Assembly: GCA_033763015.1 (NCBI GenBank)
Contig: JANRLA010000128.1
Span: forward strand, 1,562-65,561
Direction: 5' to 3'
Origin: Bacteroidia bacterium
GTDB lineage: Bacteria > Bacteroidota > Bacteroidia > J057 > JANRLA01
Length of the DNA stretch: 64,000 nt
In this document: positions 1-64,000 of the stretch, one piece after another
Layout: the number at the start of each line of letters is the position of its first letter
Numbering within the stretch: position 1 is the stretch's first letter
Notes under the pieces: generated by a model
Seen by the model: only the letters and a program-made list of their open reading frames with translations
Database searches by the model: none
Told to the model about the DNA's origin: nothing
Position numbers and translations under genes: made by a program

Positions 1-1
1 G

Positions 2-1042
2 TGGGAAGTGAGCGAGGCAGAGTTCCGCAGCCTGGTGGCCCGGACCGAGGCCAGCGGCTTTGGCGAGCCCGGCTTCTTCTGGACCAACGACCGGAGCCTG
101 GACTGGGGCACCAACCCCTGCGGCGAGATCAGCCTGCAACCGTACCAGTTCTGTAACCTGACGACCTTCAACGCCTCCGACATCCACGACCAGAGCGAGC
201 TCGAGCACCGCGCGCACGCCGCGGCCACCATCGGCACCCTTCAGGCGGCGTACACCCGCTTTACGTACCTGAGCCCCGATTGGCGTACCACGACCGAGGC
301 CGAAGCACTCTGTGGGGTATCGATGACCGGTGTGGCCGATGGGCGTACCCTGAAGCTGGACATCGCCGCTGCCGCCCGTGTCGTCAACCAGGTCAATGCC
401 ACCCTGGCTGCGGCGCTGGGTATACAGCCTGCCGCCCGCACCACCTGCATCAAACCCGAGGGGACCAGCAGCCTGGTACTGGGCACGGCCTCGGGGGTTC
501 ACGCCCGCCATGCACCGTATTACCTCCGTCGCATCCGCCTGGGGCGCAACGAGGCGATTGCCCAGTACCTGCTGCGGCACCACCCTGAACTGCTGGAGCC
601 TTGCGCCGAAAAGCCGCAGGCCCAGCTCATTTTCACGTGCCCCCAAGCGGCCCCGCCCCACAGCGCGCTGCGCGAGGAGAGTCCCTTCGAGCTGCTCGGG
701 CGTATCGAACGGCTGTACACCGACTGGGTGCTGCCCGGCCACCAAACTGGCGTGAATACCCACAACGTGAGCGCAACCGTAACCCCCCAGCCCGACCACT
801 GGCGCGGGGTGACCGACTGGCTGTGGGCCAACCGCGCGGCCTACCAGGGCATCTCGCTGCTGCCTTTCGACACCGGGGGGTACCGCCAGGCCCCGTTCGA
901 GGCCTGCACCGAAGCCGACTACCACGACCGTAGCCAACACCTGCGCGCGCTGGACCTGAGCCACGTTCGTGAAGCCGCTGCCGACATCGCGCCCGCCACC
1001 CGGGAGCTCGCCTGCGCTGGCGCTGCCTGTGAGATCGTCTAG
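2..1042 (+). CDS. Ribonucleotide reductase, class II (B12-dependent)-like, C-terminal portion; 5' end outside window
   Basis: Frame open from window edge to TAG 1040-1042. Active-site loop GTNPCGEISLQPYQFCNL (NPCGE...CNL as in class II RNRs). C-terminal Cys pair CAGAACEIV. Confidence 0.6.
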   Translation, partial: WEVSEAEFRSLVARTEASGFGEPGFFWTNDRSLDWGTNPCGEISLQPYQFCNLTTFNASDIHDQSELEHRAHAAATIGTLQAAYTRFTYLSPDWRTTTEAEALCGVSMTGVADGRTLKLDIAAAARVVNQVNATLAAALGIQPAARTTCIKPEGTSSLVLGTASGVHARHAPYYLRRIRLGRNEAIAQYLLRHHPELLEPCAEKPQAQLIFTCPQAAPPHSALREESPFELLGRIERLYTDWVLPGHQTGVNTHNVSATVTPQPDHWRGVTDWLWANRAAYQGISLLPFDTGGYRQAPFEACTEADYHDRSQHLRALDLSHVREAAADIAPATRELACAGAACEIV

Positions 1043-1047
1043 CAAAA

Positions 1048-1063
1048 CATGACCTATATCATA
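1048..1063. promoter_or_regulatory. FNR/CRP-like palindrome (site D) upstream of fasciclin gene
   Basis: CATGACCTATATCATA has core TGAC-N4-ATCA, one mismatch to the FNR-family core TGAT-N4-ATCA. Intergenic, ~70 nt upstream of ATG 1129. Resembles three other sites in this cluster. Confidence 0.3.
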
Positions 1064-1067
1064 GAGT

Positions 1068-1090
1068 AAGTAGTGCGACGAGCACTACTT
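1068..1090 (+). terminator. Stem-loop downstream of RNR gene (weak terminator candidate)
   Basis: AAGTAGTGC-gacga-GCACTACTT, 9-bp perfect stem. Only TT follows the stem. Confidence 0.3.
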
Positions 1091-1128
1091 GCAGGTAGTA
1101 ACGACACACCCACTTCACATCCCTACCC

Positions 1129-1677
1129 ATGAAAACAACCCTATTTGTGGCCGCACTCCTTGCCGGAGGTCTGCTCTTCTGTGCCTGCGGTGGCCAGGGT
1201 GGCGGCACCGCCGCCGCTACCGGTGCCCCGGTCGATGGCGGGCAGTCGACGGTGCAGGACGAAACCTCGGCGCCCGACGTAGTACGTGTCGCCGTGGGCT
1301 CGCCCGACCACACCACGCTCGTTGCCGCGCTCAAGGCTGCCGAACTGGTAGATGCCCTCTCGAACGCCGGGCCTTTCACGGTGTTCGCACCCACCAACGC
1401 AGCGTTTGACAAGCTGCCCAAAGGCACGGTAGACGACCTGCTGAAGCCCGAGAACAAGGAAAAGCTCGCCGACATCCTCTCGCACCACGTATACGTGGGC
1501 GTAGTGGCCGACGACCTTTATAGCGACGGGCGGGTACTGAACCAGGTGGACGGCACGAACGTGACCCTGGGCCGTCAAGGCGATGCCCTCACGGTAGATG
1601 GCGCCAAGGTGCTCGCCACGGTGCGGGCCACCAACGGCATTGTATATGTCATCGATTCGGTGGTGCTACCCAAGTAG
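1129..1677 (+). CDS. Fasciclin (FAS1) domain lipoprotein
   Basis: Signal/lipobox-like N-terminus (LLAGGLLFCAC). FAS1 motifs TVFAPTNAAFDKLP and NGIVYVIDSVVLP. Confidence 0.85.
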   Translation: MKTTLFVAALLAGGLLFCACGGQGGGTAAATGAPVDGGQSTVQDETSAPDVVRVAVGSPDHTTLVAALKAAELVDALSNAGPFTVFAPTNAAFDKLPKGTVDDLLKPENKEKLADILSHHVYVGVVADDLYSDGRVLNQVDGTNVTLGRQGDALTVDGAKVLATVRATNGIVYVIDSVVLPK

Positions 1678-1715
1678 CCCACTGTTTACACGAGTTTTTG
1701 TTGTGTGTAGTCGCC

Positions 1716-2939
1716 TTAGCCTTCGGGCTGGGGCGTTTTGGTGTGTGGCCCCCAGGCCGCAATGGCCACTCCGGCAGCGCCCACGAGCAGCAGCAGCGAA
1801 AAGGCCACCAACAGGCTGTAGTAGCCCGGTAGTTTCCCCAGGCCCGCCCAAAACAGGGTGCCTTGGCCAAAGAGCAGCAGCTCGGTCGTTACTACACCAG
1901 CGGCAAAAGTGTACGCCCCCCAGCGCAGCAGGCGTGCGGGCGTCGGCAACCAGCCCCGCTCCAGGGCTACGGCCCAGAGGGTCACGGTGAAGATGCCCAG
2001 CATCATCAGGTGGATGAAGCCCACCACGTAGTTGCGCAGCGTAAAGGCCATGATGGCCACGGGTGGGACGGCCACCAGCGCCTGGATGCCCACCTTGAGC
2101 AGTAGTGCAGCCCCCGCCAGCGCCAGGAGCTGGTAGGCCAGCGGGCTGAGCCGTGCCCGCATCTGGGGCGCTACCGGGCGATAGGCCGCCCAGGTCTGTA
2201 GTCCGGCGTAGAGTTGCAGGAGCACCGCCAAGGCATTGAGTACGTACACCCAGGTGGCGCGTTCGCTCCAGACGATGGCCAGGGCAAATGTCGCCACCGC
2301 AGATACGGCCCAGAGCCGGTGCAATCTACCTGCGCGGGGCAGGGCAATACCCTGCGCGGTAAGCCATTGCAGCAGCAGCGCAGCCGCCGCGAAGAAAAAC
2401 CAGCCGTTGAACTGGTAGTGCAAAAAGAACTGCACCGCCAGCACGAAGAGCTCGGACGACCGGTGGGTGCTGAGCACCACACCCGCAACCCCCCAAAGCC
2501 CCAGGGTAGATACCCCCAAGAACACCAATGCGGTGCGCCACCACGCACCGGCAGGCCCCGCCAGCCGCCCCAGCGTGCCCCAGCCCAGGGCGATGAACCC
2601 GTACGAAACCAGCACCTGCAGGGTAGAGAAGGCCGATGACACCGGCCCGTAGCTCTGGTACGGGAAGGCCACAAACATGCCCACCACCGCCAACTGGTTC
2701 AGGGCAAAAAGCCACAGGCCCCAACGGCGCTGCACAGGCCCTAGCGGCACCCCCAACAGGCCCAGGCCCAGCAGCGCCGGAAACAGCCACCCCAGCATGG
2801 CGCCGTGCGAGTGGCCGTGCAGCCAGGCCCGAAACGTGATGGGCAGCTCGACGAGGTACACCAGCCGTAGCGTAACCCCCAGCGCCGCAGCCACCACCAG
2901 ATTGACCAGCGCCAGCCGCCACCAAAGCCTCAGGTGCAT
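1716..2939 (-). CDS. Polytopic integral membrane protein (possibly NnrS-like; family assignment is a guess)
   Basis: 407 aa, about 11-12 hydrophobic helices. His-containing motifs LHGHSHGAMLGW, FFLHYQFNGW, GFIHLMMLG. Divergent from the Crp/Fnr gene next to the nos cluster. Confidence 0.55.
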   Translation of the reverse strand: MHLRLWWRLALVNLVVAAALGVTLRLVYLVELPITFRAWLHGHSHGAMLGWLFPALLGLGLLGVPLGPVQRRWGLWLFALNQLAVVGMFVAFPYQSYGPVSSAFSTLQVLVSYGFIALGWGTLGRLAGPAGAWWRTALVFLGVSTLGLWGVAGVVLSTHRSSELFVLAVQFFLHYQFNGWFFFAAAALLLQWLTAQGIALPRAGRLHRLWAVSAVATFALAIVWSERATWVYVLNALAVLLQLYAGLQTWAAYRPVAPQMRARLSPLAYQLLALAGAALLLKVGIQALVAVPPVAIMAFTLRNYVVGFIHLMMLGIFTVTLWAVALERGWLPTPARLLRWGAYTFAAGVVTTELLLFGQGTLFWAGLGKLPGYYSLLVAFSLLLLVGAAGVAIAAWGPHTKTPQPEG

Positions 2940-2986
2940 AAACGTATGTAGATTAGCCAGTTGTAAAGAAAAAATGGCCGCAAAAG

Positions 2987-3002
2987 CATGATTTTAGTCA
3001 TG
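2987..3002. promoter_or_regulatory. FNR/CRP-like palindrome (site B) in divergent promoter region
   Basis: CATGATTTTAGTCATG reads as ATGAT-TTTA-GTCAT, or as the perfect palindrome CATGA-N6-TCATG. Lies between the membrane-protein gene (start 2939, minus) and the crp/fnr gene (start 3035). Confidence 0.35.
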
Positions 3003-3034
3003 ATTAGCAGTGCAATTACGCACAAAACTCGCAG

Positions 3035-3634
3035 ATGCTAGAGCCCGTCATTCTCCCTGCGGTGCTACAGGAGTTCGGGGGCCGGTTGCAGCAATTTGGC
3101 CGCAAAGCGCCCATTTTTGCCGAAGGCCAAGAGGCCCTGCACTACTACCAGCTCGACTACGGCCTGGTGAAGATGGCCAACTACGGGGCCAAGCGCGAGC
3201 GGACGCAGAAGTTCTTTTTCCCCGGTGAGAGTTTTGGCGAGCCCGCCCTGCTGGGCGGCTTTGCCTACCCCGCAGCAGCCGTAGCCACCGAGCCCAGCGG
3301 CGTATGGCTTTTGCCCCGCGCCGACTTCTACCACATGCTGCGCCAGGCCCCCGAGGCGCACTTGCGCCTCACGCGCCACCTCTGCAACCGGCTGCTGTAC
3401 AAAAACATGCTCCTCAGGGGGGCCGCCGAAGAGACCCCCGAAGCGCGCATCCTGGCGCTGCTGCGCTACTACCGCCGCCAAACCGCTGCCACGGGTGCGT
3501 TCCGGGTACCCTTTACGCGGCAGGAGATCGCCGACATGCTGGGCCTACGCGTCGAGACGGTCATCCGGGCCTGCCTGGAGCTTATCCGCAACGGGGCGCT
3601 ACAGCGGCAGGACCGCACATTAATTCTGCCGTAG
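3035..3634 (+). CDS. Crp/Fnr family transcriptional regulator
   Basis: 199 aa with an N-terminal cNMP-binding-like beta-roll (FFFPGESFGEPALLG). C-terminal HTH (FTRQEIADMLGLRVETVIRACLEL). Confidence 0.85.
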   Translation: MLEPVILPAVLQEFGGRLQQFGRKAPIFAEGQEALHYYQLDYGLVKMANYGAKRERTQKFFFPGESFGEPALLGGFAYPAAAVATEPSGVWLLPRADFYHMLRQAPEAHLRLTRHLCNRLLYKNMLLRGAAEETPEARILALLRYYRRQTAATGAFRVPFTRQEIADMLGLRVETVIRACLELIRNGALQRQDRTLILP

Positions 3635-3649
3635 AAAATCCCGTCAGTA

Positions 3650-3665
3650 TATGATGTAAATCATA
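3650..3665. promoter_or_regulatory. FNR/CRP-like palindrome (site A) upstream of cytochrome c-nosZ operon
   Basis: TATGATGTAAATCATA has perfect 6-bp inverted arms with a 4-bp spacer and the full core TGAT-N4-ATCA. Lies 51-66 nt upstream of ATG 3716 and just after the crp/fnr stop (3634). Confidence 0.45.
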
Positions 3666-3715
3666 GTTCGTGTGGTGGGAGGGGTGCGTACTTCGGCCCA
3701 AACCTCAACACACAC

Positions 3716-4192
3716 ATGGTACCACGCACAACCACGTATGCAGTCGTAGCGGCTTTTGTGCTCATCAGCGCGTTTGCCGTGAGCTGTGGCTCGGGTGGCG
3801 ACAAGCCCACCGAGAACACCACAACCCCCTCTCAGACCAACGCCGCTGGCACCCCCAAGCCCGGCATGATTCAACCCTCCGATGTCACCCTGGGGGCGCT
3901 AGACGCCGCCGTGGCCGAGAAAGGCAAAACCACCTACGACGTGAAATGCCAGGCCTGCCATAGCCTGGAGAGTAACCGGGTAGTCGGGCCGGGCTGGAAA
4001 GGCATCACCACCCGCCGCGAGCCCCACTGGATTCTGAACATGGCCGTGAACACCGATGCCATGCTGGCCGACGACCCCGAGGCCCAGAAGCAGCTTGAGG
4101 AGTGTCTGGTGCGTATGCCCAACCAGGGCCTCTCGAAAACCGAAGCCCGCGAGGTGCTCGAATTCATGCGCCAAAACGACGGTGTTAAGTAG
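3716..4192 (+). CDS. Mono-haem cytochrome c lipoprotein, nos-associated
   Basis: Lipobox-like AFAVSCGSG. Single CQACH haem-binding motif. Immediately upstream of nosZ. Confidence 0.8.
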   Translation: MVPRTTTYAVVAAFVLISAFAVSCGSGGDKPTENTTTPSQTNAAGTPKPGMIQPSDVTLGALDAAVAEKGKTTYDVKCQACHSLESNRVVGPGWKGITTRREPHWILNMAVNTDAMLADDPEAQKQLEECLVRMPNQGLSKTEAREVLEFMRQNDGVK

Positions 4193-4244
4193 CCTGTAAA
4201 ACCTACAACCTGGAACCCCTTTTACCTCTCCATACCAACCTCAT

Positions 4245-6239
4245 ATGAAAACCAGCCTTTTGCGCTACGGCCTGCTCCTGTTGGGGGTAGTGGCCGTGGT
4301 GGTGGTACTGCAGCTCACGCCGGGCTGCAAGTCGAGCAGCGCGACCGCCGTGGGCGGCGATGCGGCCAGCAAAGTGTACGTGGCCCCAGGCTCGTACGAC
4401 GAGTTTTACAACTTCGTTTCGGGCGGCTTTAGCGGCCAGCTCTCGGTGTACGGCCTGCCCTCGGGTCGGATGCTGAAGAACATCCCGGTGCTTTCGGTGA
4501 ACCCCGAAACGGGCTACGGCTACAGCGAAGAGACGAAAGGTATGCTCATGACCAGCCACGGCTTTGTGCCCTGGGACGATACCCACCACCCTGAGCTCTC
4601 GCAAACCGACGGCGTACCGGACGGTCGGTGGTGCTTCATCAACGGCAACAACACGCCCCGGATCGCACTGGTAGACCTGGCGTACTTCAAGACCCGCTCG
4701 GTGATCGAAATCCCGAACAGCGCGGGCAACCACTCCTCGCCCTTCATCACGGGCAACAGTGAGTACGTCGTGGCCGGTACACGCTTTAGTGTGCCCATTA
4801 CGGGCAACCAGGACGTGCCCATCAGCTCGTACAAAGAGAACTTCCAGGGCACCGTTTCGTTCATCCACCCCGATGCGGCGACGGGCAAAATGGAGGTCGC
4901 CTTCCAGATCCTGTGCCCCGGGGTCAACTTCGACCTGAGCCACGCGGGCAAGGGCCCCTCAGAGGGCTGGTTCTTTTTCAGCTGCTACAACACCGAACAG
5001 GCCTACAACCTGCTCGAGGTAAACGCCAGCCAGCGCGACAAAGACTTCATCATGGCCGTGAACTGGAAGAAGGCCGAGGAGTACGTCAAGGCCGGCAAGG
5101 GCAAAAAAGTAGCGGGCAAGCACCTGCACAACTGGTTCAACGAAAAGACCCAGATGGCCGAAACCGAAGTGCGTACCGAGGTCATCCAGCTCGACCCCAA
5201 GGAGCTGAAAGACATCGTGTACTTTGTGCCCTGCCCGAAATCGCCCCACGGGTGCGACGTAGACCCCTCGGGCAAGTACTTCATTGGCTCGGGTAAGCTC
5301 GCGGCGCTGATTCCGGTCTTCTCGTTCGAGAAGCTGCAGAAGGCCATTGCGGCAGGTGACTTTGAGGGCGAGTTTGGCGGCCTGCCGGTGGTTAAGTACG
5401 AGTCGGCGCTACACGGCGAGGTGAAAAAACCCGGCCTGGGCCCGCTGCACACCGAGTTCGACGGCAAAGGCTTTGCCTACACCTCGATGTTCGTTTCCTC
5501 CGAAATCGTGAAGTGGGACATCGAGAAGCTCGAGGTAGTAGACCGCGTACCGACCTACTACTCCATCGGTCACCTCTGCATCCCCGGCGGCGACAGCAAG
5601 AAGCCCTGGGGCAAGTACGTCATCGCGTACAACAAGATCACCAAAGACCGCTACCTGCCCACGGGCCCCGAGCTCACGCAGAGCGCACAGCTCTACGACA
5701 TCTCGGGCGATAAGATGCAGCTGCTGCTCGACTTCCCGACCATCGGCGAGCCCCACTACGCCCAGGCACTACCCGCCGAGCTGGTGACCAAGAACAGCAA
5801 GAAGATCTACCCCATCGGCGAAAACGAGAACCCCTACGTAGCCAAAGGCGAAAAGGAAACGAAGGTGGAGCGCAAAGGCAAGGAAGTGCACATCTGGATG
5901 ACGGCCATCCGCAGCCACCTGACGCCCGACAACATCGAGGGCATCAAGCTCGGCGACGAGGTGTACTTCCACGTTACGAACCTGGAGCAGGACTGGGACG
6001 TGCCCCACGGCTTTGCCGTCAAAGGCGCCAACACGTCCGAAATCTTGATCATGCCCGGCGAAACCCTGACCCTAAAGTGGGTGCCCGACCGTGTGGGGAT
6101 CTTCCCCTTCTACTGCACCGACTTCTGCTCGGCGCTGCACCAAGAAATGCAAGGCTACGCCCGGGTATCGCCCGCAGGCTCAAACGTACCCCTGACCTGG
6201 AAAACGACCAGTAAAGACGCCGCCGGTGCGGCGCAGTAA
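4245..6239 (+). CDS. nosZ: Nitrous-oxide reductase, clade II (Sec-type signal)
   Basis: 664 aa. Hydrophobic N-terminal signal without a twin-arginine motif. C-terminal CuA motif FYCTDFCSALHQEMQGY. Followed by nosB-like/L/D/F/Y. Confidence 0.95.
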   Translation: MKTSLLRYGLLLLGVVAVVVVLQLTPGCKSSSATAVGGDAASKVYVAPGSYDEFYNFVSGGFSGQLSVYGLPSGRMLKNIPVLSVNPETGYGYSEETKGMLMTSHGFVPWDDTHHPELSQTDGVPDGRWCFINGNNTPRIALVDLAYFKTRSVIEIPNSAGNHSSPFITGNSEYVVAGTRFSVPITGNQDVPISSYKENFQGTVSFIHPDAATGKMEVAFQILCPGVNFDLSHAGKGPSEGWFFFSCYNTEQAYNLLEVNASQRDKDFIMAVNWKKAEEYVKAGKGKKVAGKHLHNWFNEKTQMAETEVRTEVIQLDPKELKDIVYFVPCPKSPHGCDVDPSGKYFIGSGKLAALIPVFSFEKLQKAIAAGDFEGEFGGLPVVKYESALHGEVKKPGLGPLHTEFDGKGFAYTSMFVSSEIVKWDIEKLEVVDRVPTYYSIGHLCIPGGDSKKPWGKYVIAYNKITKDRYLPTGPELTQSAQLYDISGDKMQLLLDFPTIGEPHYAQALPAELVTKNSKKIYPIGENENPYVAKGEKETKVERKGKEVHIWMTAIRSHLTPDNIEGIKLGDEVYFHVTNLEQDWDVPHGFAVKGANTSEILIMPGETLTLKWVPDRVGIFPFYCTDFCSALHQEMQGYARVSPAGSNVPLTWKTTSKDAAGAAQ

Positions 6240-6266
6240 GCGCGTTGTGTGTAGTGTAATTAACCG

Positions 6267-6301
6267 GGCGCGGGGGTGGCCCCTACGGCCGCCCCCCCGC
6301 C
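6267..6301 (+). other. GC-rich stem-loop between nosZ and downstream gene
   Basis: GGCGCGGGGGTGGCC-cctac-GGCCGCCCCCCCGCC, about 15-bp stem with one G-U and one mismatch. No T-run, so more likely an intra-operon stabiliser or attenuator than a terminator. Confidence 0.35.
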
Positions 6302-6327
6302 TGGTGGGTAGCTAACCCCCCTTACGT

Positions 6328-6954
6328 ATGAAACCCCTTTCCCGCAGCCTCATTGCAGTGGCTGCCCTGAGCCTGGCCGCGCTCTACGTAGTGCCTATCT
6401 GGCGCATCGACCTCTCCGCCCCCCAGTACCCCGAAGGACTGGGCATGAAAATCTGGATTGACCACCTGAGTGGCCAAATTGATCAAATCAACGGCCTGAA
6501 CCACTACATCGGCATGGCCGTCATTACCGAAGACCAATTCAAGGAATTTCTATACATGAAGTACCTGGTGGCAGTGCTCATTGGGCTGGGCCTCGTGGCC
6601 GCCGCCTGGAACAAGCGCTGGCTGGTACTCACCTGGACTACCTCGATAGCCGCGATGGGCGTACTGGCCCTTTACGACATGTACCAGTGGGGCTACAAGT
6701 ACGGCCACGAGCTCGACCCCACCGCTGCCATCAAGGTGGAGGGCATGGCCTACCAGCCGCCGCTCATTGGGTTTAAGCAACTGCTCAACTTCGGCGCGTG
6801 GTCGCTGCCCGATATCGGGGGCATCCTGCTGTGGCTGGCCCTACTGGTCGGCGCGGGCGTATGTTTCTACGAGTGTTACCTGCGGGGCCGTAAGCAGCGG
6901 CGCAGCCAGACAACCCAAACCACCGCCACCCGTGCGACCACACTTCTGGCGTAA
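6328..6954 (+). CDS. nosB: NosB-like transmembrane protein (gene immediately downstream of clade II nosZ)
   Basis: 208 aa, about 4-5 hydrophobic helices. The position matches the nosB slot described for clade II nos clusters. Confidence 0.55.
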   Translation: MKPLSRSLIAVAALSLAALYVVPIWRIDLSAPQYPEGLGMKIWIDHLSGQIDQINGLNHYIGMAVITEDQFKEFLYMKYLVAVLIGLGLVAAAWNKRWLVLTWTTSIAAMGVLALYDMYQWGYKYGHELDPTAAIKVEGMAYQPPLIGFKQLLNFGAWSLPDIGGILLWLALLVGAGVCFYECYLRGRKQRRSQTTQTTATRATTLLA

Positions 6955-7381
6955 CCTGGCAGTAGCCCTCACGGCGCTAGGCACTGCGTGTGCGCCCAAG
7001 GCCCCCAGCATTGACTACGGGCACCTGGAGTGCAGCCACTGCCGCATGACGGTGGTAGACGATCAGTTCGGGGCGCTGCTCCTGACGACCAAGGGTCGGC
7101 AGTACGCCTTTGATGCGCCCGAGTGCCTGGTGCCGTTCCTGGAGTCGGGCACCGTGCCAACGGGCGAGGTGAGAGCACTCTACGTGTCAGACTACGCTGC
7201 GCCCGGCGCGCTCCTCGAAGCCACCGGCGCGTTATACCTCTACAGCCCCAAGCTGCAAAGCCCCATGGCCGGTAACGTGGCCGCCTTCGCCACCGAAGAT
7301 GCCCGGCACCACGTACATCATACCCTGGGTGGTACCTTGCTCACATGGCCCGAGGTGCTCGAGCGGTTTTCTAAGCGGTAG
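6932..7381 (+). CDS. nosL: NosL copper-chaperone lipoprotein
   Basis: ORF-track start 6767 overlaps the upstream gene by 188 nt. In-frame GTG at 6932 gives a signal peptide, (M)RPHFWRNLAVALTALGTAC. Body contains HCRMTV...AFDAPEC...SPMAGNVAAF, typical of NosL. Confidence 0.7.
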   Translation: MRPHFWRNLAVALTALGTACAPKAPSIDYGHLECSHCRMTVVDDQFGALLLTTKGRQYAFDAPECLVPFLESGTVPTGEVRALYVSDYAAPGALLEATGALYLYSPKLQSPMAGNVAAFATEDARHHVHHTLGGTLLTWPEVLERFSKR

Positions 7382-7383
7382 CT

Positions 7384-8649
7384 ATGGCACGGCAATTTCT
7401 CTGCCTGGTGCTCCTGCTGGGGTGCCTGAGCGCCGGTGGGCAAACCACCTGGCACGTGGGGCCCACGCAGCCCCACACTTCGCTGGCCAACACCCTGGCG
7501 CGGGCCCAGCCCGGCGACAGCATTGTGGTGCACCCCGGCGAGTACTGTGAGGGCAACTACCGCATCACGACCCCCCGCCTGGTGCTCTCGGGCCGAGGCT
7601 ACCCGGTGCTCGATGGCCAGGGCAAGGTCGAAATCCTCTCGGTACAGGCCGATAGCGTAACCATTGAAGGGTTTGTGGTGCGCAACAGCGCCTACGGTAG
7701 CCTGTCGGACTACGCCGGTATCAAACTGGCCGCCAGCCGGGGCCATACCGTACGCAACAACCGCCTGGAGGGTACCTTCTTCGGCATCTTTCTGGGCGAT
7801 GTAACCGGCGCCGTTATTACCGGCAACGAGGTGACCGGCACCCAGCTGGAGGAGAGCAAATCGGGCAACGGCATCCACCTCTGGAAGTGCCGTGGCATCC
7901 ACCTGGAAGGCAACACCGTACGCGGCCACCGCGACGGCATCTACCTCGAGTTTGCCACCGCCAGTACCCTGGTGGGCAACCGCAGCGAGGGCAACATCCG
8001 GTACGGGCTGCACTTCATGTTCTCGCACGACAACGCCTACACCGAAAACACCTTCCGGAACAACGGGGCCGGCGTGGCCGTGATGTACACACGCAACGTG
8101 CGCATGGTGCGCAACCGCTTCGAGGCCAACCGCGGCACAGGAGCCTACGGCCTGCTGTTAAAGGATATTTCGGACAGCGAGGTCACCCAGAACATTTTCG
8201 AGGACAATACCTCGGCCATCTACCTCGAGGGCACCAACCGCGTGCGGGTGCACGAGAACCTCTTCCGGCGCAACGGCTGGGCCGTGCGGCTGCTGGCCAA
8301 TTGCGCCGACAACAGCTTCGTCCACAACGACTTCATCGGCAATACCTTCGATGTCTCGACCAATGGCAACCTTGTGTTGAATCTCCTAAGCCAAAACTAC
8401 TGGGACAAGTACCGTGGCTACGACCTGGACCGCGACCGCATCGGCGACGTGGGCTACCGGCCCGTAAGCCTTTACTCCGTCGTCATCGAACGCATGCCCT
8501 TTGCCCTGGTACTCATGCGCAGCCTGTTGGTGGGCCTGTTGGACCAGACCGAGCGGCTCATCCCCTCGCTCACGCCCACCGACCTGATTGACGAGCGGCC
8601 GCTGCTCGTGCCCTTTGGCCCCCTCACCGGGCAGGAGGTAGGCGCGTGA
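7384..8649 (+). CDS. nosD: NosD periplasmic beta-helix protein
   Basis: Signal peptide. Repeated NNxxxGxxxGI beta-helix units (VRNNRLEGTFFGIFL, GNGIHLW, RDGIYLE, RYGLHFM). Position upstream of nosF/nosY. Confidence 0.9.
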   Translation: MARQFLCLVLLLGCLSAGGQTTWHVGPTQPHTSLANTLARAQPGDSIVVHPGEYCEGNYRITTPRLVLSGRGYPVLDGQGKVEILSVQADSVTIEGFVVRNSAYGSLSDYAGIKLAASRGHTVRNNRLEGTFFGIFLGDVTGAVITGNEVTGTQLEESKSGNGIHLWKCRGIHLEGNTVRGHRDGIYLEFATASTLVGNRSEGNIRYGLHFMFSHDNAYTENTFRNNGAGVAVMYTRNVRMVRNRFEANRGTGAYGLLLKDISDSEVTQNIFEDNTSAIYLEGTNRVRVHENLFRRNGWAVRLLANCADNSFVHNDFIGNTFDVSTNGNLVLNLLSQNYWDKYRGYDLDRDRIGDVGYRPVSLYSVVIERMPFALVLMRSLLVGLLDQTERLIPSLTPTDLIDERPLLVPFGPLTGQEVGA

Positions 8650-9359
8650 TCCGGGTCGAGGGCCTTTCGAAGCGCTACGGGAAGCTATGGGCCCTACGCG
8701 GGGTGAGCTGCTCGTTCCGGCCCGGTGAGGTGACGGCCCTGATCGGCCCCAATGGCTCGGGCAAAACCACGCTCATCAAGTCTATCCTCGGGGCCGTGCG
8801 GCCCACCGAGGGCAAACTATGGTTGGGCGACACGCCCATTGGCACCGACCCGGCCTACCGGGCCCGCCTGGGCTACATGCCCCAGATAGGCCGCTACCCT
8901 GATAACCTGACCATCGGGCAACTGCTCGACATGATGCAGGACCTGCGGGGCCAGCCCACGGGGGGGTGCGACGACCGGCTGGTGTCGGTCTTGGGCATCG
9001 ACCGCCAGCTGGGCAAGAAGCTCGGCGCCCTTTCGGGGGGTACCCGCCAGAAGGTGAGCGCCATCCTGGCGTTCCGCTTCCGGCCCGAGGTACTCATACT
9101 CGACGAGCCCACGGCGGGGCTAGACCCCGTCTCGGCCGAATCCATCCTCGAGGCCGTGGGGCAGGCCGTGGCCGCAGGGGTGGCGGTGGTCATCACCTCG
9201 CACATCATGAACGAGGTCGAGGCCGTCGCCAACCGCGTTACCTACCTGGCCGAAGGGCGGCTGCTGTTCAGCGAAACGGCCGCCGACCTTCAGGCCCGCA
9301 CCCAGGAAACGCGGCTCAGTGCCGCCATTGCCCACTATGCCAAAGCGTGTCATGGGTAA
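8646..9359 (+). CDS. nosF: NosF ABC transporter ATPase
   Basis: Walker A GPNGSGKTT, signature LSGGTRQK, Walker B VLILDEPTAGLD. 4-nt overlap with nosD. Confidence 0.9.
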   Translation: MIRVEGLSKRYGKLWALRGVSCSFRPGEVTALIGPNGSGKTTLIKSILGAVRPTEGKLWLGDTPIGTDPAYRARLGYMPQIGRYPDNLTIGQLLDMMQDLRGQPTGGCDDRLVSVLGIDRQLGKKLGALSGGTRQKVSAILAFRFRPEVLILDEPTAGLDPVSAESILEAVGQAVAAGVAVVITSHIMNEVEAVANRVTYLAEGRLLFSETAADLQARTQETRLSAAIAHYAKACHG

Positions 9360-10119
9360 GATATTAAAGTATTCGCTGGTCAACCTGCTGCGTAGCCGCG
9401 TGGTGCTGGCCTACACCGTGTGCCTCTTCGCCATCACTACAGCGCTGTTTGCCCTGGAGTCTGACCCCAGCAAGGCCCTGGTGAGCCTGAGCCAGGTGGT
9501 ACTCAACGTGGTGCCGCTGGTGTGCCTGCTCTTCACCGCAATCCAGTACTACAACTCGCTGGAGTTCACCGAGCTGCTGGTGGTGCAACCCCTGCGGCGG
9601 CGCACGATTCTGCTGGGGCAGCTACTGGCCCAGTGGGTGGCGGTATCGTTTGCCTACCTGGTGGGGGTGGTACTGCCGCTCTCGGTCTTCAGCCCGGGGG
9701 CCAACAGTGTCATGCTTTCGGCCTCGGGGGTGCTGCTGGGGGCCATCGGGGTATCGCTGGGCTTCCTCATCGCGCTGGCCAACCGCGACAAGGCCCGGGG
9801 CATTGGCGTGGCCATCCTGCTGTGGCTAGTGTTTGTGGTGGTGTACGATGGCCTGCTGCTGCTTGCGCTGCTGCTCTTGGCCGACTACCCCATCGAGCCC
9901 TGGGTGGTGCCCCTGGCCTCGCTCAACCCCATCGATCTGGCGCGCATCCAGGTTATGCTGCGCATAGACCTGGCGGCGATGCTGGGCTACACCGGGGCGG
10001 TGTACAAGCAGTTTTTCGGCTCGCTGGGTGGCCTGCTGTACACCTTTGGCCTGCTGCTTGTCTGGCTGGTCTGGCCCGCCTGGGTAGCGCTGCGACTGTT
10101 CCTGAAGAAGGACTTCTAG
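9352..10119 (+). CDS. nosY: NosY ABC-2 type permease
   Basis: Six hydrophobic segments. ATG at 9352 overlaps the nosF stop (ATGGGTAA). ORF-track start 9319 is also possible. Confidence 0.85.
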   Translation: MGKILKYSLVNLLRSRVVLAYTVCLFAITTALFALESDPSKALVSLSQVVLNVVPLVCLLFTAIQYYNSLEFTELLVVQPLRRRTILLGQLLAQWVAVSFAYLVGVVLPLSVFSPGANSVMLSASGVLLGAIGVSLGFLIALANRDKARGIGVAILLWLVFVVVYDGLLLLALLLLADYPIEPWVVPLASLNPIDLARIQVMLRIDLAAMLGYTGAVYKQFFGSLGGLLYTFGLLLVWLVWPAWVALRLFLKKDF

Positions 10120-10511
10120 AGGCCCGCGGTCGCCTCGGGGGCCACTTTGTGGTAGATGACGCGGGCAATGTGCTCGGCGCGCTGGTAGGCCTCCTCGGCT
10201 TTGGGCCCTGCGAAGTGCGCCTCGAGCGTGCTGCGCCAGCGCGCAAGCCAGTGCCGAAAGTGGGCCTCGGACATCGGGATGCGCTGGTGCAACTGCAGGT
10301 GCTTTTCGAGGGCGTTGCCACTGAAGCCCGGCGTGCCCAGCAGCACGGCGCTCCAGAAGAGCACCATACGCGGAATGTGGGTATCCCAGTTAAAGTGGGC
10401 GGGGTCGGCAAAAAAATGCCCAATGACCGGGTCGTGCGGCATCTGCGCGTAAAACGCCTTGACCAGCACGTCTACATCGGCCTCGGTGCGGATGTCAGGC
10501 AGGCTCGCCAT
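10116..10511 (-). CDS. Truncated haemoglobin (group III-like globin)
   Basis: Start taken at MASLPDIR. Pattern VLVKAFY...FWSAVLLGTPGFSGNALEKHLQLH...HF..WL resembles group III trHb such as Campylobacter Ctb. Confidence 0.65.
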   Translation of the reverse strand: MASLPDIRTEADVDVLVKAFYAQMPHDPVIGHFFADPAHFNWDTHIPRMVLFWSAVLLGTPGFSGNALEKHLQLHQRIPMSEAHFRHWLARWRSTLEAHFAGPKAEEAYQRAEHIARVIYHKVAPEATAGL

Positions 10512-10866
10512 GTGCCGTAGGGTCAGGTTTGGGCTTGGCTTGCGAGAGGAGGCACAGGCTTTTTTCAAGGGCCAGCACCCAGTGCACCACCCCCGCAGGG
10601 ATGTCTACGGTCTCGAGCGCCGAGAGGTTGACTGTGCGCCTGGCCTCGCTGTACACCACAGCGCCGCGCAGCACGGTGAGCCGACTAGGCCACTTGGCCG
10701 CGTGGTCTTTGAGCTCCATGCCCTCGCCGAAGGCAAAGGCAACCAGGTTGAAGCCTTCGCCGCTGTGCAGCGACTTGGCCACGGGCCGCGGGTGGCTGCC
10801 GACCTCGGCCCAGGCTTCGTGCAACGGGTGTGCGGGTTCCATACGAGCGGTCATGGGGTACTTCAA
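10495..10866 (-). CDS. Cupin domain protein
   Basis: 123 aa, small beta-barrel-like sequence (GEGMELKDHAAKWPSRLTVLRGAVVY...IPAGVVHWV). Overlaps the downstream trHb gene by 17 nt, so probably one operon. Confidence 0.65.
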   Translation of the reverse strand: MKYPMTARMEPAHPLHEAWAEVGSHPRPVAKSLHSGEGFNLVAFAFGEGMELKDHAAKWPSRLTVLRGAVVYSEARRTVNLSALETVDIPAGVVHWVLALEKSLCLLSQAKPKPDPTAHGEPA

Positions 10867-10892
10867 ACTTCTGCTTCAGCGCACCAAAAGTT

Positions 10893-10908
10893 TATGATGT
10901 ATGTCAGG
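10893..10908. promoter_or_regulatory. FNR/CRP-like half-conserved box (site C) upstream of cupin-trHb operon
   Basis: TATGATGTATGTCAGG shares its first 9 nt with site A (TATGATGTA). Core TGAT-N4-GTCA. Lies 27-42 nt upstream of the cupin start 10866 on the minus strand. Confidence 0.3.
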
Positions 10909-10982
10909 GTTTGGGGGTTTTGTAACGTGCCATTTTCTGCCTGTGGTGATGTTGCGGCCCACGACAACCCCACCGTACACAA

Positions 10983-11085
10983 CTAGCGGGTCGCCACCGG
11001 CGCTGCGCGGAGCCGGTACCACTGGCGCAGGGCATCGCCGATTTCGTGGGGGCGGTCTTCTTGCAGGAAGTGGCGCGCCCGGTTT
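10983..11085 (-). pseudogene. 3' fragment of an alpha/beta-hydrolase (haloalkane-dehalogenase-like) gene, truncated by the CRISPR array
   Basis: Minus-strand translation NRARHFLQEDRPHEIGDALRQWYRLRAAPVATR* matches the typical C-terminus G-H-[FY]-LQED-x-P-x-x-IG-x-x-[IL]-x-x-W of HLD-type hydrolases. It begins exactly at the last CRISPR repeat, and no upstream part of the gene is present. Confidence 0.5.
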
Positions 11086-12276
11086 GCTTCAATCCTCATC
11101 CGGCCCGAAGGCCGGATGCTACTTTGTATTTTGGGCCATGCCGAGAAGGGAGTACGGGTTTCAATCCTCATCCGGCCCGAAGGCCGGATGCTACTACTTA
11201 CGGCCAGGTTCCAGGCAATCCGGAAATACGTTTCAATCCTCATCCGGCCCGAAGGCCGGATGCTACAATGGCCCCGACGTGTCGAGGCTTCAAACGTTTT
11301 TGTTTCAATCCTCATCCGGCCCGAAGGCCGGATGCTACGAGGCGTGTGGCTGGCACTACCAGACCAACGAGGTGTTTAAATCCTCATCAGGCCCGAAGGA
11401 CGGATGCTCCGTGGCCAAAGAAACCGATGTGCGCATTGAGTGCGGTTTCAATCCTCATCCGGCCCGCAGGCCGGAAGCAACGTTGCGCCAACACTCTTGC
11501 TCTGGCAGGGCGGCGGCGTTTCAATCCTCATCCGGCCCGACGGCCGGATGCTACTGGGAGCGCTTTGGGGGTCATTCGGTCGGCTCAGCGTTTCAATCCT
11601 CATCCGGCCCGAAGGCCGGATGCTACGCTACTGAGCGCGTCGGCAGCGGTGCCGCTCAGGTTTCAATCCTCATCCGGCCCGAAGGCCGGATGCTACGCGT
11701 TGCCGGTAAAGCGGTAGTAAGTTTTGCCCGCGTTTCAATCCTCATCCGGCCCGAAGGCCGGATGCTACTGCTGATCTGCGTGGCCTCGCCGATGTACACC
11801 GTGTCGTTTCAATCCTCATCCGGCCCGAAGGCCGGATGCTACCCCTGCATCGACAGGTTGCCTACCAGCTTCTTGTGTTTCAATCCTCATCCGGCCCGAA
11901 GGCCGGATGCTACGTAAGGAGCTCGACCAAGTGAGCGAACAGCTACAGGGTTTCAATCCTCATCCGGCCCGAAGGCCGGATGCTACTCATGGCGGTGGTT
12001 GCATGGTTCCAGTACAAGCAATTTCAATCCTCATCCGGCCCGAAGGCCGGATGCTACGGGGCGTTTTGCAGGCTCGACCACCACCAGCCGTAGTTTCAAT
12101 CCTCATCCGGCCCGAAGGCCGGATGCTACCTTCATCCGCTACGAAGCGGTTACCTATGACCCCACGTTTCAATCCTCATCCGGCCCGAAGGCCGGATGCT
12201 ACACGCCTGCCTCCTGGGTGGCTGTGCTTCGATTGCTCCGTTTCAATCCTCATCCGGCCCGAAGGCCCGATGCTAT
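11086..12276 (-). CRISPR. CRISPR array, 17 repeats of 37 bp, 16 spacers of 33-37 bp (type I-C-like repeat)
   Basis: Plus-strand repeat is GTTTCAATCCTCATCCGGCCCGAAGGCCGGATGCTAC. Repeats start at 11086, 11158, 11230, 11302, 11374, 11445, 11518, 11590, 11660, 11732, 11806, 11877, 11950, 12021, 12093, 12166 and 12240. The minus-strand form GTAGCATCCGGCCTTCGGGCCGGATGAGGATTGAAAC ends in ATTGAAAC as I-C repeats do, so transcription is inferred co-directional with the cas genes. Confidence 0.97.
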
Positions 12277-12311
12277 CAATCCCAGGATTTCAAAGAACTG
12301 GTTATCTGGGT

Positions 12312-13235
12312 TTAGCCCACGTAGCGGTGCAAGGTGATGCCCGCCGGTAGGGTCTGGTCGTCTACCCACACCTCGTAGTCGGCAAACTTGCGCCCAACCT
12401 CCACCCCCGGCTTGCGCTGCACCCGGATGCGCTCGAAGAGCGCGTAGGCCGGGGCGTTGCCCAGCGCCGAGGGGTGCTCAAAGACGTAGAGGCCTCGGGT
12501 ATTCATCTGGCCACGGGCAGCGCTCCGGTCGTGCTCAAACATGTTGCCCAGGGCCTCCCAGAGCAGGCCCAGGTCGTCGGGGCCAAAGCCGGTCTGTCGG
12601 GCCAGGTGAGCAGACACAAAGCCGTGGCCCAGGTACAGGCCGTAGGGCACGGTGTACTTGCGGCCCATGGTGCGGTTATCGCCGTCTTGGGCTGCGGCTT
12701 CTTTCTCGGTGGCCACGGCCATGCGGGTAATGGCGTGCTCAGCGGCAAAGATGGGGTCTACAGACCGGGCGAAGGTGAGCTGTACGGGCCCACGTACCTG
12801 CCCTGCATTTACGCCCGTAGACATGACCGCACCGAAGGTGCGTACGTCGTAGAAGTTCTTGCACATCCAGGCCCGTGCGTCGGCGACCTTGTCGCCACCC
12901 TTGCGCTTTTTCTCGTCGGGGTTCTTCTCGTTTGCTTTGAGCTGGTCTTCGGCACCAATGCCCACGTAGGCCCGCTCGTGCTGCTTGTTCAGGATGCCCT
13001 TTTCTTTCACGTAGATTTCATACCTGGGCTGCATGAGCGGGCTTGTGACCTCGGTTTGGTCTTTGGTGAGGGCGATGTAGTTGCGGATTTTGCGCTTCAG
13101 GCACACATCGGTCACGATACCGAGGCCGGTTTCGGGGTCCATGCGGGGCAAATTGCCCGCGTCGGGGTCGCCGTTGGGGTTACCGTCGGTGACATCGAAC
13201 AGGAGGACAAAGTCGTAGCGGTGGTCGAGGCTCAT
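12312..13235 (-). CDS. cas7: Cas7 (Csd2), type I-C
   Basis: N-terminus [25 protein letters not shown] is typical of Csd2/Cas7c. 4-nt overlap with cas8c. Confidence 0.9.
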
Positions 13236-14974
13236 ACTGCTTCGGGGGTAGAGGTGGTGGGTTCGGTGGCTTTGGTTGGGTAGAAGTCTTGTTGTTGGTG
13301 GTAGTAGCCAATGGCAAACGCACCCTGGTCGGCCAGCGATAGGCGGGCGGGGAAGGTGCCTTGAAACTGACTTGCGATTTGAGCTACCAGTTTGCGCCGG
13401 TTGACGGCCTGGCCCGTACGGCCCTGCTTTTCTAGCTTATCTACGTGGTGCCGGTGGCGGGCAATGAGCGTAGCGAAGACAGCCTGGGGCGTACTGCTTG
13501 CCGCGCTGTAAAAGGACTTGAGGGTATCGCCCATACTGGCCTCCACTTGTGTCTTTTCGATGACGGCGAAGAGGCGGCCTAACTGGTAGCCGATGTTGGG
13601 GTGTTCGGGGTCTAGGGCCACAGGAAAGCGGGGGTTTGGTGAACGGGAGAAGCGAAGACGACGGTTGAGGTAGGCCTTGATGAGTGCCGCGCGTGGGTAG
13701 GTTGCCTTTTGCTCTGCCTGGTTACGGCGGACGGCGGCCTGCAACAGGGTTTCGGGTAGGGGTAGGCCCGCCAGAACCGTGCGCAGGGTATCGCCTGCCA
13801 AGTTGGGCGGGATGTTTTCGGCCTTCCCGAGGGTAGCGATACTGGTTAGGAGCCGAAAAAGAGAGGGGTAGCCAAACTTGTCGCGACCGACCATATCTAG
13901 GTCATCGAACCACCCCGCGATGCGTGTACCGGTCTGGGCAACGGTACCTACGTGCCAAAACCGGATAGCGATGCGCGAAGCATTGGGCGATAACCCGAGT
14001 ACATAGAAGGTGTCGTTGCCATCGTCGGCGACGTACGCGCCGTTTTGGATACTGCCCAGTAGGCTCCGAATGGCTGTGGTGCGGGCGTCGGGGTTGTCTT
14101 TTTCAGGCTCAGCAAACAGGCTAGCAAAGTTGCCCTCCAGTGCACTGCCTTGCTTCGACCAAAAGACCGTACTGGCATCGCCCACTTGCATCCGTTGGTT
14201 GCTTTTTTTGTCGAGCAGAAGGTTTAGCGCAGTGGTGTATTTGAATACCGCCGAAGCGCCAACCGGAGCGTTGGCGCCCTGCTCTTTGCCGTACGAGGTA
14301 AATGCTGGTAGGTTGAACGAAACAATGTTTGCCCCAGACGACTGGCTACCCCACACCCCTTTGATAGAGGGATGCAGCCGTTCGGTTGGCTCGACCTGCC
14401 CAGTTACCAGACAGACACCTGTGCTAGAAACTTGCGTGTCGCCATTTGATTGGATAGCAGCGACGACAGCTGGCCGAAGGCTCACCAAGTCGGCACTGTC
14501 GCCTGCCAAGCGAAAGCTCACATTGGCGTTTGTCTCAACAATTTCATGTACCAGATGAGGCGTGGCCGATTGCCAATTTGGGTTTTCGAGAAACCGTAGA
14601 ACGGCCAGGACGCCCTCGTCGTGGGCTACGCCCGCCAGTTCAGTGGCAATCCGTTGCCGGAAGGCCTCGAATTGGAGGTGCGTTTTCGTTGGATTTCCTT
14701 TGATGTCTACGCTCAGCGCATACTCGGCTTTATCCCACAGTAGGTTGGGATCAATGGCCGAGGTACGACCTACATCTTGGGGTACCAAGAAGCGCCGCGC
14801 CACCAACTTTTTTCCTTCAGGTGTGCGGGTGTCTTCAATGTGTAGTAAAGACCCATCGGGGTTCAAGACCAGAATGAAGGGTATCGCTTTCCACTCAAAG
14901 CCGGGCGGTGCAACTTCGGCGCTGCCGGTAGCGGTCTTGCGGTCGTAGTACTCGACCAATGCTTGAAGTATCAT
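13232..14974 (-). CDS. cas8c: Cas8c (Csd1), type I-C large subunit
   Basis: Start taken at [12 protein letters not shown] (typical Csd1 N-terminus), giving an ATGA overlap with the cas5 stop. About 580 aa. Confidence 0.88.
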
Positions 14975-15636
14975 CTGCGCACCTCCTCGCTGTTCCAAGC
15001 AGGTACCGTAAGTGTTCCATCCACCAAGTGCGCTCTGAAGAACAGCGGGGCAGGCCCCTCGGGCGCCGCGAAATCCAGGTCGTAGAGCATGAAACCCAGG
15101 TCGCGTGTTTCGGCTATTGGGGTAACGGGATCTTCAACGGGGTCAACTAGCCGGAAGTGCGCTGGGAACTCGCGGCAGCCCAAGTACGGCTGGTGAAAGC
15201 ATTGCCCAGCACCCGCCCGGCGTTCAAACATCTCCCAAAACTTTGGGGCCGAATTGCCCTCGCTCGCAGTAGAAAGCACCTCAAGACCTGCGTACAAACG
15301 GTAGCGAACGTCGCGTAGTAAAAGCCCTGCCCGCTGCTGGCGTTCGTCCTCGATGAAAATGGATAGGCTGCCTCGACCAGCGTTCATGGCTTTGGTCGCG
15401 TTGTCGACCGAGAGTTTGGTCGCAACTTCATTTCTGCGAATGCTGAGCCAATGAATGGGCTGTAGCACGTCAATTCTCTGAACGTGCCATCGAATGGCAG
15501 GCTTCCAGAGTATGGCTTCGAAGATGGCTCTGGCAGCCGAGGGTGTTATGACATCGTAGCTGACACGCTCTACTTTCATTTCGGGTCGCGTGAAGCAGGC
15601 GTAGTCGCCATGCACTTCAAGGCAGTAGGTTTTCAT
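14971..15636 (-). CDS. cas5: Cas5d, type I-C (pre-crRNA processing subunit)
   Basis: MKTYCLEVHGDYACFTRPEMKVERVSYDVITPSAARAIFEAILWKPAI is the canonical Cas5d N-terminus. Confidence 0.9.
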   Translation of the reverse strand: MKTYCLEVHGDYACFTRPEMKVERVSYDVITPSAARAIFEAILWKPAIRWHVQRIDVLQPIHWLSIRRNEVATKLSVDNATKAMNAGRGSLSIFIEDERQQRAGLLLRDVRYRLYAGLEVLSTASEGNSAPKFWEMFERRAGAGQCFHQPYLGCREFPAHFRLVDPVEDPVTPIAETRDLGFMLYDLDFAAPEGPAPLFFRAHLVDGTLTVPAWNSEEVRR

Positions 15637-15638
15637 GT

Positions 15639-17918
15639 TCAGGCCAAAAGTTCGGAAGGACGGATTTCAGAAGTGGGTAGCACAAGCCCGATTTCGGCAT
15701 CATACCGGCGGGCCAAATACAGGCCTTCGCGTACTTCGACATCGCCAACTTGTTGCATCGCCTGTAGTAGGTGTTCAGGAACGGAGACCGTGTACCGCTG
15801 CAATGCACGGTACGCCGCACGGTCGGTACCCTCCCGTTCGAGTCTCGAAAGCCACTCAAACACTGGGCTTTCTGCTTCGTTGGGCGGATTGTAGGGCACT
15901 ACGATGGGTACGCCATCGTCCGCGATCAGCTTAAACCGTTTCGCAATGGTTCTGAACGGAATTTCACCCCGGCTAGCATCCCGCTGCTCAAGGGTGAGAA
16001 TAGCGTGTTTATCTAGCTCACCTTTGCTGTACAAGCGATCGAAGTAGCGCCGGAAGGATTCGGGCGCCAAGGGGTCGGTCACCTCTCCCGATAGCAAGAG
16101 CTCACGTGCGGTGTCTTCACCTTGCCTGAGTAACCCTGGTGGGGCAGGGGCTTCGGGGTTAAAGACAGTAACGGTGCCCAGCGTGTCAAGCAGGCCCTCA
16201 CGGTTGCAACGACCTGCTGCCTGGGCAATGGAATCCAACCCTGCCATGGCCCGAACGACCACCGGGAAGTCGAAATCAACCCCCGCTTCGACCAGTTGGG
16301 TTGCCACCACGCGCAAGGGTTGGGAGTCACCGGCCCGTCGTTTCGACAATCTTTCTTTTATGTTGGCAATAACGTCTGTGCGGTGCTGGCCGCACATAAG
16401 GGCCGATACATGCACCCGGCCACTCTCAGCTGGAAGCAGGTTGTAGAGTGTACGGCAGTCGGCACGTCGGTTTACGATGACGAGTACACAGCTCTGCGCC
16501 AAGAGGTAGTCTGCAACTTCTTGCCAAGTACTCGTTATGCACCAGTCTTTCAAGGGCTGAACCGAAACGCGCTTTAACCGCCCTGCCAGTGCCATAGGTG
16601 CCTCGGCGATCTCGCGCACGTGTGTCAGCCCCCTACGCACCAAATGCCCGAAGGCATCACGCTTTTCCTCCAACGCAGGCTGGGTCGCAGTACAGAGTAG
16701 TACCGTTACACCGTAGTGCCAAGTGAGCAGTTCTACCACGTGCACAATTGGGTCGAGAAACTCACGGGGCAGTTGTTGAGCCTCGTCGAGGACGATGACG
16801 CTGTTTACAAGGTTGTGCAGCTTGCGGCACCGGCTGGGCTTGGCAGCAAAGAGCGATTCAAAGAGCTGTACGTTGGTGGTGACCGTAAGTGGGGCATCCC
16901 AGTTCTCAGCCCAAAGGCGATTCTGAGGGGTCTCTCGCGCGGGATCAAGGTTGCTGTGGTGCTCCAGAACCGCATCAGGCCAAGTACGAAATACGTTTCG
17001 GAAAACATCGGCGGTCTGCTCGATGATACTAGTGAAAGGAATCGCATACACGACGCGTCGCTTTTGCCACTTCACAGCATGCGTTAGTGCAAACGCAAGG
17101 CTAGAAAGCGTTTTCCCCCCACCGGTGGGGACAGTTAATGAAAATAGACCAGGCTTCAGCTCTGCAGCTGAGCGGCAACTTGATAAGACCTCAGAGCGTA
17201 GGTTGGTTACCCCGCTTGGAGTTGCCTTCAGGGTGAATGAATCGAGGTGACTCCTAAGGGCCTTCTCCAAGTCCATTACCGATGCTCTTGTCTGCGCGCG
17301 CTGGGTCGTTCGCGTTGGGTCCATAAAGGACTCCGTGTTCAAGAAGTCGGCATCTACCAGGCAAGAAAATAGCATCCGTTGCCAAAGTGCTAGGCCAGCA
17401 GCGCCACCAGGGAGTTTGGGTTCAGGCTGCGGCGATTGCAGCCAATCGGGTGCGTGTGTGCCTAGGCCCAGCAGCGACTCCTTCAGCTCTTCGGTTGCAG
17501 CGGCCAGCCGCACCTGAAGACAGCTTTTGCCGCCATCGGAACCCTCGACCGTATCAGGTGCCCAATCGGGTAGCCCAGCATGATGGCCCGCGATGCAGTA
17601 CGCCAGCAATCGTCCATATGGCCCAAACCGGTTGACAGCATGTAGGGCGCCTGCTGTGCTATGGGGTAGTTTCCCGACGCTACCCTCCAAGTGCGCTTCG
17701 GGGTCGTGCCCTGACGCAAACCGAATCCGTCGCTGAAACGCTTGTTGGTATTTGCCCAGGTCGTGCCAAAGACCTGCCAAACGCGCCCAATCTGTAGCTC
17801 CAAAGGGTTCGGCGAACTGCGCGGCGAGTTCCCCAACATCGCGCAGGTGGTTGTTAAGCGGATGGACCAGCCATTCGCCCGAATCTAGCTCTCGAATATG
17901 GGCGACTGGCTTCTGCAT
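15639..17918 (-). CDS. cas3: Cas3 HD nuclease-helicase
   Basis: HD motif LAGLWHDLGKY. Helicase motif I VPTGGGKT, motif II VIVLDEAQQL. 759 aa. Confidence 0.92.
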   Translation of the reverse strand: MQKPVAHIRELDSGEWLVHPLNNHLRDVGELAAQFAEPFGATDWARLAGLWHDLGKYQQAFQRRIRFASGHDPEAHLEGSVGKLPHSTAGALHAVNRFGPYGRLLAYCIAGHHAGLPDWAPDTVEGSDGGKSCLQVRLAAATEELKESLLGLGTHAPDWLQSPQPEPKLPGGAAGLALWQRMLFSCLVDADFLNTESFMDPTRTTQRAQTRASVMDLEKALRSHLDSFTLKATPSGVTNLRSEVLSSCRSAAELKPGLFSLTVPTGGGKTLSSLAFALTHAVKWQKRRVVYAIPFTSIIEQTADVFRNVFRTWPDAVLEHHSNLDPARETPQNRLWAENWDAPLTVTTNVQLFESLFAAKPSRCRKLHNLVNSVIVLDEAQQLPREFLDPIVHVVELLTWHYGVTVLLCTATQPALEEKRDAFGHLVRRGLTHVREIAEAPMALAGRLKRVSVQPLKDWCITSTWQEVADYLLAQSCVLVIVNRRADCRTLYNLLPAESGRVHVSALMCGQHRTDVIANIKERLSKRRAGDSQPLRVVATQLVEAGVDFDFPVVVRAMAGLDSIAQAAGRCNREGLLDTLGTVTVFNPEAPAPPGLLRQGEDTARELLLSGEVTDPLAPESFRRYFDRLYSKGELDKHAILTLEQRDASRGEIPFRTIAKRFKLIADDGVPIVVPYNPPNEAESPVFEWLSRLEREGTDRAAYRALQRYTVSVPEHLLQAMQQVGDVEVREGLYLARRYDAEIGLVLPTSEIRPSELLA

Positions 17919-18059
17919 TAGTCTACGCTACTATTGGTATAACCAAATTAGAGCTCCCAGCGGTACGCCTGCAACGCCCGCACATCCGCCCCAAGGTTCG
18001 AGAGTAACGACCGTGGGGGTACCGGGTGGCCCTTTTTTCTGGTACAGTAGCTTGCCCCT

Positions 18060-18587
18060 ATGCGCAAGCTGGTACTCTACACCGCCCTTAGCCTTGATGG
18101 CTATCTGGCCCGCCCCAACCACGCCATCGACTGGCTGCCAGAAAATGACACGGGCGAAGACTACGGCTACACTGCGTTTTACGACACCATCGGTGCGGTG
18201 GTTTACGGGCGTAACACCTACGACTTCATGCGTGCCCAGGGCTTCTACGCCTATGAGGGTGTGCCCAACTACTTGTTCTCTAGCGCCTACAGCGGCGATC
18301 TGCCCCCGAACGTCCTGCACGTAAACCAGCCCCTGGCCGCAGTGGTGGGCCCACTGCTACAGCAGGAAGGAAAGAACATCTGGCTGGTTGGGGGCAGCGG
18401 GTTGATACGCGAAGCGCTTGAGGCCCAACTTCTTGCCGAGCTTCACCTACAAACCATCCCCGTACTCATCGGCCAGGGTATTTCGTTGTGGTTACCCCGT
18501 AGCGGCGATGTGCGGCTGGTCCTTAGGTCGTATACAGCCTACCCCGATGGCGTTGTGGCCACGGTGTACGGGTGTGTATACGGCTAG
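18060..18587 (+). CDS. Dihydrofolate reductase family protein (RibD C-terminal domain-like)
   Basis: MRKLVLYTALSLDGYLARPNHAIDWL and the later IWLVGGSGL are typical of this family. Confidence 0.75.
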   Translation: MRKLVLYTALSLDGYLARPNHAIDWLPENDTGEDYGYTAFYDTIGAVVYGRNTYDFMRAQGFYAYEGVPNYLFSSAYSGDLPPNVLHVNQPLAAVVGPLLQQEGKNIWLVGGSGLIREALEAQLLAELHLQTIPVLIGQGISLWLPRSGDVRLVLRSYTAYPDGVVATVYGCVYG

Positions 18588-18599
18588 TACCTTCGCCCC

Positions 18600-19262
18600 A
18601 TGCCCGGCTACACCCTCGCCCCCAGCATCCTCTCGGCCGATTTTGCCAACCTACAGGCGGCCCTGGGCCTCATCAACCGCTCGGCAGCCGACTGGGTGCA
18701 CTGCGACGTGATGGACGGCCACTTTGTGCCCAACCTCACCTTCGGCATGCCGGTGCTGCGCGCCCTGCGGCCCCACACGCCCAAGCCCCTCGACGTCCAC
18801 CTCATGATCGAGGCCCCCGAGCGCTACATCGATGCGTTCGCCGACGCCGGGGCCGATATCCTCACCGTCCACTACGAGGTGAGCCCCCACCTGCACCGCA
18901 CCCTGGCCGCCATCCGCGCCCGCGGCATGCGCCCCGGCATCAGCCTCAACCCCAGCACACCCGTCGAGGTGCTTACCGACATACTGCCGGCAGCCGACCT
19001 GGTGCTCATCATGAGCGTCAACCCCGGCTTTGGCGGCCAGCAGTTCATCGAGCAGACCTACAGCAAGCTGCGCCGCCTGCGCGCCCTGGCCGATGCCCTG
19101 AACCCCGGGCTGGTCATTGAGGTCGACGGCGGGGTTACGCTCGCCAACGCCGGGGCGCTCCTAGCCGCCGGGGCCACTGCCCTGGTGGCAGGCAACGCCA
19201 TCTTTGGCACACCCGACCCCGTGGCCACCATCGGCCAGTTCAAGGCCATTGGGCCTGAATAG
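18600..19262 (+). CDS. rpe: Ribulose-phosphate 3-epimerase
   Basis: LAPSILSADFANL, HCDVMDGHFVPNLTFG, DVHLM, MSVNPGFGGQ. Confidence 0.92.
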   Translation: MPGYTLAPSILSADFANLQAALGLINRSAADWVHCDVMDGHFVPNLTFGMPVLRALRPHTPKPLDVHLMIEAPERYIDAFADAGADILTVHYEVSPHLHRTLAAIRARGMRPGISLNPSTPVEVLTDILPAADLVLIMSVNPGFGGQQFIEQTYSKLRRLRALADALNPGLVIEVDGGVTLANAGALLAAGATALVAGNAIFGTPDPVATIGQFKAIGPE

Positions 19263-19265
19263 AGG

Positions 19266-20048
19266 CTACCAGACCAGCTTTTCTTTGTTCAAGAAGGCCG
19301 TGATGCCGGCCTTGCACTCGTCGGTCATGCGGGCGTGGGCGTTCATCTTGGCCGCGAAGGTGAGGGCATCTTTCAGGGGCATGTCCTGCACGTCGGCCAG
19401 TAGGCGCTTGGTGAAGTCGAGGCTGCCGCCGGCGTTTTCCTGGCAGAGCTTTTCGGCAAAGAGCTGGGTGTGGCGCTCCAGCGTTTCGGGGGGCACAATC
19501 TGGGTGATGAGGCCCAGCTTGCAGGCCTCGGGCGCATCAATGAGGTCGCCGGTGAGCAGTAGCCGCCGGGCATGGGCTTCGCCGATTTTGCGCACCAGGA
19601 AGACCGACACCAGCGCGGGCAAGAAGCCAATCTTTACCTCAGTGTAGCCAAACCGGGCCTCGGGCACGCAGAACGCGAAGTCGCATACCGTTACCAGCCC
19701 GCAGCCGCCCGCAATGGCCGCCCCGCCCACCTGGGCGATGACCACTTTGGGGTGCCGGTAGATGGCCAGGTACAGCTCCATGAGGTGGGTGCTGTCGGCC
19801 AGGTTGTCGGCCAGCGTGTACTCCTGCAGCTTCTGTAGGAACTCGAGGTCGGCCCCGGCGCTGAACACCGTGCCGTTGGCCCGTAAGACGATGACCTTCA
19901 CGGCGGGGTCGGCTGCAAACTGCGCCAGGGCGTCTTTCAGCTCGCTGACGGTGGGGTAGTTCAGCGCGTTACGCTTCTCGGGCCGGTTGAGCGTGATGTA
20001 CCCGATGCGTTCGCGGGTTTCGGTGAGGATGTACTTGTACGCCTGCAT
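19266..20048 (-). CDS. Enoyl-CoA hydratase/isomerase (crotonase) family protein
   Basis: ITLNRPEKRNAL, VFSAGADLEF, GGAAIAGGCGL. Confidence 0.88.
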   Translation of the reverse strand: MQAYKYILTETRERIGYITLNRPEKRNALNYPTVSELKDALAQFAADPAVKVIVLRANGTVFSAGADLEFLQKLQEYTLADNLADSTHLMELYLAIYRHPKVVIAQVGGAAIAGGCGLVTVCDFAFCVPEARFGYTEVKIGFLPALVSVFLVRKIGEAHARRLLLTGDLIDAPEACKLGLITQIVPPETLERHTQLFAEKLCQENAGGSLDFTKRLLADVQDMPLKDALTFAAKMNAHARMTDECKAGITAFLNKEKLVW

Positions 20049-20087
20049 ACCCAGAGAAAAAGCTTAGCCCCACAAGATGCACCCATT

Positions 20088-21584
20088 TCACGCGATCTGT
20101 AGCACCTCGGGCCCGCGCCCGCGGCGGTAGTACAGCCACAGGCCCAGGCCCACCAGGGCAGCCGCCCCAAGCCCGGCTTGCCAAGGTGCAACGGCTAGGC
20201 CCGTACGGTAGGCCCCCGGCCACTCCGCCACGGCCCGGTTGAGGCCCAAGAGTAGCGCCGAGCTCTGGCCTGCCAGGTACACCAACGCAGGGCCAATAAG
20301 GGGTACGCCCCCCAGCGCCAGGCACCCTACGCCCAAGAGCAGCACCAACGAGCTGAGCGGTACCGCCACGAGGTTCACCGCGAGCCCGTACGTCGAGAAG
20401 GCGCCAAAGGCCAGTAGTTGGAGGGGCAGCGTACCCAGCTGCGCCCAGCAGCCCAGCGCCAGCAGCTCGGCCGGGTAGCGCAGCCACCCCGGGCGGCCCT
20501 CCAGTGCCGTAGCCACAACGGGCATACCCAACAGGATGGCCGTCACGGCCGCGTAACTAAGCTGGAACGAGAGGCTCTCGAGCACCCAGGGGTTTACAAC
20601 TACTTGGGCTAAAAAGCTGGCGCCCAGTAGGTTAAGTGCAACTGGCTTGCGCTCAAGTAGTAACGCCCCCCAGGCCAGTACCACCACCAGCGTGGCCCGC
20701 ACCACCGAGGGGCTGCCGCCTGTAAGTGGGATGCACAGCACCAGCAGCCCAAGCCCTGCCACTGCCCGTAGGTACCAGCCCCGGCCCCGCCAGCGGCCCA
20801 AGCCCAGGCCCCAACTGAGCACATAGACCACCACCGCGATGTGCAGGCCCGACACCGCCAGCAGGTGGGCCGTGCCGCTGGTCAGGAACGCGGCCCGGTC
20901 TTCGGGCGCTAGGCCCCCGCGGTCGCCGAGTACCAGGGCCCGTAGCAGGGCGCTACTGGGCGCCGCCAGGCCCAGGTCTGCCAGCCGGGTTGCCGCACGG
21001 GTACGCAGGCCCAGCACACCGGCGGGTGGGGCCAGGGCCACGAGGCTGTCGGCCCTGAGGGTGAAAGAAAACCCCTGCCGCGCGAGGCTGGTCCGGTACG
21101 GCACGTTTCGGATGGCTCCCAGGTCGCGCAGGGTGCCCACCACCCGCAGGCGGCTGCCCTGCAGCAGGAGCCCCTCGCCGGGTAGGGCGGCGTGGTAGAG
21201 CACACCACGGGCGCTGCTGGGCACTGCGCTATGCCCGTCGGCCTGCAGGCTATCGAGCGTCAACAGGCTGTAGTAGCCGTAGGGCGTAGGGCGGGCATCC
21301 TGGGCTAGGGTCCCCCATACGGTTACGTGCGCCGCCACGGGTGGCACCACCGGTGGCTGTTGGCGCACCTGTAGGCCTACGCCTACCCCCATGGCCACTG
21401 GGCTTACCCAGGCAAAGGCCGGTAGCGCCCAGCGCTTGCGTAGGGCCAGTAGGGTTAGCAACCCACCCCCCGAAAGCCCCAGCGCCCACCCTGCCGGCAG
21501 GCAATAGCCCACCACCAGCGCCAGCGCTAGCCAGAACAGCGGGGCCTGGCTTGGCAGGGGTTTGGCACGCAGTTTGGAACTCAT
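20088..21584 (-). CDS. comEC: ComEC/Rec2 family competence membrane protein (no C-terminal metallo-beta-lactamase domain)
   Basis: Polytopic. Competence-domain motif FLTSGTAHLLAVSGLHIAVV. 498 aa. Confidence 0.8.
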   Translation of the reverse strand: MSSKLRAKPLPSQAPLFWLALALVVGYCLPAGWALGLSGGGLLTLLALRKRWALPAFAWVSPVAMGVGVGLQVRQQPPVVPPVAAHVTVWGTLAQDARPTPYGYYSLLTLDSLQADGHSAVPSSARGVLYHAALPGEGLLLQGSRLRVVGTLRDLGAIRNVPYRTSLARQGFSFTLRADSLVALAPPAGVLGLRTRAATRLADLGLAAPSSALLRALVLGDRGGLAPEDRAAFLTSGTAHLLAVSGLHIAVVVYVLSWGLGLGRWRGRGWYLRAVAGLGLLVLCIPLTGGSPSVVRATLVVVLAWGALLLERKPVALNLLGASFLAQVVVNPWVLESLSFQLSYAAVTAILLGMPVVATALEGRPGWLRYPAELLALGCWAQLGTLPLQLLAFGAFSTYGLAVNLVAVPLSSLVLLLGVGCLALGGVPLIGPALVYLAGQSSALLLGLNRAVAEWPGAYRTGLAVAPWQAGLGAAALVGLGLWLYYRRGRGPEVLQIA

Positions 21585-21697
21585 TCAACCGACACCCACA
21601 CCCCTGCCCAGGCAACCGTTTGGGTATCGCGGGGCGGGAACGTAATTTTACACGGTTACCAGCGGTTATCTTACACACCAAACTGAACTGACTGTCA

Positions 21698-22495
21698 TTG
21701 CCACCGGGTATGGATACACGCACACGTGGGTCGGGTAAGGTTACTTCGGGTATACGCCGGCTGGCCCTGGGGGTTGTGGTGGGGTGTGCACTGGCCACCT
21801 CTTCACTGCACGGTCAGAAGCTTTCGTTCGCGCGCACCTTCGACAACATCGGCTCGCTGGTCGATGTCAGCAAAGAGTTTAAGTACCAGCCGCCCCAGCA
21901 GCTCATCGCCGTCAAGTTCACCGGCCGTGGCGAGCTGCCCATCGATACGCTGTACGTGATCGTAAAAGACATCAATGGGGTAGCCGGGCGCTTTTACATG
22001 CAGCGCAGCAAGCGCAACCCCTCTGAGGCCAACGCGGTCATCAAAATCAAAACCGATGGCATCTACCGGGTGTACGTCTACAACCCGGCACGGCGTGTGC
22101 GCCCCATCTCGCACGGCATTGTATACCTGACCAGCGCCAGTTACCCTACCAAAGAGGCGCTTCTGGAGCGGCAGCGCAAAATCTTGGTGCAGCGGGGCAT
22201 TATCAAAGATGTGAACAACCCCAACGGTGCCGATCCCTTTGCCGAGGGCAACACCGGGGGTAACGACACGCCGCTTGACCAGTCTATTGACGACGAGTTT
22301 GCCGATGCAGGGCTTTCGCTTGAAGACGACATCGAGGGCGATTTTGCCGACGACCTGGCCGATTTTGACGAAGAGTCTATTGGCGAGGACGACCTGGAGG
22401 CCGATATCCTGCCCGAAGACTTTGCCGGCGAGTTTGAATCGTTTGATGATTTGGACGAAGAATTCGACCTCGAATTCAACATCGAAGATTTTTAG
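21698..22495 (+). CDS. Hypothetical secreted protein with extremely acidic C-terminal tail
   Basis: Signal-like LALGVVVGCALATSSLHG. The C-terminal ~80 aa are almost entirely D/E/F/L (DDEFADAGLSLEDDIEGDFADDLADFDEE...). Start codon uncertain. Confidence 0.5.
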   Translation: MPPGMDTRTRGSGKVTSGIRRLALGVVVGCALATSSLHGQKLSFARTFDNIGSLVDVSKEFKYQPPQQLIAVKFTGRGELPIDTLYVIVKDINGVAGRFYMQRSKRNPSEANAVIKIKTDGIYRVYVYNPARRVRPISHGIVYLTSASYPTKEALLERQRKILVQRGIIKDVNNPNGADPFAEGNTGGNDTPLDQSIDDEFADAGLSLEDDIEGDFADDLADFDEESIGEDDLEADILPEDFAGEFESFDDLDEEFDLEFNIEDF

Positions 22496-22510
22496 CCCCC
22501 TTCAGAGCGC

Positions 22511-23227
22511 CTAGCGCTTCGGCAGCACTGCGCTGAACACGTCGCGCACCAGGCCTTCGGCCTTCCCGACCGGGTCTTTCCGTATCGCAGCTTCTTGGCG
22601 ACCAAGCGTCGCAAAAAAGCCCTCCAGCGCCTTCCCAACTACGTACTCGCCAATGTCGGTCGGCAGGGGTTTACCCGAGGCCGTTAGAAAACTGAAGCGG
22701 TTGTAGGTCGTGGCGAACTTCTGCCAGCTCTGCTGTAGCCCCACGGCCTGCATTTGCTGCGCGACCACAGGGCGGTACAGTGCCAGAAGCTGGTCTTGTG
22801 TGCGGCTTTGCAGCAGCCGGGTAGCGGCCACCGAGTCGCCCTGTAAAATGGTAAGCCCGTCGGCAATGGTTAGGCCCTTAATGGCCTCCAGGAAGATGGT
22901 ACGGGTTTGGCCCTGGGCTGCCGCAGCCTCTGCGGCCCGGTTCATTTTCAGAAGCACATCGTCTACCACGGCCCGGCCGGTACGCCCGCCTTTGGTGCGC
23001 AGCAGCTCGGCGGCGGCCTGGGCTTCGGGCGGCAGCAGGATTTTCACCAGTGCATCGCTGAAATAGCCGTCTTTGGCACCCAGTTGGCCCGCGGTACGGT
23101 TCGTGGCCAGCTCCAGCGCGCCGCGCAGGGCATCGGTGGTTTGGCTTTGGCTAAAGTTGAACTGTGCCTGGGCAGCCACGGCTACGCTCAGTGCGGCAAC
23201 TACCCCAGCAAACCGAAACCCGCGCAT
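22511..23227 (-). CDS. DUF4197-like secreted protein
   Basis: Signal peptide. TDALRGALELATNRTAGQLGAKDGYFSDALVKILLPPEA matches my recollection of the DUF4197 signature. Confidence 0.6.
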   Translation of the reverse strand: MRGFRFAGVVAALSVAVAAQAQFNFSQSQTTDALRGALELATNRTAGQLGAKDGYFSDALVKILLPPEAQAAAELLRTKGGRTGRAVVDDVLLKMNRAAEAAAAQGQTRTIFLEAIKGLTIADGLTILQGDSVAATRLLQSRTQDQLLALYRPVVAQQMQAVGLQQSWQKFATTYNRFSFLTASGKPLPTDIGEYVVGKALEGFFATLGRQEAAIRKDPVGKAEGLVRDVFSAVLPKR

Positions 23228-23230
23228 GGC

Positions 23231-23896
23231 CTAGTCGATGAGCCGTTGTTGGATGGCAAACCGTACGAGCCCGGCTGTGTTTTTCACGCCCAGCTTTTGC
23301 AGTAGGTTCCGGCGGTGGGTATCGACTGTGCGCAGGGAAATCGAGAGCTTGTCGGCGATCTCCTGGTTCGTCATCTCGCTGGCGATGAGCTTGATGATCT
23401 CTTCCTCCCGTTTGGTGAGCTGCACGTTGTCGCGCGGGCCGCGGTCTTTCTTGCCATCGCCCGCGATGTAGTTCATCATCATGGCGTAGCTCACTTCGCT
23501 GCTGAAGTACTTTTCGCCGGTGGCCACTTTTTTGATGGCCATAACCAGCTCCTGCTTGCCGGCGTTCTTGAGCATATAGCCGTGGGCCCCAGCCTGGAGC
23601 ATTTTCGAGATGTACTCCACCTCGTCGTGCATCGAGAGGCTGAGCACGGGCAGGTCGGGGAATTCCTCGCTGATGATCCGCGTGGCCTCAATGCCACTCA
23701 TTTCTGGCATCCGCACGTCCATCACCACAACATCCGGCTTGAGCTCGCCCGCCCGGATGAGGTCTAGGGCCTCCTTGCCGTTGTCGGCTTCGTCAACTAC
23801 CTGAATCTCAGCCACGTCGTCCAGCAGTGCCCGGATCCCGTCGCGGATCATCTTATGGTCATCAACCAGTAGTACACGTATAGGGGTGGTTGCCAT
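23231..23896 (-). CDS. NarL/LuxR-family response regulator (no adjacent histidine kinase)
   Basis: REC domain (VLLVDDH, VVVMDVRMPEMSG). C-terminal LuxR HTH (LTKREEEIIKLIASEMTNQEIADKLSISLRTVDTHRRNLLQKLG). Confidence 0.9.
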   Translation of the reverse strand: MATTPIRVLLVDDHKMIRDGIRALLDDVAEIQVVDEADNGKEALDLIRAGELKPDVVVMDVRMPEMSGIEATRIISEEFPDLPVLSLSMHDEVEYISKMLQAGAHGYMLKNAGKQELVMAIKKVATGEKYFSSEVSYAMMMNYIAGDGKKDRGPRDNVQLTKREEEIIKLIASEMTNQEIADKLSISLRTVDTHRRNLLQKLGVKNTAGLVRFAIQQRLID

Positions 23897-23963
23897 AGGC
23901 TACGGAGAGAAGTCTCCGTAAAACTACGTACAATTACCTAATAGCAAACGCCTTGCTTTGCGC

Positions 23964-26582
23964 CTACGCCACGGGTTCCAGGCCCAGGGTGCGCTCAAAG
24001 ACCAGGTCGTTGCCCAAGAGGTCTACCTCGATCGCCTCGGCGCCTTCCAGTAGGCCGCCCAGCAGCTGTTTCGAGAGCTCGTTTACCACCTTGCGCTGCA
24101 AAACCCGTTTGAGCGGTCGGGCCCCAAACTGGGGGTCGTAGCCGAGCTGGCCCAGCCAGTCCAGCGCCGCGTCGGTAAAGTGCAGTTTGAGCCCCTGCTG
24201 GGCCAAGAGCGCCGTGAGTTGGCGAGTCTGCAGCTCGACGATGGCCCGGATTTCGGTGCGCGTAAGGGGCGTAAACATGATCACCTCGTCGATACGGTTC
24301 AAAAACTCGGGCCGAAGCTGCTGCTTGAGCTGATCGAAGATCTCCAGTTTGGTGCGGGCCAGCAGTTCGTCGCGGTTCTCGTCCGTCAGGCCCTCCATCC
24401 GCTGCTGGATGAGGTGCGCCCCGATGTTGCTCGTCATGATGACCAGCGTGTTGCGGAAGTTGGCCACCCGGCCCTTGTTGTCGGTCAGCCGCCCATCGTC
24501 GAGCACCTGCAAGAGCGTGTTGAACACATCGGGGTGTGCTTTTTCAATCTCGTCGAGCAGTACCACGCTGTAGGGCCGCCGGCGGATGGCCTCGGTGAGC
24601 TGGCCGCCTTCGTCGTAGCCCACGTAGCCCGGGGGCGCCCCAATGAGCCGCGAGACGGCGTGCTTCTCCTGGTACTCGCTCATGTCGATGCGCACCAGGG
24701 CATTCTCGTCATTGAACAGGTAGTCGGCCAGGGCTTTGGCCAGCTCGGTTTTGCCGACCCCCGTCGAGCCGATAAAGATGAACGAACCGATGGGCCGACG
24801 TGGGTCTTGCAGCCCGGCGCGTGACCGGCGGATGGCATTCGATACGGCCTCGATGGCTTCGCTTTGGCCCACGACACGCGTGTGGAGCTCCTGCTCCATC
24901 CTGAGCAGCTTGCTGCGCTCGCTCTCGAGCATCTTCTGCACAGGGATGCCCGTCCACTTGGCGACAATCTCGGCGATGTTTTCGCTGTCCACCTCTTCGC
25001 GCAGCAGGCGCCGCTCGGCGCTGATAGTGCCCAGCTCGGCCTGTAGCCCTCGGATGCGCTTTTCCTGCTCAATGATCTGCCCGTACCGGATCTCGGCCGC
25101 GCGGCCCCATTCGGCGTTGCGCTCGGCGATTTCGGCCTCAATGCGCCCCTGCTCGATGGCCTCGTTGGCCTCGCGGATTTGCTTGATGAGGTCGCGTTCG
25201 CTTTCGTACTGGGCCTTGAGCACGTTGCGCTGGTCGGTCAGGTTGGCAATCTGCTGCGTGAGCTCGTCCACTTTGGCCTCCTGCTTTTCGCGGCGGATGG
25301 CCTCGCGCTCGATCTCCAGGGTGCGGATGCGCCGTTCGAGTTCATCGAGTTCTTCAGGCAGCGAGTCGATTTCCATGCGCAGCTTGGCCGCGGCCTCGTC
25401 CACCAGGTCAATGGCTTTGTCGGGCAGGTACCGGTCGGCGATGTAGCGCTGCGAGAGCTCAACGGCCGCAATCAGGGCCCGGTCGGTGATCTTCACCCCG
25501 TGGTGCACCTCGTACTTTTCTTTTAGGCCCCTAAGGATCGAGATGGCGTCTTCGGTATCGGGCTCGTCGATGTAGATCGACTGGAAGCGCCGTTCGAGCG
25601 CCTTGTCTTTCTCAATGTACTTCTGGTACTCTTCCAGGGTCGTGGCCCCAATGGCCCGCAGCTCGCCGCGCGCCAGGGCCGGTTTCAGGATGTTGGCCGC
25701 GTCCATGGCCCCATCGGTGCGCCCGGCCCCGACCAGGGTGTGGATTTCGTCGATGAACAGGATGATCTCGCCCCCGGCCTGCACAACTTCCTTGACCACG
25801 GCCTTGAGCCGCTCTTCAAAGTCGCCGCGGTACTTGGCCCCGGCCAACAGGGCCCCCATGTCCAACGACACCAGGGTTTTGCTCTTCAGGTTTTCGGGCA
25901 CATCGCCTTTCACGATCCGGTGGGCAATGCCCTCGGCAATGGCCGTTTTGCCCACCCCCGGCTCGCCAATGAGGATGGGGTTGTTCTTCGAGCGGCGGGA
26001 GAGGATCTGGAGCACCCGCCGGATTTCATCGTCGCGGCCAATGACCGGGTCCAGCTTGCCCTCCCGCGCCAGGTCGGTCAGGTCTATTGAGAAGCGGCGC
26101 AGGGCGTTGTAGCGGGTCTCGGCGTTGGGGTCGTCTACCCGTGCGCCGCCCCGCAGCTCGCCAATGGCCTGGGCGAGGTGTTTTTCGTTTACCCCTTGGT
26201 CTTTGAGTAGCTGCGCCACCTTGCCCCCGGCCTTAAGCAGGCCCACGAGCAGGTGCTCAAGGCTCACAAACTCGTCTTTGCGAGCGGCGGCCTCCTGGTT
26301 GGCGGCCTCGACCACACGGTAAGTTTCGCTGCCCAGGTACTGCCCGCCCGTAGCGCCGCTCACGCGGGCGAACCCGGCAATCAGCCCATCGAGCTTTTCG
26401 GAGACGTAGTCAAGGTTTACGTTGAGCTTCTTGAGCACGTAGGGCACCACGCTCTCATCGGTCTGGAGCAGCGCCTTGAGCAGGTGGGGCGGCTCAACGG
26501 CCTGCTGGCCGTTACTACGGGCCAGCTCGGCGGCGGCCTGCACGGCCTCCTGCGCCTTGATGGTGAGGTTGTTCAGGTTCAT
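23964..26582 (-). CDS. clpB: ClpB disaggregase (AAA+ chaperone)
   Basis: 872 aa. Two Walker A motifs ([16 protein letters not shown]). Long coiled-coil M-domain and Clp N-domain. Confidence 0.95.
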
Positions 26583-26632
26583 ACGCCCTATGAACCTACC
26601 AAAAACGCGCTAACCCCGCCCACAATGCACAA

Positions 26633-26674
26633 CTGGCAGCCCCCTCACGCCAGAGCGACGTAGGGGGCTGCCAG
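26633..26674. other. Perfect 13-bp stem-loop between lipoprotein gene and clpB
   Basis: CTGGCAGCCCCCT-16 nt-AGGGGGCTGCCAG. It lies 80 nt after the upstream minus-strand stop and 50 nt before the clpB start. Possible terminator for the upstream gene or a clpB 5' element; no clear T-run. Confidence 0.4.
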
Positions 26675-26754
26675 TGCGGCTGTTTGTATAGAAGAGCTGG
26701 CAGTTAAACTCCGCCGAGGATGACAGGTTTGCCTGCTTTTGAGGAGTAATTGGC

Positions 26755-27333
26755 CTAGCGAATCTCAGTCCAGGTGAAGGTAGTACCCGACTTCACTACG
26801 CGTACTTTGGCTACCATGGGCGCATCGCTGGTATCGAACAAGTCTTCGTCGAGGTCAGCCCTGCGGATGGTTCCCGTAATAGAGCCCAATTCAGTGGAGG
26901 ACTTCGGCTTGGCGGAAGCGGCTATGATTTCGTCGCTGTATTCATCCAAGCTCAGGGTCCAATTCACTTCGGCTACACCTGACTGAAGTTCGTAGGTCAT
27001 AATGTAGAATGTGTATACCCCATCTTCTTCGCTGACCGGAAACTCGATCGCTTCTAAGCCTGAACTTGATTCGTCGGCAGACACAACACCGCTAGGGAAG
27101 TTGTTGTACGAGTAACCTGTTTCAGGCTCGCCGGCCACCAGAAAAATATCAAGGTCTGTGTCATCAGGTTCGGTATTGCTCCCGTCCCAACTGACATTAC
27201 CCACAATGCCACTCAGCGATGTGGTAATGGTCACTTCCTGTACTGGGGTAGGCTCGTCGTCGTCTTTGCAACCGGTGACAACAACAAGCGCTACTAGTGC
27301 CGATAAGAATGGGGTGTAAGGCAGTCTTTTCAT
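26755..27333 (-). CDS. Hypothetical lipoprotein (lower G+C than surroundings)
   Basis: Start at MKRLPY. Lipobox LVVVTGC followed by KDDDEPTP. About 48% G+C in one sampled line. Confidence 0.6.
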   Translation of the reverse strand: MKRLPYTPFLSALVALVVVTGCKDDDEPTPVQEVTITTSLSGIVGNVSWDGSNTEPDDTDLDIFLVAGEPETGYSYNNFPSGVVSADESSSGLEAIEFPVSEEDGVYTFYIMTYELQSGVAEVNWTLSLDEYSDEIIAASAKPKSSTELGSITGTIRRADLDEDLFDTSDAPMVAKVRVVKSGTTFTWTEIR

Positions 27334-27435
27334 AGAGATTTGGATGGGCTGCAAATGTAGGATAACGCCCAGCTTGCGTTGAAGCGGACCCTCTGCTTAA
27401 CCAAAATACAATACGAGAAGAGCCAACAGGTTGAC

Positions 27436-29139
27436 TTACCGCCCGTCGGGGCAACCGTTGTGTTCGGGCAGGCCGGGGTCGTTGGGGCACTTGTCCAGGC
27501 TGTCGGGTACGTGGTCGCCGTCGGTGTCGGGGGCCCCGTTGTGCTCCCAGCTGCCGGGGGCTTTGTCGTCGGTGTCGTAGCGGTTGCTCACCCCGTCGTT
27601 GTCGCGGTCGTGCACTTGTTTGTACCCAATGCCGATACGGAAGCCAAAGTACCCGTCGAGGTTGTAGATGGCCCCATCGCTAAAGAGCAGCGTACCCAGC
27701 AGGCTGTTCGAGCCCACCACCACCGGGCCCACGCGCACCGATACCCCGGCGGTCGTGTTGCCCAGGTTGTCGAAGAGCAGGGGCAGGCTGGCCTCGAAGA
27801 CCCGGCTCTCGTACCGTGGCACGAAGAGGTAGCTGTCGTTTACCCGCGTGGTAAACTGGTCGCTGCCCACGAGCGACTGGCGCACCAGCGCCCCGAGGTA
27901 AAAGCCCTTGTACAGGTGGTAGTCTACCTGCAGGTTGAGCGCGGTGGGTAGCTGGAGCTCGAACGACTGCCGCTCTACCGGTGGGGTATCGATCTGGGCC
28001 AGGAGCAGGTCGCGGAAGTCGTTGGCGGTCTGGGCGCTACTAAAGTTGGTCAGGTCGGTCAGGTCGGGGGCGGTAAAGGTGCCCGAGAACAGGTCGTCTT
28101 CCCACTTCACCTTACCAATGTCGGTGATGGCTAGGCCCACCCGTAGCTTGTACATAGGCTCGCCCTGGGGCAGCTGGTTGCGCTTGCCATCGAGGTTGTA
28201 CTGGTAGTCGATGAGTCTTGGGCGCCACTCGTACACGAACCCTACGTCGTAGCCGAGGCTTGGCAGGGCGTTTTGGCCGAACTGCGAGGCCAGCTCCTCG
28301 AGCTGGAAGTCTTGGCTGTACGAGATGTTGAAGTTGCTGCCAGGCCTGAGCAGTAGGAGGTCTTTGTTCGCTACGGCGATGGCCAGGTCGTCGGCCCCAA
28401 ACGCGGCCGAGGCCACGCCCTGGATGTACTTCACGCGCCCGCTGGCGATGAGCGCGTGGGGCCCTCGCTCGAGCACCGTGTGGGCATAGCTCAGGCTGTA
28501 CTCGGCGAAGCCCAGCGAGCGCAGGGTGCCGCCACTGGTCTCGATGTAGTTCAGTTCGTCAACCGAAGGTGAGACGATGGGGTTGCCCCCGGCATCAATG
28601 GTGACAGTAACAGGCGAATAGATGGCATTGGCTTCGGGGCTGCCGGGCTCGAAGTCGAACTGGCCCAAGAAGGCCTTCAAAAACAGGGCATCGGCATCCT
28701 GCAGCGCATAGAGCACCCGCCCCCGGCCCGAAAAACCCAGCGCGCCGCGCTTGCCCACGCGGGTTTGCACCGAGATGCCAGAATTGAGGCTGGCGTAGAC
28801 GTTGCGGCGACCGCCTTCTTCCCAGTTTTCTTCCCAGTACTGCTCGTAAATGGGCCGACCGTTGGCGTCTTCGCCGGTGAAATTGAAGGCATCGCCCAGG
28901 TTGCTGAAGCCCTCGCGCCGGAAGCCAAAGTAGTCGTTGGCCAGGCTAAAACTGCCCGTAAGCCCGATGTCGAGCCGGTAGCGGCTGCTGAGCATATAGC
29001 CCGGGTTGAGCGTAGAGCCCATTACCCCGGCGTAGTTGCTGTTGGCGTAGCCTAAAAAATCCTGGCCCAGTACCTCGAGTGGGGCCAAAAGCCCGAATGC
29101 CACCCAAAGCCTACAGGTACGGCGAAAAACGTGCTGCAT
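27436..29139 (-). CDS. Predicted outer-membrane protein with C-terminal thrombospondin type 3-like Ca-binding repeats
   Basis: Start at MQHVFRR with a signal peptide. Beta-strand-rich body with aromatic-ended segments. C-terminus DRDNDGVSNRYDTDDKAPG...DTDGDHVPDSLDKCPNDPG. Confidence 0.6.
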   Translation of the reverse strand: MQHVFRRTCRLWVAFGLLAPLEVLGQDFLGYANSNYAGVMGSTLNPGYMLSSRYRLDIGLTGSFSLANDYFGFRREGFSNLGDAFNFTGEDANGRPIYEQYWEENWEEGGRRNVYASLNSGISVQTRVGKRGALGFSGRGRVLYALQDADALFLKAFLGQFDFEPGSPEANAIYSPVTVTIDAGGNPIVSPSVDELNYIETSGGTLRSLGFAEYSLSYAHTVLERGPHALIASGRVKYIQGVASAAFGADDLAIAVANKDLLLLRPGSNFNISYSQDFQLEELASQFGQNALPSLGYDVGFVYEWRPRLIDYQYNLDGKRNQLPQGEPMYKLRVGLAITDIGKVKWEDDLFSGTFTAPDLTDLTNFSSAQTANDFRDLLLAQIDTPPVERQSFELQLPTALNLQVDYHLYKGFYLGALVRQSLVGSDQFTTRVNDSYLFVPRYESRVFEASLPLLFDNLGNTTAGVSVRVGPVVVGSNSLLGTLLFSDGAIYNLDGYFGFRIGIGYKQVHDRDNDGVSNRYDTDDKAPGSWEHNGAPDTDGDHVPDSLDKCPNDPGLPEHNGCPDGR

Positions 29140-29264
29140 ACGAATGAAACTGTGGTTACCGAAAGTACGCACACGGCGCGCGCTAGCATCGGCGGAAGCA
29201 AAAGCCGTGCAAAGAAGTGTTGCACCCGGCCCCCAGGCGCCGAAAGCCTCGCATTTTTGTGCAG

Positions 29265-31319
29265 ATGTTTCAACAGCCACACGCGCTGTGGGGGCTACTG
29301 GCGCTGGCCATCCCCATTCTGGTACACCTGTTCAACCTGAGGCCCCCCCGGCTGGTACTCTTCAGCCAGTTGGCCTTTGTACGGGCGGTGAACGTGGTGG
29401 TGGTACGCCGCCTGAAGCTGAAGCGCTACCTGCTGCTGGCCTTGCGGCTGTTGGCCATTCTGGCGGCGGTGCTGGCCTTTGCGGGCCCCAGTTGCAGCCC
29501 ACGGCCCAACGGGCTGGCGGGGCCCACCCAGGTGGTGCTGGTGCTCGACAACTCGCTCTCTATGACCCTGCCAGGGCGCCAGGGCCCCGCCCTCGAGGCG
29601 GCCAAGCAAGCGGCCCGGGGGTGGGTAAAGGCCGCCGGTAGCGGCACCAGCTTCCAGGTCGTGGGGCTGGGCAGCAGTGCGCAGGCCAACGGCTTTTTTG
29701 CCCCCGCCGATGCCCTGGAGCAGATCGATGCTGTGCGGCCCGAGGCCCGGGGCAAAAGCCTGGCTACGCTCGTGGCGCAGGTGCCCCGGTTGTTTGAAGG
29801 GCAGGCATCTGCCAACCGCCAGGTGGTCGTCTTTTCCGACTTTCAGCCCGCCACGGTGCTCGCCGATAGCCTGCGCCAACGGCCCGACAGCAGCGTTGCC
29901 CATTGGCTTGTGCCGCTCGGCAGCGCCTCGGGCAGTGGGGTGTACCTGGGGGCACCCACCCTTACGGCGCCAGCGCTAGACGCCGGCCAGCCCGTCGAAG
30001 TGGCCCTCACGGTAGTCGCGCCAGGCGAGACCCCGGCCGATAACCTGCCGCTACAGCTCTACCTCAACGGCCAGGTCGTGGCCAGCCAACGGGTCAGCGT
30101 ACCGGCCGGTGGCGAAACCCGCGTTACGCTCAGTTACCGGCCCAGCCAGGCAGGCTGGCAGGCGGGGTGGGTTGAGCTGCAGGGCGCAGGTGCGCGGTTC
30201 GACAGCCGCCGGTATTTGGCCTTTGAAGTCCCCGCACGGGCCAAGTTGCTGCTGGTGGCCGCCCAGCCCGGCCAACCTTACCTGCCGGCACTGCTCCAGA
30301 CGCTCGAACGGCGGTTCGAGACCACACCGGTAGCCGCCACACGCCTGCCGACCCTGAGCCTGAACGACTACCAGGTCATTGTGCTATCGGGTGTGCCGCG
30401 CCTGGGCTCGGGCCTGGTGCAGCGATTGGCCGATTGGGTAATAGCAGGCGGTGGGCTGGTGGTCTTCCCCGGCGATGGGTTTCTGCCCGACGAGTACAAC
30501 CCCCTCTACGCCCGCCTGGGAGTAGGGGTATGGCAACCGCGCCAGACCCTAGACCCCTGGGTGCCGGTGGTAGCCCCCGACCTCGAACACCCGCTGTTCG
30601 AGGGTGTGTTTGGGCTGCCGCAAAGCCGTGCTGTGTTCGACGACCCCACCGTTGGCCAGCTACAGCCCCTGCGCCCGGCCACGGGCCGCGTACAGGCGAC
30701 GGTGTTGCGGCTCGAGTCGGGCGAGGCAGTGTTGCACGAGGCACGGGTGGGCCGGGGCGTGGTGTACAGCTTTGGCGTGGCGCCCGAACTGGGCTGGACC
30801 GACCTGCCCATCAAAAGCTCGTTCGCCCCCGTGGTCTACCGCACCCTGCTCTTGGCCTCGGGCAAGCGCGACCCCATCCTGGCCTACGACCTGGAGGGCG
30901 AGCGCCCCGTAGAGCTCACTACCGCACGGCCCGACCTGGTGCGGCTGGTGGCCCCCGACGGCACCGAGCTTATCCCCGACCAAGTGGCCCAGCCCACGGG
31001 TGTAGCCCTGCGGTTGGCCCGTACGCCGGTGGCCCCCGGCACCTACCGCGCCTTCCAGGCCGATAGCTTGCTGGCGGCGCTGGCCTTCAACCCCTCGGCC
31101 CGCGAGTCGGACCCCCGGGTGGCCAATGCCGATGCCCTGACCGACTGGCTTGAGGCCCAGGGCGCTAGTGCGTCCTTTGAGGTGGTGGCCGGCACCCCCG
31201 ACCAGGTGGCCCTATCGGCCAGCACTGCCAGCGCCCCTGCCGGGGCCTGGCGCGTGTGGGTACTCGTGGTACTGCTGTGCCTGGTAGGTGAGGTACTTGT
31301 GGTGCGGCTGCTTAACTAG
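29265..31319 (+). CDS. BatA-like protein: N-terminal double-TM anchor plus vWA domain
   Basis: Start at MFQQPHALWGLLALAIPILVHLF (aerotolerance-type N-terminus). MIDAS-like VLVLDNSLSM. C-terminal TM segment. Confidence 0.7.
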   Translation: MFQQPHALWGLLALAIPILVHLFNLRPPRLVLFSQLAFVRAVNVVVVRRLKLKRYLLLALRLLAILAAVLAFAGPSCSPRPNGLAGPTQVVLVLDNSLSMTLPGRQGPALEAAKQAARGWVKAAGSGTSFQVVGLGSSAQANGFFAPADALEQIDAVRPEARGKSLATLVAQVPRLFEGQASANRQVVVFSDFQPATVLADSLRQRPDSSVAHWLVPLGSASGSGVYLGAPTLTAPALDAGQPVEVALTVVAPGETPADNLPLQLYLNGQVVASQRVSVPAGGETRVTLSYRPSQAGWQAGWVELQGAGARFDSRRYLAFEVPARAKLLLVAAQPGQPYLPALLQTLERRFETTPVAATRLPTLSLNDYQVIVLSGVPRLGSGLVQRLADWVIAGGGLVVFPGDGFLPDEYNPLYARLGVGVWQPRQTLDPWVPVVAPDLEHPLFEGVFGLPQSRAVFDDPTVGQLQPLRPATGRVQATVLRLESGEAVLHEARVGRGVVYSFGVAPELGWTDLPIKSSFAPVVYRTLLLASGKRDPILAYDLEGERPVELTTARPDLVRLVAPDGTELIPDQVAQPTGVALRLARTPVAPGTYRAFQADSLLAALAFNPSARESDPRVANADALTDWLEAQGASASFEVVAGTPDQVALSASTASAPAGAWRVWVLVVLLCLVGEVLVVRLLN

Positions 31320-31335
31320 CATATCCGTTTTGTCT

Positions 31336-32604
31336 ATGGGCCCCCGCCACCTGCTCACCAACGTCTGGGTCGTCGATGCTGCCTCGCCCTGGTACGACCA
31401 GCGGGTAGATGTGCGCTACGACGGCGCTGCCGTGCTTGAGGTTGGGCCTGCGGGTACCCTTTCGCCCGAGGGCCCTACGACAGATGGCAATGGCGAGGGC
31501 CTGACGACAGGGTTTGTAGACCTGGGGGCCGAGTGCCCCGAGCCCGGCAACCCCCACCGGGGCACACTCGCCGAGTTTGCCCTTGAAGCCTACCTGGGCG
31601 GCTTTGCCGATGTGCTGGTAGAGCCCCAGACCTCCCCAGCGCTCGATACGCCCGAGGCGGTTGCATACCTGAAAGCAGCCGCGGCTGCCTACCCGGTGCG
31701 GCTGCACCCCCTGGGGGCGCTCACCGCGCACCTAGGGGGCGAACTATTGGCCGAAGTAGCGCGCCTGCAAGCCGCAGGGGCCCTGGCCCTGGGCGATGGG
31801 CGGCTGCCTACCCTAAAGACCGGCCTCTTGGAGCGGGCCCTGCACTACACCACCCCGCTAGACCTGCCGGTTTTTCAACCCCTGGCGCTGCAGCGCACCT
31901 GGCCAGCGGGGGTTGCCCACGAGAGCCCCACGACCGTGGCGCTGGGCCTACCTACCAGCCCTGCGGGCCAAGAAGCCGACGCCCTGGCCCGGGCTGTGGC
32001 CGCCCTGAACTACGCCGGGGGCCGGTTGCACGTAGGGCCTGTGACCACCGCGGACGCACTCGCAGCGCTCAAAGCGGCCCAACAGGCAGGGTTTGCCCTC
32101 ACGGCCCATACCTCGCCGCTGTACCTGATGCTGACCGACGCCGAACTGGCCTCTTTCGATGCCCGGTACCACCTCTGCCCACCGCTGCGCAGCCAGGCAG
32201 ATGCAGTTGCCCTGGCCCAGGCCTTCGCCGATGGCACGTTTGTGGGCATTGCCACCCACCATACGCCGGTGTGCACCGAGGAGAAGGTGGCCGATTTCAG
32301 CGCGGCGCGGCCCGGCGGGCCGGTGCTGCACGCTGCGTTTGCGGCCCTCAATACGGTGGTGGTGGGCTCGGGGCTGCTCACGCTGCCCGAGCTCGTGCAG
32401 CGGCTTACGGCCCCAGCTAGGCAGCTGCTGGGCTTGCCCACGCCGGTATTCGAGGTAGGCTACACAGGCCCCCTCTTTCGGCTAAGCACCACCGAGGCGT
32501 ATGTGCCCTACCGGCCCAAACCCGTGTACGCCCACGCCGACCCCTTTGGCGAGCTTGCCCTCGTGGGCCGTGTTACCCCCTTACGCCCGTTTACCCAGCC
32601 ATGA
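31336..32604 (+). CDS. Dihydroorotase-like amidohydrolase lacking the HxH metal motif
   Basis: LLTNVWVVDA...GFVDLGAECPEPGNPHRGT aligns to the DHOase G-x-ID-x-HVH-x-R-x-PG segment, but with GAE in place of HVH. Confidence 0.65.
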   Translation: MGPRHLLTNVWVVDAASPWYDQRVDVRYDGAAVLEVGPAGTLSPEGPTTDGNGEGLTTGFVDLGAECPEPGNPHRGTLAEFALEAYLGGFADVLVEPQTSPALDTPEAVAYLKAAAAAYPVRLHPLGALTAHLGGELLAEVARLQAAGALALGDGRLPTLKTGLLERALHYTTPLDLPVFQPLALQRTWPAGVAHESPTTVALGLPTSPAGQEADALARAVAALNYAGGRLHVGPVTTADALAALKAAQQAGFALTAHTSPLYLMLTDAELASFDARYHLCPPLRSQADAVALAQAFADGTFVGIATHHTPVCTEEKVADFSAARPGGPVLHAAFAALNTVVVGSGLLTLPELVQRLTAPARQLLGLPTPVFEVGYTGPLFRLSTTEAYVPYRPKPVYAHADPFGELALVGRVTPLRPFTQP

Positions 32605-34550
32605 GGCGGCGCTACTTCCCGGTTTGGTTGCGGGTCGTGGTGCTGGCCCTGCTGGTGCTGGGGGTAGCCTTGGGGGCCATTACACTTGCCCAGCGCGCGC
32701 GGGTGGCCGAGGCGTACCTCAGGCGCACGGCAGCGTCGGTGGCCGAGCGGCCGGGCTGGTCGCTTACCTACACTGCCCCCCACGGCACGGGTTGGCGCTC
32801 GGTACGGCTGGATACCCTTACCCTGGCGCGCAGCGCGGGCCCCTCGCTCCGCCTGGTGGGCCTGACGCTCACGCCCAACCTGTGGCAGGCGCTGGGCGGC
32901 AACCTAGCCCTGGCGGCAGTGGCGCTCGATAGCCTGCGGGTAGACTACCCCTTCGATGCACCGCCCATAGCCGATACAAGCCGCAAACCGGCTGGCGAGG
33001 AGCCCCGTGCGGTCGATTTTTCGGTCTACCACCGCACAGCCCAGCGGCTGCTCGGGCGCCTGCCCGGGGCCCTCGCGCTGCGCCGGGGCCTGGTCACCTT
33101 TCGGCACGGTAAGGGCATCGATACCCTGCTACTGAACGATCTTACCCCCCAGGCCGAGGGCTGGGCCGGTACCCTGGCCCTGCCCAACGACACCGTAGAG
33201 CTCTACGGCGGCCCCATGGGTGGGGGCTACCAGCTGGGCTGGCGCCGGGGCTCGGTAGCCGCATGGGCGCTACCGGCGCTCGAGGCCTACTGTGGGGTGG
33301 TGGTGGGCGGCAACCGGGGCAGCCTCTCGGCGGTGCTGGGGGGGTCGGGCCGCGTGCAGCTGGCGCTTGCGGGCGAGAACGTTAGCGTAAAACACCCCCG
33401 GCTGGCACGCGGGCTGGTTGGCTTTGCCCACCTGCAGCTTACGGCCGAAGGCACCACCGTCGAAGGCGGTATCGCCATTGACAGCAGCCGCAGCCGCTTT
33501 GCCCTCAATGGCTACACGGGCTATTGGGGTGGGGCCTGGCAGGTGCGCCCCGACACGGCCCTTAGCTTCGTCTGGGCGACCGATACCCTACAGGCTAACG
33601 CGGTGCTCGACAGCCTGCCGACCAACCTGGTGCCCAACCTACAGGGCCTGCGTGTGGCCGGGCGCTTCCGCCAGCGGCTTTACGCCAGCGTGGGCCTGAG
33701 CCACGGCGATACGGCCATCTTCGAGCCCACCCTATGGTGCGACAGCTGCCGCGTGACGCGCTGGGGCAAGGCCAACCCGCTCATCCTCAATGGCACCTTT
33801 ACCCACCGCACCTACCGCGAAAACCGCGCACTGGTGCTGGGCCCCGAAAACCCCACGTACACACCCCTGGGGGGCATTAGTAAGTACGTGCAGCACGCGG
33901 TCGAGATCTCGGAAGACGGCGGCTTTTACGGCCACCGGGGCTTCTACCCCCAGATGATGGCCAAAGCCCTGGCCGAAAACCTGCGCCAGGGCCGCATTGT
34001 GCGCGGGGGCAGCACCATCAGCATGCAGCTGGTGAAAAACGTGTTCCTCACCCCCGACAAAACTTTGAGCCGCAAGCTGGAAGAGGCCGTCTTGGTGTGG
34101 CTCATCGAAAGCCAGCGGCTGGTGCCCAAAGCCCGCATGCTGGAAGTGTACCTGAACCTGATTGAGTGGGGGCCCGGCGTGTACGGCGCTGCCGAGGCCA
34201 GCCAATACTACTTTAACAAGCCCGTGGGCCAGGTCTACTTCCCCGAAGCCATCTTTTTGGCGCTGGTGGTGCCCAGCCCGCGCAACTTCAGGTACCACTT
34301 CTTGCCCAGTGGGCAGCTAAAGCCCTACGTGGCCCAGTACTACGACCTGATCCTGGGGCACCTGGAGCGCCGGGGCCTCTTGCAACCCGGCGAACGGGTG
34401 GGCTGGAACATCGAGACCTTCCGGCTGGCGGGGCCCGCGCTGCGCGAGCTGGGCCAGACGCCGGATACGACCTACGTGCCCGACCCCACGCTCCAGCTAC
34501 TCGACGCCGAGATAGACGACCTGTTCCGCGAGCTCGGTGTCGGCGGCTGA
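32601..34550 (+). CDS. Peptidoglycan glycosyltransferase (GT51) with long N-terminal membrane-anchored domain
   Basis: GT51 motifs ISEDGGFYGHRGF and RGGSTISMQLVKN in the C-terminal third. N-terminal TM helix plus ~400 aa of unassigned domain. Confidence 0.8.
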   Translation: MRRRYFPVWLRVVVLALLVLGVALGAITLAQRARVAEAYLRRTAASVAERPGWSLTYTAPHGTGWRSVRLDTLTLARSAGPSLRLVGLTLTPNLWQALGGNLALAAVALDSLRVDYPFDAPPIADTSRKPAGEEPRAVDFSVYHRTAQRLLGRLPGALALRRGLVTFRHGKGIDTLLLNDLTPQAEGWAGTLALPNDTVELYGGPMGGGYQLGWRRGSVAAWALPALEAYCGVVVGGNRGSLSAVLGGSGRVQLALAGENVSVKHPRLARGLVGFAHLQLTAEGTTVEGGIAIDSSRSRFALNGYTGYWGGAWQVRPDTALSFVWATDTLQANAVLDSLPTNLVPNLQGLRVAGRFRQRLYASVGLSHGDTAIFEPTLWCDSCRVTRWGKANPLILNGTFTHRTYRENRALVLGPENPTYTPLGGISKYVQHAVEISEDGGFYGHRGFYPQMMAKALAENLRQGRIVRGGSTISMQLVKNVFLTPDKTLSRKLEEAVLVWLIESQRLVPKARMLEVYLNLIEWGPGVYGAAEASQYYFNKPVGQVYFPEAIFLALVVPSPRNFRYHFLPSGQLKPYVAQYYDLILGHLERRGLLQPGERVGWNIETFRLAGPALRELGQTPDTTYVPDPTLQLLDAEIDDLFRELGVGG

Positions 34551-35227
34551 TGGATTCGCCCAGCACCCCCCTTGCCGTTGTGCCCACCGCCGACGGTAGC
34601 CCTACGCTGTACCACCCCGGGCTACGCACCCACTACCACAGCCAGGCAGGCGCTGCCGCCGAAAGCCGCCACGTCTTTTTGCAGCACACGGGCCTGGCAG
34701 ACCTGCTGGCCACGCTGCCCGAAGTGCACGTGCTGGAGGTGGGCCTGGGTACGGGCCTCAACGCCCTGCTCACCGCCGAACTGGCCCGCCAGTACCCCAG
34801 CTGCAGGGTGCACTACCACGCCGTAGAGCCCCTGCCGCCCCCGCCCGCCGTGCTCGCCGACTACTACCGCCACCTGGCCGCCCCCGCGGGCTGGGCCGAG
34901 GCCCTGTACCGCCAGCCCAACGCCCCCCAGCTGCTCGCCGGCCTGCGGTTTACCTGGTGGGCGTGCCGCTGGGAAGCGGCCCCAGCGGCCCCGGGCTGGG
35001 CCCACGCCCTGTACTACGACCCCTTCGACCCCGCCGTAGCGCCCGAGCTCTGGACCGAAGCCGCCCTGCTACAGGCCTACCACGCCCTGGCCCCCGGTGG
35101 GCGCCTGGCGACCTACAGCGTGCGCGGCGAAACCCGCCGGCTGCTGCGCCGGCACGGCATTGCCCACAGCCGCCCCCGGGGCTTTGGCCCCAAACGCGAG
35201 ATGCTGGTGGTGGTGCGGGCGGCGTAG
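34550..35227 (+). CDS. MnmC/MnmD-like SAM-dependent tRNA methyltransferase domain protein
   Basis: DGSPTLY...HS..GA..ES.HVF, SAM-binding-like EVGLGTGLN, YYDPFDPAVAPELWT. Confidence 0.65.
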   Translation: MDSPSTPLAVVPTADGSPTLYHPGLRTHYHSQAGAAAESRHVFLQHTGLADLLATLPEVHVLEVGLGTGLNALLTAELARQYPSCRVHYHAVEPLPPPPAVLADYYRHLAAPAGWAEALYRQPNAPQLLAGLRFTWWACRWEAAPAAPGWAHALYYDPFDPAVAPELWTEAALLQAYHALAPGGRLATYSVRGETRRLLRRHGIAHSRPRGFGPKREMLVVVRAA

Positions 35228-35822
35228 CCGCTTGCTGACCGCCCCAAGACGTAGCGGGGTTGCTGGGGCCGTTGCCGTGCGCAGGGGCGCGACGCTGCGC
35301 AGTAGCCCTAGGCGGGCACCCCGGGGCAGCCGGGTGCGCGGTCGGTCCTTCGGCGGGGGCCTCTAGAGGGCTGGCGTCTTGGGCCGCCGGGTGGTCGGGG
35401 GGTGGCGTTTGGCCGGGGTAGAGGGGCACGGGCTCGCCGCGGTAGCGGCCGGTGTGGTACCAGTCGGCAATTAGGCCATCGAAGGCCGGGTCGTGTACGT
35501 AGGTTTTGTCATCGAGGCAGGGCATGGGCGGCGGTGCGGATAGGGTAGGGCGCTAAGGTGCGCGCCTACCCCCGCTGCGGCCTAGCGCGGCCTCCACGCG
35601 TCTTCCACAGGGTGCAGAAGTGGGGGATGTGTAAACACTAATATTCGACTTAGCATCCAATTGAGAAATCTCATTGATTGAAAGTTTGACATTGATAATG
35701 TCGATGCTAGTAGATATTCACAACTAACTAGATGCAGAAAACTTTCAGTGTTCATAAGAAGCTAAAATACCACACACTGCCTGGTCGTTATGTGGGCATT
35801 AACTATTTGAGGGTTATGGCTT

Positions 35823-36530
35823 ATGGCAAAGGACTTAATCAAGACAAATCAGGTACAAGAGCCAAAGATTAGCGCAGCAAAACTCGCTGCATATCTGGAT
35901 GGCGATGCGAGTAAAAGAAATAAGATACTCAGAGAACATAAATTTCCAGATGAGTATAAGAATGCGGTATATACAAAACTATATCCAGTTGTTAGTCGAT
36001 TTATTAAAGGTAATTGCAATATTGAGATATTAGAGAACGAACTATCAAAACTATCTCATATTGTGCCAGTTAGTGAATTCGAAAAGACTAATAATAAAAC
36101 TCTTCAAACTGCAATAGAACATCTAATTGATACAGATTTTTCTCTAATACAGAGATATAGTTCAGTTCCTGTGCCTTATAAAAGAAGAACAATTAAAATA
36201 TCAGGTGTAAGCGTTTCGTATATTCCCGTAGGCATGTTGGAGGGTACTTTCAAGTCAAAAAAATATTTTGGCTTGATCGCACTAAACCCTAGTAAATCTG
36301 GTAGCTTAAAGGGAGATGCTGCAAAACCATTTGCGGTACTTTCAAAATTGTTTGCAGATCAATTCGATTTCGAGGATGGAGAGGTCTCTACTAAAATGTG
36401 TTTTTCAATTGATGTTTATTCTAAGAGTGTTATAGAGTGTCCGAAAAGCCATGTAAGAATCGAGAAAAACATCCGAATTTCCTGTGATGAAATTAAAAAA
36501 ATATGGCCAAATGTTGTTAATATTTCATAG
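35823..36530 (+). CDS. Orphan hypothetical protein encoded on a ~25-30% G+C island
   Basis: The only long ORF in the AT-rich segment. 235 aa, K/I/N/S-rich, no signal peptide or TM segment, and no motif I can assign. Confidence 0.7.
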   Translation: MAKDLIKTNQVQEPKISAAKLAAYLDGDASKRNKILREHKFPDEYKNAVYTKLYPVVSRFIKGNCNIEILENELSKLSHIVPVSEFEKTNNKTLQTAIEHLIDTDFSLIQRYSSVPVPYKRRTIKISGVSVSYIPVGMLEGTFKSKKYFGLIALNPSKSGSLKGDAAKPFAVLSKLFADQFDFEDGEVSTKMCFSIDVYSKSVIECPKSHVRIEKNIRISCDEIKKIWPNVVNIS

Positions 36531-36540
36531 TTTTTGCTGG

Positions 36541-39500
36541 CTATTTAATTAATACTTGATCGTTTTGGTGTAGTTGAATCTCATTTAGCAGGAATAGGGC
36601 GTCTTTGACGCTGGGGCAGGGTTTGGCCTGCAGTTGCAGCAGCTCGCGCACCTGGCGCAGCTTCAGGCGCTCGGGGTGGGCGTTGGCGTAGGCCAAGAGG
36701 CTGCCAAACACCGGGCCGTTGAGGTAGCCCTCGGCGGGCTTTTGCGGGAAGTAGCACTTGAGCGTGGCCTCGGCCAGCACCACCCGCTCAAAGCCCAGGG
36801 TCTGGGCCAGGGCACGGATGCGCAGGGTATCGAGCAGGGCAAAGGTGGGCGCGGGGATGGGCCCAAAGCGGTCTATAAGCTCGCGGGCAAGGGTTTGCAG
36901 GGCGGCCTCGGTGTCGGCTTCGGCGATGCGCTGGTAGAAGCCCAGGCGCTCGGCCACGTTGGGGATGTAGGCGTCGGGGATGCGCACCTCCTGGTCGGTT
37001 TCGACGGTGGCCTCGCGGACGGCGGCCCCGGCGTGGGGCACGTGGTCGGCCAGCTCGGGGAAGTGTTCCTCTTTGAGCTCCTGGATGGCCTCGTTGAGGA
37101 TGCGGTGGTAGAGGTCGTAGCCGACCTCGGAGATAAAGCCGCTCTGCTCGGCGCCCAGGATGTCGCCGGCCCCGCGGATGTCGAGGTCGCGCATGGCAAT
37201 CTGCAGGCCCGAGCCCAGCTCAGAGAACTGCTCGAGGGCCTCCAGGCGCTTGCGGGCGTCGGTGGGCAGGGTGCTCAGGGGCGGGGCAATGAGGTAGCAG
37301 AAGGCCTTGCGGTTGCTGCGGCCCACGCGGCCGCGCAGCTGGTGCAGGTCTGACAGGCCGTAGGTGTGGGCGTTGCTGATGAGGATGGTGTTGGCGTTGG
37401 GGATGTCGAGCCCGCTCTCGACGATGGTGGTGCACACCAGCACATCGGCCTCGTTGGCGATGAACTTGAGCATGACTTCCTCGAGCTGCTCGCCGTCCAT
37501 CTGGCCGTGGCCGACCAGGATGCGAGCGTCGGGCACCAGGCGCTTGATCATGGCCGCGTGCTCGTCGAGGTCTTTGATGCGGTTGTGCACGTAGAAGACC
37601 TGGCCGCGGCGCTGGAGCTCGTAGGCGATGGCGTCGCGCACGAGCTCGCTGTCGAAGCCCGTCACCACGGTGTCTACCGGCTTGCGGTTGGGCGGCGGGG
37701 TGGCAATGATGCTCAGGTCGCGGATGCCCAGCAGCGAGAACTGCAGCGTACGCGGGATGGGCGTGGCCGTGAGGGTGAGGGTATCGACCGAGGCCTTGAA
37801 GAGCCGCAGCTTCTCTTTGGCGGCCACGCCAAACTTGTGCTCCTCGTCTATGACCAAGAGCCCCAGGTTTTTGAAGGCCACGTCGCGCGAAAGCAGGCGG
37901 TGGGTACCGATGACGATGTCTAGCGTACCGGCCTTTAGGCGGTTAAGGACATCGGTCTGCTCCTTCTTGGTTTTCAGGCGGTTAAGGTAGTCTATGCGCA
38001 CCCCGAAGCCTTCCATGCGCTCGGCAAACGAGCGGGCGTGCTGCATGGCCAAGAGGGTGGTGGGCACGAGCACGGCCACCTGGCGGCCCTCGACGACGGC
38101 CTTGAAGGCGGCGCGGATGGCGATCTCGGTTTTGCCGAAGCCCACGTCGCCGCAGACCAGGCGGTCCATGGGGTGGGGGGCTTCGAGGTCGGCTTTGACG
38201 GCCTCGGTGGCTTTTTCCTGGTCGGGGGTGTCTTCGTACAAAAAGCTGGCCTCGAGTTCGGTCTGCAGGTAGGTGTCGGGGCCAAAGGCGGTGCCGGTTT
38301 GGCGTTTGCGCTGGGCGTAGAGGGCCACCAGGTCGAAGGCCAGTTGCTTGACGCGCGACTTGATCTTGGCCTTGGTTTTCTCCCAGCTGCCCGAGCCCAG
38401 CTTCGATAGGCGGGGCACCGAGCCCTCTTTGCCCGCGTACTTGCTGATTTTGTGCAGGGTATTGACCGGTACGAAGATGGCGTCGTCGTCTTGGTAGAGG
38501 ATGCGTACGGCCTCTTGCACGGCCTGCCCGACGGTGATGCGTGTGAGGCCCGCAAAGCGCCCAATGCCGTGGTGCACGTGCGTAACGAAGTCGCCGGGCC
38601 GCAGCTCGAGCAGGTCTTTGAGCGTGAGGGCCTGGTTGCGGCTAAAGCCCTGGCGCGAGCGGAAGCGGTGGTGCCGCTCAAAGATCTGGTGGTCGGTGTA
38701 GAGGGCCAGGTTGAGCTGGCGGTCTACAAACCCGGCCGAGAGCGTGGGGTGCAGGTACTGGGCCTGGGGCAGGCCCTCTTCGGTGGCCAAGATTTCGCGC
38801 AGGCGGCGCTCCTGCTTCTCGCTGTCTATCGTCAGAAACAGGCCGGTGCCCTGGGCCCTGAGGCCGCGCAGGTGCTCGAAGAGCAGGCTAAACTCTTTGC
38901 GGAAGCTGGGCTGGGGCGTGCCCTCCCAGCGCAGCTCGTGGGCGTAGTCGCGGTAGTAGCGGCGGCCCAGCTCGAGGGTCTTGAAGCCCTCGAGGGCTGC
39001 TTTGAGGGCCGGGCCGGGCACAAAGCGCTCGGCGGGGGGGCGCTGGGTGGCGTTGCCACCGGTTTCGGTGTGCAGGGCGGCGTAGAGCTGCTGGGCGCGG
39101 GTAAAGACTTTGTCGAGCTCCTCGAGCGTGAGCCGGAGGTCGTCGAGCACCCAGAGGGTCTGGCTGGCGACGAACTCGGAGAGCGGGATGAGCGCCTCGC
39201 GGTGCAGCCGGGTGGTCACGTTGGGCAGGATGGCAAGCTCGTCCTGGCTGCCGGTACTGAGCTGGCTGATGGGGTCGAAGGGCCGGATGGACTCGACCTC
39301 GTCGCCCAGGAACTCGAGCCGGTGGGGCGTTTCGTGGTTAAAGGCAAATAGGTCTACGATACCGCCGCGCTGGGCGTACTGGCCGGGCTGGTACACGGTG
39401 TCTACGGCCTCGAAGCCGTAGTCGTCGAGCACCTCAACCACGAACTCGATGCCCGGGGCCTCGCCGCGCTGCACCACGAGGGTGCTTTTCTGGAGCGTCT

Positions 39501-39912
39501 GGCGGGTGAGTACCTGCTCGGCCAGGGCCTCGGGGTAGGTAACCACCACCACGGGCTCACCGGCCGTTCGGCGCAGGAGGTCGAGCACCTCGGTGCGCTC
39601 GACAACGTTGGCGTTGTCGAGGGTATCGACCTGGTAGGGGCGTTTGGCGCTGGCCGGGAAGCTCAGCACACGGGTGGTGGGCAAGAGCTGCTCCAGGTCG
39701 TTTTGCAGGTACAGGGCGGCCTCGCGGTCGGCCATCACGACCCAGAGCGGGGCCGCGGTTTCGAGCTGCAGCGCGGCCAATACAAACGCATACTGGCTGC
39801 CTACGGGGCCACTTAAAGTGCAGCGCTGGGGGCCGGGGGCCCTCAGCGCTGTGGCCAGGGCTTGCAGGTCGGGCGATTGGCGGTAAGGGGCCAGCAGATC
39901 GGGCAGGTGCAT
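36541..39912 (-). CDS. mfd: Transcription-repair coupling factor Mfd
   Basis: Start taken at MHLPDLLAPY (ORF-track start 40074 adds 54 implausible aa). Walker A GDVGFGKTE, DEEH box LLVIDEEHKFGV. About 1123 aa. The last ~18 codons are AT-rich. Confidence 0.93.
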   Translation of the reverse strand: MHLPDLLAPYRQSPDLQALATALRAPGPQRCTLSGPVGSQYAFVLAALQLETAAPLWVVMADREAALYLQNDLEQLLPTTRVLSFPASAKRPYQVDTLDNANVVERTEVLDLLRRTAGEPVVVVTYPEALAEQVLTRQTLQKSTLVVQRGEAPGIEFVVEVLDDYGFEAVDTVYQPGQYAQRGGIVDLFAFNHETPHRLEFLGDEVESIRPFDPISQLSTGSQDELAILPNVTTRLHREALIPLSEFVASQTLWVLDDLRLTLEELDKVFTRAQQLYAALHTETGGNATQRPPAERFVPGPALKAALEGFKTLELGRRYYRDYAHELRWEGTPQPSFRKEFSLLFEHLRGLRAQGTGLFLTIDSEKQERRLREILATEEGLPQAQYLHPTLSAGFVDRQLNLALYTDHQIFERHHRFRSRQGFSRNQALTLKDLLELRPGDFVTHVHHGIGRFAGLTRITVGQAVQEAVRILYQDDDAIFVPVNTLHKISKYAGKEGSVPRLSKLGSGSWEKTKAKIKSRVKQLAFDLVALYAQRKRQTGTAFGPDTYLQTELEASFLYEDTPDQEKATEAVKADLEAPHPMDRLVCGDVGFGKTEIAIRAAFKAVVEGRQVAVLVPTTLLAMQHARSFAERMEGFGVRIDYLNRLKTKKEQTDVLNRLKAGTLDIVIGTHRLLSRDVAFKNLGLLVIDEEHKFGVAAKEKLRLFKASVDTLTLTATPIPRTLQFSLLGIRDLSIIATPPPNRKPVDTVVTGFDSELVRDAIAYELQRRGQVFYVHNRIKDLDEHAAMIKRLVPDARILVGHGQMDGEQLEEVMLKFIANEADVLVCTTIVESGLDIPNANTILISNAHTYGLSDLHQLRGRVGRSNRKAFCYLIAPPLSTLPTDARKRLEALEQFSELGSGLQIAMRDLDIRGAGDILGAEQSGFISEVGYDLYHRILNEAIQELKEEHFPELADHVPHAGAAVREATVETDQEVRIPDAYIPNVAERLGFYQRIAEADTEAALQTLARELIDRFGPIPAPTFALLDTLRIRALAQTLGFERVVLAEATLKCYFPQKPAEGYLNGPVFGSLLAYANAHPERLKLRQVRELLQLQAKPCPSVKDALFLLNEIQLHQNDQVLIK

Positions 39913-40146
39913 ACAAAAAATGACGGGCCCAGCCCCGTGGGGTGGGGTGGGCGTGCTGTGGCAGGCTAACCCCGCCAGGGGTGTGCAAAGTTCGGGTGCG
40001 GGTTGCAGCTCTGCACGGGGCGTTGGCAAAGTTTGGGGTAGGGGCAGGCGTGCCAGTAGGTACTTTCGGCACAAATTCTGCTAGAATGCCCTAGGTATCT
40101 ACCGGCCAATTCGGTAGTTTTCTTGCTTCACTACCCACGAACAACC

Positions 40147-42186
40147 ATGCGCACCTTTCAACGAACCGTACTCGCCCTGGTGGTCGCTGCGCCTCTCTGG
40201 ACCCGTGCACAGACGCCCAAAGTATCGGCGTTTGAGTCTACGGCCCTGCCCGAGGTCGTCACCTCGGTAGCTTTTACCCCCAACAACCAGTACCTGCTCT
40301 TGGGCACTGAAAAGGGTGTGGTGGCCCGCAGCACGATGACACACCTGCGCGACGTGTCGCGCCTGTTTGTCTTGGGTGGCGACAAGCCCGTGGTCTCGCT
40401 GGCAGTATCGAACGACAACAAGTACGTGGCCGCGCTCAACGCACTGGGTCGGCTGGTGCTCTGGGAGGCCGCCACGAGCTCCAGCGCCGAGCTTTCGTTC
40501 GAGCTTTCCAGCTCCAACGCCAAGCCCCAGGTCGTCTTTAGCCCCGACAACAAGTATTTCGCGGTGAGCTCTAAGCTCAAGGTGGTCATTATGGAGACCC
40601 GCAGCCGCGCCATTGTCAAAGAGCGGCCTGCCGGGTTTGTTACTGGCCTGGCGTTTTCGCCCAATAGCCAGCAACTGCTAATGGGCCAGAGCATCAACGC
40701 CACGGTGACCGTCTGGGCCTTTGGCCCCGATAGCAGCTACACCCTGGGCGGCGCTGCGGGTAGCTGGACAGCCAAGGCCGGAAGTGTCCTCAGTGCCGAC
40801 TACAGCCCCGATGGCCGCTACATTGTTGCTACGTACAAGGGTGGCGGGGTAGCCCTCTACGATGCCCAAAGCCGGAAAGAGCTGGCTGCCAGCCAATTGA
40901 AAGACGATATCACCCTTGTACGCTTTACCCTTGATGGCCAGTACCTGGTTACGAGCAACGAAACGGGCAAGGTGAAGGTCTGGACCCTGCCCGACCTAAA
41001 ACTGAAGCTGAGCCTGCACGAGTACGAAAGCGCCCTGACCTCGTTCGCCCTCTCGGCCGATGGCAAGCACTTTGTCGGTACCGACGGCAAAGCCCCCAGC
41101 CTGTACGACCTGAGCTGGCTGCAACTGGGTAAGTGGAAACCGGCCGATACCGAAGGCCCCGCCATTGCGCTGCTGAGCCCCCGGGCAGGCAGCCAAACGC
41201 TCAACGACGGTGCGCTGTACGCGGGCTCGCCTCAGCGACGGATTAAGGTCTCGGCGCGTATTAACGACCTGTCGGGTGTGCAGCGAGTAGAAATCAACGG
41301 CAAACTGGCCCAGCCGACCGAGCCCGGCGGCAACCGCTACGAAAGCGAGGGCCTCATGGCGCTGGAGGAGAACACCTACGTGCCGCTCGAAATCCGCGCC
41401 GTAGACTCGGTGGGCAACGTTACCCAGCAACGCTACGGGGTTGAATACAAGCCGGTACAGTTGGTGGGCGCCGAGAACTACCACGCCCTCTTCATTGCGG
41501 TGTCTGACTACCAGGACGAGAAGATCCCGAGCCTAGACCAGCCCGTGGCCGATGCCGAGCGCCTGGCCAACGTGCTCGTGGACCGCTACACGTTTAAGCG
41601 TGAAAACGTCGAGGTGATCAAAAACCCCACCCGCGCCGAGCTTGTGCAGCGCTTTGAAGACCTGGCCGCCCGCGTGCAGAGCACCGACAACCTGTTGGTC
41701 TTCTACGCCGGGCACGGGGTGTGGGACGAAACCATGGGCCAGGGGTTCTGGCTACCCGCCGACGCCGAAGACGGCAACCGGGCCAACTGGTTCCCCAACA
41801 ACCAGCTCAAAGACTACATCGCCTCGATCCAGAGCAAGCACACGCTGCTCATTACCGACGCCTGCTTTTCGGGCGGCATTTTCAAGACCCGCGCCTTTGG
41901 CGAAGACGCCAGCCCGGCCATTGAAGAGATGTACAAGCTCAAGAGTCGCAAGGCCATGACCAGTGGTGCCCTGAAGCCCGTGCCCGACAAGAGCGTGTTC
42001 CTGGCGCAGCTCATCCAGCACCTGGAGCAAAACCCCGACGATTACCTGACCGCCGCCGAACTGTTCAACGGCTTCCGTACCGAGGTAATCAACAGCAGCC
42101 CTACCCACCAGGTACCGCTGTACGGTGAAATTGGCTCGACGGGCGACCAGGGCGGTGAGTTTGTGTTTATTCGCCGCAAGGAATAA
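40147..42186 (+). CDS. Secreted WD40-like beta-propeller plus caspase (peptidase C14) domain protein
   Basis: Signal peptide MRTFQRTVLALVVAAPLWTRAQ. About 7 propeller blades (e.g. VTGLAFSPNSQQLL, SADYSPDGRYIVAT, GKVKVWTL). C14 His/Cys dyad VFYAGHGV and LITDACFSGG. Confidence 0.85.
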   Translation: MRTFQRTVLALVVAAPLWTRAQTPKVSAFESTALPEVVTSVAFTPNNQYLLLGTEKGVVARSTMTHLRDVSRLFVLGGDKPVVSLAVSNDNKYVAALNALGRLVLWEAATSSSAELSFELSSSNAKPQVVFSPDNKYFAVSSKLKVVIMETRSRAIVKERPAGFVTGLAFSPNSQQLLMGQSINATVTVWAFGPDSSYTLGGAAGSWTAKAGSVLSADYSPDGRYIVATYKGGGVALYDAQSRKELAASQLKDDITLVRFTLDGQYLVTSNETGKVKVWTLPDLKLKLSLHEYESALTSFALSADGKHFVGTDGKAPSLYDLSWLQLGKWKPADTEGPAIALLSPRAGSQTLNDGALYAGSPQRRIKVSARINDLSGVQRVEINGKLAQPTEPGGNRYESEGLMALEENTYVPLEIRAVDSVGNVTQQRYGVEYKPVQLVGAENYHALFIAVSDYQDEKIPSLDQPVADAERLANVLVDRYTFKRENVEVIKNPTRAELVQRFEDLAARVQSTDNLLVFYAGHGVWDETMGQGFWLPADAEDGNRANWFPNNQLKDYIASIQSKHTLLITDACFSGGIFKTRAFGEDASPAIEEMYKLKSRKAMTSGALKPVPDKSVFLAQLIQHLEQNPDDYLTAAELFNGFRTEVINSSPTHQVPLYGEIGSTGDQGGEFVFIRRKE

Positions 42187-42226
42187 GCCTGACCCCTGCC
42201 AACCGACCCCATCCCACTATCGACCT

Positions 42227-44407
42227 ATGAAGCTACCTGGCGCTCCCTGGGTTGCCCTAGCCCTCACGCTTGGTGCCCTGTTTGGCCCCTCGGCCCAGGG
42301 GCAAAGCCTGAACGCAGGCTACAAAGCACTCGAGAATCGGAACTACAAAACGGCGTTTGAGGCCTTCAATGGCCGTATGGCCAAAGAGCCGGTGGCCGCA
42401 CGGGTGGGGATGGCCACCCTGTGCAGCACGCCCGATAGCAGCAACAGCTACTTCAACCTCGATACGGCCTTTACCAACGTCTTGACGGCCGAGGCGCTGT
42501 TCTGCCAGTTTGAACAGAAAGAACGCGACGCCCTGACCAAAGACGGCTTTACGTTCGAGCAGATACTCTCGCTACGCGACACAGTGTACAACCGGGCGTA
42601 CTGGCAGGCGCACCATGCCCACTCAGTGGCGGCGCTGGAGCATTTCCTGGCCTTTTACCCGGCCTACAACAAGCGCCGCGAGGTAGAGCTGGAGCGTAAC
42701 GCACTGGCCTACGCCGAAGCCCAGGCGACCAACACTGCCGCTGCCTACGCCGCGTTTCTGGAGCGCTACCCCACGGCACGCGAGGTAGGCGAGGCCCGGC
42801 GGCTGCTCGACCAGGCCATTTACCAGGAGACCGTGGCCCAGGGGACGCTCGAAGCCTACCTGGCTTTCTTGGAGAAGTACCCGCGAAGCAGCTTCAGCGG
42901 CTCGGCCCAGGATTCGGTCTACGCCCTGGAGGTCACCACCCGCGACGAGGCCACCCTGTACGGCTTTACCCAGAAATACCCCCGCAACCAAAACTACAGC
43001 CGTGCCTGGCGCGAACTCTACGAGATGGTGTGCTACGACTACCAGGAGAGCACCTACCTGGCGTTTTTGAAGAAGTACCCCACCTTCCCGAACAAAAGCC
43101 GGGTGTACGAAGACCTGGAGCTGGCCCGGCTACAGGTGCTTGAAACCCGGAAAGGGATAGGCTATGGGTTTACTTCGGTGCAGGGCGCCACGGTGCTCAA
43201 CCCCACTTTCGATTCGCTGCGCACCTTCAGCGAGAACGTGGTGGCCGTAAAAGGTGCCGAGGGGTGGCAGTACTACACCAAAGCGGGGCGACCTGCCTTT
43301 GCCGGTAACTTCCTCGCGGCACTCGATTTTCATGGCGGGTTGGCGGGTGCCCAAACCGAAACCGGTTGGGGCCTGTTGACCAAGCGTGGCACTTGGGCGC
43401 TGCCCCCCACGCACACTGCCGTGCTGTACCTGGGCCAAAACCGCTGGGCAGCCCAGCTAGACGGTACCTACCACCTGCTCGATGCCCAAGGTCAGCCCGA
43501 AACCGCCCAGGGGTACCAGGCCATTGCCCCGTATGTAGGCAAAACGGCGTGGGTGTGCCAGGGCGGCAAATTTGGGCTCATCGACTCGGCGGGCGCCTGG
43601 GTAGTGGCCGCCCAATACGACAGCCTTGAGGCTGGGCACATGTGGTCGGGCATCGTGGGCGCGTTTGCCGACGGTAAGCGCCACGCGGTGTTTACCGGGG
43701 GCGCCGACGAGGTGGCGGGCCCCTTCGATGCGCTGGTACCCATCCGGCCGGGGCTAGCCTTGGCGCGCACCGGTAGTACGTACGGCTACCTGAAGGCCGA
43801 CGGCACCTGGCTAGCCAAGCCCACCTACACCTGGAACGACACCCGCGCGGCACTCTTCCAGCGGGCCCCCGACGGCGCCCTGGGTGCCATCGTAACCCCA
43901 ACCGATACCACGCTTGCGGTGCTCGACGAAACGGGCGCAGTGGTGCAAGAGGGCGGCCATACGGCCTTGCGGCTGCTGCAGGGCAAGAACGTTGGGTTCT
44001 TGAAAGACGGAAAGTGGGGCGTCTTCGACCTCAAGGGCCGCACCGTGGTACCGGCCACCTACGAGGCGCTAGAGCCACTCGATGGACCCTTTGTGGCCAT
44101 CCGGGCGGCAGGCCGCTGGGGTGCCATCACGGCCGAGGGGCGGCTGGTGGTGCCGATCCAGTACGACAGCCTGCGCTACCTGCCCGGGGCTAACGTGTTT
44201 GTGGCGCACGAGGCCGACCAACTGGGCCTGGTTTCGACCAAAGGCCAGGTGTTGCACGAAGCGGTGTTCGACGCGGCCGAGGCAGTACTGCCCGAGGTGG
44301 TGCGTGTCACGGCGCTGGGCAAGCTGGCATACCTGAAGGTGGGCCTCTCGGCGGTGACGTACATCTGGAAAGAATCGGGCTTCCCGGAAACAGCGACCGA
44401 CCGGTAA
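42227..44407 (+). CDS. Secreted protein with TPR-like helical repeats and WG-containing (KWG-type) beta repeats
   Basis: Signal peptide MKLPGAPWVALALTLGALFGPSAQG. Repeated AYxxFLxxYP units. C-terminal repeats KFGLIDSAGAWVVAAQYDSL, KWGVFDLKGRTVVPATYEAL, RWGAITAEGRLVVPIQYDSL. Confidence 0.7.
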   Translation: MKLPGAPWVALALTLGALFGPSAQGQSLNAGYKALENRNYKTAFEAFNGRMAKEPVAARVGMATLCSTPDSSNSYFNLDTAFTNVLTAEALFCQFEQKERDALTKDGFTFEQILSLRDTVYNRAYWQAHHAHSVAALEHFLAFYPAYNKRREVELERNALAYAEAQATNTAAAYAAFLERYPTAREVGEARRLLDQAIYQETVAQGTLEAYLAFLEKYPRSSFSGSAQDSVYALEVTTRDEATLYGFTQKYPRNQNYSRAWRELYEMVCYDYQESTYLAFLKKYPTFPNKSRVYEDLELARLQVLETRKGIGYGFTSVQGATVLNPTFDSLRTFSENVVAVKGAEGWQYYTKAGRPAFAGNFLAALDFHGGLAGAQTETGWGLLTKRGTWALPPTHTAVLYLGQNRWAAQLDGTYHLLDAQGQPETAQGYQAIAPYVGKTAWVCQGGKFGLIDSAGAWVVAAQYDSLEAGHMWSGIVGAFADGKRHAVFTGGADEVAGPFDALVPIRPGLALARTGSTYGYLKADGTWLAKPTYTWNDTRAALFQRAPDGALGAIVTPTDTTLAVLDETGAVVQEGGHTALRLLQGKNVGFLKDGKWGVFDLKGRTVVPATYEALEPLDGPFVAIRAAGRWGAITAEGRLVVPIQYDSLRYLPGANVFVAHEADQLGLVSTKGQVLHEAVFDAAEAVLPEVVRVTALGKLAYLKVGLSAVTYIWKESGFPETATDR

Positions 44408-44455
44408 CGCGCTGCCCCCGGGCGGGCGTGGGCGCAGATTGCCCCATATTGCGGT

Positions 44456-44917
44456 ATGGCCGTAGAAATCCTCTCGCCCCACCAAGTTGAGGTCTGCCTG
44501 CGGCGCCTGGCGCTGCAGGTGCTTGAGCGCTACCCCGAAGCGCCCACGCTGCACTTGGTGGCGGTGCCCCCCCAGGGTTTACTCCTCACCGAGCGGCTGC
44601 AGCCTGAGCTGGAAGCCCGGGGCCGCAGCGTACGGGTAAGTATAGCGGGGGCAGCAGTACCCCTGGCCCCGGATGAGCCCCTGGTGGTGGTAGACGACGT
44701 ACTGAACACGGGCCGGACGCTCTACCGCGCGCTGCATCAGCTCGGCGAGGGGCCCCCGAGTGGCATCCAGGTGCTGGTGCTGGTAGACCGTGGGCACCGG
44801 CAGTGGCCCGTCGCCGCCGATTTTGTGGGCCTGCGCCTGGCCACCACCCTGCAACAGTACATCCGTGTGGCCGCTACGGGCCAGGGGGGGCAGTCGCTAA
44901 CGGCTTACCTCGACTGA
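44456..44917 (+). CDS. Phosphoribosyltransferase family protein (PyrR-like)
   Basis: PRPP-binding motif LVVVDDVLNTGRTL. 153 aa. Confidence 0.7.
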   Translation: MAVEILSPHQVEVCLRRLALQVLERYPEAPTLHLVAVPPQGLLLTERLQPELEARGRSVRVSIAGAAVPLAPDEPLVVVDDVLNTGRTLYRALHQLGEGPPSGIQVLVLVDRGHRQWPVAADFVGLRLATTLQQYIRVAATGQGGQSLTAYLD

Positions 44918-46230
44918 TGGCGTTGCCCCTACCCAGCCGTTACCCCGAGAGCCTGCTGCAGTACGCCTGGCAGCACCGGCGCTACCACGCCCAGAGCCTG
45001 CTGACCACCGAGGGCCAGCCGGTGTGCGTTGTGCGGCCGGGTACCTGGAACGCGGGGGCGGGCCCCGATTTTTTGCAGGCCCAGGTGCGCATCGGTAAGC
45101 TCGAGTTTCACGGCCATGTAGAGCTGCACGTGGCGGGTGCCGATTGGTACACCCACGGGCATGCCACCGACCCCGCCTACAACCCCGTCGTGCTGCACGT
45201 GGTGGCCCAACCCTCGGTTACCCCCCCGCGCCGGGCCGACGGCAGCCGAGTGCCCGAGGTGGTGCTCGGCGATCGGCTAGACCCCGCGCTGCTACTACGT
45301 TACGGCAAACTGGTGGCTACCGAGGGCCGCCTGCCCTGCGCCGCGTTCTTCGCCGAGGTGCCCGTGGTGGCCAAAAACGTCTGGTTCACCAGCTTGGGGC
45401 ATGCCCGGCTGCTGGAAAAGGCCGAGCACCACCGGGCCACGTGGGTGGCCGCCGCCCACGACTGGCGCCAAGCCCTATGGGTAGCCCTGGCAGGCGCCAT
45501 GGGCGGGCCCACGAACCGCCCAGCCTTCGAAACCCTGGCCCAGCGCGTGCCCTACACGCTTCTGGCCCAACACCGCGACCAGCCGCTGGCCCTCGAGGCG
45601 CTGCTGCTGGGGGCTGCGGGCCTGTTAGAATCGCCCGAGGACGACTACGCGCAGCAGTTGGCCCAGCAGTGGGCCCACTACGGGCGGCTGCACCAGCTTA
45701 CGCCCCTGGCGCCGGGTGTGGTCTCGTTTGGGCGAATGCGTCCGGCGGCCTTCCCGAGCCTGCGGCTGGCCCAGCTGGCGGCCATTGCGGGCCAGCGCAC
45801 CGATTGGCTGGCGCTGCTCACGGCCACCACCGCCGAGCTTGGCCAGTGGCTACAGGTGCCGCCCAGCGCCTACTGGCAACACCACTACCGGCTAGGGGTG
45901 CCCACGGCACGCCCCATCCGCGGGGGCCTGGGGCAGGCGCAGGTGCACCACCTCCTCATCAACACCCTTTTGCCCTTTGCGGTGCTCTACCACACCGAGC
46001 GTGGCGACTACGCCGCGGTAGAAGCCGCTGGCGAGCAGCTCGCCGGCCTCCCCCACGAAGCTCATGCCCTTGCCCGCCTGTACGCCGGGTTGGGGTACCG
46101 CGCGCCTTCGGCACTACACACCCAGGGTGCGGTGCACCTTCACCGGCACTACTGCCAGCCCAGGGCCTGTTTGCGCTGCACGGTAGGGCACCACATTTTA
46201 CAACCTACCGATGACCACGCGCGTACCTAA
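44917..46230 (+). CDS. DUF2851-like protein
   Basis: Start at MALPLPSRYPESLLQYAWQHRRY (ATGA-type overlap TGATG with the upstream stop). N-terminus and size fit my recollection of DUF2851. Confidence 0.55.
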   Translation: MALPLPSRYPESLLQYAWQHRRYHAQSLLTTEGQPVCVVRPGTWNAGAGPDFLQAQVRIGKLEFHGHVELHVAGADWYTHGHATDPAYNPVVLHVVAQPSVTPPRRADGSRVPEVVLGDRLDPALLLRYGKLVATEGRLPCAAFFAEVPVVAKNVWFTSLGHARLLEKAEHHRATWVAAAHDWRQALWVALAGAMGGPTNRPAFETLAQRVPYTLLAQHRDQPLALEALLLGAAGLLESPEDDYAQQLAQQWAHYGRLHQLTPLAPGVVSFGRMRPAAFPSLRLAQLAAIAGQRTDWLALLTATTAELGQWLQVPPSAYWQHHYRLGVPTARPIRGGLGQAQVHHLLINTLLPFAVLYHTERGDYAAVEAAGEQLAGLPHEAHALARLYAGLGYRAPSALHTQGAVHLHRHYCQPRACLRCTVGHHILQPTDDHART

Positions 46231-46681
46231 GCTGGGGTTACTGGTACTGGTGCTGGGGGTTTGCTCCCTGGGTTTGCAGGCCCAAGAGGCACCGCTCGAC
46301 GCCACACCGGGGCTTTTGGGCCTGCGCCTGGGCCAGGCCCTCGATTCGGTACCCGTGCCCCTAACGCCCAAGAAGGGCAAGGCCCGGGGTGCCCAGCGCT
46401 ACCTGGCCCAGCCGCCCGAGGGCCTCAAGGCTGGCCTGGCGCTGCTGCGCGAGGTGGTGGTCTTTGGGTACAAGGGGTATGTCATTGGGCTGGACTACAA
46501 AACCGGTAGCCTTGACGATAGCCACGCGCTCTTGGCCTACCTCGAAGAACTGTTTGGCCCAGGGACCCAAGACGGCTACGCCCCCAGGTACCGCTGGAAG
46601 ACCCAAACCTACCAGCTGCTCTACGACCGCAACCTCTTTACCGGCGAGGCCCGGGCAACCTTCGAATACCTGCAGGAATAA
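46211..46681 (+). CDS. Hypothetical secreted protein
   Basis: Signal peptide LLVLVLGVCSLGLQAQ. No recognisable domain. Confidence 0.5.
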   Translation: MTTRVPKLGLLVLVLGVCSLGLQAQEAPLDATPGLLGLRLGQALDSVPVPLTPKKGKARGAQRYLAQPPEGLKAGLALLREVVVFGYKGYVIGLDYKTGSLDDSHALLAYLEELFGPGTQDGYAPRYRWKTQTYQLLYDRNLFTGEARATFEYLQE

Positions 46682-46688
46682 GAGCAAC

Positions 46689-46719
46689 AAAAAAACGCCC
46701 GGCAAAGTTGCCGGGCGTT
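46689..46719 (-). terminator. Intrinsic terminator between convergent genes
   Basis: AACGCCCGGCA-aagt-TGCCGGGCGTT, an 11-bp perfect stem. The A-run 46689-46695 gives a U-run on the minus strand after the DUF2911-like gene. Confidence 0.8.
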
Positions 46720-46742
46720 GAGGGTGTGGTAGCGACGGACGG

Positions 46743-47228
46743 TTACTGGACGGCGACTTCGACCTGCACGGTGTCCCACCCGATGACTAGTTTGCCATCG
46801 GCGTAGTGGATGTCAAGTTTTTCGATCACCGGCACGGTTTTGACTGGGGCCGTCACACGCAGCACGTCTTTCGTTGCGTCGTAGTTGTAGGCGCCCCATT
46901 GTTTGGCGACGCTGTTCAGGATGATGGTCCACTCGTTTTCCGTAGGGATCGTGAACAGGCTGTAGGTGCCGGCTTTCACGGGCTTGCCACCGAAGGTGAC
47001 GTCGCGGCTGAAGGTAATGGTCGTCGCTTCGTTGGCACCGGTGCGCCACACCTGGCCGTAGGCTTCGAGGCCACCGAAGATGACGCGGCCCTTTTTGCTG
47101 GGCTGACCGTACGAGAGGGCCACGAGGTCGGTTTTGGTTTCGACGCGGGGGCTGGCGGGCGGGTTTTGCTGGGCCGTGGCCAGAAGACCAAACGCCAGCG
47201 CTACGAGGGTAAAGGCAAGTGTTTTCAT
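46743..47228 (-). CDS. DUF2911-like secreted protein
   Basis: Signal peptide, then VWRTGANEATTITFSRDVTFGGKPVKAGTYSLFTIP. Confidence 0.65.
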   Translation of the reverse strand: MKTLAFTLVALAFGLLATAQQNPPASPRVETKTDLVALSYGQPSKKGRVIFGGLEAYGQVWRTGANEATTITFSRDVTFGGKPVKAGTYSLFTIPTENEWTIILNSVAKQWGAYNYDATKDVLRVTAPVKTVPVIEKLDIHYADGKLVIGWDTVQVEVAVQ

Positions 47229-47295
47229 GGTAGCAAGGTGCGGCTTAGGTGTTGGAACAACTGTTAATCAGTTCCTAAGGCCCTGCTAACGAAGC

Positions 47296-48099
47296 TTACG
47301 CCTCCTCGCGTTCGGGCTCGTAGGTGCTGTGGGCGTAGCGTTCGGGCTGGCCGGTGCTGGCGGGCTGGCCTTTGGGGCGGCGGGTTTTGGGCCCGGCCGC
47401 GTTGATGCTATCGAGCGTGGCTTTGAGCTCCTCGCTACCCAGGTTGTACTTGCATACGTGTGCCAGGCCGCAGGTCGCGCAAGCCGGTTTGCGGGCATGG
47501 CACTGGTAGCGCCCGTGCAGGATGAGCCAATGGTGTAGGTCGCCCAGCACATCGAGCCCATCGCCCACGTGCCGCTGAAATTCGGGTAACAGCTTCACGA
47601 GCTGCGCCTCGACCTCTTTGGGCGATGCCGCCCGGGTGGGCACCAGCCCCAGCCGACGAGCGACGCGGAAGACGTGCGTATCGACGGCAATGGCAGTGGG
47701 CTCGCGGAAGACGACCGATAGAATGACGTTGGCTGTCTTGCGGCCTACACCCGGCAGGGCGGTCAGCGCCTCGAGCGTATCGGGCACCGCGCCGCTGTGC
47801 TGGTCCACCAGCTGCCGGGCCATCCCCACCAGGGCCTTGGCCTTGTTGTTGGGGTAACTGATGCTTTGAATGAGCGGGAAGACCTCTTCGGGGGTTGCGC
47901 CAGCCAGCGCATCGGGCGTTGGGTAGCGCCGGAAGAGCGCAGGCGTTACCAGGTTCACCCGTTTATCGGTACACTGGGCCGAGAGGATGACCGCCACCAG
48001 CAGTTCAAACGGGCTGCCGTACACCAGTTCGGTTTCGGGTTTGGGCAGTTTGGCCTGAAAGTAGGCCACTACCGACCGGATGCGTTCTGTGAGCTTCAC
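47296..48099 (-). CDS. nth: Endonuclease III
   Basis: GTG start at 48099 gives (M)KLTERIRSV...ELVYGSPFELLVAVILSAQCTD. HhH-GPD motif LPGVGRKTANVI. 4Fe-4S motif CHARKPACATCGLAHVC. The ORF-track 5' extension to 48543 was rejected. Confidence 0.88.
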   Translation of the reverse strand: MKLTERIRSVVAYFQAKLPKPETELVYGSPFELLVAVILSAQCTDKRVNLVTPALFRRYPTPDALAGATPEEVFPLIQSISYPNNKAKALVGMARQLVDQHSGAVPDTLEALTALPGVGRKTANVILSVVFREPTAIAVDTHVFRVARRLGLVPTRAASPKEVEAQLVKLLPEFQRHVGDGLDVLGDLHHWLILHGRYQCHARKPACATCGLAHVCKYNLGSEELKATLDSINAAGPKTRRPKGQPASTGQPERYAHSTYEPEREEA

Positions 48100-48258
48100 G
48101 GCTGTCGTCTCTACGCAAAAAGTACGCCATAGGGCGCTAAAGCGTTCGGGTGTCCGCCGATACTTGCAAGCCGTTAACACCCCCCCGCGCCTGGCTGCCA
48201 GTAGCAGCTGCCGTGGCCGTTGAAGGCGGCACCTACGCCGTGCTAGCTTGCACCCGTT

Positions 48259-49401
48259 GTGCGTGTAGGCTGGGATGTATTCTCGTTCGATGCCCCGGGG
48301 GCAAACTACGGCGTGGGCCCTGGGCTGGTGGTCTGGCGGCTGCTGCCCGAACTGGCCCGCCTGGCCCCTGACATCGAATTCGTGGCCTTTGCCAACCCCC
48401 AGTGCGCCCCTTACCTGCCCGCCGCCCCCAATGTGCGGGTGGTGGTAAGCCCGTACCCCACACGCCCCCGGCCTCTGCGCCTGCTGCACGAGCAGCTGTG
48501 GCTGCCCCAGGCCGCGCGCCGTGAAAAGCTCGACCTGCTTCACGGCTTCGGCAACAACCTGCCGTGGGGCCTGCGCATCCCCACCGTGCTACTGGTGCAC
48601 GACCTGATGTGGCGCTACTACCTCGGCCGAGGCGACCGGTCGCTCAAGTACCGGTACTTCGCCCTCACCGTGCCCCGCAGCCTGCGCCGTGCCCGCGCCC
48701 TGGTGGCGGTATCGGAGGCTACACGGCAAGAACTCATCGCCGCTGGGTGCGCCCCTGGCACGGTACACCGCATTTACAACGGCCCCGGTAGCTATTGGGA
48801 GGCCCCCACGCCCTCGCACGCCGCCGAGCTAAAGGCCAAGTACCCCGAGCGGTTCTTGCTAAGCCTTACCACCAGCCTGCCCCACAAAAACCTGGTGGGG
48901 TTACTTGCGGCCCTGGTACTGCTACGCGACCGGTACGGGCTGGCCGTGCCGCTGGTGGTGGCCGGGCAGCTCAAGGGCCGGTTTCACCTGCAAACCCAGG
49001 CCTTTGTGGCTGCCCACGGGCTAGAGGGTCTCGTCCGGCAAGTGGGTTTTGTGTCTGAGGCCGAAAAAACGTGGCTCTACCGCCACGCCGCCGGGGTGGT
49101 GTACCCCAGCCTGTACGAGGGCTTTGGCCTGCCGGTGCTCGAGGCGCTGGAGGCTGGGGTGCCCGTGGCCACCAGCCAGGCTGCCTCAATGCCCGAGGTA
49201 GGCGGCGATGCCGCGCTGTACTTCGACCCCACCCGCCCCGAAAGCATCGCCCAGGCCCTTCACCGGTTGCTGACCGACGATGCCCTGCGCGCCGAATGCA
49301 TCGAACGGGGCAGGGCACAAGCCGCCCGCTTTAGCTGGGCCCAGGCCGCCGCCGAGAATTTGGCGCTCTACCGGCAGCTAGTGGGCCAACCCGTTCGCTA
49401 G
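48259..49401 (+). CDS. Glycosyltransferase family 4
   Basis: EGFGLPVLEALEAGVPV motif, GT-B size. Confidence 0.85.
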   Translation: MRVGWDVFSFDAPGANYGVGPGLVVWRLLPELARLAPDIEFVAFANPQCAPYLPAAPNVRVVVSPYPTRPRPLRLLHEQLWLPQAARREKLDLLHGFGNNLPWGLRIPTVLLVHDLMWRYYLGRGDRSLKYRYFALTVPRSLRRARALVAVSEATRQELIAAGCAPGTVHRIYNGPGSYWEAPTPSHAAELKAKYPERFLLSLTTSLPHKNLVGLLAALVLLRDRYGLAVPLVVAGQLKGRFHLQTQAFVAAHGLEGLVRQVGFVSEAEKTWLYRHAAGVVYPSLYEGFGLPVLEALEAGVPVATSQAASMPEVGGDAALYFDPTRPESIAQALHRLLTDDALRAECIERGRAQAARFSWAQAAAENLALYRQLVGQPVR

Positions 49402-50037
49402 GGCCACTAGCGCACTTTCGGGTACGGTGTGCCCCCCGGCGTACCACGTAACGGCGGGCCGAATGCCAGCGGCTGCCAGCTGGGCCAGGTAGGCCTCGGC
49501 TTTGGGGCGGGGGATGATGTCGTCGGCGTCGCCCAGGTACAGCTGCAAGTCTACGCCCGCGAGCCGGCCCTCGGGGGCCGCTTCCAGCGGGATGCTGCCA
49601 GCCCAGAGCACCAAGGCAGACACAGGCAGCGCTGGGGCGGCGCACACCCAGCGCCAGGCCGTGGCCGTACCCTGCGAGAAGCCCAGCACCACTAGCCGCA
49701 CGCCGGTGGGTAGCCCCTGGGGCAGCACCTGGCTGTAGACGGCGTTGAGGTACTGCTGCTGGTCGGCGATGTCGTGCTCCCGGTCGTCGCGGGTCATCCA
49801 ACTGGCGCCTACGCGGGTATAGCTGGGCACGTCGAGGTAAAAGCGCGAGGCCCCTTCGGGCGCTACAATCAGGCGGCTTTCGTCGGCGATGGGCTCAAAC
49901 CGCTGCAGGAAGTAGCGCGCCAACTGGCCGTAGCCGTGTAGCACGAACCAGACCTCGCGTGTGGCGGGCCCCAGCGCGCCGAGGGTGTAGTACCGGGCCG
50001 TACGGGGGACGGTACAGGTGTGTTGGGTGGGCTGCAC
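49378..50037 (-). CDS. Alpha/beta-hydrolase (phospholipase/carboxylesterase-type esterase)
   Basis: GTG at 50037 lies 2 nt after the upstream stop. WFVLHGYGQ, nucleophile elbow GFSQGT, C-terminal GGHTV. The rest of the 484-aa ORF overlaps the M1 peptidase gene in another frame. Confidence 0.7.
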   Translation of the reverse strand: MQPTQHTCTVPRTARYYTLGALGPATREVWFVLHGYGQLARYFLQRFEPIADESRLIVAPEGASRFYLDVPSYTRVGASWMTRDDREHDIADQQQYLNAVYSQVLPQGLPTGVRLVVLGFSQGTATAWRWVCAAPALPVSALVLWAGSIPLEAAPEGRLAGVDLQLYLGDADDIIPRPKAEAYLAQLAAAGIRPAVTWYAGGHTVPESALVALANGLAH

Positions 50038-50039
50038 GG

Positions 50040-51779
50040 CTAGCGGCCGGGTACTTCGCGTAGGGTGATGAGTAGGTTCCGGTCGTCGAAGCGGGGGGTG
50101 GCCTCGGGGTCTACGGGCAGCTCCTGCCACTCGGCCGTGGCCCAGAGGGTTTTGCGGGTGGTGCCCAGCTGTACCTCGATGGGCAGCTTGAAGCCCGGGG
50201 CCTGGGCCACGACGCGGTAGGCAATGGCTGGGATGCCGTCGGTGTTGCGCTTCAGGGGCTTGTACTCGAGCACCGGCAGGGCGATGTAGTTCAGGTACTG
50301 GTCGAAGAAGGGCCGCACCCAGTCGCCGTAGCGCTGGGCGAAAAAGCCGACGACGGTTTCGGTGCTGAGGGTCTGCCGGGCGTAGGTCTGGGCAAGGGCC
50401 CTGAGGGCGGCGAACCACTGCGTCGAGTCGGCGGCGGGGTCGGCGTACTGGGTGGCTGTGCGCAGGGTGTGCAGCACGTTGGCGCCCTTGAAGTACATGT
50501 CCGAATCGGCCCAGCCCTCGAAGGCTACGCCGCGCGGCCCCTGGATGGCATCGGTGCCGCCGATCATGCGGCGTTGGGCCAAGAGGTAGCGCAGGGCCTC
50601 GGCGGGGCCGTGGTAGTACTCTACGTACAGGGCCTCGCTGTAGGTGGTAAAGCTTTCGTGGATCCACATATCGGCCTTGTCGGTGTGGGTGAGGCTGTTG
50701 CCGAACCACTCGTGGCCCGCTTCGTGGACGATGATGTAGTCGAAGAGGTCTTTGCGGGGGTAGGGGAACCAGCCCGGCAGGTAGCCGTAGTTGTTGCCGT
50801 AGGCGATGCTGCTCTGGTGCTCCATCCCCCAAAATGGGGTCTCGACGAGCTTGAAGCCATCGGCGTACCAGGGGTAAGGGCCAAAGTAGTGCTCGAAAGC
50901 CCGGAGCATGCGCGGCACCTGGGCCCCAAAATGGGTACGGGCCTGGGTGGCGTTGGCTGCCAGCACGTAGTGGTCGAGCGTCAGGCTGTCGGCGGCCACG
51001 GCGCTGGGGTAGCTGCCCTGCAGGTGGGCAAACCGCGCGACGGTGAGGTTTACGGCGTAGAGGTTGATGGGCGCGGTCACGCGCCAGGTAAAACGGCTCA
51101 GGCTGTCAAGGTCTTGGGTGCTCATCAGTCGGCCATTGCCCACGGCCACTAGGCCTTTGGGGACGGTAAGGGTTAGCTCGACCCCGGCGTCGGGCTCGTC
51201 GGCCGGGTGGTCTTTGCAGGGCCACCACAGGCTGGCGCCCTCGCCCTGGCACGAGACCGATACCCAGGGGTTGCCCGCCGGGTCTTTGGCCCAGGTAAAG
51301 CCGCCGTTCCAGGGTGGGTTTTTGGCCACCGCGGGCCGACCGCCGTAGTGGATACGGATGCGCAGCTCGCTGCCGGGGCCCCCGGGCTGGGGCACAGCCA
51401 CAGCGTAGAAGGGCCCTTCGCGCTGCCACGTAAGCGGGCCCGTGACCGCACTGCCGTCGAGGGCTACCTGCTGTACCTGGTGTACGACCAGGTGGGTATC
51501 GAGCTCGAAGCGGAAGGTGGGCGAGGGGTCTGAGGTTACCTGGTAGCGGATGTCTACCGAGCCCTCCAGGGTCTGGGTCTCGGGCCGTAGGCGCAGGTCC
51601 AGGTAGTATTGCTGTACATCGCTGCCGGCGCGGGCGGCGTCGTAGGTGCCCTTCAGGCTGTCGGCATGGGTAAAGGGGCCCCGTCCGGTGAGTACATCGC
51701 CCGTCTGGGCCTGCACCTGGCTAAGTGTTAGCAGCGCAGAATAAAAGGCTAATCCACTGGTTACAAACCGGTTACACAT
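50040..51779 (-). CDS. M1 family metallopeptidase (aminopeptidase N-like)
   Basis: HEAGHEWFGN followed by WIHESFTTY (gluzincin). Signal peptide. Confidence 0.88.
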   Translation of the reverse strand: MCNRFVTSGLAFYSALLTLSQVQAQTGDVLTGRGPFTHADSLKGTYDAARAGSDVQQYYLDLRLRPETQTLEGSVDIRYQVTSDPSPTFRFELDTHLVVHQVQQVALDGSAVTGPLTWQREGPFYAVAVPQPGGPGSELRIRIHYGGRPAVAKNPPWNGGFTWAKDPAGNPWVSVSCQGEGASLWWPCKDHPADEPDAGVELTLTVPKGLVAVGNGRLMSTQDLDSLSRFTWRVTAPINLYAVNLTVARFAHLQGSYPSAVAADSLTLDHYVLAANATQARTHFGAQVPRMLRAFEHYFGPYPWYADGFKLVETPFWGMEHQSSIAYGNNYGYLPGWFPYPRKDLFDYIIVHEAGHEWFGNSLTHTDKADMWIHESFTTYSEALYVEYYHGPAEALRYLLAQRRMIGGTDAIQGPRGVAFEGWADSDMYFKGANVLHTLRTATQYADPAADSTQWFAALRALAQTYARQTLSTETVVGFFAQRYGDWVRPFFDQYLNYIALPVLEYKPLKRNTDGIPAIAYRVVAQAPGFKLPIEVQLGTTRKTLWATAEWQELPVDPEATPRFDDRNLLITLREVPGR

Positions 51780-52386
51780 GTGTTTGTATAAGTTGAGTCA
51801 GGTACTTCCAGAGAGTATCGATGCCGTAGCCGGTTTCGCTGGAGGTTACGTAGGTAGGGGGTAGGGGCTCCCAGGTTTGGGCCAGCGTTTCGTGGTAGCG
51901 GCGCAGGGCACCCTCGCGTTGGCTGGCGCTGAGCTTGTCGGCTTTGGTAAAGACAATGGCAAACGGGATGCCAGCGGTGCCGACGCGCTCGAGGAATTCG
52001 AGGTCGTTGGCCAAGGGCGGGTGCCGCAGGTCGATGAGTACCAGCAGTACCAACAGGGTACTGCGGCGCTCGAGGTAGCCCCAAATCAGGTCTTCGAATT
52101 GCTTGCGGCGGGCCTGGCTCACCTGGGCGTACCCATAGCCGGGCAGGTCGACCAGGTACCAGCGGTCGGCGACGCTGAAGTGATTGATGAGCTGGGTTTT
52201 GCCGGGCGTACCGCTGGTCTTGGCCAGCTCTTTGCGCTGCACCAGGGCGTTGATGAGCGAGCTTTTGCCCACGTTGCTCCGGCCAATGAAGGCTACCTCG
52301 GGCAGGGTGGCTGGCGGTAACTGGCCGACCCCGGGGCTCGATTTGAGGAACGTGACCTGAGGCCGGGGCTCGTGGATGCGCTCCAT
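51772..52386 (-). CDS. engB: Ribosome biogenesis GTPase YihA/EngB
   Basis: G1 GRSNVGKSSLINAL, G3 DLPGYG, G4 TKADK. Confidence 0.9.
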   Translation of the reverse strand: MERIHEPRPQVTFLKSSPGVGQLPPATLPEVAFIGRSNVGKSSLINALVQRKELAKTSGTPGKTQLINHFSVADRWYLVDLPGYGYAQVSQARRKQFEDLIWGYLERRSTLLVLLVLIDLRHPPLANDLEFLERVGTAGIPFAIVFTKADKLSASQREGALRRYHETLAQTWEPLPPTYVTSSETGYGIDTLWKYLTQLIQTHV

Positions 52387-52482
52387 AGCGGTAAAGTTGG
52401 GGCAAAAAACGTGGCCCCGCTGGGCACCCTCCGGCAGAAGCCGTAGTTTGGAGGTGTAATTACCCGTTTACCCAACTGTTGC

Positions 52483-53331
52483 ATGAAAACCTCTGTACTT
52501 CTACTGGTCTTTGCAGCGCTTAGCCTACCCAGCTGGGCCCAACACGGCAGCTGCTGCATGGCCCTGGGCGAAGAAGCCCACGCAAACTTTGCCAACAACG
52601 CCGCCGACCCCGCCTTTGCCGCCATGCACGAAACCCCACGCCCGGTGCCCACCCCTGTGGGTGGCGAAATGATCAGCTTTACCACCCCCGACGGGCAGAC
52701 CGCCAAGGCCTACTTCGTGGCGAGCCCCAAGCGCACCAACCGCTACCTCATCGTGGTGCACGAGTGGTGGGGCCTGAACGACAACGTAAAGCGTGAAGCC
52801 GAAACCTGGCGCGAAAAGCTGAGCGAGGTCAACGTCATTGCCGTAGACCTCTACGACGGTACCGTGGCCACCACCCGCGAAGCCGCCGGTGCCGCCATGC
52901 AGGGCCTAAACGCCGAGCGCGCCGCCAACATCCTCAAAGGTGCTATCGCGTATGCGGGGCCCGACGCCGTGTTTGCCACCATCGGGTGGTGCATGGGTGG
53001 GGGGTGGAGCCACCAGGCCAGCCTTCTGGCCGGTGCGCGTGCCAAAGCCTGTGCCATCTACTACGGCAGCCCGGAACTGGACGTTGAGCGCCTAAAGCAG
53101 GAGCAGTTTGCCCCCGTCATCTTCATCTGGCCCACGAAAGACCAGTGGATCAACGAAAAACTGGTGAAAGGCTTTGAGGGCGCCATGACCCAGGCCGGCA
53201 AAAGCCTGGTGGTCAAGAGCTACGAGGCCGACCACGCCTTTGCCAACCCCAGCAGCCAGAGCTACCTCGAGGCCGCCTCGCAGCAAGCCAATGCTGCCGT
53301 ACTGGCCTTCTTCCAGACGCACTTTAGGTAG
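52483..53331 (+). CDS. Dienelactone hydrolase family protein
   Basis: Signal peptide. IVVHEWWGLND. Nucleophile motif GWCMGGGW. Confidence 0.85.
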   Translation: MKTSVLLLVFAALSLPSWAQHGSCCMALGEEAHANFANNAADPAFAAMHETPRPVPTPVGGEMISFTTPDGQTAKAYFVASPKRTNRYLIVVHEWWGLNDNVKREAETWREKLSEVNVIAVDLYDGTVATTREAAGAAMQGLNAERAANILKGAIAYAGPDAVFATIGWCMGGGWSHQASLLAGARAKACAIYYGSPELDVERLKQEQFAPVIFIWPTKDQWINEKLVKGFEGAMTQAGKSLVVKSYEADHAFANPSSQSYLEAASQQANAAVLAFFQTHFR

Positions 53332-53352
53332 CTGGCCTTTATCGCATAAAAC

Positions 53353-53378
53353 AAAAGGCCCCAACCGGGGCCTTTTTT
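53353..53378 (+). terminator. Intrinsic terminator after dienelactone hydrolase gene
   Basis: AAAAGGCCCC-aacc-GGGGCCTTTTTT. Confidence 0.85.
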
Positions 53379-53427
53379 GTGGAAGATATGCTAAAAAAAT
53401 TTAGCTTCGCTAATTAGTCTAAACACC

Positions 53428-53829
53428 ATGAGCTTCATCCCCATTGTACGCACAGCCCACCGCCACCCCATACTCACCCCAGTGCTGATTGTGGCCGACT
53501 GCGCGGGCTTGCTCGCGTTTATTCGGGATGCCTTTGGCGGCCAGGAGGCTGGCGAGCGCTACCCAGGCGAGCAGCCAGGCACCATTGGGCACGCCGAAAT
53601 TCGGATCAATGATGCGCTGATTATGGCCTGCGACCCCATGGCGGGGTTCCCGCCTACGGCGGCCCGGCTGTTCCTGTACGTAGTAGACGTACAACAGACC
53701 TACGAGAGGGCCATTGGCTTGGGGGCCACCTCACTTACGCCCCCCGAGGCTTCACCTGACCACGGTATGGTAACCGCGCGCATCCAGGATGCGTGGGGGA
53801 ATTACTGGAGCCTTGCCCAGGCGCTCTAG
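53428..53829 (+). CDS. VOC/PhnB-like (glyoxalase fold) family protein
   Basis: 133 aa. GHAEIRINDALIMACD resembles the PhnB-like HAEL-x-IG-x-x-x-LM-x-SD pattern. Confidence 0.55.
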   Translation: MSFIPIVRTAHRHPILTPVLIVADCAGLLAFIRDAFGGQEAGERYPGEQPGTIGHAEIRINDALIMACDPMAGFPPTAARLFLYVVDVQQTYERAIGLGATSLTPPEASPDHGMVTARIQDAWGNYWSLAQAL

Positions 53830-53835
53830 CTCACG

Positions 53836-54432
53836 CTAGATGCCGCCGTGCTGGGCCACGAGTTTGCGCAGGTTGACCAGCGCGTAGCGCATCCGGCCCA
53901 GGGCCGTGTTGATGCTCACGTCGGTGAGTTTGGCGATCTCTTTGAAGCTCATGTCGTTGTAGTGCCGCATGATGAGCACTTCTTTCTGCTTGTCGGGCAG
54001 TTGGTTGATGAGCCGGCGTACGAGCTGGGTAGTCTCGGCGCGGATGATGGCCTTCTCCATGTGCTCTTCGGTCTTGAAGAAGCTGTCCATGAGCAGCATG
54101 GCATCGCTGTTCTTGAGCTGCGGGTTACGCTTCTCTTTGCGGAAGTAATCGATGCTCAGGTTGCGGGCCACGCGCAGCACCCAGGGCAGGAACTTGCCCT
54201 CCTCGTTGTAGCGGCCTTCCTGGATGACGCCCAGAATTTTGATGAGCGTCTCCTGGTAGATGTCTTCGGCGATGGTGCGGTCTTTGACGATCTGCAGGAT
54301 GGTGCTGTATACCTTGGCCTTGTGGCGGCGGACGAGCACCTCAAACGCACGGGGGTTCCCGGCCACGAAGTCGCCGATGAGCTCCTTGTCTTCGCGCTGG
54401 GTGAACTTCGGCAGGGTTCCACTCGTTTTCAT
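53836..54432 (-). CDS. ECF-type RNA polymerase sigma-70 factor
   Basis: Region 2 AEDIYQETLIKIL...FLPWVLRVARN. Region 4 MSFKEIAKLTDVSINTALGRMRYA. Confidence 0.88.
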   Translation of the reverse strand: MKTSGTLPKFTQREDKELIGDFVAGNPRAFEVLVRRHKAKVYSTILQIVKDRTIAEDIYQETLIKILGVIQEGRYNEEGKFLPWVLRVARNLSIDYFRKEKRNPQLKNSDAMLLMDSFFKTEEHMEKAIIRAETTQLVRRLINQLPDKQKEVLIMRHYNDMSFKEIAKLTDVSINTALGRMRYALVNLRKLVAQHGGI

Positions 54433-54584
54433 GGCACCTCCGGGGTTAGGTGTTGGGTTGTCTGGGGCCTACTGCCATCAGATTTAACACTCAGATGACA
54501 CGCAAGCCGTAGGGTTTGTTCGTTTTAGGAAATTTACAAACGCTGTGCCACCGGGCAACGGGGTAGGCTTAATTAACTAAACCT

Positions 54585-57413
54585 TTGGGACGTAAACCGC
54601 AGGCCCCGCCACCCCCGCAGGCTACCACCGCAGCGCGTGCGCTACGGGTGGTAGGTGCGCGTGAACACAACCTGAAAAATATCACGGTCGAAATCCCTCG
54701 CAATCAGCTGGTTGTGGTTACGGGCGTTAGCGGTAGCGGTAAAAGCTCGTTGGTTTTCGACACCCTCTACGCTGAGGGTCACCGGCGGTATGTGGAAAGC
54801 TTGAGCAGCTACGCGCGCCAGTTTTTGGCCCGCCTGCAAAAGCCCGACGTGGACTACATCACCGGTCTTTCGCCGGCCATTGCCATCGAGCAGCGGGTGA
54901 ATACCAGCAACCCCCGTTCCACCGTCGGCTCAACGACCGAGATCGTCGATTACCTGCGGCTGCTCTACGCCCGTATCGGCCGAACGTTCAGCCCCATTTC
55001 GGGCGAAGAGGTGACCCACCACACCGTTACCGACGTCGTGGCCCACCTGTTGGGCCGCCCTGCCGGGGCCCGGCTCTACCTCCTGGCCCAACTGCCGCCC
55101 AGCCCGCGTTCGCTCAAAGAAGAACTGACCATCGCGCTGCAGAAAGGGTTTTTGCGTGTGTGGGACGGCGACGGCCCCCGCGCCATTGAAGACATTTTGG
55201 CAGGCGACGCGCCATTTGTACCGCCCGCACTCACCCTGGTCATCGACCGGTTCGTGGCCGCGCCCGAGGCCGACGAAGACTTCGTCCACCGCATGGCCGA
55301 TTCGGTACAGACGGCCTTCAACGAAGGGGTGGGCGAGTGCGCGGTGTACGAAACCGGCCTGGGCTACACCTACTTCAGCGAACGGTTCGAAAAAGACGGC
55401 CTGAGCTTCGAGCTGCCCAGCGTGCAGCTCTTCAACTCGAACAACAGCTACGGGGCCTGCCCCACCTGCGAGGGCTTTGGGCGCGTAATGGGTATTGACG
55501 AGTCGCTGGTGGTGCCCGACCCCAGCCTCTCGGTCTACGGTGGGGCGGTGGCCCCCTGGCGCGGGGCCACGCTGGGCACCTACCTCGATGCGTTTGTTGC
55601 GGCAGCGGCGGCGCACGACTTCCCCATCCACCGGCCCTACTACCAACTAACCCCCGCCGAAAAGCAGCTGCTCTGGCGTGGCAACAACCGCGTGGTGGGC
55701 ATCGACGACTTCTTTGCCGATGTGCATCGCCAGAGCCACAAGGTGCAGTACCGCGTGCTGGCGGCCCGCTACCGGGGCTACACCACCTGCCCCGAGTGCC
55801 ACGGCAGCCGCCTGCGCAAAGAGGCCAGCTACGTCAAGATCGATGGCCGGGCGCTGACCGACCTCTTGCCGCTAGCGGTGGCCGACCTAGCCGCGGTCTT
55901 CCCTACACTCCAGCTCACGCCACACGAGCAGGCCGTGGCCCAGCGGCTGCTCACCGAGATCACCACCCGGCTGCGGTACCTGCTAGACGTTGGGCTGGGC
56001 TACCTGCAGCTCGACCGCAAGGTGAACACCCTGAGTGGCGGCGAAACGCAGCGCATCAACCTGGCCACAAGCCTGGGCAGCAACCTCACGGGCTCGCTGT
56101 ACATCCTCGACGAGCCCAGCATTGGCCTGCACCCCCGCGACGGCGACCGGCTCATCGGCATCCTGAAGCACCTACGGGCGCTGGGCAATACGGTCATCGT
56201 TGTCGAGCACGACGAGGCCCTGATGCGCCAAGCCGACTACCTGATTGATATGGGCCCCTTGGCCGGCGAACACGGCGGTGAGGTCATTGCCCAGGGCACC
56301 GTACCCGAGGTGCTGGCCAGCCCGGCCTCGCTCACGGCCCAGTACCTCACCGGCGAGCGCCGTGTACCTGTGCCAGGCCACCGACGCACGCCCACCGGCT
56401 GGCTCAAACTGGCCGGAGCCCGCGCCCACAACCTCAAAGACGTTACGGCGGCCTTTCCGCTGGGGGTGTTTACGGTCGTGACGGGCGTATCGGGTTCGGG
56501 CAAAAGCACCCTGGTGCGTCAGATACTCTACCCCGCGCTGTTGCGCCATTTGGGTGGCCACGGCGAACGGCCCCTGGCCCACGAAAACCTGGGTGGCGAC
56601 CTCGACCGCGTGACGCACGTCGAACTGGTCGACCAGAACGCCATCGCCAAGAACGTACGCTCCAACCCCGTTACCTACGTGGGCGCCTACGATGCCATCC
56701 GCGAGCTGATGGCGGCCCTGCCCGCTGCCAAAGACCGGGGCCTCAAGGCGCTGCACTTCAGCTTCAACGTGCAGGGTGGGCGCTGCGAGACCTGCCAGGG
56801 CGAGGGCTACACGACGGTCGAGATGCAGTTTCTGCCCGACATCAAGCTGCTGTGCGATACCTGCAAGGGCAAGCGCTTTAAAGACCTGGTGCTCGAAGTG
56901 GCCTACCAGGGCAAAACCATCTACGACATCCTGCAGCTGACTGTAGACGATGCCATTGCCTTCTTCGAGGGCGCCAAAAAGGTGCAACAGCGCCTGCAAA
57001 AGCTCGCCGATGTGGGCCTGGGTTACGTGCGGCTGGGCCAGAGTACCAGTACGCTCTCGGGCGGCGAGGCCCAGCGGCTCAAGCTGGCCTCGTTCTTGGA
57101 GCGCAAAGAAGACGGCCACACGGTGTACTTTTTCGACGAGCCCACGACCGGCCTGCACGTGCACGACATCCACCTGCTGCTCCAGGTCTTCTACCGGCTC
57201 GTGGAGCAGGGCAACACCGTGGTGGTCATCTAGCACAACCTTGATGTCATCCAGTGTGCCGACTGGGTGCTCGACCTGGGCCCCGAAGGCGGGGCCGCGG
57301 GCGGTGAGCTACTCTATGCCGGGGCACCCGAGGGGCTGCTCGAGGTAGAAGGCTCGTACACGGCCCAGTACCTGGCGCCCAAACTTTCGTTGCAACCCTA
57401 TGCCCGCGTGTAG
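54585..57413 (+). pseudogene. uvrA: Excinuclease ABC subunit A interrupted by an in-frame TAG at 57231-57233
   Basis: Walker A GVSGSGKSSL and GVSGSGKSTL. Signatures LSGGETQR and LSGGEAQR. Zn modules CPTCEGFG, CPECHGSRL, CETCQGEG...CDTCKGKRF. The frame reads [29 protein letters not shown]...YARV-TAG(57411). TAG replaces the Glu of the conserved VVIEHNLDVI motif. Confidence 0.85.
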
Positions 57414-57426
57414 CATCTTGTATACG

Positions 57427-58791
57427 ATGCGCCTGAAGCCTTTGACCTACCTCACACACCTAGTGTTCTTACTGGTTTCGGCTGGGTCTGTTGCCGCACA
57501 AACGGTTACGATTCCAGCGTCGGCCGTTTCAAGACTCGACTCAGTTTTTCAGGCGTATGCAGTCCAGGGTGCTTTTTCTGGGGCGGTGCTGCTGAGCGTG
57601 GGCGATTCCATCGTGTTGGAGAAAGGCTATGGTATTCGAAACAGGGTAACGAATTCGCCGAATGAGCCTCAGACCATCTACCGTCTGGGTTCTGTTACCA
57701 AGCAATTCACAGCATTCGGAATCCTACGATTGGTTGATGCAGGAAAAATCAGCTTACAAGATCCACTAGCGAAGTGGCTGCCAGAGTTTCCGAATGCATC
57801 CGACATCACAGTCCATCACCTGCTGTGCCACACAAGCGGCTTAAAAGGGTACACAGAACTTGCCATCTATGATTCGATCAAAACGCTTCAGCTTTCTCCT
57901 CAGCAACTGATCGCTGTCTTGCGCGATTCGCCCACGGTATTCAAGCCTGGGCTACGTTTTGAGTACTCGAATACTGGCTATGCCATTTTGGGTTACCTAC
58001 TGGAGCAGGTAACCGGAACGACCTACGGCGAGTACCTATCCCAAGAAGTATTTCGACCCCTGGGCATGGCAAGCACGGGCTACACCTGGTCAAAGCCCCC
58101 TGCTCACCTGGCACAAGGTTACAAAACCGGCCTCGGGAACACCTGGCCCCCTGCAGACTCGGTGAACTTGAGTGTACCCTATGCAGCAGGTGCTTTGTGC
58201 GGGACTGTGAAAGACCTTTTGGCCTGGAATCGTGCACTCGACAGCCACTGGGGCCTATCGGAAGCCAGCTACAAGGCCTATTACCGCCCCAACCAAGCCA
58301 ATTACGCCTACGGCTGGGTAGTGGCTCCGCTGAATGGCAAAACGGTTGTTACTCATACGGGGGGCATTGATGGATTCAGTTCTCTAAACTTCCGCATCCT
58401 AGAGGATTCGCTCAGTTTTATCGTCCTCCAAAACGTTGAAAGCAGCCCACTACGGCTAGATTTAGTGCTACTCAATGCCCTGTACGGTGTACCCTATACC
58501 TTGCCCGTAGTACGTACAGAAGCGGCAGTGGGGCCGGATTCGTTTGAAGACTACGAAGGGACCTATGCCCTGTCCCCAACCTTCAAATTGAAGGTGTACC
58601 AGTCGGGCGAAAAGCTGATGGTACAAGCAACTGGTCAACCGGCCCTACAGATCTTCCCAGAACGAACCGACTTCTTCTTTTACAAGGCAGTTGATGCCCA
58701 GTTGGAGTTTCTTCGGGACGACAAAGGCAGAATCACTTCTCTGGTGCTCCACCAGAATGGCCAGAAAGTGATTGGTACCCGAGAGAACTAA
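57427..58791 (+). CDS. Serine hydrolase, beta-lactamase (class C/PBP-like) family
   Basis: Start at MRLKPLTYL with a signal peptide. S-x-x-K motif GSVTKQF. Y-x-N motif YSNTGY. Lower G+C (43-58% in sampled lines). Confidence 0.85.
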   Translation: MRLKPLTYLTHLVFLLVSAGSVAAQTVTIPASAVSRLDSVFQAYAVQGAFSGAVLLSVGDSIVLEKGYGIRNRVTNSPNEPQTIYRLGSVTKQFTAFGILRLVDAGKISLQDPLAKWLPEFPNASDITVHHLLCHTSGLKGYTELAIYDSIKTLQLSPQQLIAVLRDSPTVFKPGLRFEYSNTGYAILGYLLEQVTGTTYGEYLSQEVFRPLGMASTGYTWSKPPAHLAQGYKTGLGNTWPPADSVNLSVPYAAGALCGTVKDLLAWNRALDSHWGLSEASYKAYYRPNQANYAYGWVVAPLNGKTVVTHTGGIDGFSSLNFRILEDSLSFIVLQNVESSPLRLDLVLLNALYGVPYTLPVVRTEAAVGPDSFEDYEGTYALSPTFKLKVYQSGEKLMVQATGQPALQIFPERTDFFFYKAVDAQLEFLRDDKGRITSLVLHQNGQKVIGTREN

Positions 58792-58818
58792 CCGCCATTC
58801 GGCGCACGTGAAATAGGT

Positions 58819-59439
58819 GTGACCACCGACGTAGAAACCTATTTCGCCCAGGGCTGCGGGCGCTGCCCACGCGGGGGTACTCCAGGGTGCAAAGTCCACA
58901 CCTGGGCAGAGGCGCTAGTGGCACTACGTCAGGTTGTGCTGGCTTCGGGTTTGGAAGAAACCTGCAAATGGGGTGTGCCGACGTACACCTACGCTGAGAA
59001 AAACGTTGCTCAGATTGCTTGCTTCAACGACTACGCAAGTCTGAATTTTTTCAAAGGGGTTTTGCTCGACGACCCCACGGGCCTATTGGTAGCCCCTGGC
59101 CCCAACTCAAAGTCCGACCGCATTGTGCGCATTACCCAATCCGGCCAGGTTGAACGGCTAGCACCGGCCGTGCAGCAGCTTCTGGCGGGTGCTATCGCGC
59201 TGGAGAGAACAGGCCGTCGGGTAGAGCCAGAGGGCCCTGAGGAACTGACCTTCCCGCCAGAGCTTCTCGAGAAGTTTACTGCCGACCCTGGCTTCGAACA
59301 GGCGTTTAGGTCCTTGACCCCAGGCCGTCAGCGTGGGTATACCCTACATTTTGCCGCCCCCAAGCAGGCCAAAACCCGCCTGAGCCGCATCGAAGCCAGT
59401 GTGCCGAAGATTCTGGCGGGCAAAGGCCTGCACGACTAA
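58819..59439 (+). CDS. YdeI/DUF1801-like protein
   Basis: C-terminal LTPGRQRGYTLHFAAPKQAKTRLSRIE is typical of the YdeI/OmpD-associated family. GTG start. Confidence 0.55.
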   Translation: MTTDVETYFAQGCGRCPRGGTPGCKVHTWAEALVALRQVVLASGLEETCKWGVPTYTYAEKNVAQIACFNDYASLNFFKGVLLDDPTGLLVAPGPNSKSDRIVRITQSGQVERLAPAVQQLLAGAIALERTGRRVEPEGPEELTFPPELLEKFTADPGFEQAFRSLTPGRQRGYTLHFAAPKQAKTRLSRIEASVPKILAGKGLHD

Positions 59440-59456
59440 CTCAGCCGTGGTTGCAA

Positions 59457-60353
59457 CTAGTAGGTTTTGGTCATGCGGTCGGGTACCACGACGATGAAGT
59501 CGGCCTGGCCCTGGGCAGCGGCAGTAAGGCTCTCCAGGTGGTGCTGCTCTACGCACACCACGGTAACCACCCGCAGGAAGGGCGCGTAGCGGCCTAAGTA
59601 CCCTGCAATGCCATCGGCATGGGCGTTTTGCCCGCTGTGGTCCTGTACGTGGTAGGCGCCGGCGGTGTGCACCACAGGCACCCCTGCGCGGTGAAACCGT
59701 GCAATGCGCCAGGCCATGACGGCATCTTTCAGGGCCTGGGCCTCGACCAGGAAGGTGGCGCTCGCGGTGCCCCCGTGCCCGGCCATCATGGCGCGCATCT
59801 TGGCATAGCCGGGCAGGGCGGTGTCTACGGGGAGCGGTAGGGGCGGCCAGGCGGGGCCACGCAGGGCAAGGCTGGCCACGCCGTTCCGGCCAGCTTTGCG
59901 GGCGCTGTCGCGGGGCACGTTGGCGGCCAGTGCCCGAAACGAGTGCTCGAAGGCGAACTCGAGCATGGGCCGGTAGTCGGTGGCGTAATTGGGCCACACG
60001 CGCTGGGTGCGCTCAAAGTCTTGGAACGATAGGTCGCCGCCCAGCAGGCTATCCAGCGCGGGCTGCTGGTCGGCTTCGAACTGCTCGAAGCTCATGTCTA
60101 CGGCCAGGGTGCGTTTGAACAGGTCGTGCACGAGCTCGAGGTTGAGCCAGTGGTCCAGGGCGCCGTTGTGGCGTTCGCCAAAGAGCACGACGTCGGCCTT
60201 TTTGGCAGCGGCAAGGATGTCGGAGTAGTGGGCTGGGGTGCCCTCGGCGGTATAGATGCGGTAGGCGGGTTTGTCCCACCCCCCTTGAGCAAACCCGTGT
60301 AGTATGCCCAGTAGCAGTACCAGGCAGCTGAGTGCAATCCGTTTCATGGCCAC
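59457..60353 (-). CDS. ChaN-like haem-binding lipoprotein family protein
   Basis: Signal peptide. ADVVLFGERHNGALDHWL is typical of the ChaN/Cofac_haem_bdg family. Confidence 0.7.
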   Translation of the reverse strand: MAMKRIALSCLVLLLGILHGFAQGGWDKPAYRIYTAEGTPAHYSDILAAAKKADVVLFGERHNGALDHWLNLELVHDLFKRTLAVDMSFEQFEADQQPALDSLLGGDLSFQDFERTQRVWPNYATDYRPMLEFAFEHSFRALAANVPRDSARKAGRNGVASLALRGPAWPPLPLPVDTALPGYAKMRAMMAGHGGTASATFLVEAQALKDAVMAWRIARFHRAGVPVVHTAGAYHVQDHSGQNAHADGIAGYLGRYAPFLRVVTVVCVEQHHLESLTAAAQGQADFIVVVPDRMTKTY

Positions 60354-60439
60354 GAAGTACGGTAGGGCCTTGGATATGCCAGAGGCAATTTCTAGATTTG
60401 TAGCCCCAAAACCTGAACACTAACACCTACTCACTACGC

Positions 60440-60634
60440 ATGATCATCGTAGAAGTAAAAGAAGGCGAATCGCTCGACCGCGCCCTGCGGCGCTACAAGA
60501 AGAAATTCGAGCGTCTGGGTATCTTGAAAGAGATCCGCTACCGGTCGCACTTTACGACCCCCAGCGAATCGCGCCGTGAAACGGTCAAGAAGGCCCAGCG
60601 TCGCCAGCGCTACAACGACGCACAAAACGTCTAG
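60440..60634 (+). CDS. rpsU: 30S ribosomal protein S21
   Basis: MIIVEVKEGESLDRALRRYKKKFERLGILKEIR..., 64 aa. Confidence 0.93.
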   Translation: MIIVEVKEGESLDRALRRYKKKFERLGILKEIRYRSHFTTPSESRRETVKKAQRRQRYNDAQNV

Positions 60635-60725
60635 CGCCCGTTACCAGTAGGTGCGCACACCTATCCGCCCAGCCGTGGCGTGGGGTGTGCAGGTTTCAAA
60701 ACCGACTTTCGAACCAGATTTGCCG

Positions 60726-60754
60726 ACCTTGTCAGACCACTGACAAGGTTTTTT
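60726..60754 (+). terminator. Intrinsic terminator after rpsU
   Basis: ACCTTGTCAG-acca-CTGACAAGGTTTTTT, a 10-bp stem plus T-run. It lies inside the 5' part of the ORF-track recombinase ORF, which argues for the later GTG start. Confidence 0.8.
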
Positions 60755-60757
60755 GTT

Positions 60758-61669
60758 GTGCCCCCCGCCCCTCACGAGGTACCCGATCGGCTCCGGGCGT
60801 TTGCGGTCTACCTGCGCACCCAGCGGCGCTACAGCCCAGCTACCGAAGCTGCCTACACCACCGACCTACGCCAGCTTGCGGCTCACCTCAGCGCCTACGA
60901 GGCGTTCGACCTCTGGGGCGAGCCAGCACCCTCGCTAGCGCAACTGCGCGGCTGGGTCGTGGGCCTGGCCTGTAGCCGCACCAGCTTGGCGCGCAAGGTG
61001 GCCGCTGTGCGGGCGTACTTCCGCTGGCGGGTAACCTCCGGGGAGCTCGACAAAAGCCCCGCCGACGGGCTGCGTGTGCCCAAGCCTGGCCGCCGGCTAC
61101 CCACCTGGGTGCCCGAAACCGCCCTTGGGCCTCTGCTCGATGGCCTGGCGCTAGCCGATGACTTTGAGGGCATCCGCGATCGGCTGCTGCTCGAGCTGCT
61201 CTACGGCTGTGGCCTGCGCCGCGCCGAAGTGCTGGGCCTCACCTGGGCCACCACCGACCGCACCAGCCGCACCCTGCAGGTGCTGGGCAAAGGCAAAAAG
61301 GAGCGTATCGTGCCCCTGGGCCCCCCTGTGCTGAAGGCCCTGGCGGCGTATGAGGCCGCGTTTCGTGCCCAGGGCTGGCTGCCCGAGGGCCCACTGCTGC
61401 GCACCGCAAAGGGCGCACCGGCCTCGGCTACGCTGGTGGGTCGGCGGGTAAAGGCCTACCTCAGCCAGGTGCCGGGCCTGGCCAAAGCCAGCCCCCACGT
61501 GCTGCGCCATTCGTTTGCCACGCACCTGGTAGAGCACGGGGCCAACCTACAGGCCGTAAAAGAGCTGCTGGGCCACAACTCGTTGGCTGCTACCCAGTTG
61601 TACACACACAGCAGCCTTGAGCGGCTGAAAACTGCGCACAAAAAAGCCCATCCGAAGGCCGAAGGGTAA
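60758..61669 (+). CDS. Tyrosine recombinase XerC/XerD family
   Basis: GTG 60758 follows the terminator. Catalytic residues in GLRRAEVLGL, HVLRHSFATHL, LGHNSLAATQLYTH. Conserved position between rpsU and hpf. Confidence 0.85.
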   Translation: MPPAPHEVPDRLRAFAVYLRTQRRYSPATEAAYTTDLRQLAAHLSAYEAFDLWGEPAPSLAQLRGWVVGLACSRTSLARKVAAVRAYFRWRVTSGELDKSPADGLRVPKPGRRLPTWVPETALGPLLDGLALADDFEGIRDRLLLELLYGCGLRRAEVLGLTWATTDRTSRTLQVLGKGKKERIVPLGPPVLKALAAYEAAFRAQGWLPEGPLLRTAKGAPASATLVGRRVKAYLSQVPGLAKASPHVLRHSFATHLVEHGANLQAVKELLGHNSLAATQLYTHSSLERLKTAHKKAHPKAEG

Positions 61670-61717
61670 ACGGTTTTTTTGTAGTTTGTGTAGACCACTT
61701 AATCCCTGTAGTACGCC

Positions 61718-62020
61718 ATGAACGTTACCATTCAGTCGATTCACTTCGATGCCGATCGCCGCCTGATTGGCTTCATTGAGAGCAAATGCCAAAAGCTCGC
61801 GCAGTTCTTCGAGAACGTGGTGGATGTGCAGGTGTACCTCCGCTTGGAGAAGAACAAGTCGATTGGCAACAAAGTGGTCGAGATCAAAGCCCTGGTACCG
61901 GGCAGCAGCCTGGTGGCCACCGAGCAGTGCCCCTCGTTTGAAGAGGCAACCGATAAAGCCGTAGAACAGGTACGGCGGCAACTGCTCAAGTACAAAGAGC
62001 GCCAGTCGGCGGCGGCTTAA
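61718..62020 (+). CDS. hpf: Ribosome hibernation promoting factor (short HPF/RaiA)
   Basis: MNVTIQSIHFDADRRLIGFIESKCQKL...EATDKAVEQVRRQLLKYKER, 100 aa. Confidence 0.88.
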   Translation: MNVTIQSIHFDADRRLIGFIESKCQKLAQFFENVVDVQVYLRLEKNKSIGNKVVEIKALVPGSSLVATEQCPSFEEATDKAVEQVRRQLLKYKERQSAAA

Positions 62021-63297
62021 CCCAGCCGCTCGAACCCCAGGTAGGTGTGCAGCGCCTTGGGCAGGCCGACGGTGCCATCGGCGGCCTGCCCGTTTTCAAG
62101 TAGTGCAGCCACAATGCGGGGTAGGGCCAGGGCACTGCCGTTGAGGGTGTGCAGGATACGCGTTTTCTTTTCGCCCTGGGGCCGGTAGCGCAGTTTGAGC
62201 CGCTCGGCCTGGAAGGTAAGGAAGTTGGACACCGAGCTGACCTCCAGCCACCGCTCCTGCGCGGCGCTGTACACCTCAAGGTCTACGGTCTTGGCCGAAG
62301 CAAAGCTCATGTCGCCGGTGCAGAGCAGCAGCGCCCGGTAGGGCAGCTCCAGCGCGTCGAGCAGGCTGTACACGTGGGCCAACATGGCCTCGTGGCGCTC
62401 GGCCGAGCGTTCGGGCTCGACGACTTCGACGATTTCAACCTTGTCGAACTGGTGGAGCCGGTTTAGGCCCCGTACGTGCGCCCCGTACGACCCCGCCTCA
62501 CGCCGGAAGCACGGGGTGTAGCCACACATGCGCACGGGTAGTGCGGCCGGGTCTAAAATCTCGTCGCGCAGCAGGTTCGTGAGCGGTACCTCGGCGGTGG
62601 GGATGAGGTAGAGCCCGTCTTTCTCGATGTAGTACATCTGCCCCTCTTTGTCGGGCAATTGGCCTGTACCAAAGCCCGAGGCCTCGTTTACCACGAGTGG
62701 CGGCTGGTACTCGGTGTACCCCGCGGCCACGGCCCGGTCGAGGAAAAACTGGATAAGCCCCCGCTGCAGCCGCGCACCCTGGTGGGTGTACACCGGGAAG
62801 CCGGCACCCGTGATTTTCACGCCCAGTTCAAAGTCAATGAGCTGCAGGCGTTTGGCAATCTCCCAGTGGGGCTCAGCGCCGGGGGGCAGGGTAGGGCGGG
62901 GCCCGCGCTCGAAGAGCACGGTGTTGTCGTCGGCGGTTTTGCCCAGCGGCACCTCGGGCAGGGGCACGTTGGGCAGTTGGACGAGTTGCCCCTGCAGGCG
63001 GGCTTCTACGGCCTCAAGTGTTTCTTCGTAGGCCTTGAGCTCAAGTTTCAACTCGGCGGTTTTGGCCTTAAGCTGGTCGGCTTGGGCCGTGGCACCGGCC
63101 TTCATCTGCGCCCCGATCTCGCTGGCCAGTTGGTTCAGGGTCTGCTTGAGTTCGTCGGTGGCTTGGATGGCCGCTCGGCGCTCGGCGTCGGCGGCCAGCA
63201 CGTCGGCGACCAACGCTTCGGCCATGGCCAGGCCTTTGGCGCGGGCGCCAGCTACTACGGTTTCGGGGTTTTCGCGCAGGTACGCCAGATTCAACAT
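62017..63297 (-). CDS. serS: Seryl-tRNA synthetase
   Basis: N-terminal coiled-coil arm. Class II motifs GYTPCFRREAGS, FDKVE, LNGSALALPR. Confidence 0.95.
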   Translation of the reverse strand: MLNLAYLRENPETVVAGARAKGLAMAEALVADVLAADAERRAAIQATDELKQTLNQLASEIGAQMKAGATAQADQLKAKTAELKLELKAYEETLEAVEARLQGQLVQLPNVPLPEVPLGKTADDNTVLFERGPRPTLPPGAEPHWEIAKRLQLIDFELGVKITGAGFPVYTHQGARLQRGLIQFFLDRAVAAGYTEYQPPLVVNEASGFGTGQLPDKEGQMYYIEKDGLYLIPTAEVPLTNLLRDEILDPAALPVRMCGYTPCFRREAGSYGAHVRGLNRLHQFDKVEIVEVVEPERSAERHEAMLAHVYSLLDALELPYRALLLCTGDMSFASAKTVDLEVYSAAQERWLEVSSVSNFLTFQAERLKLRYRPQGEKKTRILHTLNGSALALPRIVAALLENGQAADGTVGLPKALHTYLGFERLG

Positions 63298-63579
63298 GGT
63301 ACGGTGGGCTGAGGCTGCGAAAAACGGAAAATTTTTGCCTGCCCAGGGTGGTCGGCGTACAACCGCCCGTGTGTTACCTTTACCGCTGTGGTAGTACAGG
63401 TGCTGATGCCTGACTGCCCCATTGCTGTAGCACGCAGGCCTACAGGCCTGTACGCTGGATCCGGTGTGGCGGTAGAATCGCCCCTCCTTTTCTCAACTAA
63501 CTAAACTGACAGCAGCCACTGGGCCCCGCCCAGCGGGATGGAACAATTCCGTAGCGCTGCACACTCTGCACCCCCCTGT

Positions 63580-64000
63580 ATGGAGCTAACCACACTGCTC
63601 GTGAGCGAATTGCGCGATTTGGCGCGCACGCTCAACATTGAAAACGCAAACGAGCTTAAAAAGCAAGAACTCATCGAGCTCATCGAAGCCGCCCGCGCCG
63701 GTGCCGGCACGGGCACTGGCAACGGCAACGGCCACCCCGAAGCCCCCACCACTACCCCCGAAGCCGAGACCGACGACCCGCGGCTACCCCGCAAGCGCAA
63801 CCGACGCACCCAGGCCGTCTTAGAAAGCGCCGCCGAAGAGCTCACCCCCACCGCCGAGGCCGACGATAGCCCTGCCGAAGTGCTGCCCACGGCCGAAGTT
63901 GACGACGAACCCAACCCCCTGGCCGACGACCCCAATAACAAGCGCCGCCGCCGCCGCAGTGTCGTGAAACTGGGCCCCGAGGCCACACCGCCCCAGGCCC
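63580..64000 (+). CDS. rho: Transcription termination factor Rho, N-terminal part (3' end outside window)
   Basis: This ORF has no stop in the window, so it is absent from the ORF track. MELTTLLVSELRDLARTLNIENANELKKQELIELIEAA is a Rho_N helix bundle, followed by a low-complexity insertion. An alternative in-frame ATG lies at 63538. Confidence 0.75.
   Translation, partial: MELTTLLVSELRDLARTLNIENANELKKQELIELIEAARAGAGTGTGNGNGHPEAPTTTPEAETDDPRLPRKRNRRTQAVLESAAEELTPTAEADDSPAEVLPTAEVDDEPNPLADDPNNKRRRRRSVVKLGPEATPPQA

Follow-up and report, generated by a model that had tools for sequence, protein, structure and literature searches.

We asked how a type I-C CRISPR-Cas locus came to have its interference genes running almost directly into its array, and whether such an arrangement is real, still able to gain spacers, or already decaying. 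The locus lies in a 64,000-nt stretch of a metagenome-assembled genome (MAG) of a Bacteroidia bacterium (GCA_033763015.1 JANRLA010000128.1:1562-65561), hereafter the window. On its minus strand, cas3, cas5c, cas8c, and cas7 follow one another in that order (17918-12312) with intact frames and tight packing; 35 bp beyond the cas7 stop codon begins an array of 17 repeats and 16 spacers (12276-11086) on the same strand (Table 1). We consider it probable that this is a canonical type I-C (Dvulg) locus from which a recent deletion removed cas4-cas1-cas2 (~2 kb) and all but ~30 nt of the leader, leaving an interference-only cassette.

Table 1. Features of the locus and its borders, in window coordinates
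Feature	Position	Strand	Description
Dehalogenase remnant	10983..11084	-	3′ remnant of a haloalkane-dehalogenase-family alpha/beta-hydrolase gene; 33 codons + stop; abuts last repeat
CRISPR array	11086..12276	-	17 repeats of 37 nt (GTAGCATCCGGCCTTCGGGCCGGATGAGGATTGAAAC), 16 spacers of 33-37 nt
Repeat 1, degenerate	12240..12276	-	ATAGCATCGGGCC..., G1A + C9G; same sequence in L001
cas7-repeat 1 gap	12277..12311	-	35 bp; probable remnant of distal leader; identical in L001
cas7/csd2	12312..13235	-	307 aa; TIGR02589 393 bits (cut-off 182); stop 12314-12312
cas8c/csd1	13232..14974	-	580 aa; TIGR01863 527 bits (cut-off 219); ATG overlaps cas5 stop
cas5c	14971..15636	-	221 aa; type I-C pre-crRNA endonuclease; TIGR01876 190 bits (cut-off 85)
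cas3	15639..17918	-	759 aa; HD nuclease + SF2 helicase; Pfam Cas3_HD, DEAD, Cas3-like_C_2; NCBIfam cas3_HD, cas3_core
Region upstream of cas3	17919..18023	-	105 bp retained, conserved in L125 and L001; presumed to hold the cas operon promoter
Rearrangement junction	18019..18023	.	Strain-specific; 5-bp microhomology GTACC; 105 bp upstream of cas3

Gene content places the locus in subtype I-C. The signature protein Cas8c/Csd1 was recognized by its NCBIfam model and by PF09709 (E 5e-170), Cas5c and Cas7/Csd2 scored above the cut-offs of their NCBIfam subtype models, and profile models found both an HD nuclease and an SF2 helicase in Cas3 (cas3_HD, 101.7 bits, cut-off 43.45; cas3_core, 102.9 bits, cut-off 102.45). 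Of the motifs originally predicted in Cas3, the HD pair lies at residues 52-53 and Walker A (GGGKT) at 266-270, but the DExH box was not matched by a simple regular expression. Cas5c residues 4-212, near full length, match the Cas5 chains of solved I-C complexes (8g9t, 8dex, 7kha; E 6e-68), and judged by sequence the protein resembles the catalytically characterized processing endonuclease. No Cas6 family member was found among the scanned ORFs of the window, and the repeat is predicted to form a hairpin followed by an 11-nt 5′ handle, as expected of subtype I-C. An adaptation module next to cas7, typical of complete loci though not needed for the subtype call, is absent, as is a leader with a conserved leader-repeat junction ahead of repeat 1, where 35 bp remain.

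The original prediction of four intact interference genes beside the array was correct, in that the ORFs are full length, the subtype HMMs score above cut-off, and the coordinates hold. Start and stop codons were said to overlap between the genes; this is true of cas5/cas8c and cas8c/cas7 (ATGA each) but not of cas3/cas5c, which are separated by a 2-nt gap. We place the cas8c start at the ATG at 14974, within its ATGA overlap with the cas5 stop, rather than at the TTG at 14998 taken from an earlier ORF list. An in-frame ATG (13534) and two GTG codons (13546 and 13621) in cas8c could serve as internal starts for Cas11c. The cas genes had also been described as lower in G+C, which applies to cas3, cas5, and cas8c (56.6-57.2%, with flanks at 62-63%) but not to cas7 (62.6%). 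A protein identical to Cas7 is present in NCBI as the Cas7 of “MAG: Bacteroidia bacterium.” The flanks carry nos genes, a ribD-like gene, rpe, clpB, and mfd. A phage- or plasmid-borne minimal CRISPR-Cas system was rejected on the basis of these flanking genes and of a pattern scan of IMG/VR, in which no Cas7 relative was found.

The claim that the 64 kb contain no cas1, cas2, or cas4 withstood each search. When Cas4, Cas1, and Cas2 of two relatives were searched against the window by tblastn, no hit was better than E 0.03. Profile HMMs for Cas1 (120 sequences), Cas2, and Cas4, run against all six reading frames, reached E 0.8 at best. Pfam searches of about 37 further ORFs, together with precomputed Pfam annotation of the flanks, returned housekeeping genes only.

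The missing module is present in relatives. In a near-identical sister locus, L125 (Logan SRR22746113 contig 41249), cas5, cas8c, and cas7 encode proteins 98%, 99%, and 98% identical to those of the window (dS 0.03-0.07, dN/dS 0.15-0.18), and the 37-nt repeat is the same at 37/37 positions. Homology between the two ends at the cas7 stop codon, after which L125 continues with cas4 (206 aa), cas1 (344 aa), cas2 (96 aa), a 179-bp leader, and a repeat. The region upstream of cas3 is also conserved in L125, whereas its genomic context is unrelated to that of the window and its array is a single repeat with no spacers, which could reflect assembly collapse, compared with 16 spacers here. Among more distant loci (L002-L005; Cas7 80-83% identical), cas4 lies directly 3′ of cas7, and the cas4-cas1-cas2 module is present in L004 and L005. 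Together with L125, these loci support the earlier proposal that cas4-cas1-cas2 and the leader were deleted from a canonical I-C locus.

The 35 bp between cas7 and repeat 1 had been taken to mean that no leader is left. They are indeed not of functional length, and repeat 1 is not preceded by ATTAGCGG(C/T), the motif found at the leader-repeat junction in L125 and L004, but the 35 bp are probably not leaderless filler. They align to a conserved internal leader motif, AGTTCTTTGAA, which in both L125 and L004 lies about 45-63 nt beyond cas2, and MAFFT places the motif in the same column as the L125/L004 leader motif. When matched to the AGTTC(C/T)TTGAA motif of the L125 and L004 leaders, 25/500 and 14/500 shuffles reached the observed score. 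A small leader remnant thus probably survives, and the lost part would be the ~105 nt proximal to the repeat, among them the conserved junction with the repeat.

As the source is a MAG, we considered whether mis-joining or collapse during assembly produced the cas7-array junction, with cas4-cas1-cas2 still in place in the real genome. Arrays assemble poorly, and the window is structurally unlike a sister MAG (GCA_964440845.1) upstream of cas3. The sister array carries an N10 gap, and error-like patches occur in both assemblies. However, contig 10 of this independent assembly (L001), which matches window 12021-18023 and differs by just 2 substitutions across 6 kb of cas genes, has the same cas7-array junction base for base and the same spacer order, even though the two assemblies differ elsewhere by SNPs and a rearrangement. 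The junction itself comprises 35 bp of unique sequence and a uniquely mutated repeat 1, and no repeated sequence lies between cas7 and the array to cause a collapse. An assembly artifact, raised earlier as an alternative, is contradicted by these data and extremely improbable.

Within the array, Rfam assigned 12 repeats to CRISPR-DR9 on the minus strand. In its predicted fold, the repeat closes a UUCG loop with a 9-bp stem and ends in an 11-nt tail, AGGAUUGAAAC. In repeat 1, C9G introduces a mismatch into this stem (MFE -14.6 vs -18.9 kcal/mol), which may make the first crRNA harder to process. Repeats 11-13 of the window also carry mutations; relative to L001 these are almost exclusively G<->T transversions grouped within about 360 bp, a pattern that suggests an error of assembly or sequencing more than decay. 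The spacers had no self-targets in the window or in the fetched relatives' loci, and their sole match among INPHARED phages was a chance-level 27 nt (E 0.9). PLSDB plasmids gave no match, nor did IMG/VR when searched with exact 23-24-mers from five spacers. These searches thus gave no protospacer for any spacer from which to infer a PAM or recent use of the system. A contig scan with the degenerate repeat 3′ end GCCGGRTGAGGATTGAAAC was very broad, with unrelated phyla among the matches listed and this genome not among them.

An array of this kind might still be updated in trans by Cas1-Cas2(-Cas4) encoded elsewhere, beside an array with a compatible repeat. Such updating has been described at other loci that lack adaptation genes, such as a type VI-B locus that uses type II-C machinery (PMC8092290). 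The DNA inspected here comprises the 64 kb and about 20-kb stretches from two sister-MAG contigs. Nevertheless, the ATTAGCGG(C/T) junction used for integration in relatives is missing, repeat 1 is mutated, and the two assemblies share the same spacers in the same order. Moreover, no Cas1 more than 74% identical to that of L125 was found among 5.8 billion proteins, although the same database includes the Cas7 of this MAG. Updating in trans is accordingly very unlikely in our judgment. The shared spacer order and the missing Cas1 are instead consistent with the frozen 16-spacer array of the original prediction.

Both borders of the cassette are disturbed. At the distal end of the array, the translated hydrolase remnant, NRARHFLQEDRPHEIGDALRQWYRLRAAPVATR*, matches the last ~20 residues of 38 PDB sequences of haloalkane dehalogenases and related alpha/beta-hydrolases (best E 0.0012); Pfam returned nothing for this 33-aa trailer fragment. 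Insertion of the whole cassette into a dehalogenase gene was rejected as a simple insertion, because in L001 only 163 bp separate the cassette from the upstream gene, too few for the missing ~270 codons. At the other end, window 18019-28587 matches contig 1 of GCA_964440845.1 (L126), not the contig of L001. This rearrangement removed sequence beyond -105 that L001 and L125 keep, a loss that could affect cas expression. A 150-nt bin spanning the cas3 start (17940-17791) is about 84% identical to L125, compared with about 55-77% for cas3 overall, and TAATTTGG at 17950 is a weak, relaxed Bacteroidetes -7-like motif.

The locus could therefore be read as a non-functional relic, unexpressed or unselected and on its way to loss, with intact ORFs that reflect only the recency of the deletion. 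Three independent lesions around it (the adaptation/leader deletion, the truncated dehalogenase, and the rearrangement 105 bp upstream of cas3) favor this reading, as do the degenerate repeat 1, the mutated repeats 11-13, the failure to detect a promoter ahead of the array, and spacers without a match to known phages or plasmids. The mutations in repeats 11-13 lose weight if they are errors, as their G<->T clusters suggest, and four full-length ORFs with preserved ATGA coupling argue against decay, along with the low dN/dS of cas5, cas8c, and cas7 relative to L125 and the near-identity of the cas genes in the two assemblies. After so recent a deletion, intact reading frames are no proof of ongoing selection; even so, we regard a dead locus as unlikely and favor a recently deleted cassette with its interference genes intact.

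How that cassette might be expressed can be outlined from its sequence. Neither a sigma-70 consensus nor a Bacteroidetes TAnnTTTG promoter was recognizable at the 3′ end of cas7 or in the 35-bp gap, and no terminator-like site was found on the minus strand from cas7 to the array, the latter fitting read-through from the cas operon into the array. Transcription would start in the conserved ~105 bp upstream of cas3 and, with no terminator after cas7, would continue into the array, to which a weak promoter in the leader remnant may add. Cas5c would cleave each repeat at the 3′ base of the 9-bp UUCG hairpin, giving crRNAs with AGGAUUGAAAC as their 11-nt 5′ handle. Cas5c, Cas8c, and Cas7, with internally translated Cas11c, would then assemble as Cascade and recruit Cas3 to PAM-flanked targets. 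New spacers would be impossible and immune memory fixed at 16 spacers, since neither Cas1-Cas2-Cas4 nor the leader-repeat site for integration is left.

The locus also shows modular exchange between cas3 and the Cascade genes. Cas3 is only 70% identical in amino acid sequence to that of L125, with dS saturated, and this divergence beside near-identical Cascade genes indicates a module swap; a comparison with L002 as outgroup, at 62% vs 71% over 163 aa only, did not show which lineage had exchanged cas3. The ~99% identity of the block in two unrelated contexts, with cas3 partners 70% identical and with or without an adaptation module, raises another reading. The cas5c-cas8c-cas7 genes and repeat might be a recombination unit moving between genomes, the adaptation-less form a selected, streamlined interference-only cassette, and the ~30-nt leader motif a functional array promoter or processing signal rather than debris. 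We consider this reading quite doubtful and retain that of a recent deletion.

Loss of the adaptation module is a known, ordinary decay route for CRISPR loci, and partial loci are already well documented; on the frequency of adaptation-less I-C loci, we found only general statements in the literature. Beyond annotation, the significance of the locus is small: it is a clean, datable case of I-C adaptation-module loss, with a near-identical undeleted sister in which the deletion end-points can be mapped. If it proves active, the locus would be an I-C system with naturally “fixed memory,” a compact four-gene operon with a co-transcribed array, in a layout that resembles engineered minimal I-C editing cassettes.

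Most type I CRISPR-associated transposons (CASTs) lack cas3 and lie inside Tn7-like elements with tnsA/B/C and tniQ. Type I-C-derived CASTs exist (PMC12669027). Like the locus in the window, these pair a short array with I-C Cascade genes and lack an adaptation module. A CAST origin was rejected, as cas3 is intact (HD and Walker A) and no transposase or TniQ family member was found among the window ORFs scanned; the sole recombinase in the window is a XerC/D-like integrase at 60680-61669, 43 kb away.

Adaptation-less loci in general (many of types III, IV, VI, and VII, and partial type I loci) share with the window an effector module and array without cas1 and cas2. In type VII, substitutions in repeats have been read as evidence that spacers are seldom acquired (PMC12669027). 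The window differs from such loci in that type I-C normally has adaptation genes of its own, and their absence here reflects a deletion that is recent and specific to this lineage, not a fixed subtype feature. Compared with the canonical I-C systems of Desulfovibrio vulgaris, Bacillus halodurans, and Neisseria lactamica, the window has the same cas3-cas5c-cas8c-cas7 order, a co-oriented array downstream of the cas genes, and a repeat ending ...GGATTGAAAC that gives an 11-nt 5′ handle (ending ATTGAAAC). Its repeat, which has a 9-bp UUCG hairpin, measures 37 nt, whereas those of the model I-C systems are 32 nt, and where the canonical systems carry cas4-cas1-cas2 and a leader of functional length, the window has only 35 bp.

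By Pfam and subtype-specific NCBIfam models, the four cas genes of the window are unambiguously a type I-C set. The genes are tightly packed, with TGA-AC-ATG at the cas3/cas5c junction and ATGA at both the cas5c/cas8c and cas8c/cas7 junctions. Cas3 carries its HD motif at residues 52–53 and GGGKT at residues 266–270, and the Cas5 chains of solved I-C complexes matched Cas5c residues 4–212 (E 6e-68). Candidate in-frame internal starts for Cas11c were located at 13534, 13546, and 13621. Cas7 has the same protein sequence as an NCBI entry from a "Bacteroidia bacterium" MAG. G+C content is 56.6–57.2% in cas3, cas5, and cas8c, 62.6% in cas7, and 62–63% in the flanks. When checked in the window sequence, the coordinates and counts of the original prediction were all correct.

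Features of the CRISPR locus and its borders (window coordinates unless a contig is named)
Feature	Position	Strand	Description
cas3	17918–15639	minus	759 aa; HD and helicase core models above cut-off
cas5c	15636–14971	minus	221 aa; NCBIfam 190 bits (cut-off 85)
cas8c	14974–13232	minus	580 aa; NCBIfam 527 bits (cut-off 219)
cas7	13235–12312	minus	307 aa; NCBIfam 393 bits (cut-off 182)
CRISPR array	12276–11086	minus	17 repeats, 16 spacers; starts 35 bp after cas7 stop (12314–12312)
3′ remnant of a haloalkane-dehalogenase-family gene	10983–11084	minus	33 codons; abuts last repeat within a few bases; …RHFLQEDRPHEIGDALRQWY…*
Strain-specific rearrangement junction	18019–18023 (with L001 5154–5213 and L126 9925–10001)		105 bp upstream of cas3; 5-bp GTACC microhomology

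The consensus repeat on the minus strand is GTAGCATCCGGCCTTCGGGCCGGATGAGGATTGAAAC, which Rfam calls as CRISPR-DR9 on that strand. Its predicted fold (−18.9 kcal/mol) is a 9-bp stem capped by a UUCG tetraloop, with the 11-nt AGGAUUGAAAC after it. In type I-C systems, Cas5c cleaves at the 3′ base of the hairpin to give an 11-nt 5′ handle, and the predicted hairpin and 11-nt tail are of this architecture. Repeat 1 carries two substitutions: G1A, and C9G, which creates a stem mismatch. Variant ends are found in repeats 4 (GAAAT) and 17 (GAAGC). The exact 37-nt repeat also occurs in a chromosomal mini-array of an AT-rich genome (L128, JGI contig Ga0233425_10001405, 2655–2739), 15 nt after a canonical 32-nt I-C repeat, GTCGCTCCCCGCGCGGGAGCGTGGATTGAAAC, and between upstream ABC-transporter genes and downstream YqeY and PilZ genes. 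In this mini-array, a too-short spacer lies between two different I-C repeat types; it could be either the relic of an array or a regulatory, cr-like RNA.

The direct joining of cas7 to an array could be an assembly artefact, which the original prediction had named as a reason to abandon its reading. This was not borne out. The same locus in a sister assembly (L001, GCA_964440845.1 contig 10) matches window 2337–18023 at 99.4–99.97% identity and has exactly the same junction of cas7, 35 bp, and mutated repeat 1, followed by an identical set and order of 16 spacers. As the two assemblies differ by SNPs and one rearrangement, they are two independent sightings of the junction; its sequence is also unique, and an artefact is therefore very unlikely. 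Inside the array, the assemblies show 19 differences in about 360 bp, nearly all G↔T transversions, among them those in the "degenerate" repeats 11–13 of the window. After repeat 4, L001 has an N10 gap and a contig end rich in errors. Both patterns resemble noise from assembly or sequencing more than real variation, and repeats 11–13 are probably consensus errors. The differences within the array cluster at 11350–11709 and 12008–12026, where nearly every change is a G↔T or to-C transversion; another divergent patch, at 2343–3787, has an ordinary transition bias.

The original prediction that the 64 kb hold no cas1, cas2, or cas4 held up. With Cas4, Cas1, and Cas2 of two relatives as queries, tblastn against the window reached a best E of only 0.03, and a six-frame HMM search with a profile of 120 I-C Cas1 sequences, alongside Cas2 and Cas4 profiles, gave a best E of only 0.8. 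Pfam searches of about 37 other ORFs, together with precomputed Pfam annotation of both flanks, returned housekeeping genes only, including a nos cluster, ribD-like, rpe, clpB, mfd, uvrA-like, and serS genes. A XerC/D-like recombinase lies 43 kb from the locus, and the window contains no tRNAs or further arrays. At 40123–44407 on the plus strand, a 687-aa WD40-repeat and caspase (Peptidase_C14) protein is followed by a 760-aa WG-repeat protein, a pair, unrelated to the CRISPR locus, that may form a module for conflict or programmed cell death. A low-G+C island adjoining mfd (35500–36540; 47% vs the window mean of 63%) contains a 235-aa ORF (35823–36530, plus strand) with no Pfam match and is probably foreign DNA.

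Comparison with relatives, as the original prediction had proposed, recovered an undeleted sister locus with the full cas3-to-cas2 operon. This contig (L125, Logan SRR22746113 contig 41249), whose Cas7 falls in the same 90% cluster as that of the window, has the order cas3-cas5c-cas8c-cas7-cas4 (206 aa)-cas1 (344 aa)-cas2 (96 aa), a 179-bp leader, and one repeat identical to the window consensus at 37 of 37 positions. Nucleotide homology with the window runs from about 105 bp upstream of cas3 to the cas7 stop codon. In the next relatives by Cas7 (L002–L005, 80–83% identical), cas4 begins at or overlaps the cas7 stop; where the contig extends, cas1, cas2, a leader, and a similar 37-nt repeat come next. 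A JGI contig (L127) likewise has cas2, a leader, and an array built on the identical repeat. These comparisons make the canonical arrangement the ancestral one; the window has a derived form that recently lost about 2 kb of adaptation genes by deletion, essentially as first proposed. The lone repeat of L125 (10582–10618) has no spacers despite the complete operon and leader, and low-G+C genes without Pfam matches lie downstream. It may be a truly empty array or a de Bruijn-graph collapse.

Along the locus, identity to L125 switches sharply from 55–77% in cas3 to 97–100% from cas5 to the cas7 end. Cas5, Cas8c, and Cas7 are 98–99% identical as proteins (dS 0.03–0.07; dN/dS 0.15–0.18), and Cas3 (L125 2812–5094) has 70% protein identity with saturated dS. 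As the switch falls exactly at the cas3/cas5 boundary, it indicates that recombination in one lineage replaced either cas3 or the Cascade block; modular shuffling of this kind is a familiar feature of CRISPR-Cas.

The claim that the locus has no leader needs qualification: no leader of functional length and no integration site are present, but the 35-bp gap aligns, with flanking similarity, to a leader motif, AGTTC(C/T)TTGAA, of L125 and L004 (one of the Cas7 relatives). In these leaders, the motif sits 45–63 nt past the cas2 stop, and a conserved GCGCGAAC...GTTCGCG inverted repeat lies just before it. In local alignment, 25 of 500 and 14 of 500 shuffles reached the scores of the gap, and MAFFT placed the gap in the same column as the motif. 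The repeat-proximal ~105 nt of the leader are absent from the window, including the leader-repeat junction ATTAGCGG(C/T) common to L125 and L004. Since the gap aligns to an internal motif while the repeat-proximal part is missing, we read it, on statistical support that is moderate but not strong, as a remnant of the distal leader. Leader and adaptation genes would then have been lost in either two deletions or one complex event. The leaders of L125 (10405–10581), L004 (3392–3567), and L127 each contain two copies of GGTTCGCG, the first pairing as an inverted repeat with GCGCGAAC immediately after cas2. This inverted repeat, absent from the window, may be a terminator or a protein-binding site.

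The locus lies in an unstable spot, which would suit a dead relic. At its trailer end, the dehalogenase remnant matched 38 PDB sequences (best E 0.0012), in every case at the C-terminus of a haloalkane dehalogenase or a related alpha/beta-hydrolase. The remnant begins at the conserved His of a GxHF(L/I)QED motif, presumably the catalytic histidine, and no scanned ORF of the window supplied the remaining ~270 codons. Upstream of cas3, the GTACC junction links the cas locus with the ribD-like/rpe region and cuts the terminator hairpin of an rpoD-like gene. In the sister MAG, contig 1 (L126) still has this hairpin intact. In that MAG, the two junction sides are on contigs 10 and 1, beside Pyr_redox_2 and sigma-70 genes, respectively, and the upstream sequence common to L001 and L125 extends 59 bp beyond what the window keeps. 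The deletion is too recent for intact ORFs to separate "still selected" from "not yet decayed." Overall, we consider a relic unlikely.

For a functional effector module, transcription of the cas operon would start in the retained sequence ahead of cas3, where a 150-nt bin spanning the cas3 start (17940–17791) is about 84% identical to L125. The minus strand shows no terminator-like site from cas7 to the array, and scanning for sigma-70 and Bacteroidetes TAnnTTTG promoters found none before the array; in the simplest model, the cas mRNA would thus extend at its 3′ end to form the pre-crRNA. Repeat processing would fall to Cas5c, and a Cascade of Cas5c, Cas8c, Cas7, and probably internally translated Cas11c would guide Cas3. 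Array growth would be impossible, as Cas1-Cas2-Cas4 and the leader-repeat junction are both absent. A frozen array is consistent with the identical spacers in two assemblies and with the lack of a close Cas1 relative: against 5.8 billion proteins, nothing was more than 74% identical to L125 Cas1, though the Cas7 of the window MAG is in that database. Adaptation in trans by a more distant module elsewhere in the genome is unlikely. The original prediction had also proposed comparing the spacers with phage, plasmid, and self sequences; no target emerged from INPHARED, PLSDB, or exact 23–24-mers of five spacers in IMG/VR, and no self-matches were found in the window or the loci compared with it.

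A CAST identity was rejected, with cas3 present and no Tn7 genes among the ORFs scanned, as was a phage- or plasmid-borne origin; a pattern scan of IMG/VR found no Cas7 relatives. The locus is real and is a case of ordinary CRISPR locus erosion, and its main use is that an undeleted sister locus pins down the deletion event. Adaptation-less loci whose repeats are mutated and whose arrays are static have ample precedent (for example, PMC12669027 and PMC8092290). Judged by its genes and repeats, the locus has every feature that defines a type I-C effector module; compared with complete type I-C loci, it lacks the adaptation module and leader, both of which are typical features rather than defining ones.

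Follow-up and report, generated by a model that had tools for sequence, protein, structure and literature searches.

An AT-rich single-gene island abutting mfd in a Bacteroidia genome carries a divergent, probably non-catalytic member of a widespread family with a predicted nuclease fold

Within a 64-kb stretch of DNA from a Bacteroidia bacterium (hereafter, the window), an AT-rich island separates an mnmC2-type gene from the body of mfd. We favour, with some rather than strong confidence, the view that this island is an acquired cassette bearing a single conflict-type nuclease gene, the protein of which is now probably catalytically dead. The protein retains the structural residues of its family and has lost all three predicted active-site residues. 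Coordinates of the features discussed below are collected in Table 1.

Table 1. Features of the island and its surroundings, in window coordinates
Feature	Position	Strand	Basis or remark
mnmC2-type tRNA methyltransferase, left core neighbour	34550..35227	+	NCBIfam NF033855, PF05430
AT-rich island, foreign DNA	35627..36596	.	Composition profiles, two-boundary fit, three further assemblies
AT-rich leader, 191 bp, 5' of ORF	35632..35822	+	Contains a 6+3+6 palindrome
9-bp direct repeat AATCTCATT	left 35667..35675; right 36577-36585	+ (left)	Chance level
235-aa ORF, divergent family member	35823..36530 (stop included)	+	ORF list, alignment A1, AF2 model
Codon 23, GCA = Ala	35889..35891	+	Glu in 92% of family; predicted motif-I acidic residue, helix 1
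Codon 136, GTA = Val	36228..36230	+	Asp/Glu in 120/131 others; 'PD', start of beta-2
Codon 153, GCA = Ala	36279..36281	+	Lys in 124/131 others; 'xK' lysine, beta-3
mfd, transcription-repair coupling factor, 1123 aa	36541..39912	-	Pfam domains, homologues
mfd stop and last 18 codons, island-type AT-rich DNA	36541..36597	-	GC3, alignment of Mfd C-termini

A maximum-likelihood two-boundary fit delimited a horizontally acquired island of 970 bp, and composition profiles with base counts gave it a G+C content of 34%, vs 63% on either flank. No second island of such composition occurs within the 64-kb window. The hand counts of the initial annotation (18/60 and 15/60 G+C inside the island, 45/60 just outside) were exact on recount, and its description of an abrupt insert of foreign composition holding a single gene was borne out: the 235-aa ORF is the only credible one in the island, and the chance of 235 stop-free codons at island composition is ~3e-9. 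An assembly chimera was rejected because the same junctions recur in three other assemblies, GCA_964440845.1 and two Logan contigs, which are 100% identical to the window over 35500-36700 and the flanks of which differ from it by strain-level SNPs. On the left, the mnmC2-type gene scored 144.5 bits against NCBIfam NF033855 (cut-off 136), and a 400-bp GC-rich gap with no called gene lies between it and the island.

No vehicle was recognized around the island. The earlier statement that integrase, transposase and tRNA were all missing holds for tRNA genes and the IS1595 transposase, neither of which is found in the window. A Xer-like gene, the sole tyrosine recombinase of the window, lies 24 kb away. 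The window also has no intI, and there are no cas genes near the island. Around the window gene we found no terminal inverted repeats or target duplication; IS1595 ends and MITE-like inverted repeats with duplications were absent from there and from the other lone copies of the gene, as were attC-like inverted repeats, and the island shows no cassette array and no flanking repeats above chance. The leader contains no credible ORF. A search of the island for a plus-strand sigma-70-like promoter, a terminator or an Rfam family was negative. The palindrome reported at 35688-35702, GACATTgatAATGTC (6+3+6), is indeed present and unique in the window; we rejected it as an operator, since arms of 6 bp carry no significance by themselves where DNA is AT-rich. 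The 9-bp repeat AATCTCATT near the two edges had been suspected of being fortuitous, and rightly so: its score was reached by 168/1000 shuffles and equals the median of 80 related loci, which led us to discard it as an att site. Read on the opposite strand, its right copy gives the mfd codons AAT-GAG-ATT (N-E-I). A likeness of the left repeat region to the mfd tail failed the shuffle test and was likewise dropped.

The gene had been taken for an orphan of unknown family. As a matter of fact, a word-indexed homologue search with the window protein returned only itself, and the family emerged only by an exhaustive HMMER search, which gave full-length relatives in 512 clusters (50% identity) at E<=1e-3, and 145 related clusters at E<=1e-10. 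Family members are ~220-240 aa long throughout the 512 clusters, with shared conserved motifs, and their distribution is sporadic. The family is widespread and in no curated protein-family library examined: Pfam, NCBIfam and PHROGs gave nothing usable for the window protein or for the 132 members, window protein included, that make up alignment A1, and a sequence-profile search of the PDB had no match. In PADLOC-DB v2, a comparison outside which systems named after 2023, integron-borne ones among them, lie, the window protein had no match, and the 132 members gave only scattered single marginal ones, one of them to SduA (1/132). Within the alignment, the window protein agrees with 22/26 strongly conserved columns and sits on a long branch. 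It is K-, S- and I-rich and, as had been noted, no transmembrane segment is expected in it, because its peak 19-residue hydropathy is only 0.91.

The structure search recommended at the outset, an AlphaFold model submitted to Foldseek, was informative. The AF2 model (pLDDT 94.9, pTM 0.90) comprises an N-terminal helical arch followed by an alpha-beta-beta-beta-alpha-beta core, that is, a restriction-endonuclease-like core with its preceding helical region. The top 12 matches in the PDB were all RecB/Cas4-type nuclease domains, Dna2, AdnAB, ACE1, AddB, RecE, MGME1 and Cas4 being among the structures matched, with TM-scores to Cas4/RecB-type domains of just ~0.45-0.49. In BFVD, the top matches were PD-(D/E)XK or RecB-family phage exonucleases, with E-values down to 8e-5. 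An hhalign comparison of the family profile with lambda exonuclease gave no match. The model and its structural matches predict a Cas4/RecB-type PD-(D/E)xK nuclease fold for the family.

The conserved residues form a constellation of a Glu in helix 1, a Pro-Asp/Glu at the start of beta-2, a Lys in beta-3 and an invariant Asp in beta-4. The resulting consensus, E23 ... P135-[DE]136 ... x-x-K153, is partly canonical, with A/G-I-K in place of (D/E)xK and the canonical acidic residue absent. The only conserved cysteines are C193 and C221, so there is no four-Cys Fe-S set. We infer a catalytic role for E23, D/E136 and K153 from fold and motif position only, and for canonical members we predict Mg-dependent DNA nuclease activity. 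In the window protein, these positions are A23, V136 (directly after the invariant Pro135) and A153, and this protein alone among the 132 aligned members combines E23A, D/E136V and K153A; the catalytic motif of the PD-(D/E)xK branch is thereby missing from it. Since all three predicted active-site residues are replaced, the protein is probably catalytically dead. The same loss explains why the initial annotation, correctly, recognized no catalytic motif. Its guess of a solitary nuclease agrees with the predicted fold; with the predicted catalytic residues lost, however, this copy is unlikely to encode an active nuclease or toxin. We propose that the protein is either a relic that has been detoxified or a pseudo-nuclease that binds DNA. 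Because the ORF is intact and the structural residues are kept, some activity through other residues is conceivable, and the protein may have retained it.

The right edge of the island gives a hint of how it arrived. Insertion between two genes had been claimed, but on this side the border lies 57 bp inside mfd, which is convergent with the island ORF, their stop codons being 10 bp apart. GC3 of the last 18 mfd codons is 0.28-0.32, vs 0.89 for the whole gene, and no other stretch of 18 codons in mfd falls below 0.61. This foreign-type tail still encodes the conserved Mfd C-terminal helix (LFLLNEIQ...) in an alignment of Mfd C-termini. A parallel case is gyrB in locus L005, the last 8 codons of which are foreign in composition yet homologous. 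Foreign DNA would thus have replaced the last 18 codons of mfd by a homologous AT-rich version, which would imply entry either via recombination within mfd or via an element restoring the 3' end of its target. The closest Mfd in databases is 60% identical and not syntenic, with dinB-like, START and Crp-like genes as 3' neighbours. Because a database search via Mfd homologues found neither an empty site nor a donor, the entry route is one that we infer.

Such a tail could also have been left by a larger integrative element targeting the mfd 3' end. The island would then be the decayed right end of that element, which would have carried in the replacement tail before a deletion removed the integrase and the remainder, leaving a functionless cargo gene. 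Target-restoring elements do leave a foreign but homologous tail; phage 21 and e14, for example, restore their target gene icd. Decay would fit the absence of a vehicle, of inverted repeats, of attC and of significant direct repeats, as well as the GC-rich gap left of the island and the long branch of the window protein. We nevertheless find this history unlikely: on the left, neither an integrase, an att remnant nor the displaced native mfd tail is visible, and a neutral relic in DNA so rich in stops would not be expected to keep an intact ORF that agrees with the family at 22/26 structural positions.

The loci of relatives show that the family is mobile cargo, consistent with the cassette reading that we favour. 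An IS1595 transposase adjoins the family gene in 12/80 loci, and in four loci (L011, L031, L072 and L075) the gene lies within inverted repeats with perfect 8-bp target duplications outside. Two others, L020 and L025, contain an integron integrase (TIGR02249, 466 and 449 bits), L020 with attC-like repeats on both sides of the gene. A prophage locus has the gene next to cI/cro, and lone AT-rich inserts occur as gyrB|X|gyrA and nrdA|X|nrdB. The gene is >10 G+C points under its flanks in 24/79 loci. Phage origin found no backing, with 0 matches in 50,697 phage records; IMG/VR contained one match in 2.9 million contigs, and the plasmid collection only two weak partial ones.

Proximity to nrdAB, observed in 8 loci from two phyla, might have pointed to a cross-phylum nrd-specific lineage. 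We rejected this, as the nrd-adjacent genes of Neisseria and Chitinimonas cluster with betaproteobacterial integron cassettes, apart from the clade found beside nrd genes in Bacteroidota. In Neisseria, the family gene separates nrdA from nrdB and is flanked by 65-bp repeats that contain the uptake-sequence core GCCGTCTGAA. These sites raise the idea of a homing-type selfish cassette, whose nuclease would cut a conserved core gene in genomes lacking the cassette, repair then copying the cassette together with donor flank. Such copying would explain the sites beside mfd, gyrB/gyrA and nrdA/nrdB, where lone inserts abut the 3' ends of highly conserved DNA-metabolism genes, and the last 18 mfd and last 8 gyrB codons are foreign yet homologous, as co-conversion would give; PD-(D/E)xK is also one of the known homing-endonuclease folds. 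However, family clades track host phylum and not insertion target, many copies have demonstrably been moved by a transposase or an integrase, recombination between homologues of 30% and 68% G+C is implausible, and the window copy has no catalytic residues. We therefore hold homing to be very unlikely.

A cellular function was also considered, namely, that the gene is ancestral, serves DNA repair or DNA metabolism in connection with mfd, nrd or gyr, and is odd in composition only. Recurrence beside nrdAB, gyrBA and mfd would be in line with it, as would the near-absence from phage and plasmid collections. Some Myxococcota lineages have 2-3 copies of native G+C in conserved rsmB-X-rpe synteny, which could mean a cellular rather than a conflict role. 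Yet long residence cannot be reconciled with a G+C drop of 29 points that is sharp at both edges, distribution is sporadic with carriage by IS elements and integrons, and the window copy has no conserved active site. Nor is there a conserved partner gene or operon among 146 immediate neighbours; a divergent gene of ~75 aa accompanies the family gene in 13 alphaproteobacterial-type loci and has no counterpart in the window. This is, to our mind, the least credible of the explanations.

The cassette reading runs as follows. Integron integrases move family genes as attC-flanked cassettes, and IS1595 transposases as passengers inside the element; the gene also resides in a prophage beside cI/cro and as lone inserts between core genes, and in the window genome no vehicle is left. 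The mobile-cargo pattern fits a conflict-type gene, with defence, exclusion or addiction as putative roles of the family. A bolder version, which we consider quite improbable, is an undescribed selfish or conflict nuclease spreading as a minimal one-gene cassette, its window copy having been silenced catalytically after invasion. It would ride integrons and IS1595 and colonize the 3' ends of mfd, gyrB and nrdA by cleavage-and-repair or target-restoring integration, either of which would account for the foreign homologous mfd and gyrB tails.

The initial annotation had named defence or abortive infection first among its options, and an active stand-alone anti-phage nuclease, cutting invading or host DNA upon infection, would be its strongest form. 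The nuclease fold found with Foldseek is compatible with this, and the ORF is intact despite its stop-rich composition. The family rides integron cassettes, transporter IS elements and a cI-proximal prophage site, integron cassettes being a known reservoir of defence genes according to a preprint (bioRxiv 10.64898/2026.03.17.712381). Known defence genes are few and only mildly enriched among immediate neighbours, with PDC-S05, Cas3c/Cas5c, AbiEi, PD-T4-6 and mad next to the gene in a few loci, cas genes in one locus only. Against it, the window copy is the only one of 132 in which all three predicted catalytic positions have changed, PADLOC yields nothing beyond scattered marginal matches, defence neighbours are rare, phage collections hardly contain the family, and the window copy has neither a partner gene nor a recognizable promoter. 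An active role of this kind appears unlikely for the window copy.

For the window genome, the conclusion is modest: the gene was acquired and is probably non-catalytic. More broadly, an apparent orphan now belongs to a family that spans at least 512 clusters and is undescribed in curated protein-family libraries, which combines a confident nuclease-type fold with unusually broad vehicles (integron cassette, transporter-IS passenger, prophage gene and lone insert). Its canonical members reasonably come into question for a new single-gene function in defence, exclusion or addiction and are small enough for direct testing, the window copy being a natural variant whose predicted active site is dead. 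In addition, in mfd here and in gyrB of a proteobacterial MAG, foreign DNA appears to have rewritten the last codons with no destruction of a core gene of the essential type, and this is relevant to the way in which minimal cassettes gain access to sites between core genes.

Compared with known systems, the whole-protein predicted fold is that of the Cas4/RecB domains (AddB, AdnA/AdnB, Dna2, RecE, MGME1 and the Argonaute-associated ACE1), the only consistent Foldseek matches of the window protein, and the family consensus places Glu, P-D/E and Lys in helix 1, beta-2 and beta-3 as they do. Unlike them, the family matches none of the nuclease families of Pfam or NCBIfam at the sequence level, carries x-x-K instead of (D/E)xK (the window copy having no triad at all), and is encoded by a stand-alone gene that has neither a helicase nor a Cas or Argonaute protein as partner. 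Cas4, AddB and Dna2 ligate an Fe-S cluster through four cysteines; the family has just two conserved cysteines and no such cluster, and the window gene differs from Cas4 proper in having neither a Cas_Cas4/PDDEXK_1 match nor a CRISPR-cas neighbourhood. Like Shedu (SduA) and type IV restriction enzymes, the family has a nuclease fold encoded by a lone gene, unaccompanied by a methyltransferase, that is carried by mobile elements and inserted between core genes; however, DUF4263 is absent from the family, the single SduA match is marginal, and association with defence islands is weak. A type II toxin-antitoxin pair would differ from the island, whose one credible ORF has no small partner.

As for vehicles, IS1595 'transporter IS' with passenger genes, of the ISPna2 and ISNwi1 groups, were reportedly described by Siguier and colleagues in 2009 and in ISfinder. 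The four loci with target duplications resemble them in having the family gene downstream of a DDE transposase, within GGC/GGG-type inverted repeats; the window has none of these parts, and the family also travels IS-free, in integrons, prophage and lone inserts. Phage-defence integron cassettes are credited to Kieffer 2025 and Darracq 2025 in the above preprint (bioRxiv 10.64898/2026.03.17.712381). The island resembles an integron cassette in being a single small ORF in ~0.7-1 kb, and L020 and L025 lie beside a bona fide intI, in L020 with flanking attC-like repeats, whereas the island has no attC, intI or array and its host is of a Bacteroidota lineage. Free-standing homing endonucleases, of which T4 mobE, between nrdA and nrdB, is an example, share the site beside conserved DNA-metabolism genes, the nuclease fold and an apparently co-converted flank. 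They differ in that family lineages do not track the target, other machineries move the gene and the window copy has no catalytic residues; homing would fit the foreign 3' tails of mfd and gyrB, which are not specific to it. The arrangement of a lone cassette between core genes with no mobility genes is shared with the 'minimal mobile elements' of Neisseria, cassettes between conserved genes that, as Saunders and Snyder are said to have described in 2002, are exchanged through flanking homology. The foreign mfd and gyrB tails suggest crossovers inside the flanking genes, as in these elements.

The abruptness of the AT-rich island was borne out. The hand counts of G+C in the initial annotation were exact (18/60 at 35641-35700, 15/60 at 36001-36060 and 45/60 at 35521-35580). 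A maximum-likelihood two-boundary fit placed the edges of the island (Table), which has 34% G+C versus 63% on either side and is the sole place in the 64-kb window with a 500-bp bin below 0.50 G+C. As proposed earlier, it holds a single credible ORF, encoding a K-, S- and I-rich protein of 235 aa with no predicted TM segment (highest 19-residue hydropathy, 0.91). The chance of 235 stop-free codons at the island's composition is ~3e-9. On the coding strand of the leader, we found no promoter of the sigma-70 type, from whose consensus Bacteroidota promoters differ, and the leader contains no Rfam element. The palindrome noticed there is present. So is the 9-bp border repeat, rightly suspected of being fortuitous: its score was reached in 168/1000 shuffles and coincides with the median obtained in the same way for 80 related loci. 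The island is real and was acquired.

An assembly artefact was ruled out, as positions 35500-36700 are identical in GCA_964440845.1 and in two independent Logan assemblies (SRR12989705 and SRR12977061), the flanks showing strain-level SNPs, mostly at mfd third codon positions. Over the 20.7 kb aligned with GCA_964440845.1 (25823-46530), 92 SNPs formed tight clusters (e.g. 15 SNPs in 34064-34247; 42 in 36850-39460, again mostly at mfd third positions). They were separated by several kilobase-long identical stretches, including 34248-36849, which holds the island. The pattern is that of a patchy mosaic of two strains, as recombination would leave.

Pfam, NCBIfam and PADLOC searches with the window protein gave no match, PHROGs gave noise only, and a word-indexed homologue search returned the protein itself ('MAG: hypothetical protein SFY70_10940 [Bacteroidia bacterium]'). 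The gene had been called an orphan, a notion overturned when 1.84 billion cluster representatives were searched exhaustively with HMMER. This yielded 512 proteins at E<=1e-3, of which 145 reached E<=1e-10. Each is ~220-240 aa long, aligns end to end and shares 23-30% identity with the window protein. An alignment of 132 members, window protein included, revealed conserved positions in the N-terminal part (P14-R-I-S-x-N-K-L-x-E23-Y, R31-R, K40-x-P42, Y50), the middle (G128-V-x-x-S, P135-[DE]136, G150-x-x-K153, K158) and the C-terminal part (C193, D197, P207, C221-x-E-I-x-x-x-W228). As judged from this alignment, the family is real and the window gene belongs to a large unannotated group. None of the Pfam, NCBIfam and PADLOC models matched the 132 members consistently, and a sequence-profile search of the PDB was empty.

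With the alignment as input, AlphaFold2 modeled the window protein at pLDDT 94.9 and pTM 0.90, with a helical N-terminal half (18-102), a beta-rich core (113-205) and a long C-terminal helix as a cap. The top 12 Foldseek matches in the PDB were exclusively RecB/Cas4-type nuclease domains (E 1e-3 to 0.3, TM ~0.45-0.49), led by Dna2, AdnA/AdnB, the Argonaute-associated Cas4-like ACE1 and AddB, then RecE, MGME1 and Cas4. Among viral models, PD-(D/E)XK or RecB-family exonucleases were matched with E down to 8e-5. The predicted fold is thus of the Cas4/RecB type. In the model, P135-[DE]136 opens strand 135-143 and K153 lies within strand 146-155, the canonical "PD" and "xK" places of PD-(D/E)xK enzymes, and E23 is on helix 1, where RecB-type nucleases have their motif I. 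Judged by the fold and the placement of the motifs, E23, [DE]136 and K153 are the predicted catalytic residues, and members with the complete set would be nucleases. Unlike Cas4, AddB and Dna2, the family has no four-Cys Fe-S signature, and hhalign of its profile against lambda exonuclease gave no match.

Ala23, Val136 and Ala153 occupy these three positions in the window protein. In the 131 other members, Glu23 occurs in 120, Asp/Glu136 in 120 and Lys153 in 124; one or two of the three are missing in 25, all three in none. As aligned, the window copy is therefore without three near-invariant residues. It matches 22 of the 26 columns conserved at >=85%, retaining P135, G150, K158, C193, D197, P207, C221 and W228. 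It sits on a long branch (closest relative 29% identical; the family median for this value is 44%) and groups with no subgroup. Because the losses concentrate on predicted catalytic residues while structural positions are kept, they suggest a pseudo-enzyme or detoxified nuclease, not a randomly decaying gene. We infer that the window protein is catalytically dead, and the copy is probably inactive; that it is an active defence gene seems unlikely. That the insert is a functionless relic of a larger element is also improbable. The insert carries no transposase, inverted repeat, target duplication, attC, intI or partner ORF.

Elsewhere, vehicles are found. A scan of one genome per species gave 80 loci with a family gene, in Bacteroidota, Alpha-, Beta- and Gammaproteobacteria, Myxococcota, Planctomycetota, Verrucomicrobiota, Cyanobacteria, Acidobacteriota, Chloroflexota and Streptomyces. 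The gene's G+C ranges from 0.34 to 0.71 and is more than 10 points under that of the flanks in 24/79. An IS1595-family transposase (PF12762, NF033547) adjoins it in 12 loci, in 4 of which the gene lies inside the element, surrounded by terminal inverted repeats and perfect 8-bp target duplications. An integron integrase (TIGR02249, cut-off 265 bits) adjoins it in an Acidovorax MAG (466 bits) and a Rhodoferax MAG (449 bits); in the former, it stands between attC-like repeats (AAGCCGACCCGCAT.CTGCGG.CGGCTTA...GTTAGC) in a cassette-array pattern. In Azospirillum tabaci, it lies within a prophage, beside a cI/cro pair. Carriers of family members thus include integrons, IS1595 elements and a prophage. 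The family is rare on plasmids and was found in 0/50,697 phage genome records and in 1 locus of IMG/VR. The window contains neither an IS1595 transposase nor a tRNA, its only tyrosine recombinase being a distant Xer-like gene.

Lone AT-rich inserts also occur; one proteobacterial MAG has the gene between gyrB and gyrA (G+C 0.38-0.44 versus 0.65). In Neisseria lactamica, a lone insert places the gene between nrdA and nrdB, and in Chitinimonas as well as five Bacteroidota the gene directly follows the nrd operon. Family clades track host phylum, not insertion site; we give very little credit to a homing-type element. Myxococcota of the Nannocystales type have 2-3 paralogues per genome, of native G+C and at conserved positions, e.g. 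between rsmB and rpe, which suggests long-term residents, unlike the AT-rich inserts elsewhere. For the window gene, an ancestral cellular origin is very unlikely.

Coordinates of features in the window and in loci of other genomes
Feature	Locus	Coordinates (strand)	Remark
Island	window	35627-36596	
Family gene	window	35823-36530 (+)	
Palindrome	window	35688-35702	
mfd, last 18 codons	window	36541-36597 (-)	
Gap without called gene	window	35228-35631	
ORF antisense into mnmC2	window	34950-35525 (-)	starts at 35525 (MPCLDDKTYVHDPAFDGLIADWYHTGRYRGEPVPLYPGQ...)
mfd upstream extension	window	39913-40074 (-)	TTG start
WD40/Peptidase_C14 gene	window	40123-42186 (+)	
Xer-like gene	window	near 60.8-61.7 kb	
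gyrB 3' end	L005, proteobacterial MAG	9780-9805	
65-bp direct repeats	L041, Neisseria MAG	1975-2039; 2829-2889	
IS1595 element	L011, Hymenobacter polaris	3806-7111	duplication AAAAAAAT
IS1595 element	L031	4617-6718	duplication TAATAAAG
IS1595 element	L072, Brevundimonas	3481-6743	duplication TTTCGGGC
IS1595 element	L075	1881-5507	duplication ACCGCAAA
~75-aa acidic protein	L031	5732-5974 (-)	
~75-aa acidic protein	L004	9734-9973 (-)	
~75-aa acidic protein	11 more loci		
P63C-domain protein	L011	4802-5896	
P63C-domain protein	L010	4909-5853	
P63C-domain protein	L084	3453-4487	
Myxococcota paralogues	L048, L071, L080; also L056, L061, L066, L067, L082		

Directly upstream of the family gene, 13 loci, mostly alphaproteobacterial and some of them inside IS1595 elements or a prophage, encode divergently a conserved acidic protein of ~75 aa (consensus MEEYFAE...LC.G.IT..EA...G.GYYL...D......VLAKF.S..AA). 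Pfam and NCBIfam have no match for it, and it might regulate or inhibit the predicted nuclease. Apart from it, no partner was conserved among the 146 immediate neighbours, where known defence genes appeared once or twice each only. A P63C-domain protein (PF10546) accompanies the gene in three loci from two phyla, in Hymenobacter polaris inside the same IS1595 element, between transposase and family gene. In the window, the gene directly past mfd encodes a protein of 687 aa that has WD40/beta-propeller repeats at its N terminus and a caspase-like Peptidase_C14 domain at its C terminus (Pfam), an architecture common in conflict or programmed-death systems.

We infer a role for canonical members in genetic conflict (defence, exclusion or addiction). 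Integron cassettes are described as a documented reservoir of defence genes (bioRxiv 10.64898/2026.03.17.712381). On the whole, we favor, with some reserve, an acquired mobile cassette whose canonical members are conflict-type nucleases and whose product in the window is catalytically dead.

The right junction, where the composition changes within mfd, is the most informative feature of the insert. GC3 is ~0.3 in the last 18 codons of mfd versus 0.89 for the whole gene, the lowest value in 1084 other 18-codon windows of mfd being 0.61. These AT-rich codons still encode the conserved Mfd C-terminal helix (LFLLNEIQ..., aligning with LFVVQEIE and FLLKNIVN in homologues), and the island boundary therefore lies within a core gene. 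The tail is foreign in composition yet homologous; an mfd-like 3' end therefore came in with the foreign DNA. The gyrB gene beside the gyrB/gyrA insert is a second, smaller case: GC3 is 0.50 over its last 8 codons versus 0.95 overall, lower than any other 8-codon window of the gene, with the conserved ...RRQFIE.NAL...LDI end retained. The nearest database Mfd is 60% identical to that of the window and has different downstream genes.

Two other features of the flanks were noted. A 400-bp GC-rich gap separates mnmC2 from the island, and a minus-strand ORF with no NCBIfam match runs from it into mnmC2; it may represent a genuine small gene, a remnant, or an artefact of antisense reading in DNA of high G+C. 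The mechanical mfd ORF (1177 aa) extends 54 codons upstream of the called 1123-aa gene, an extension probably not translated.

This rewriting of core-gene tails is curious, and two entry routes fit the mfd tail. An integrative element might have restored the 3' end of its target gene. Alternatively, the cassette would have moved between equivalent chromosomal positions, the crossover falling within the neighbouring gene, as for the minimal mobile elements of Neisseria. Family members in Neisseria have flanking repeats containing the uptake sequence; in one Neisseria MAG, the gene is flanked by 65-bp direct repeats in which the DNA-uptake-sequence core GCCGTCTGAA occurs, as would fit an exchange of cassettes through transformation. 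The family lends itself well to experimental testing. It is new in being absent from every curated library searched here; its fold and general lifestyle, a solitary PD-(D/E)xK nuclease as mobile cargo, are of already known kinds.
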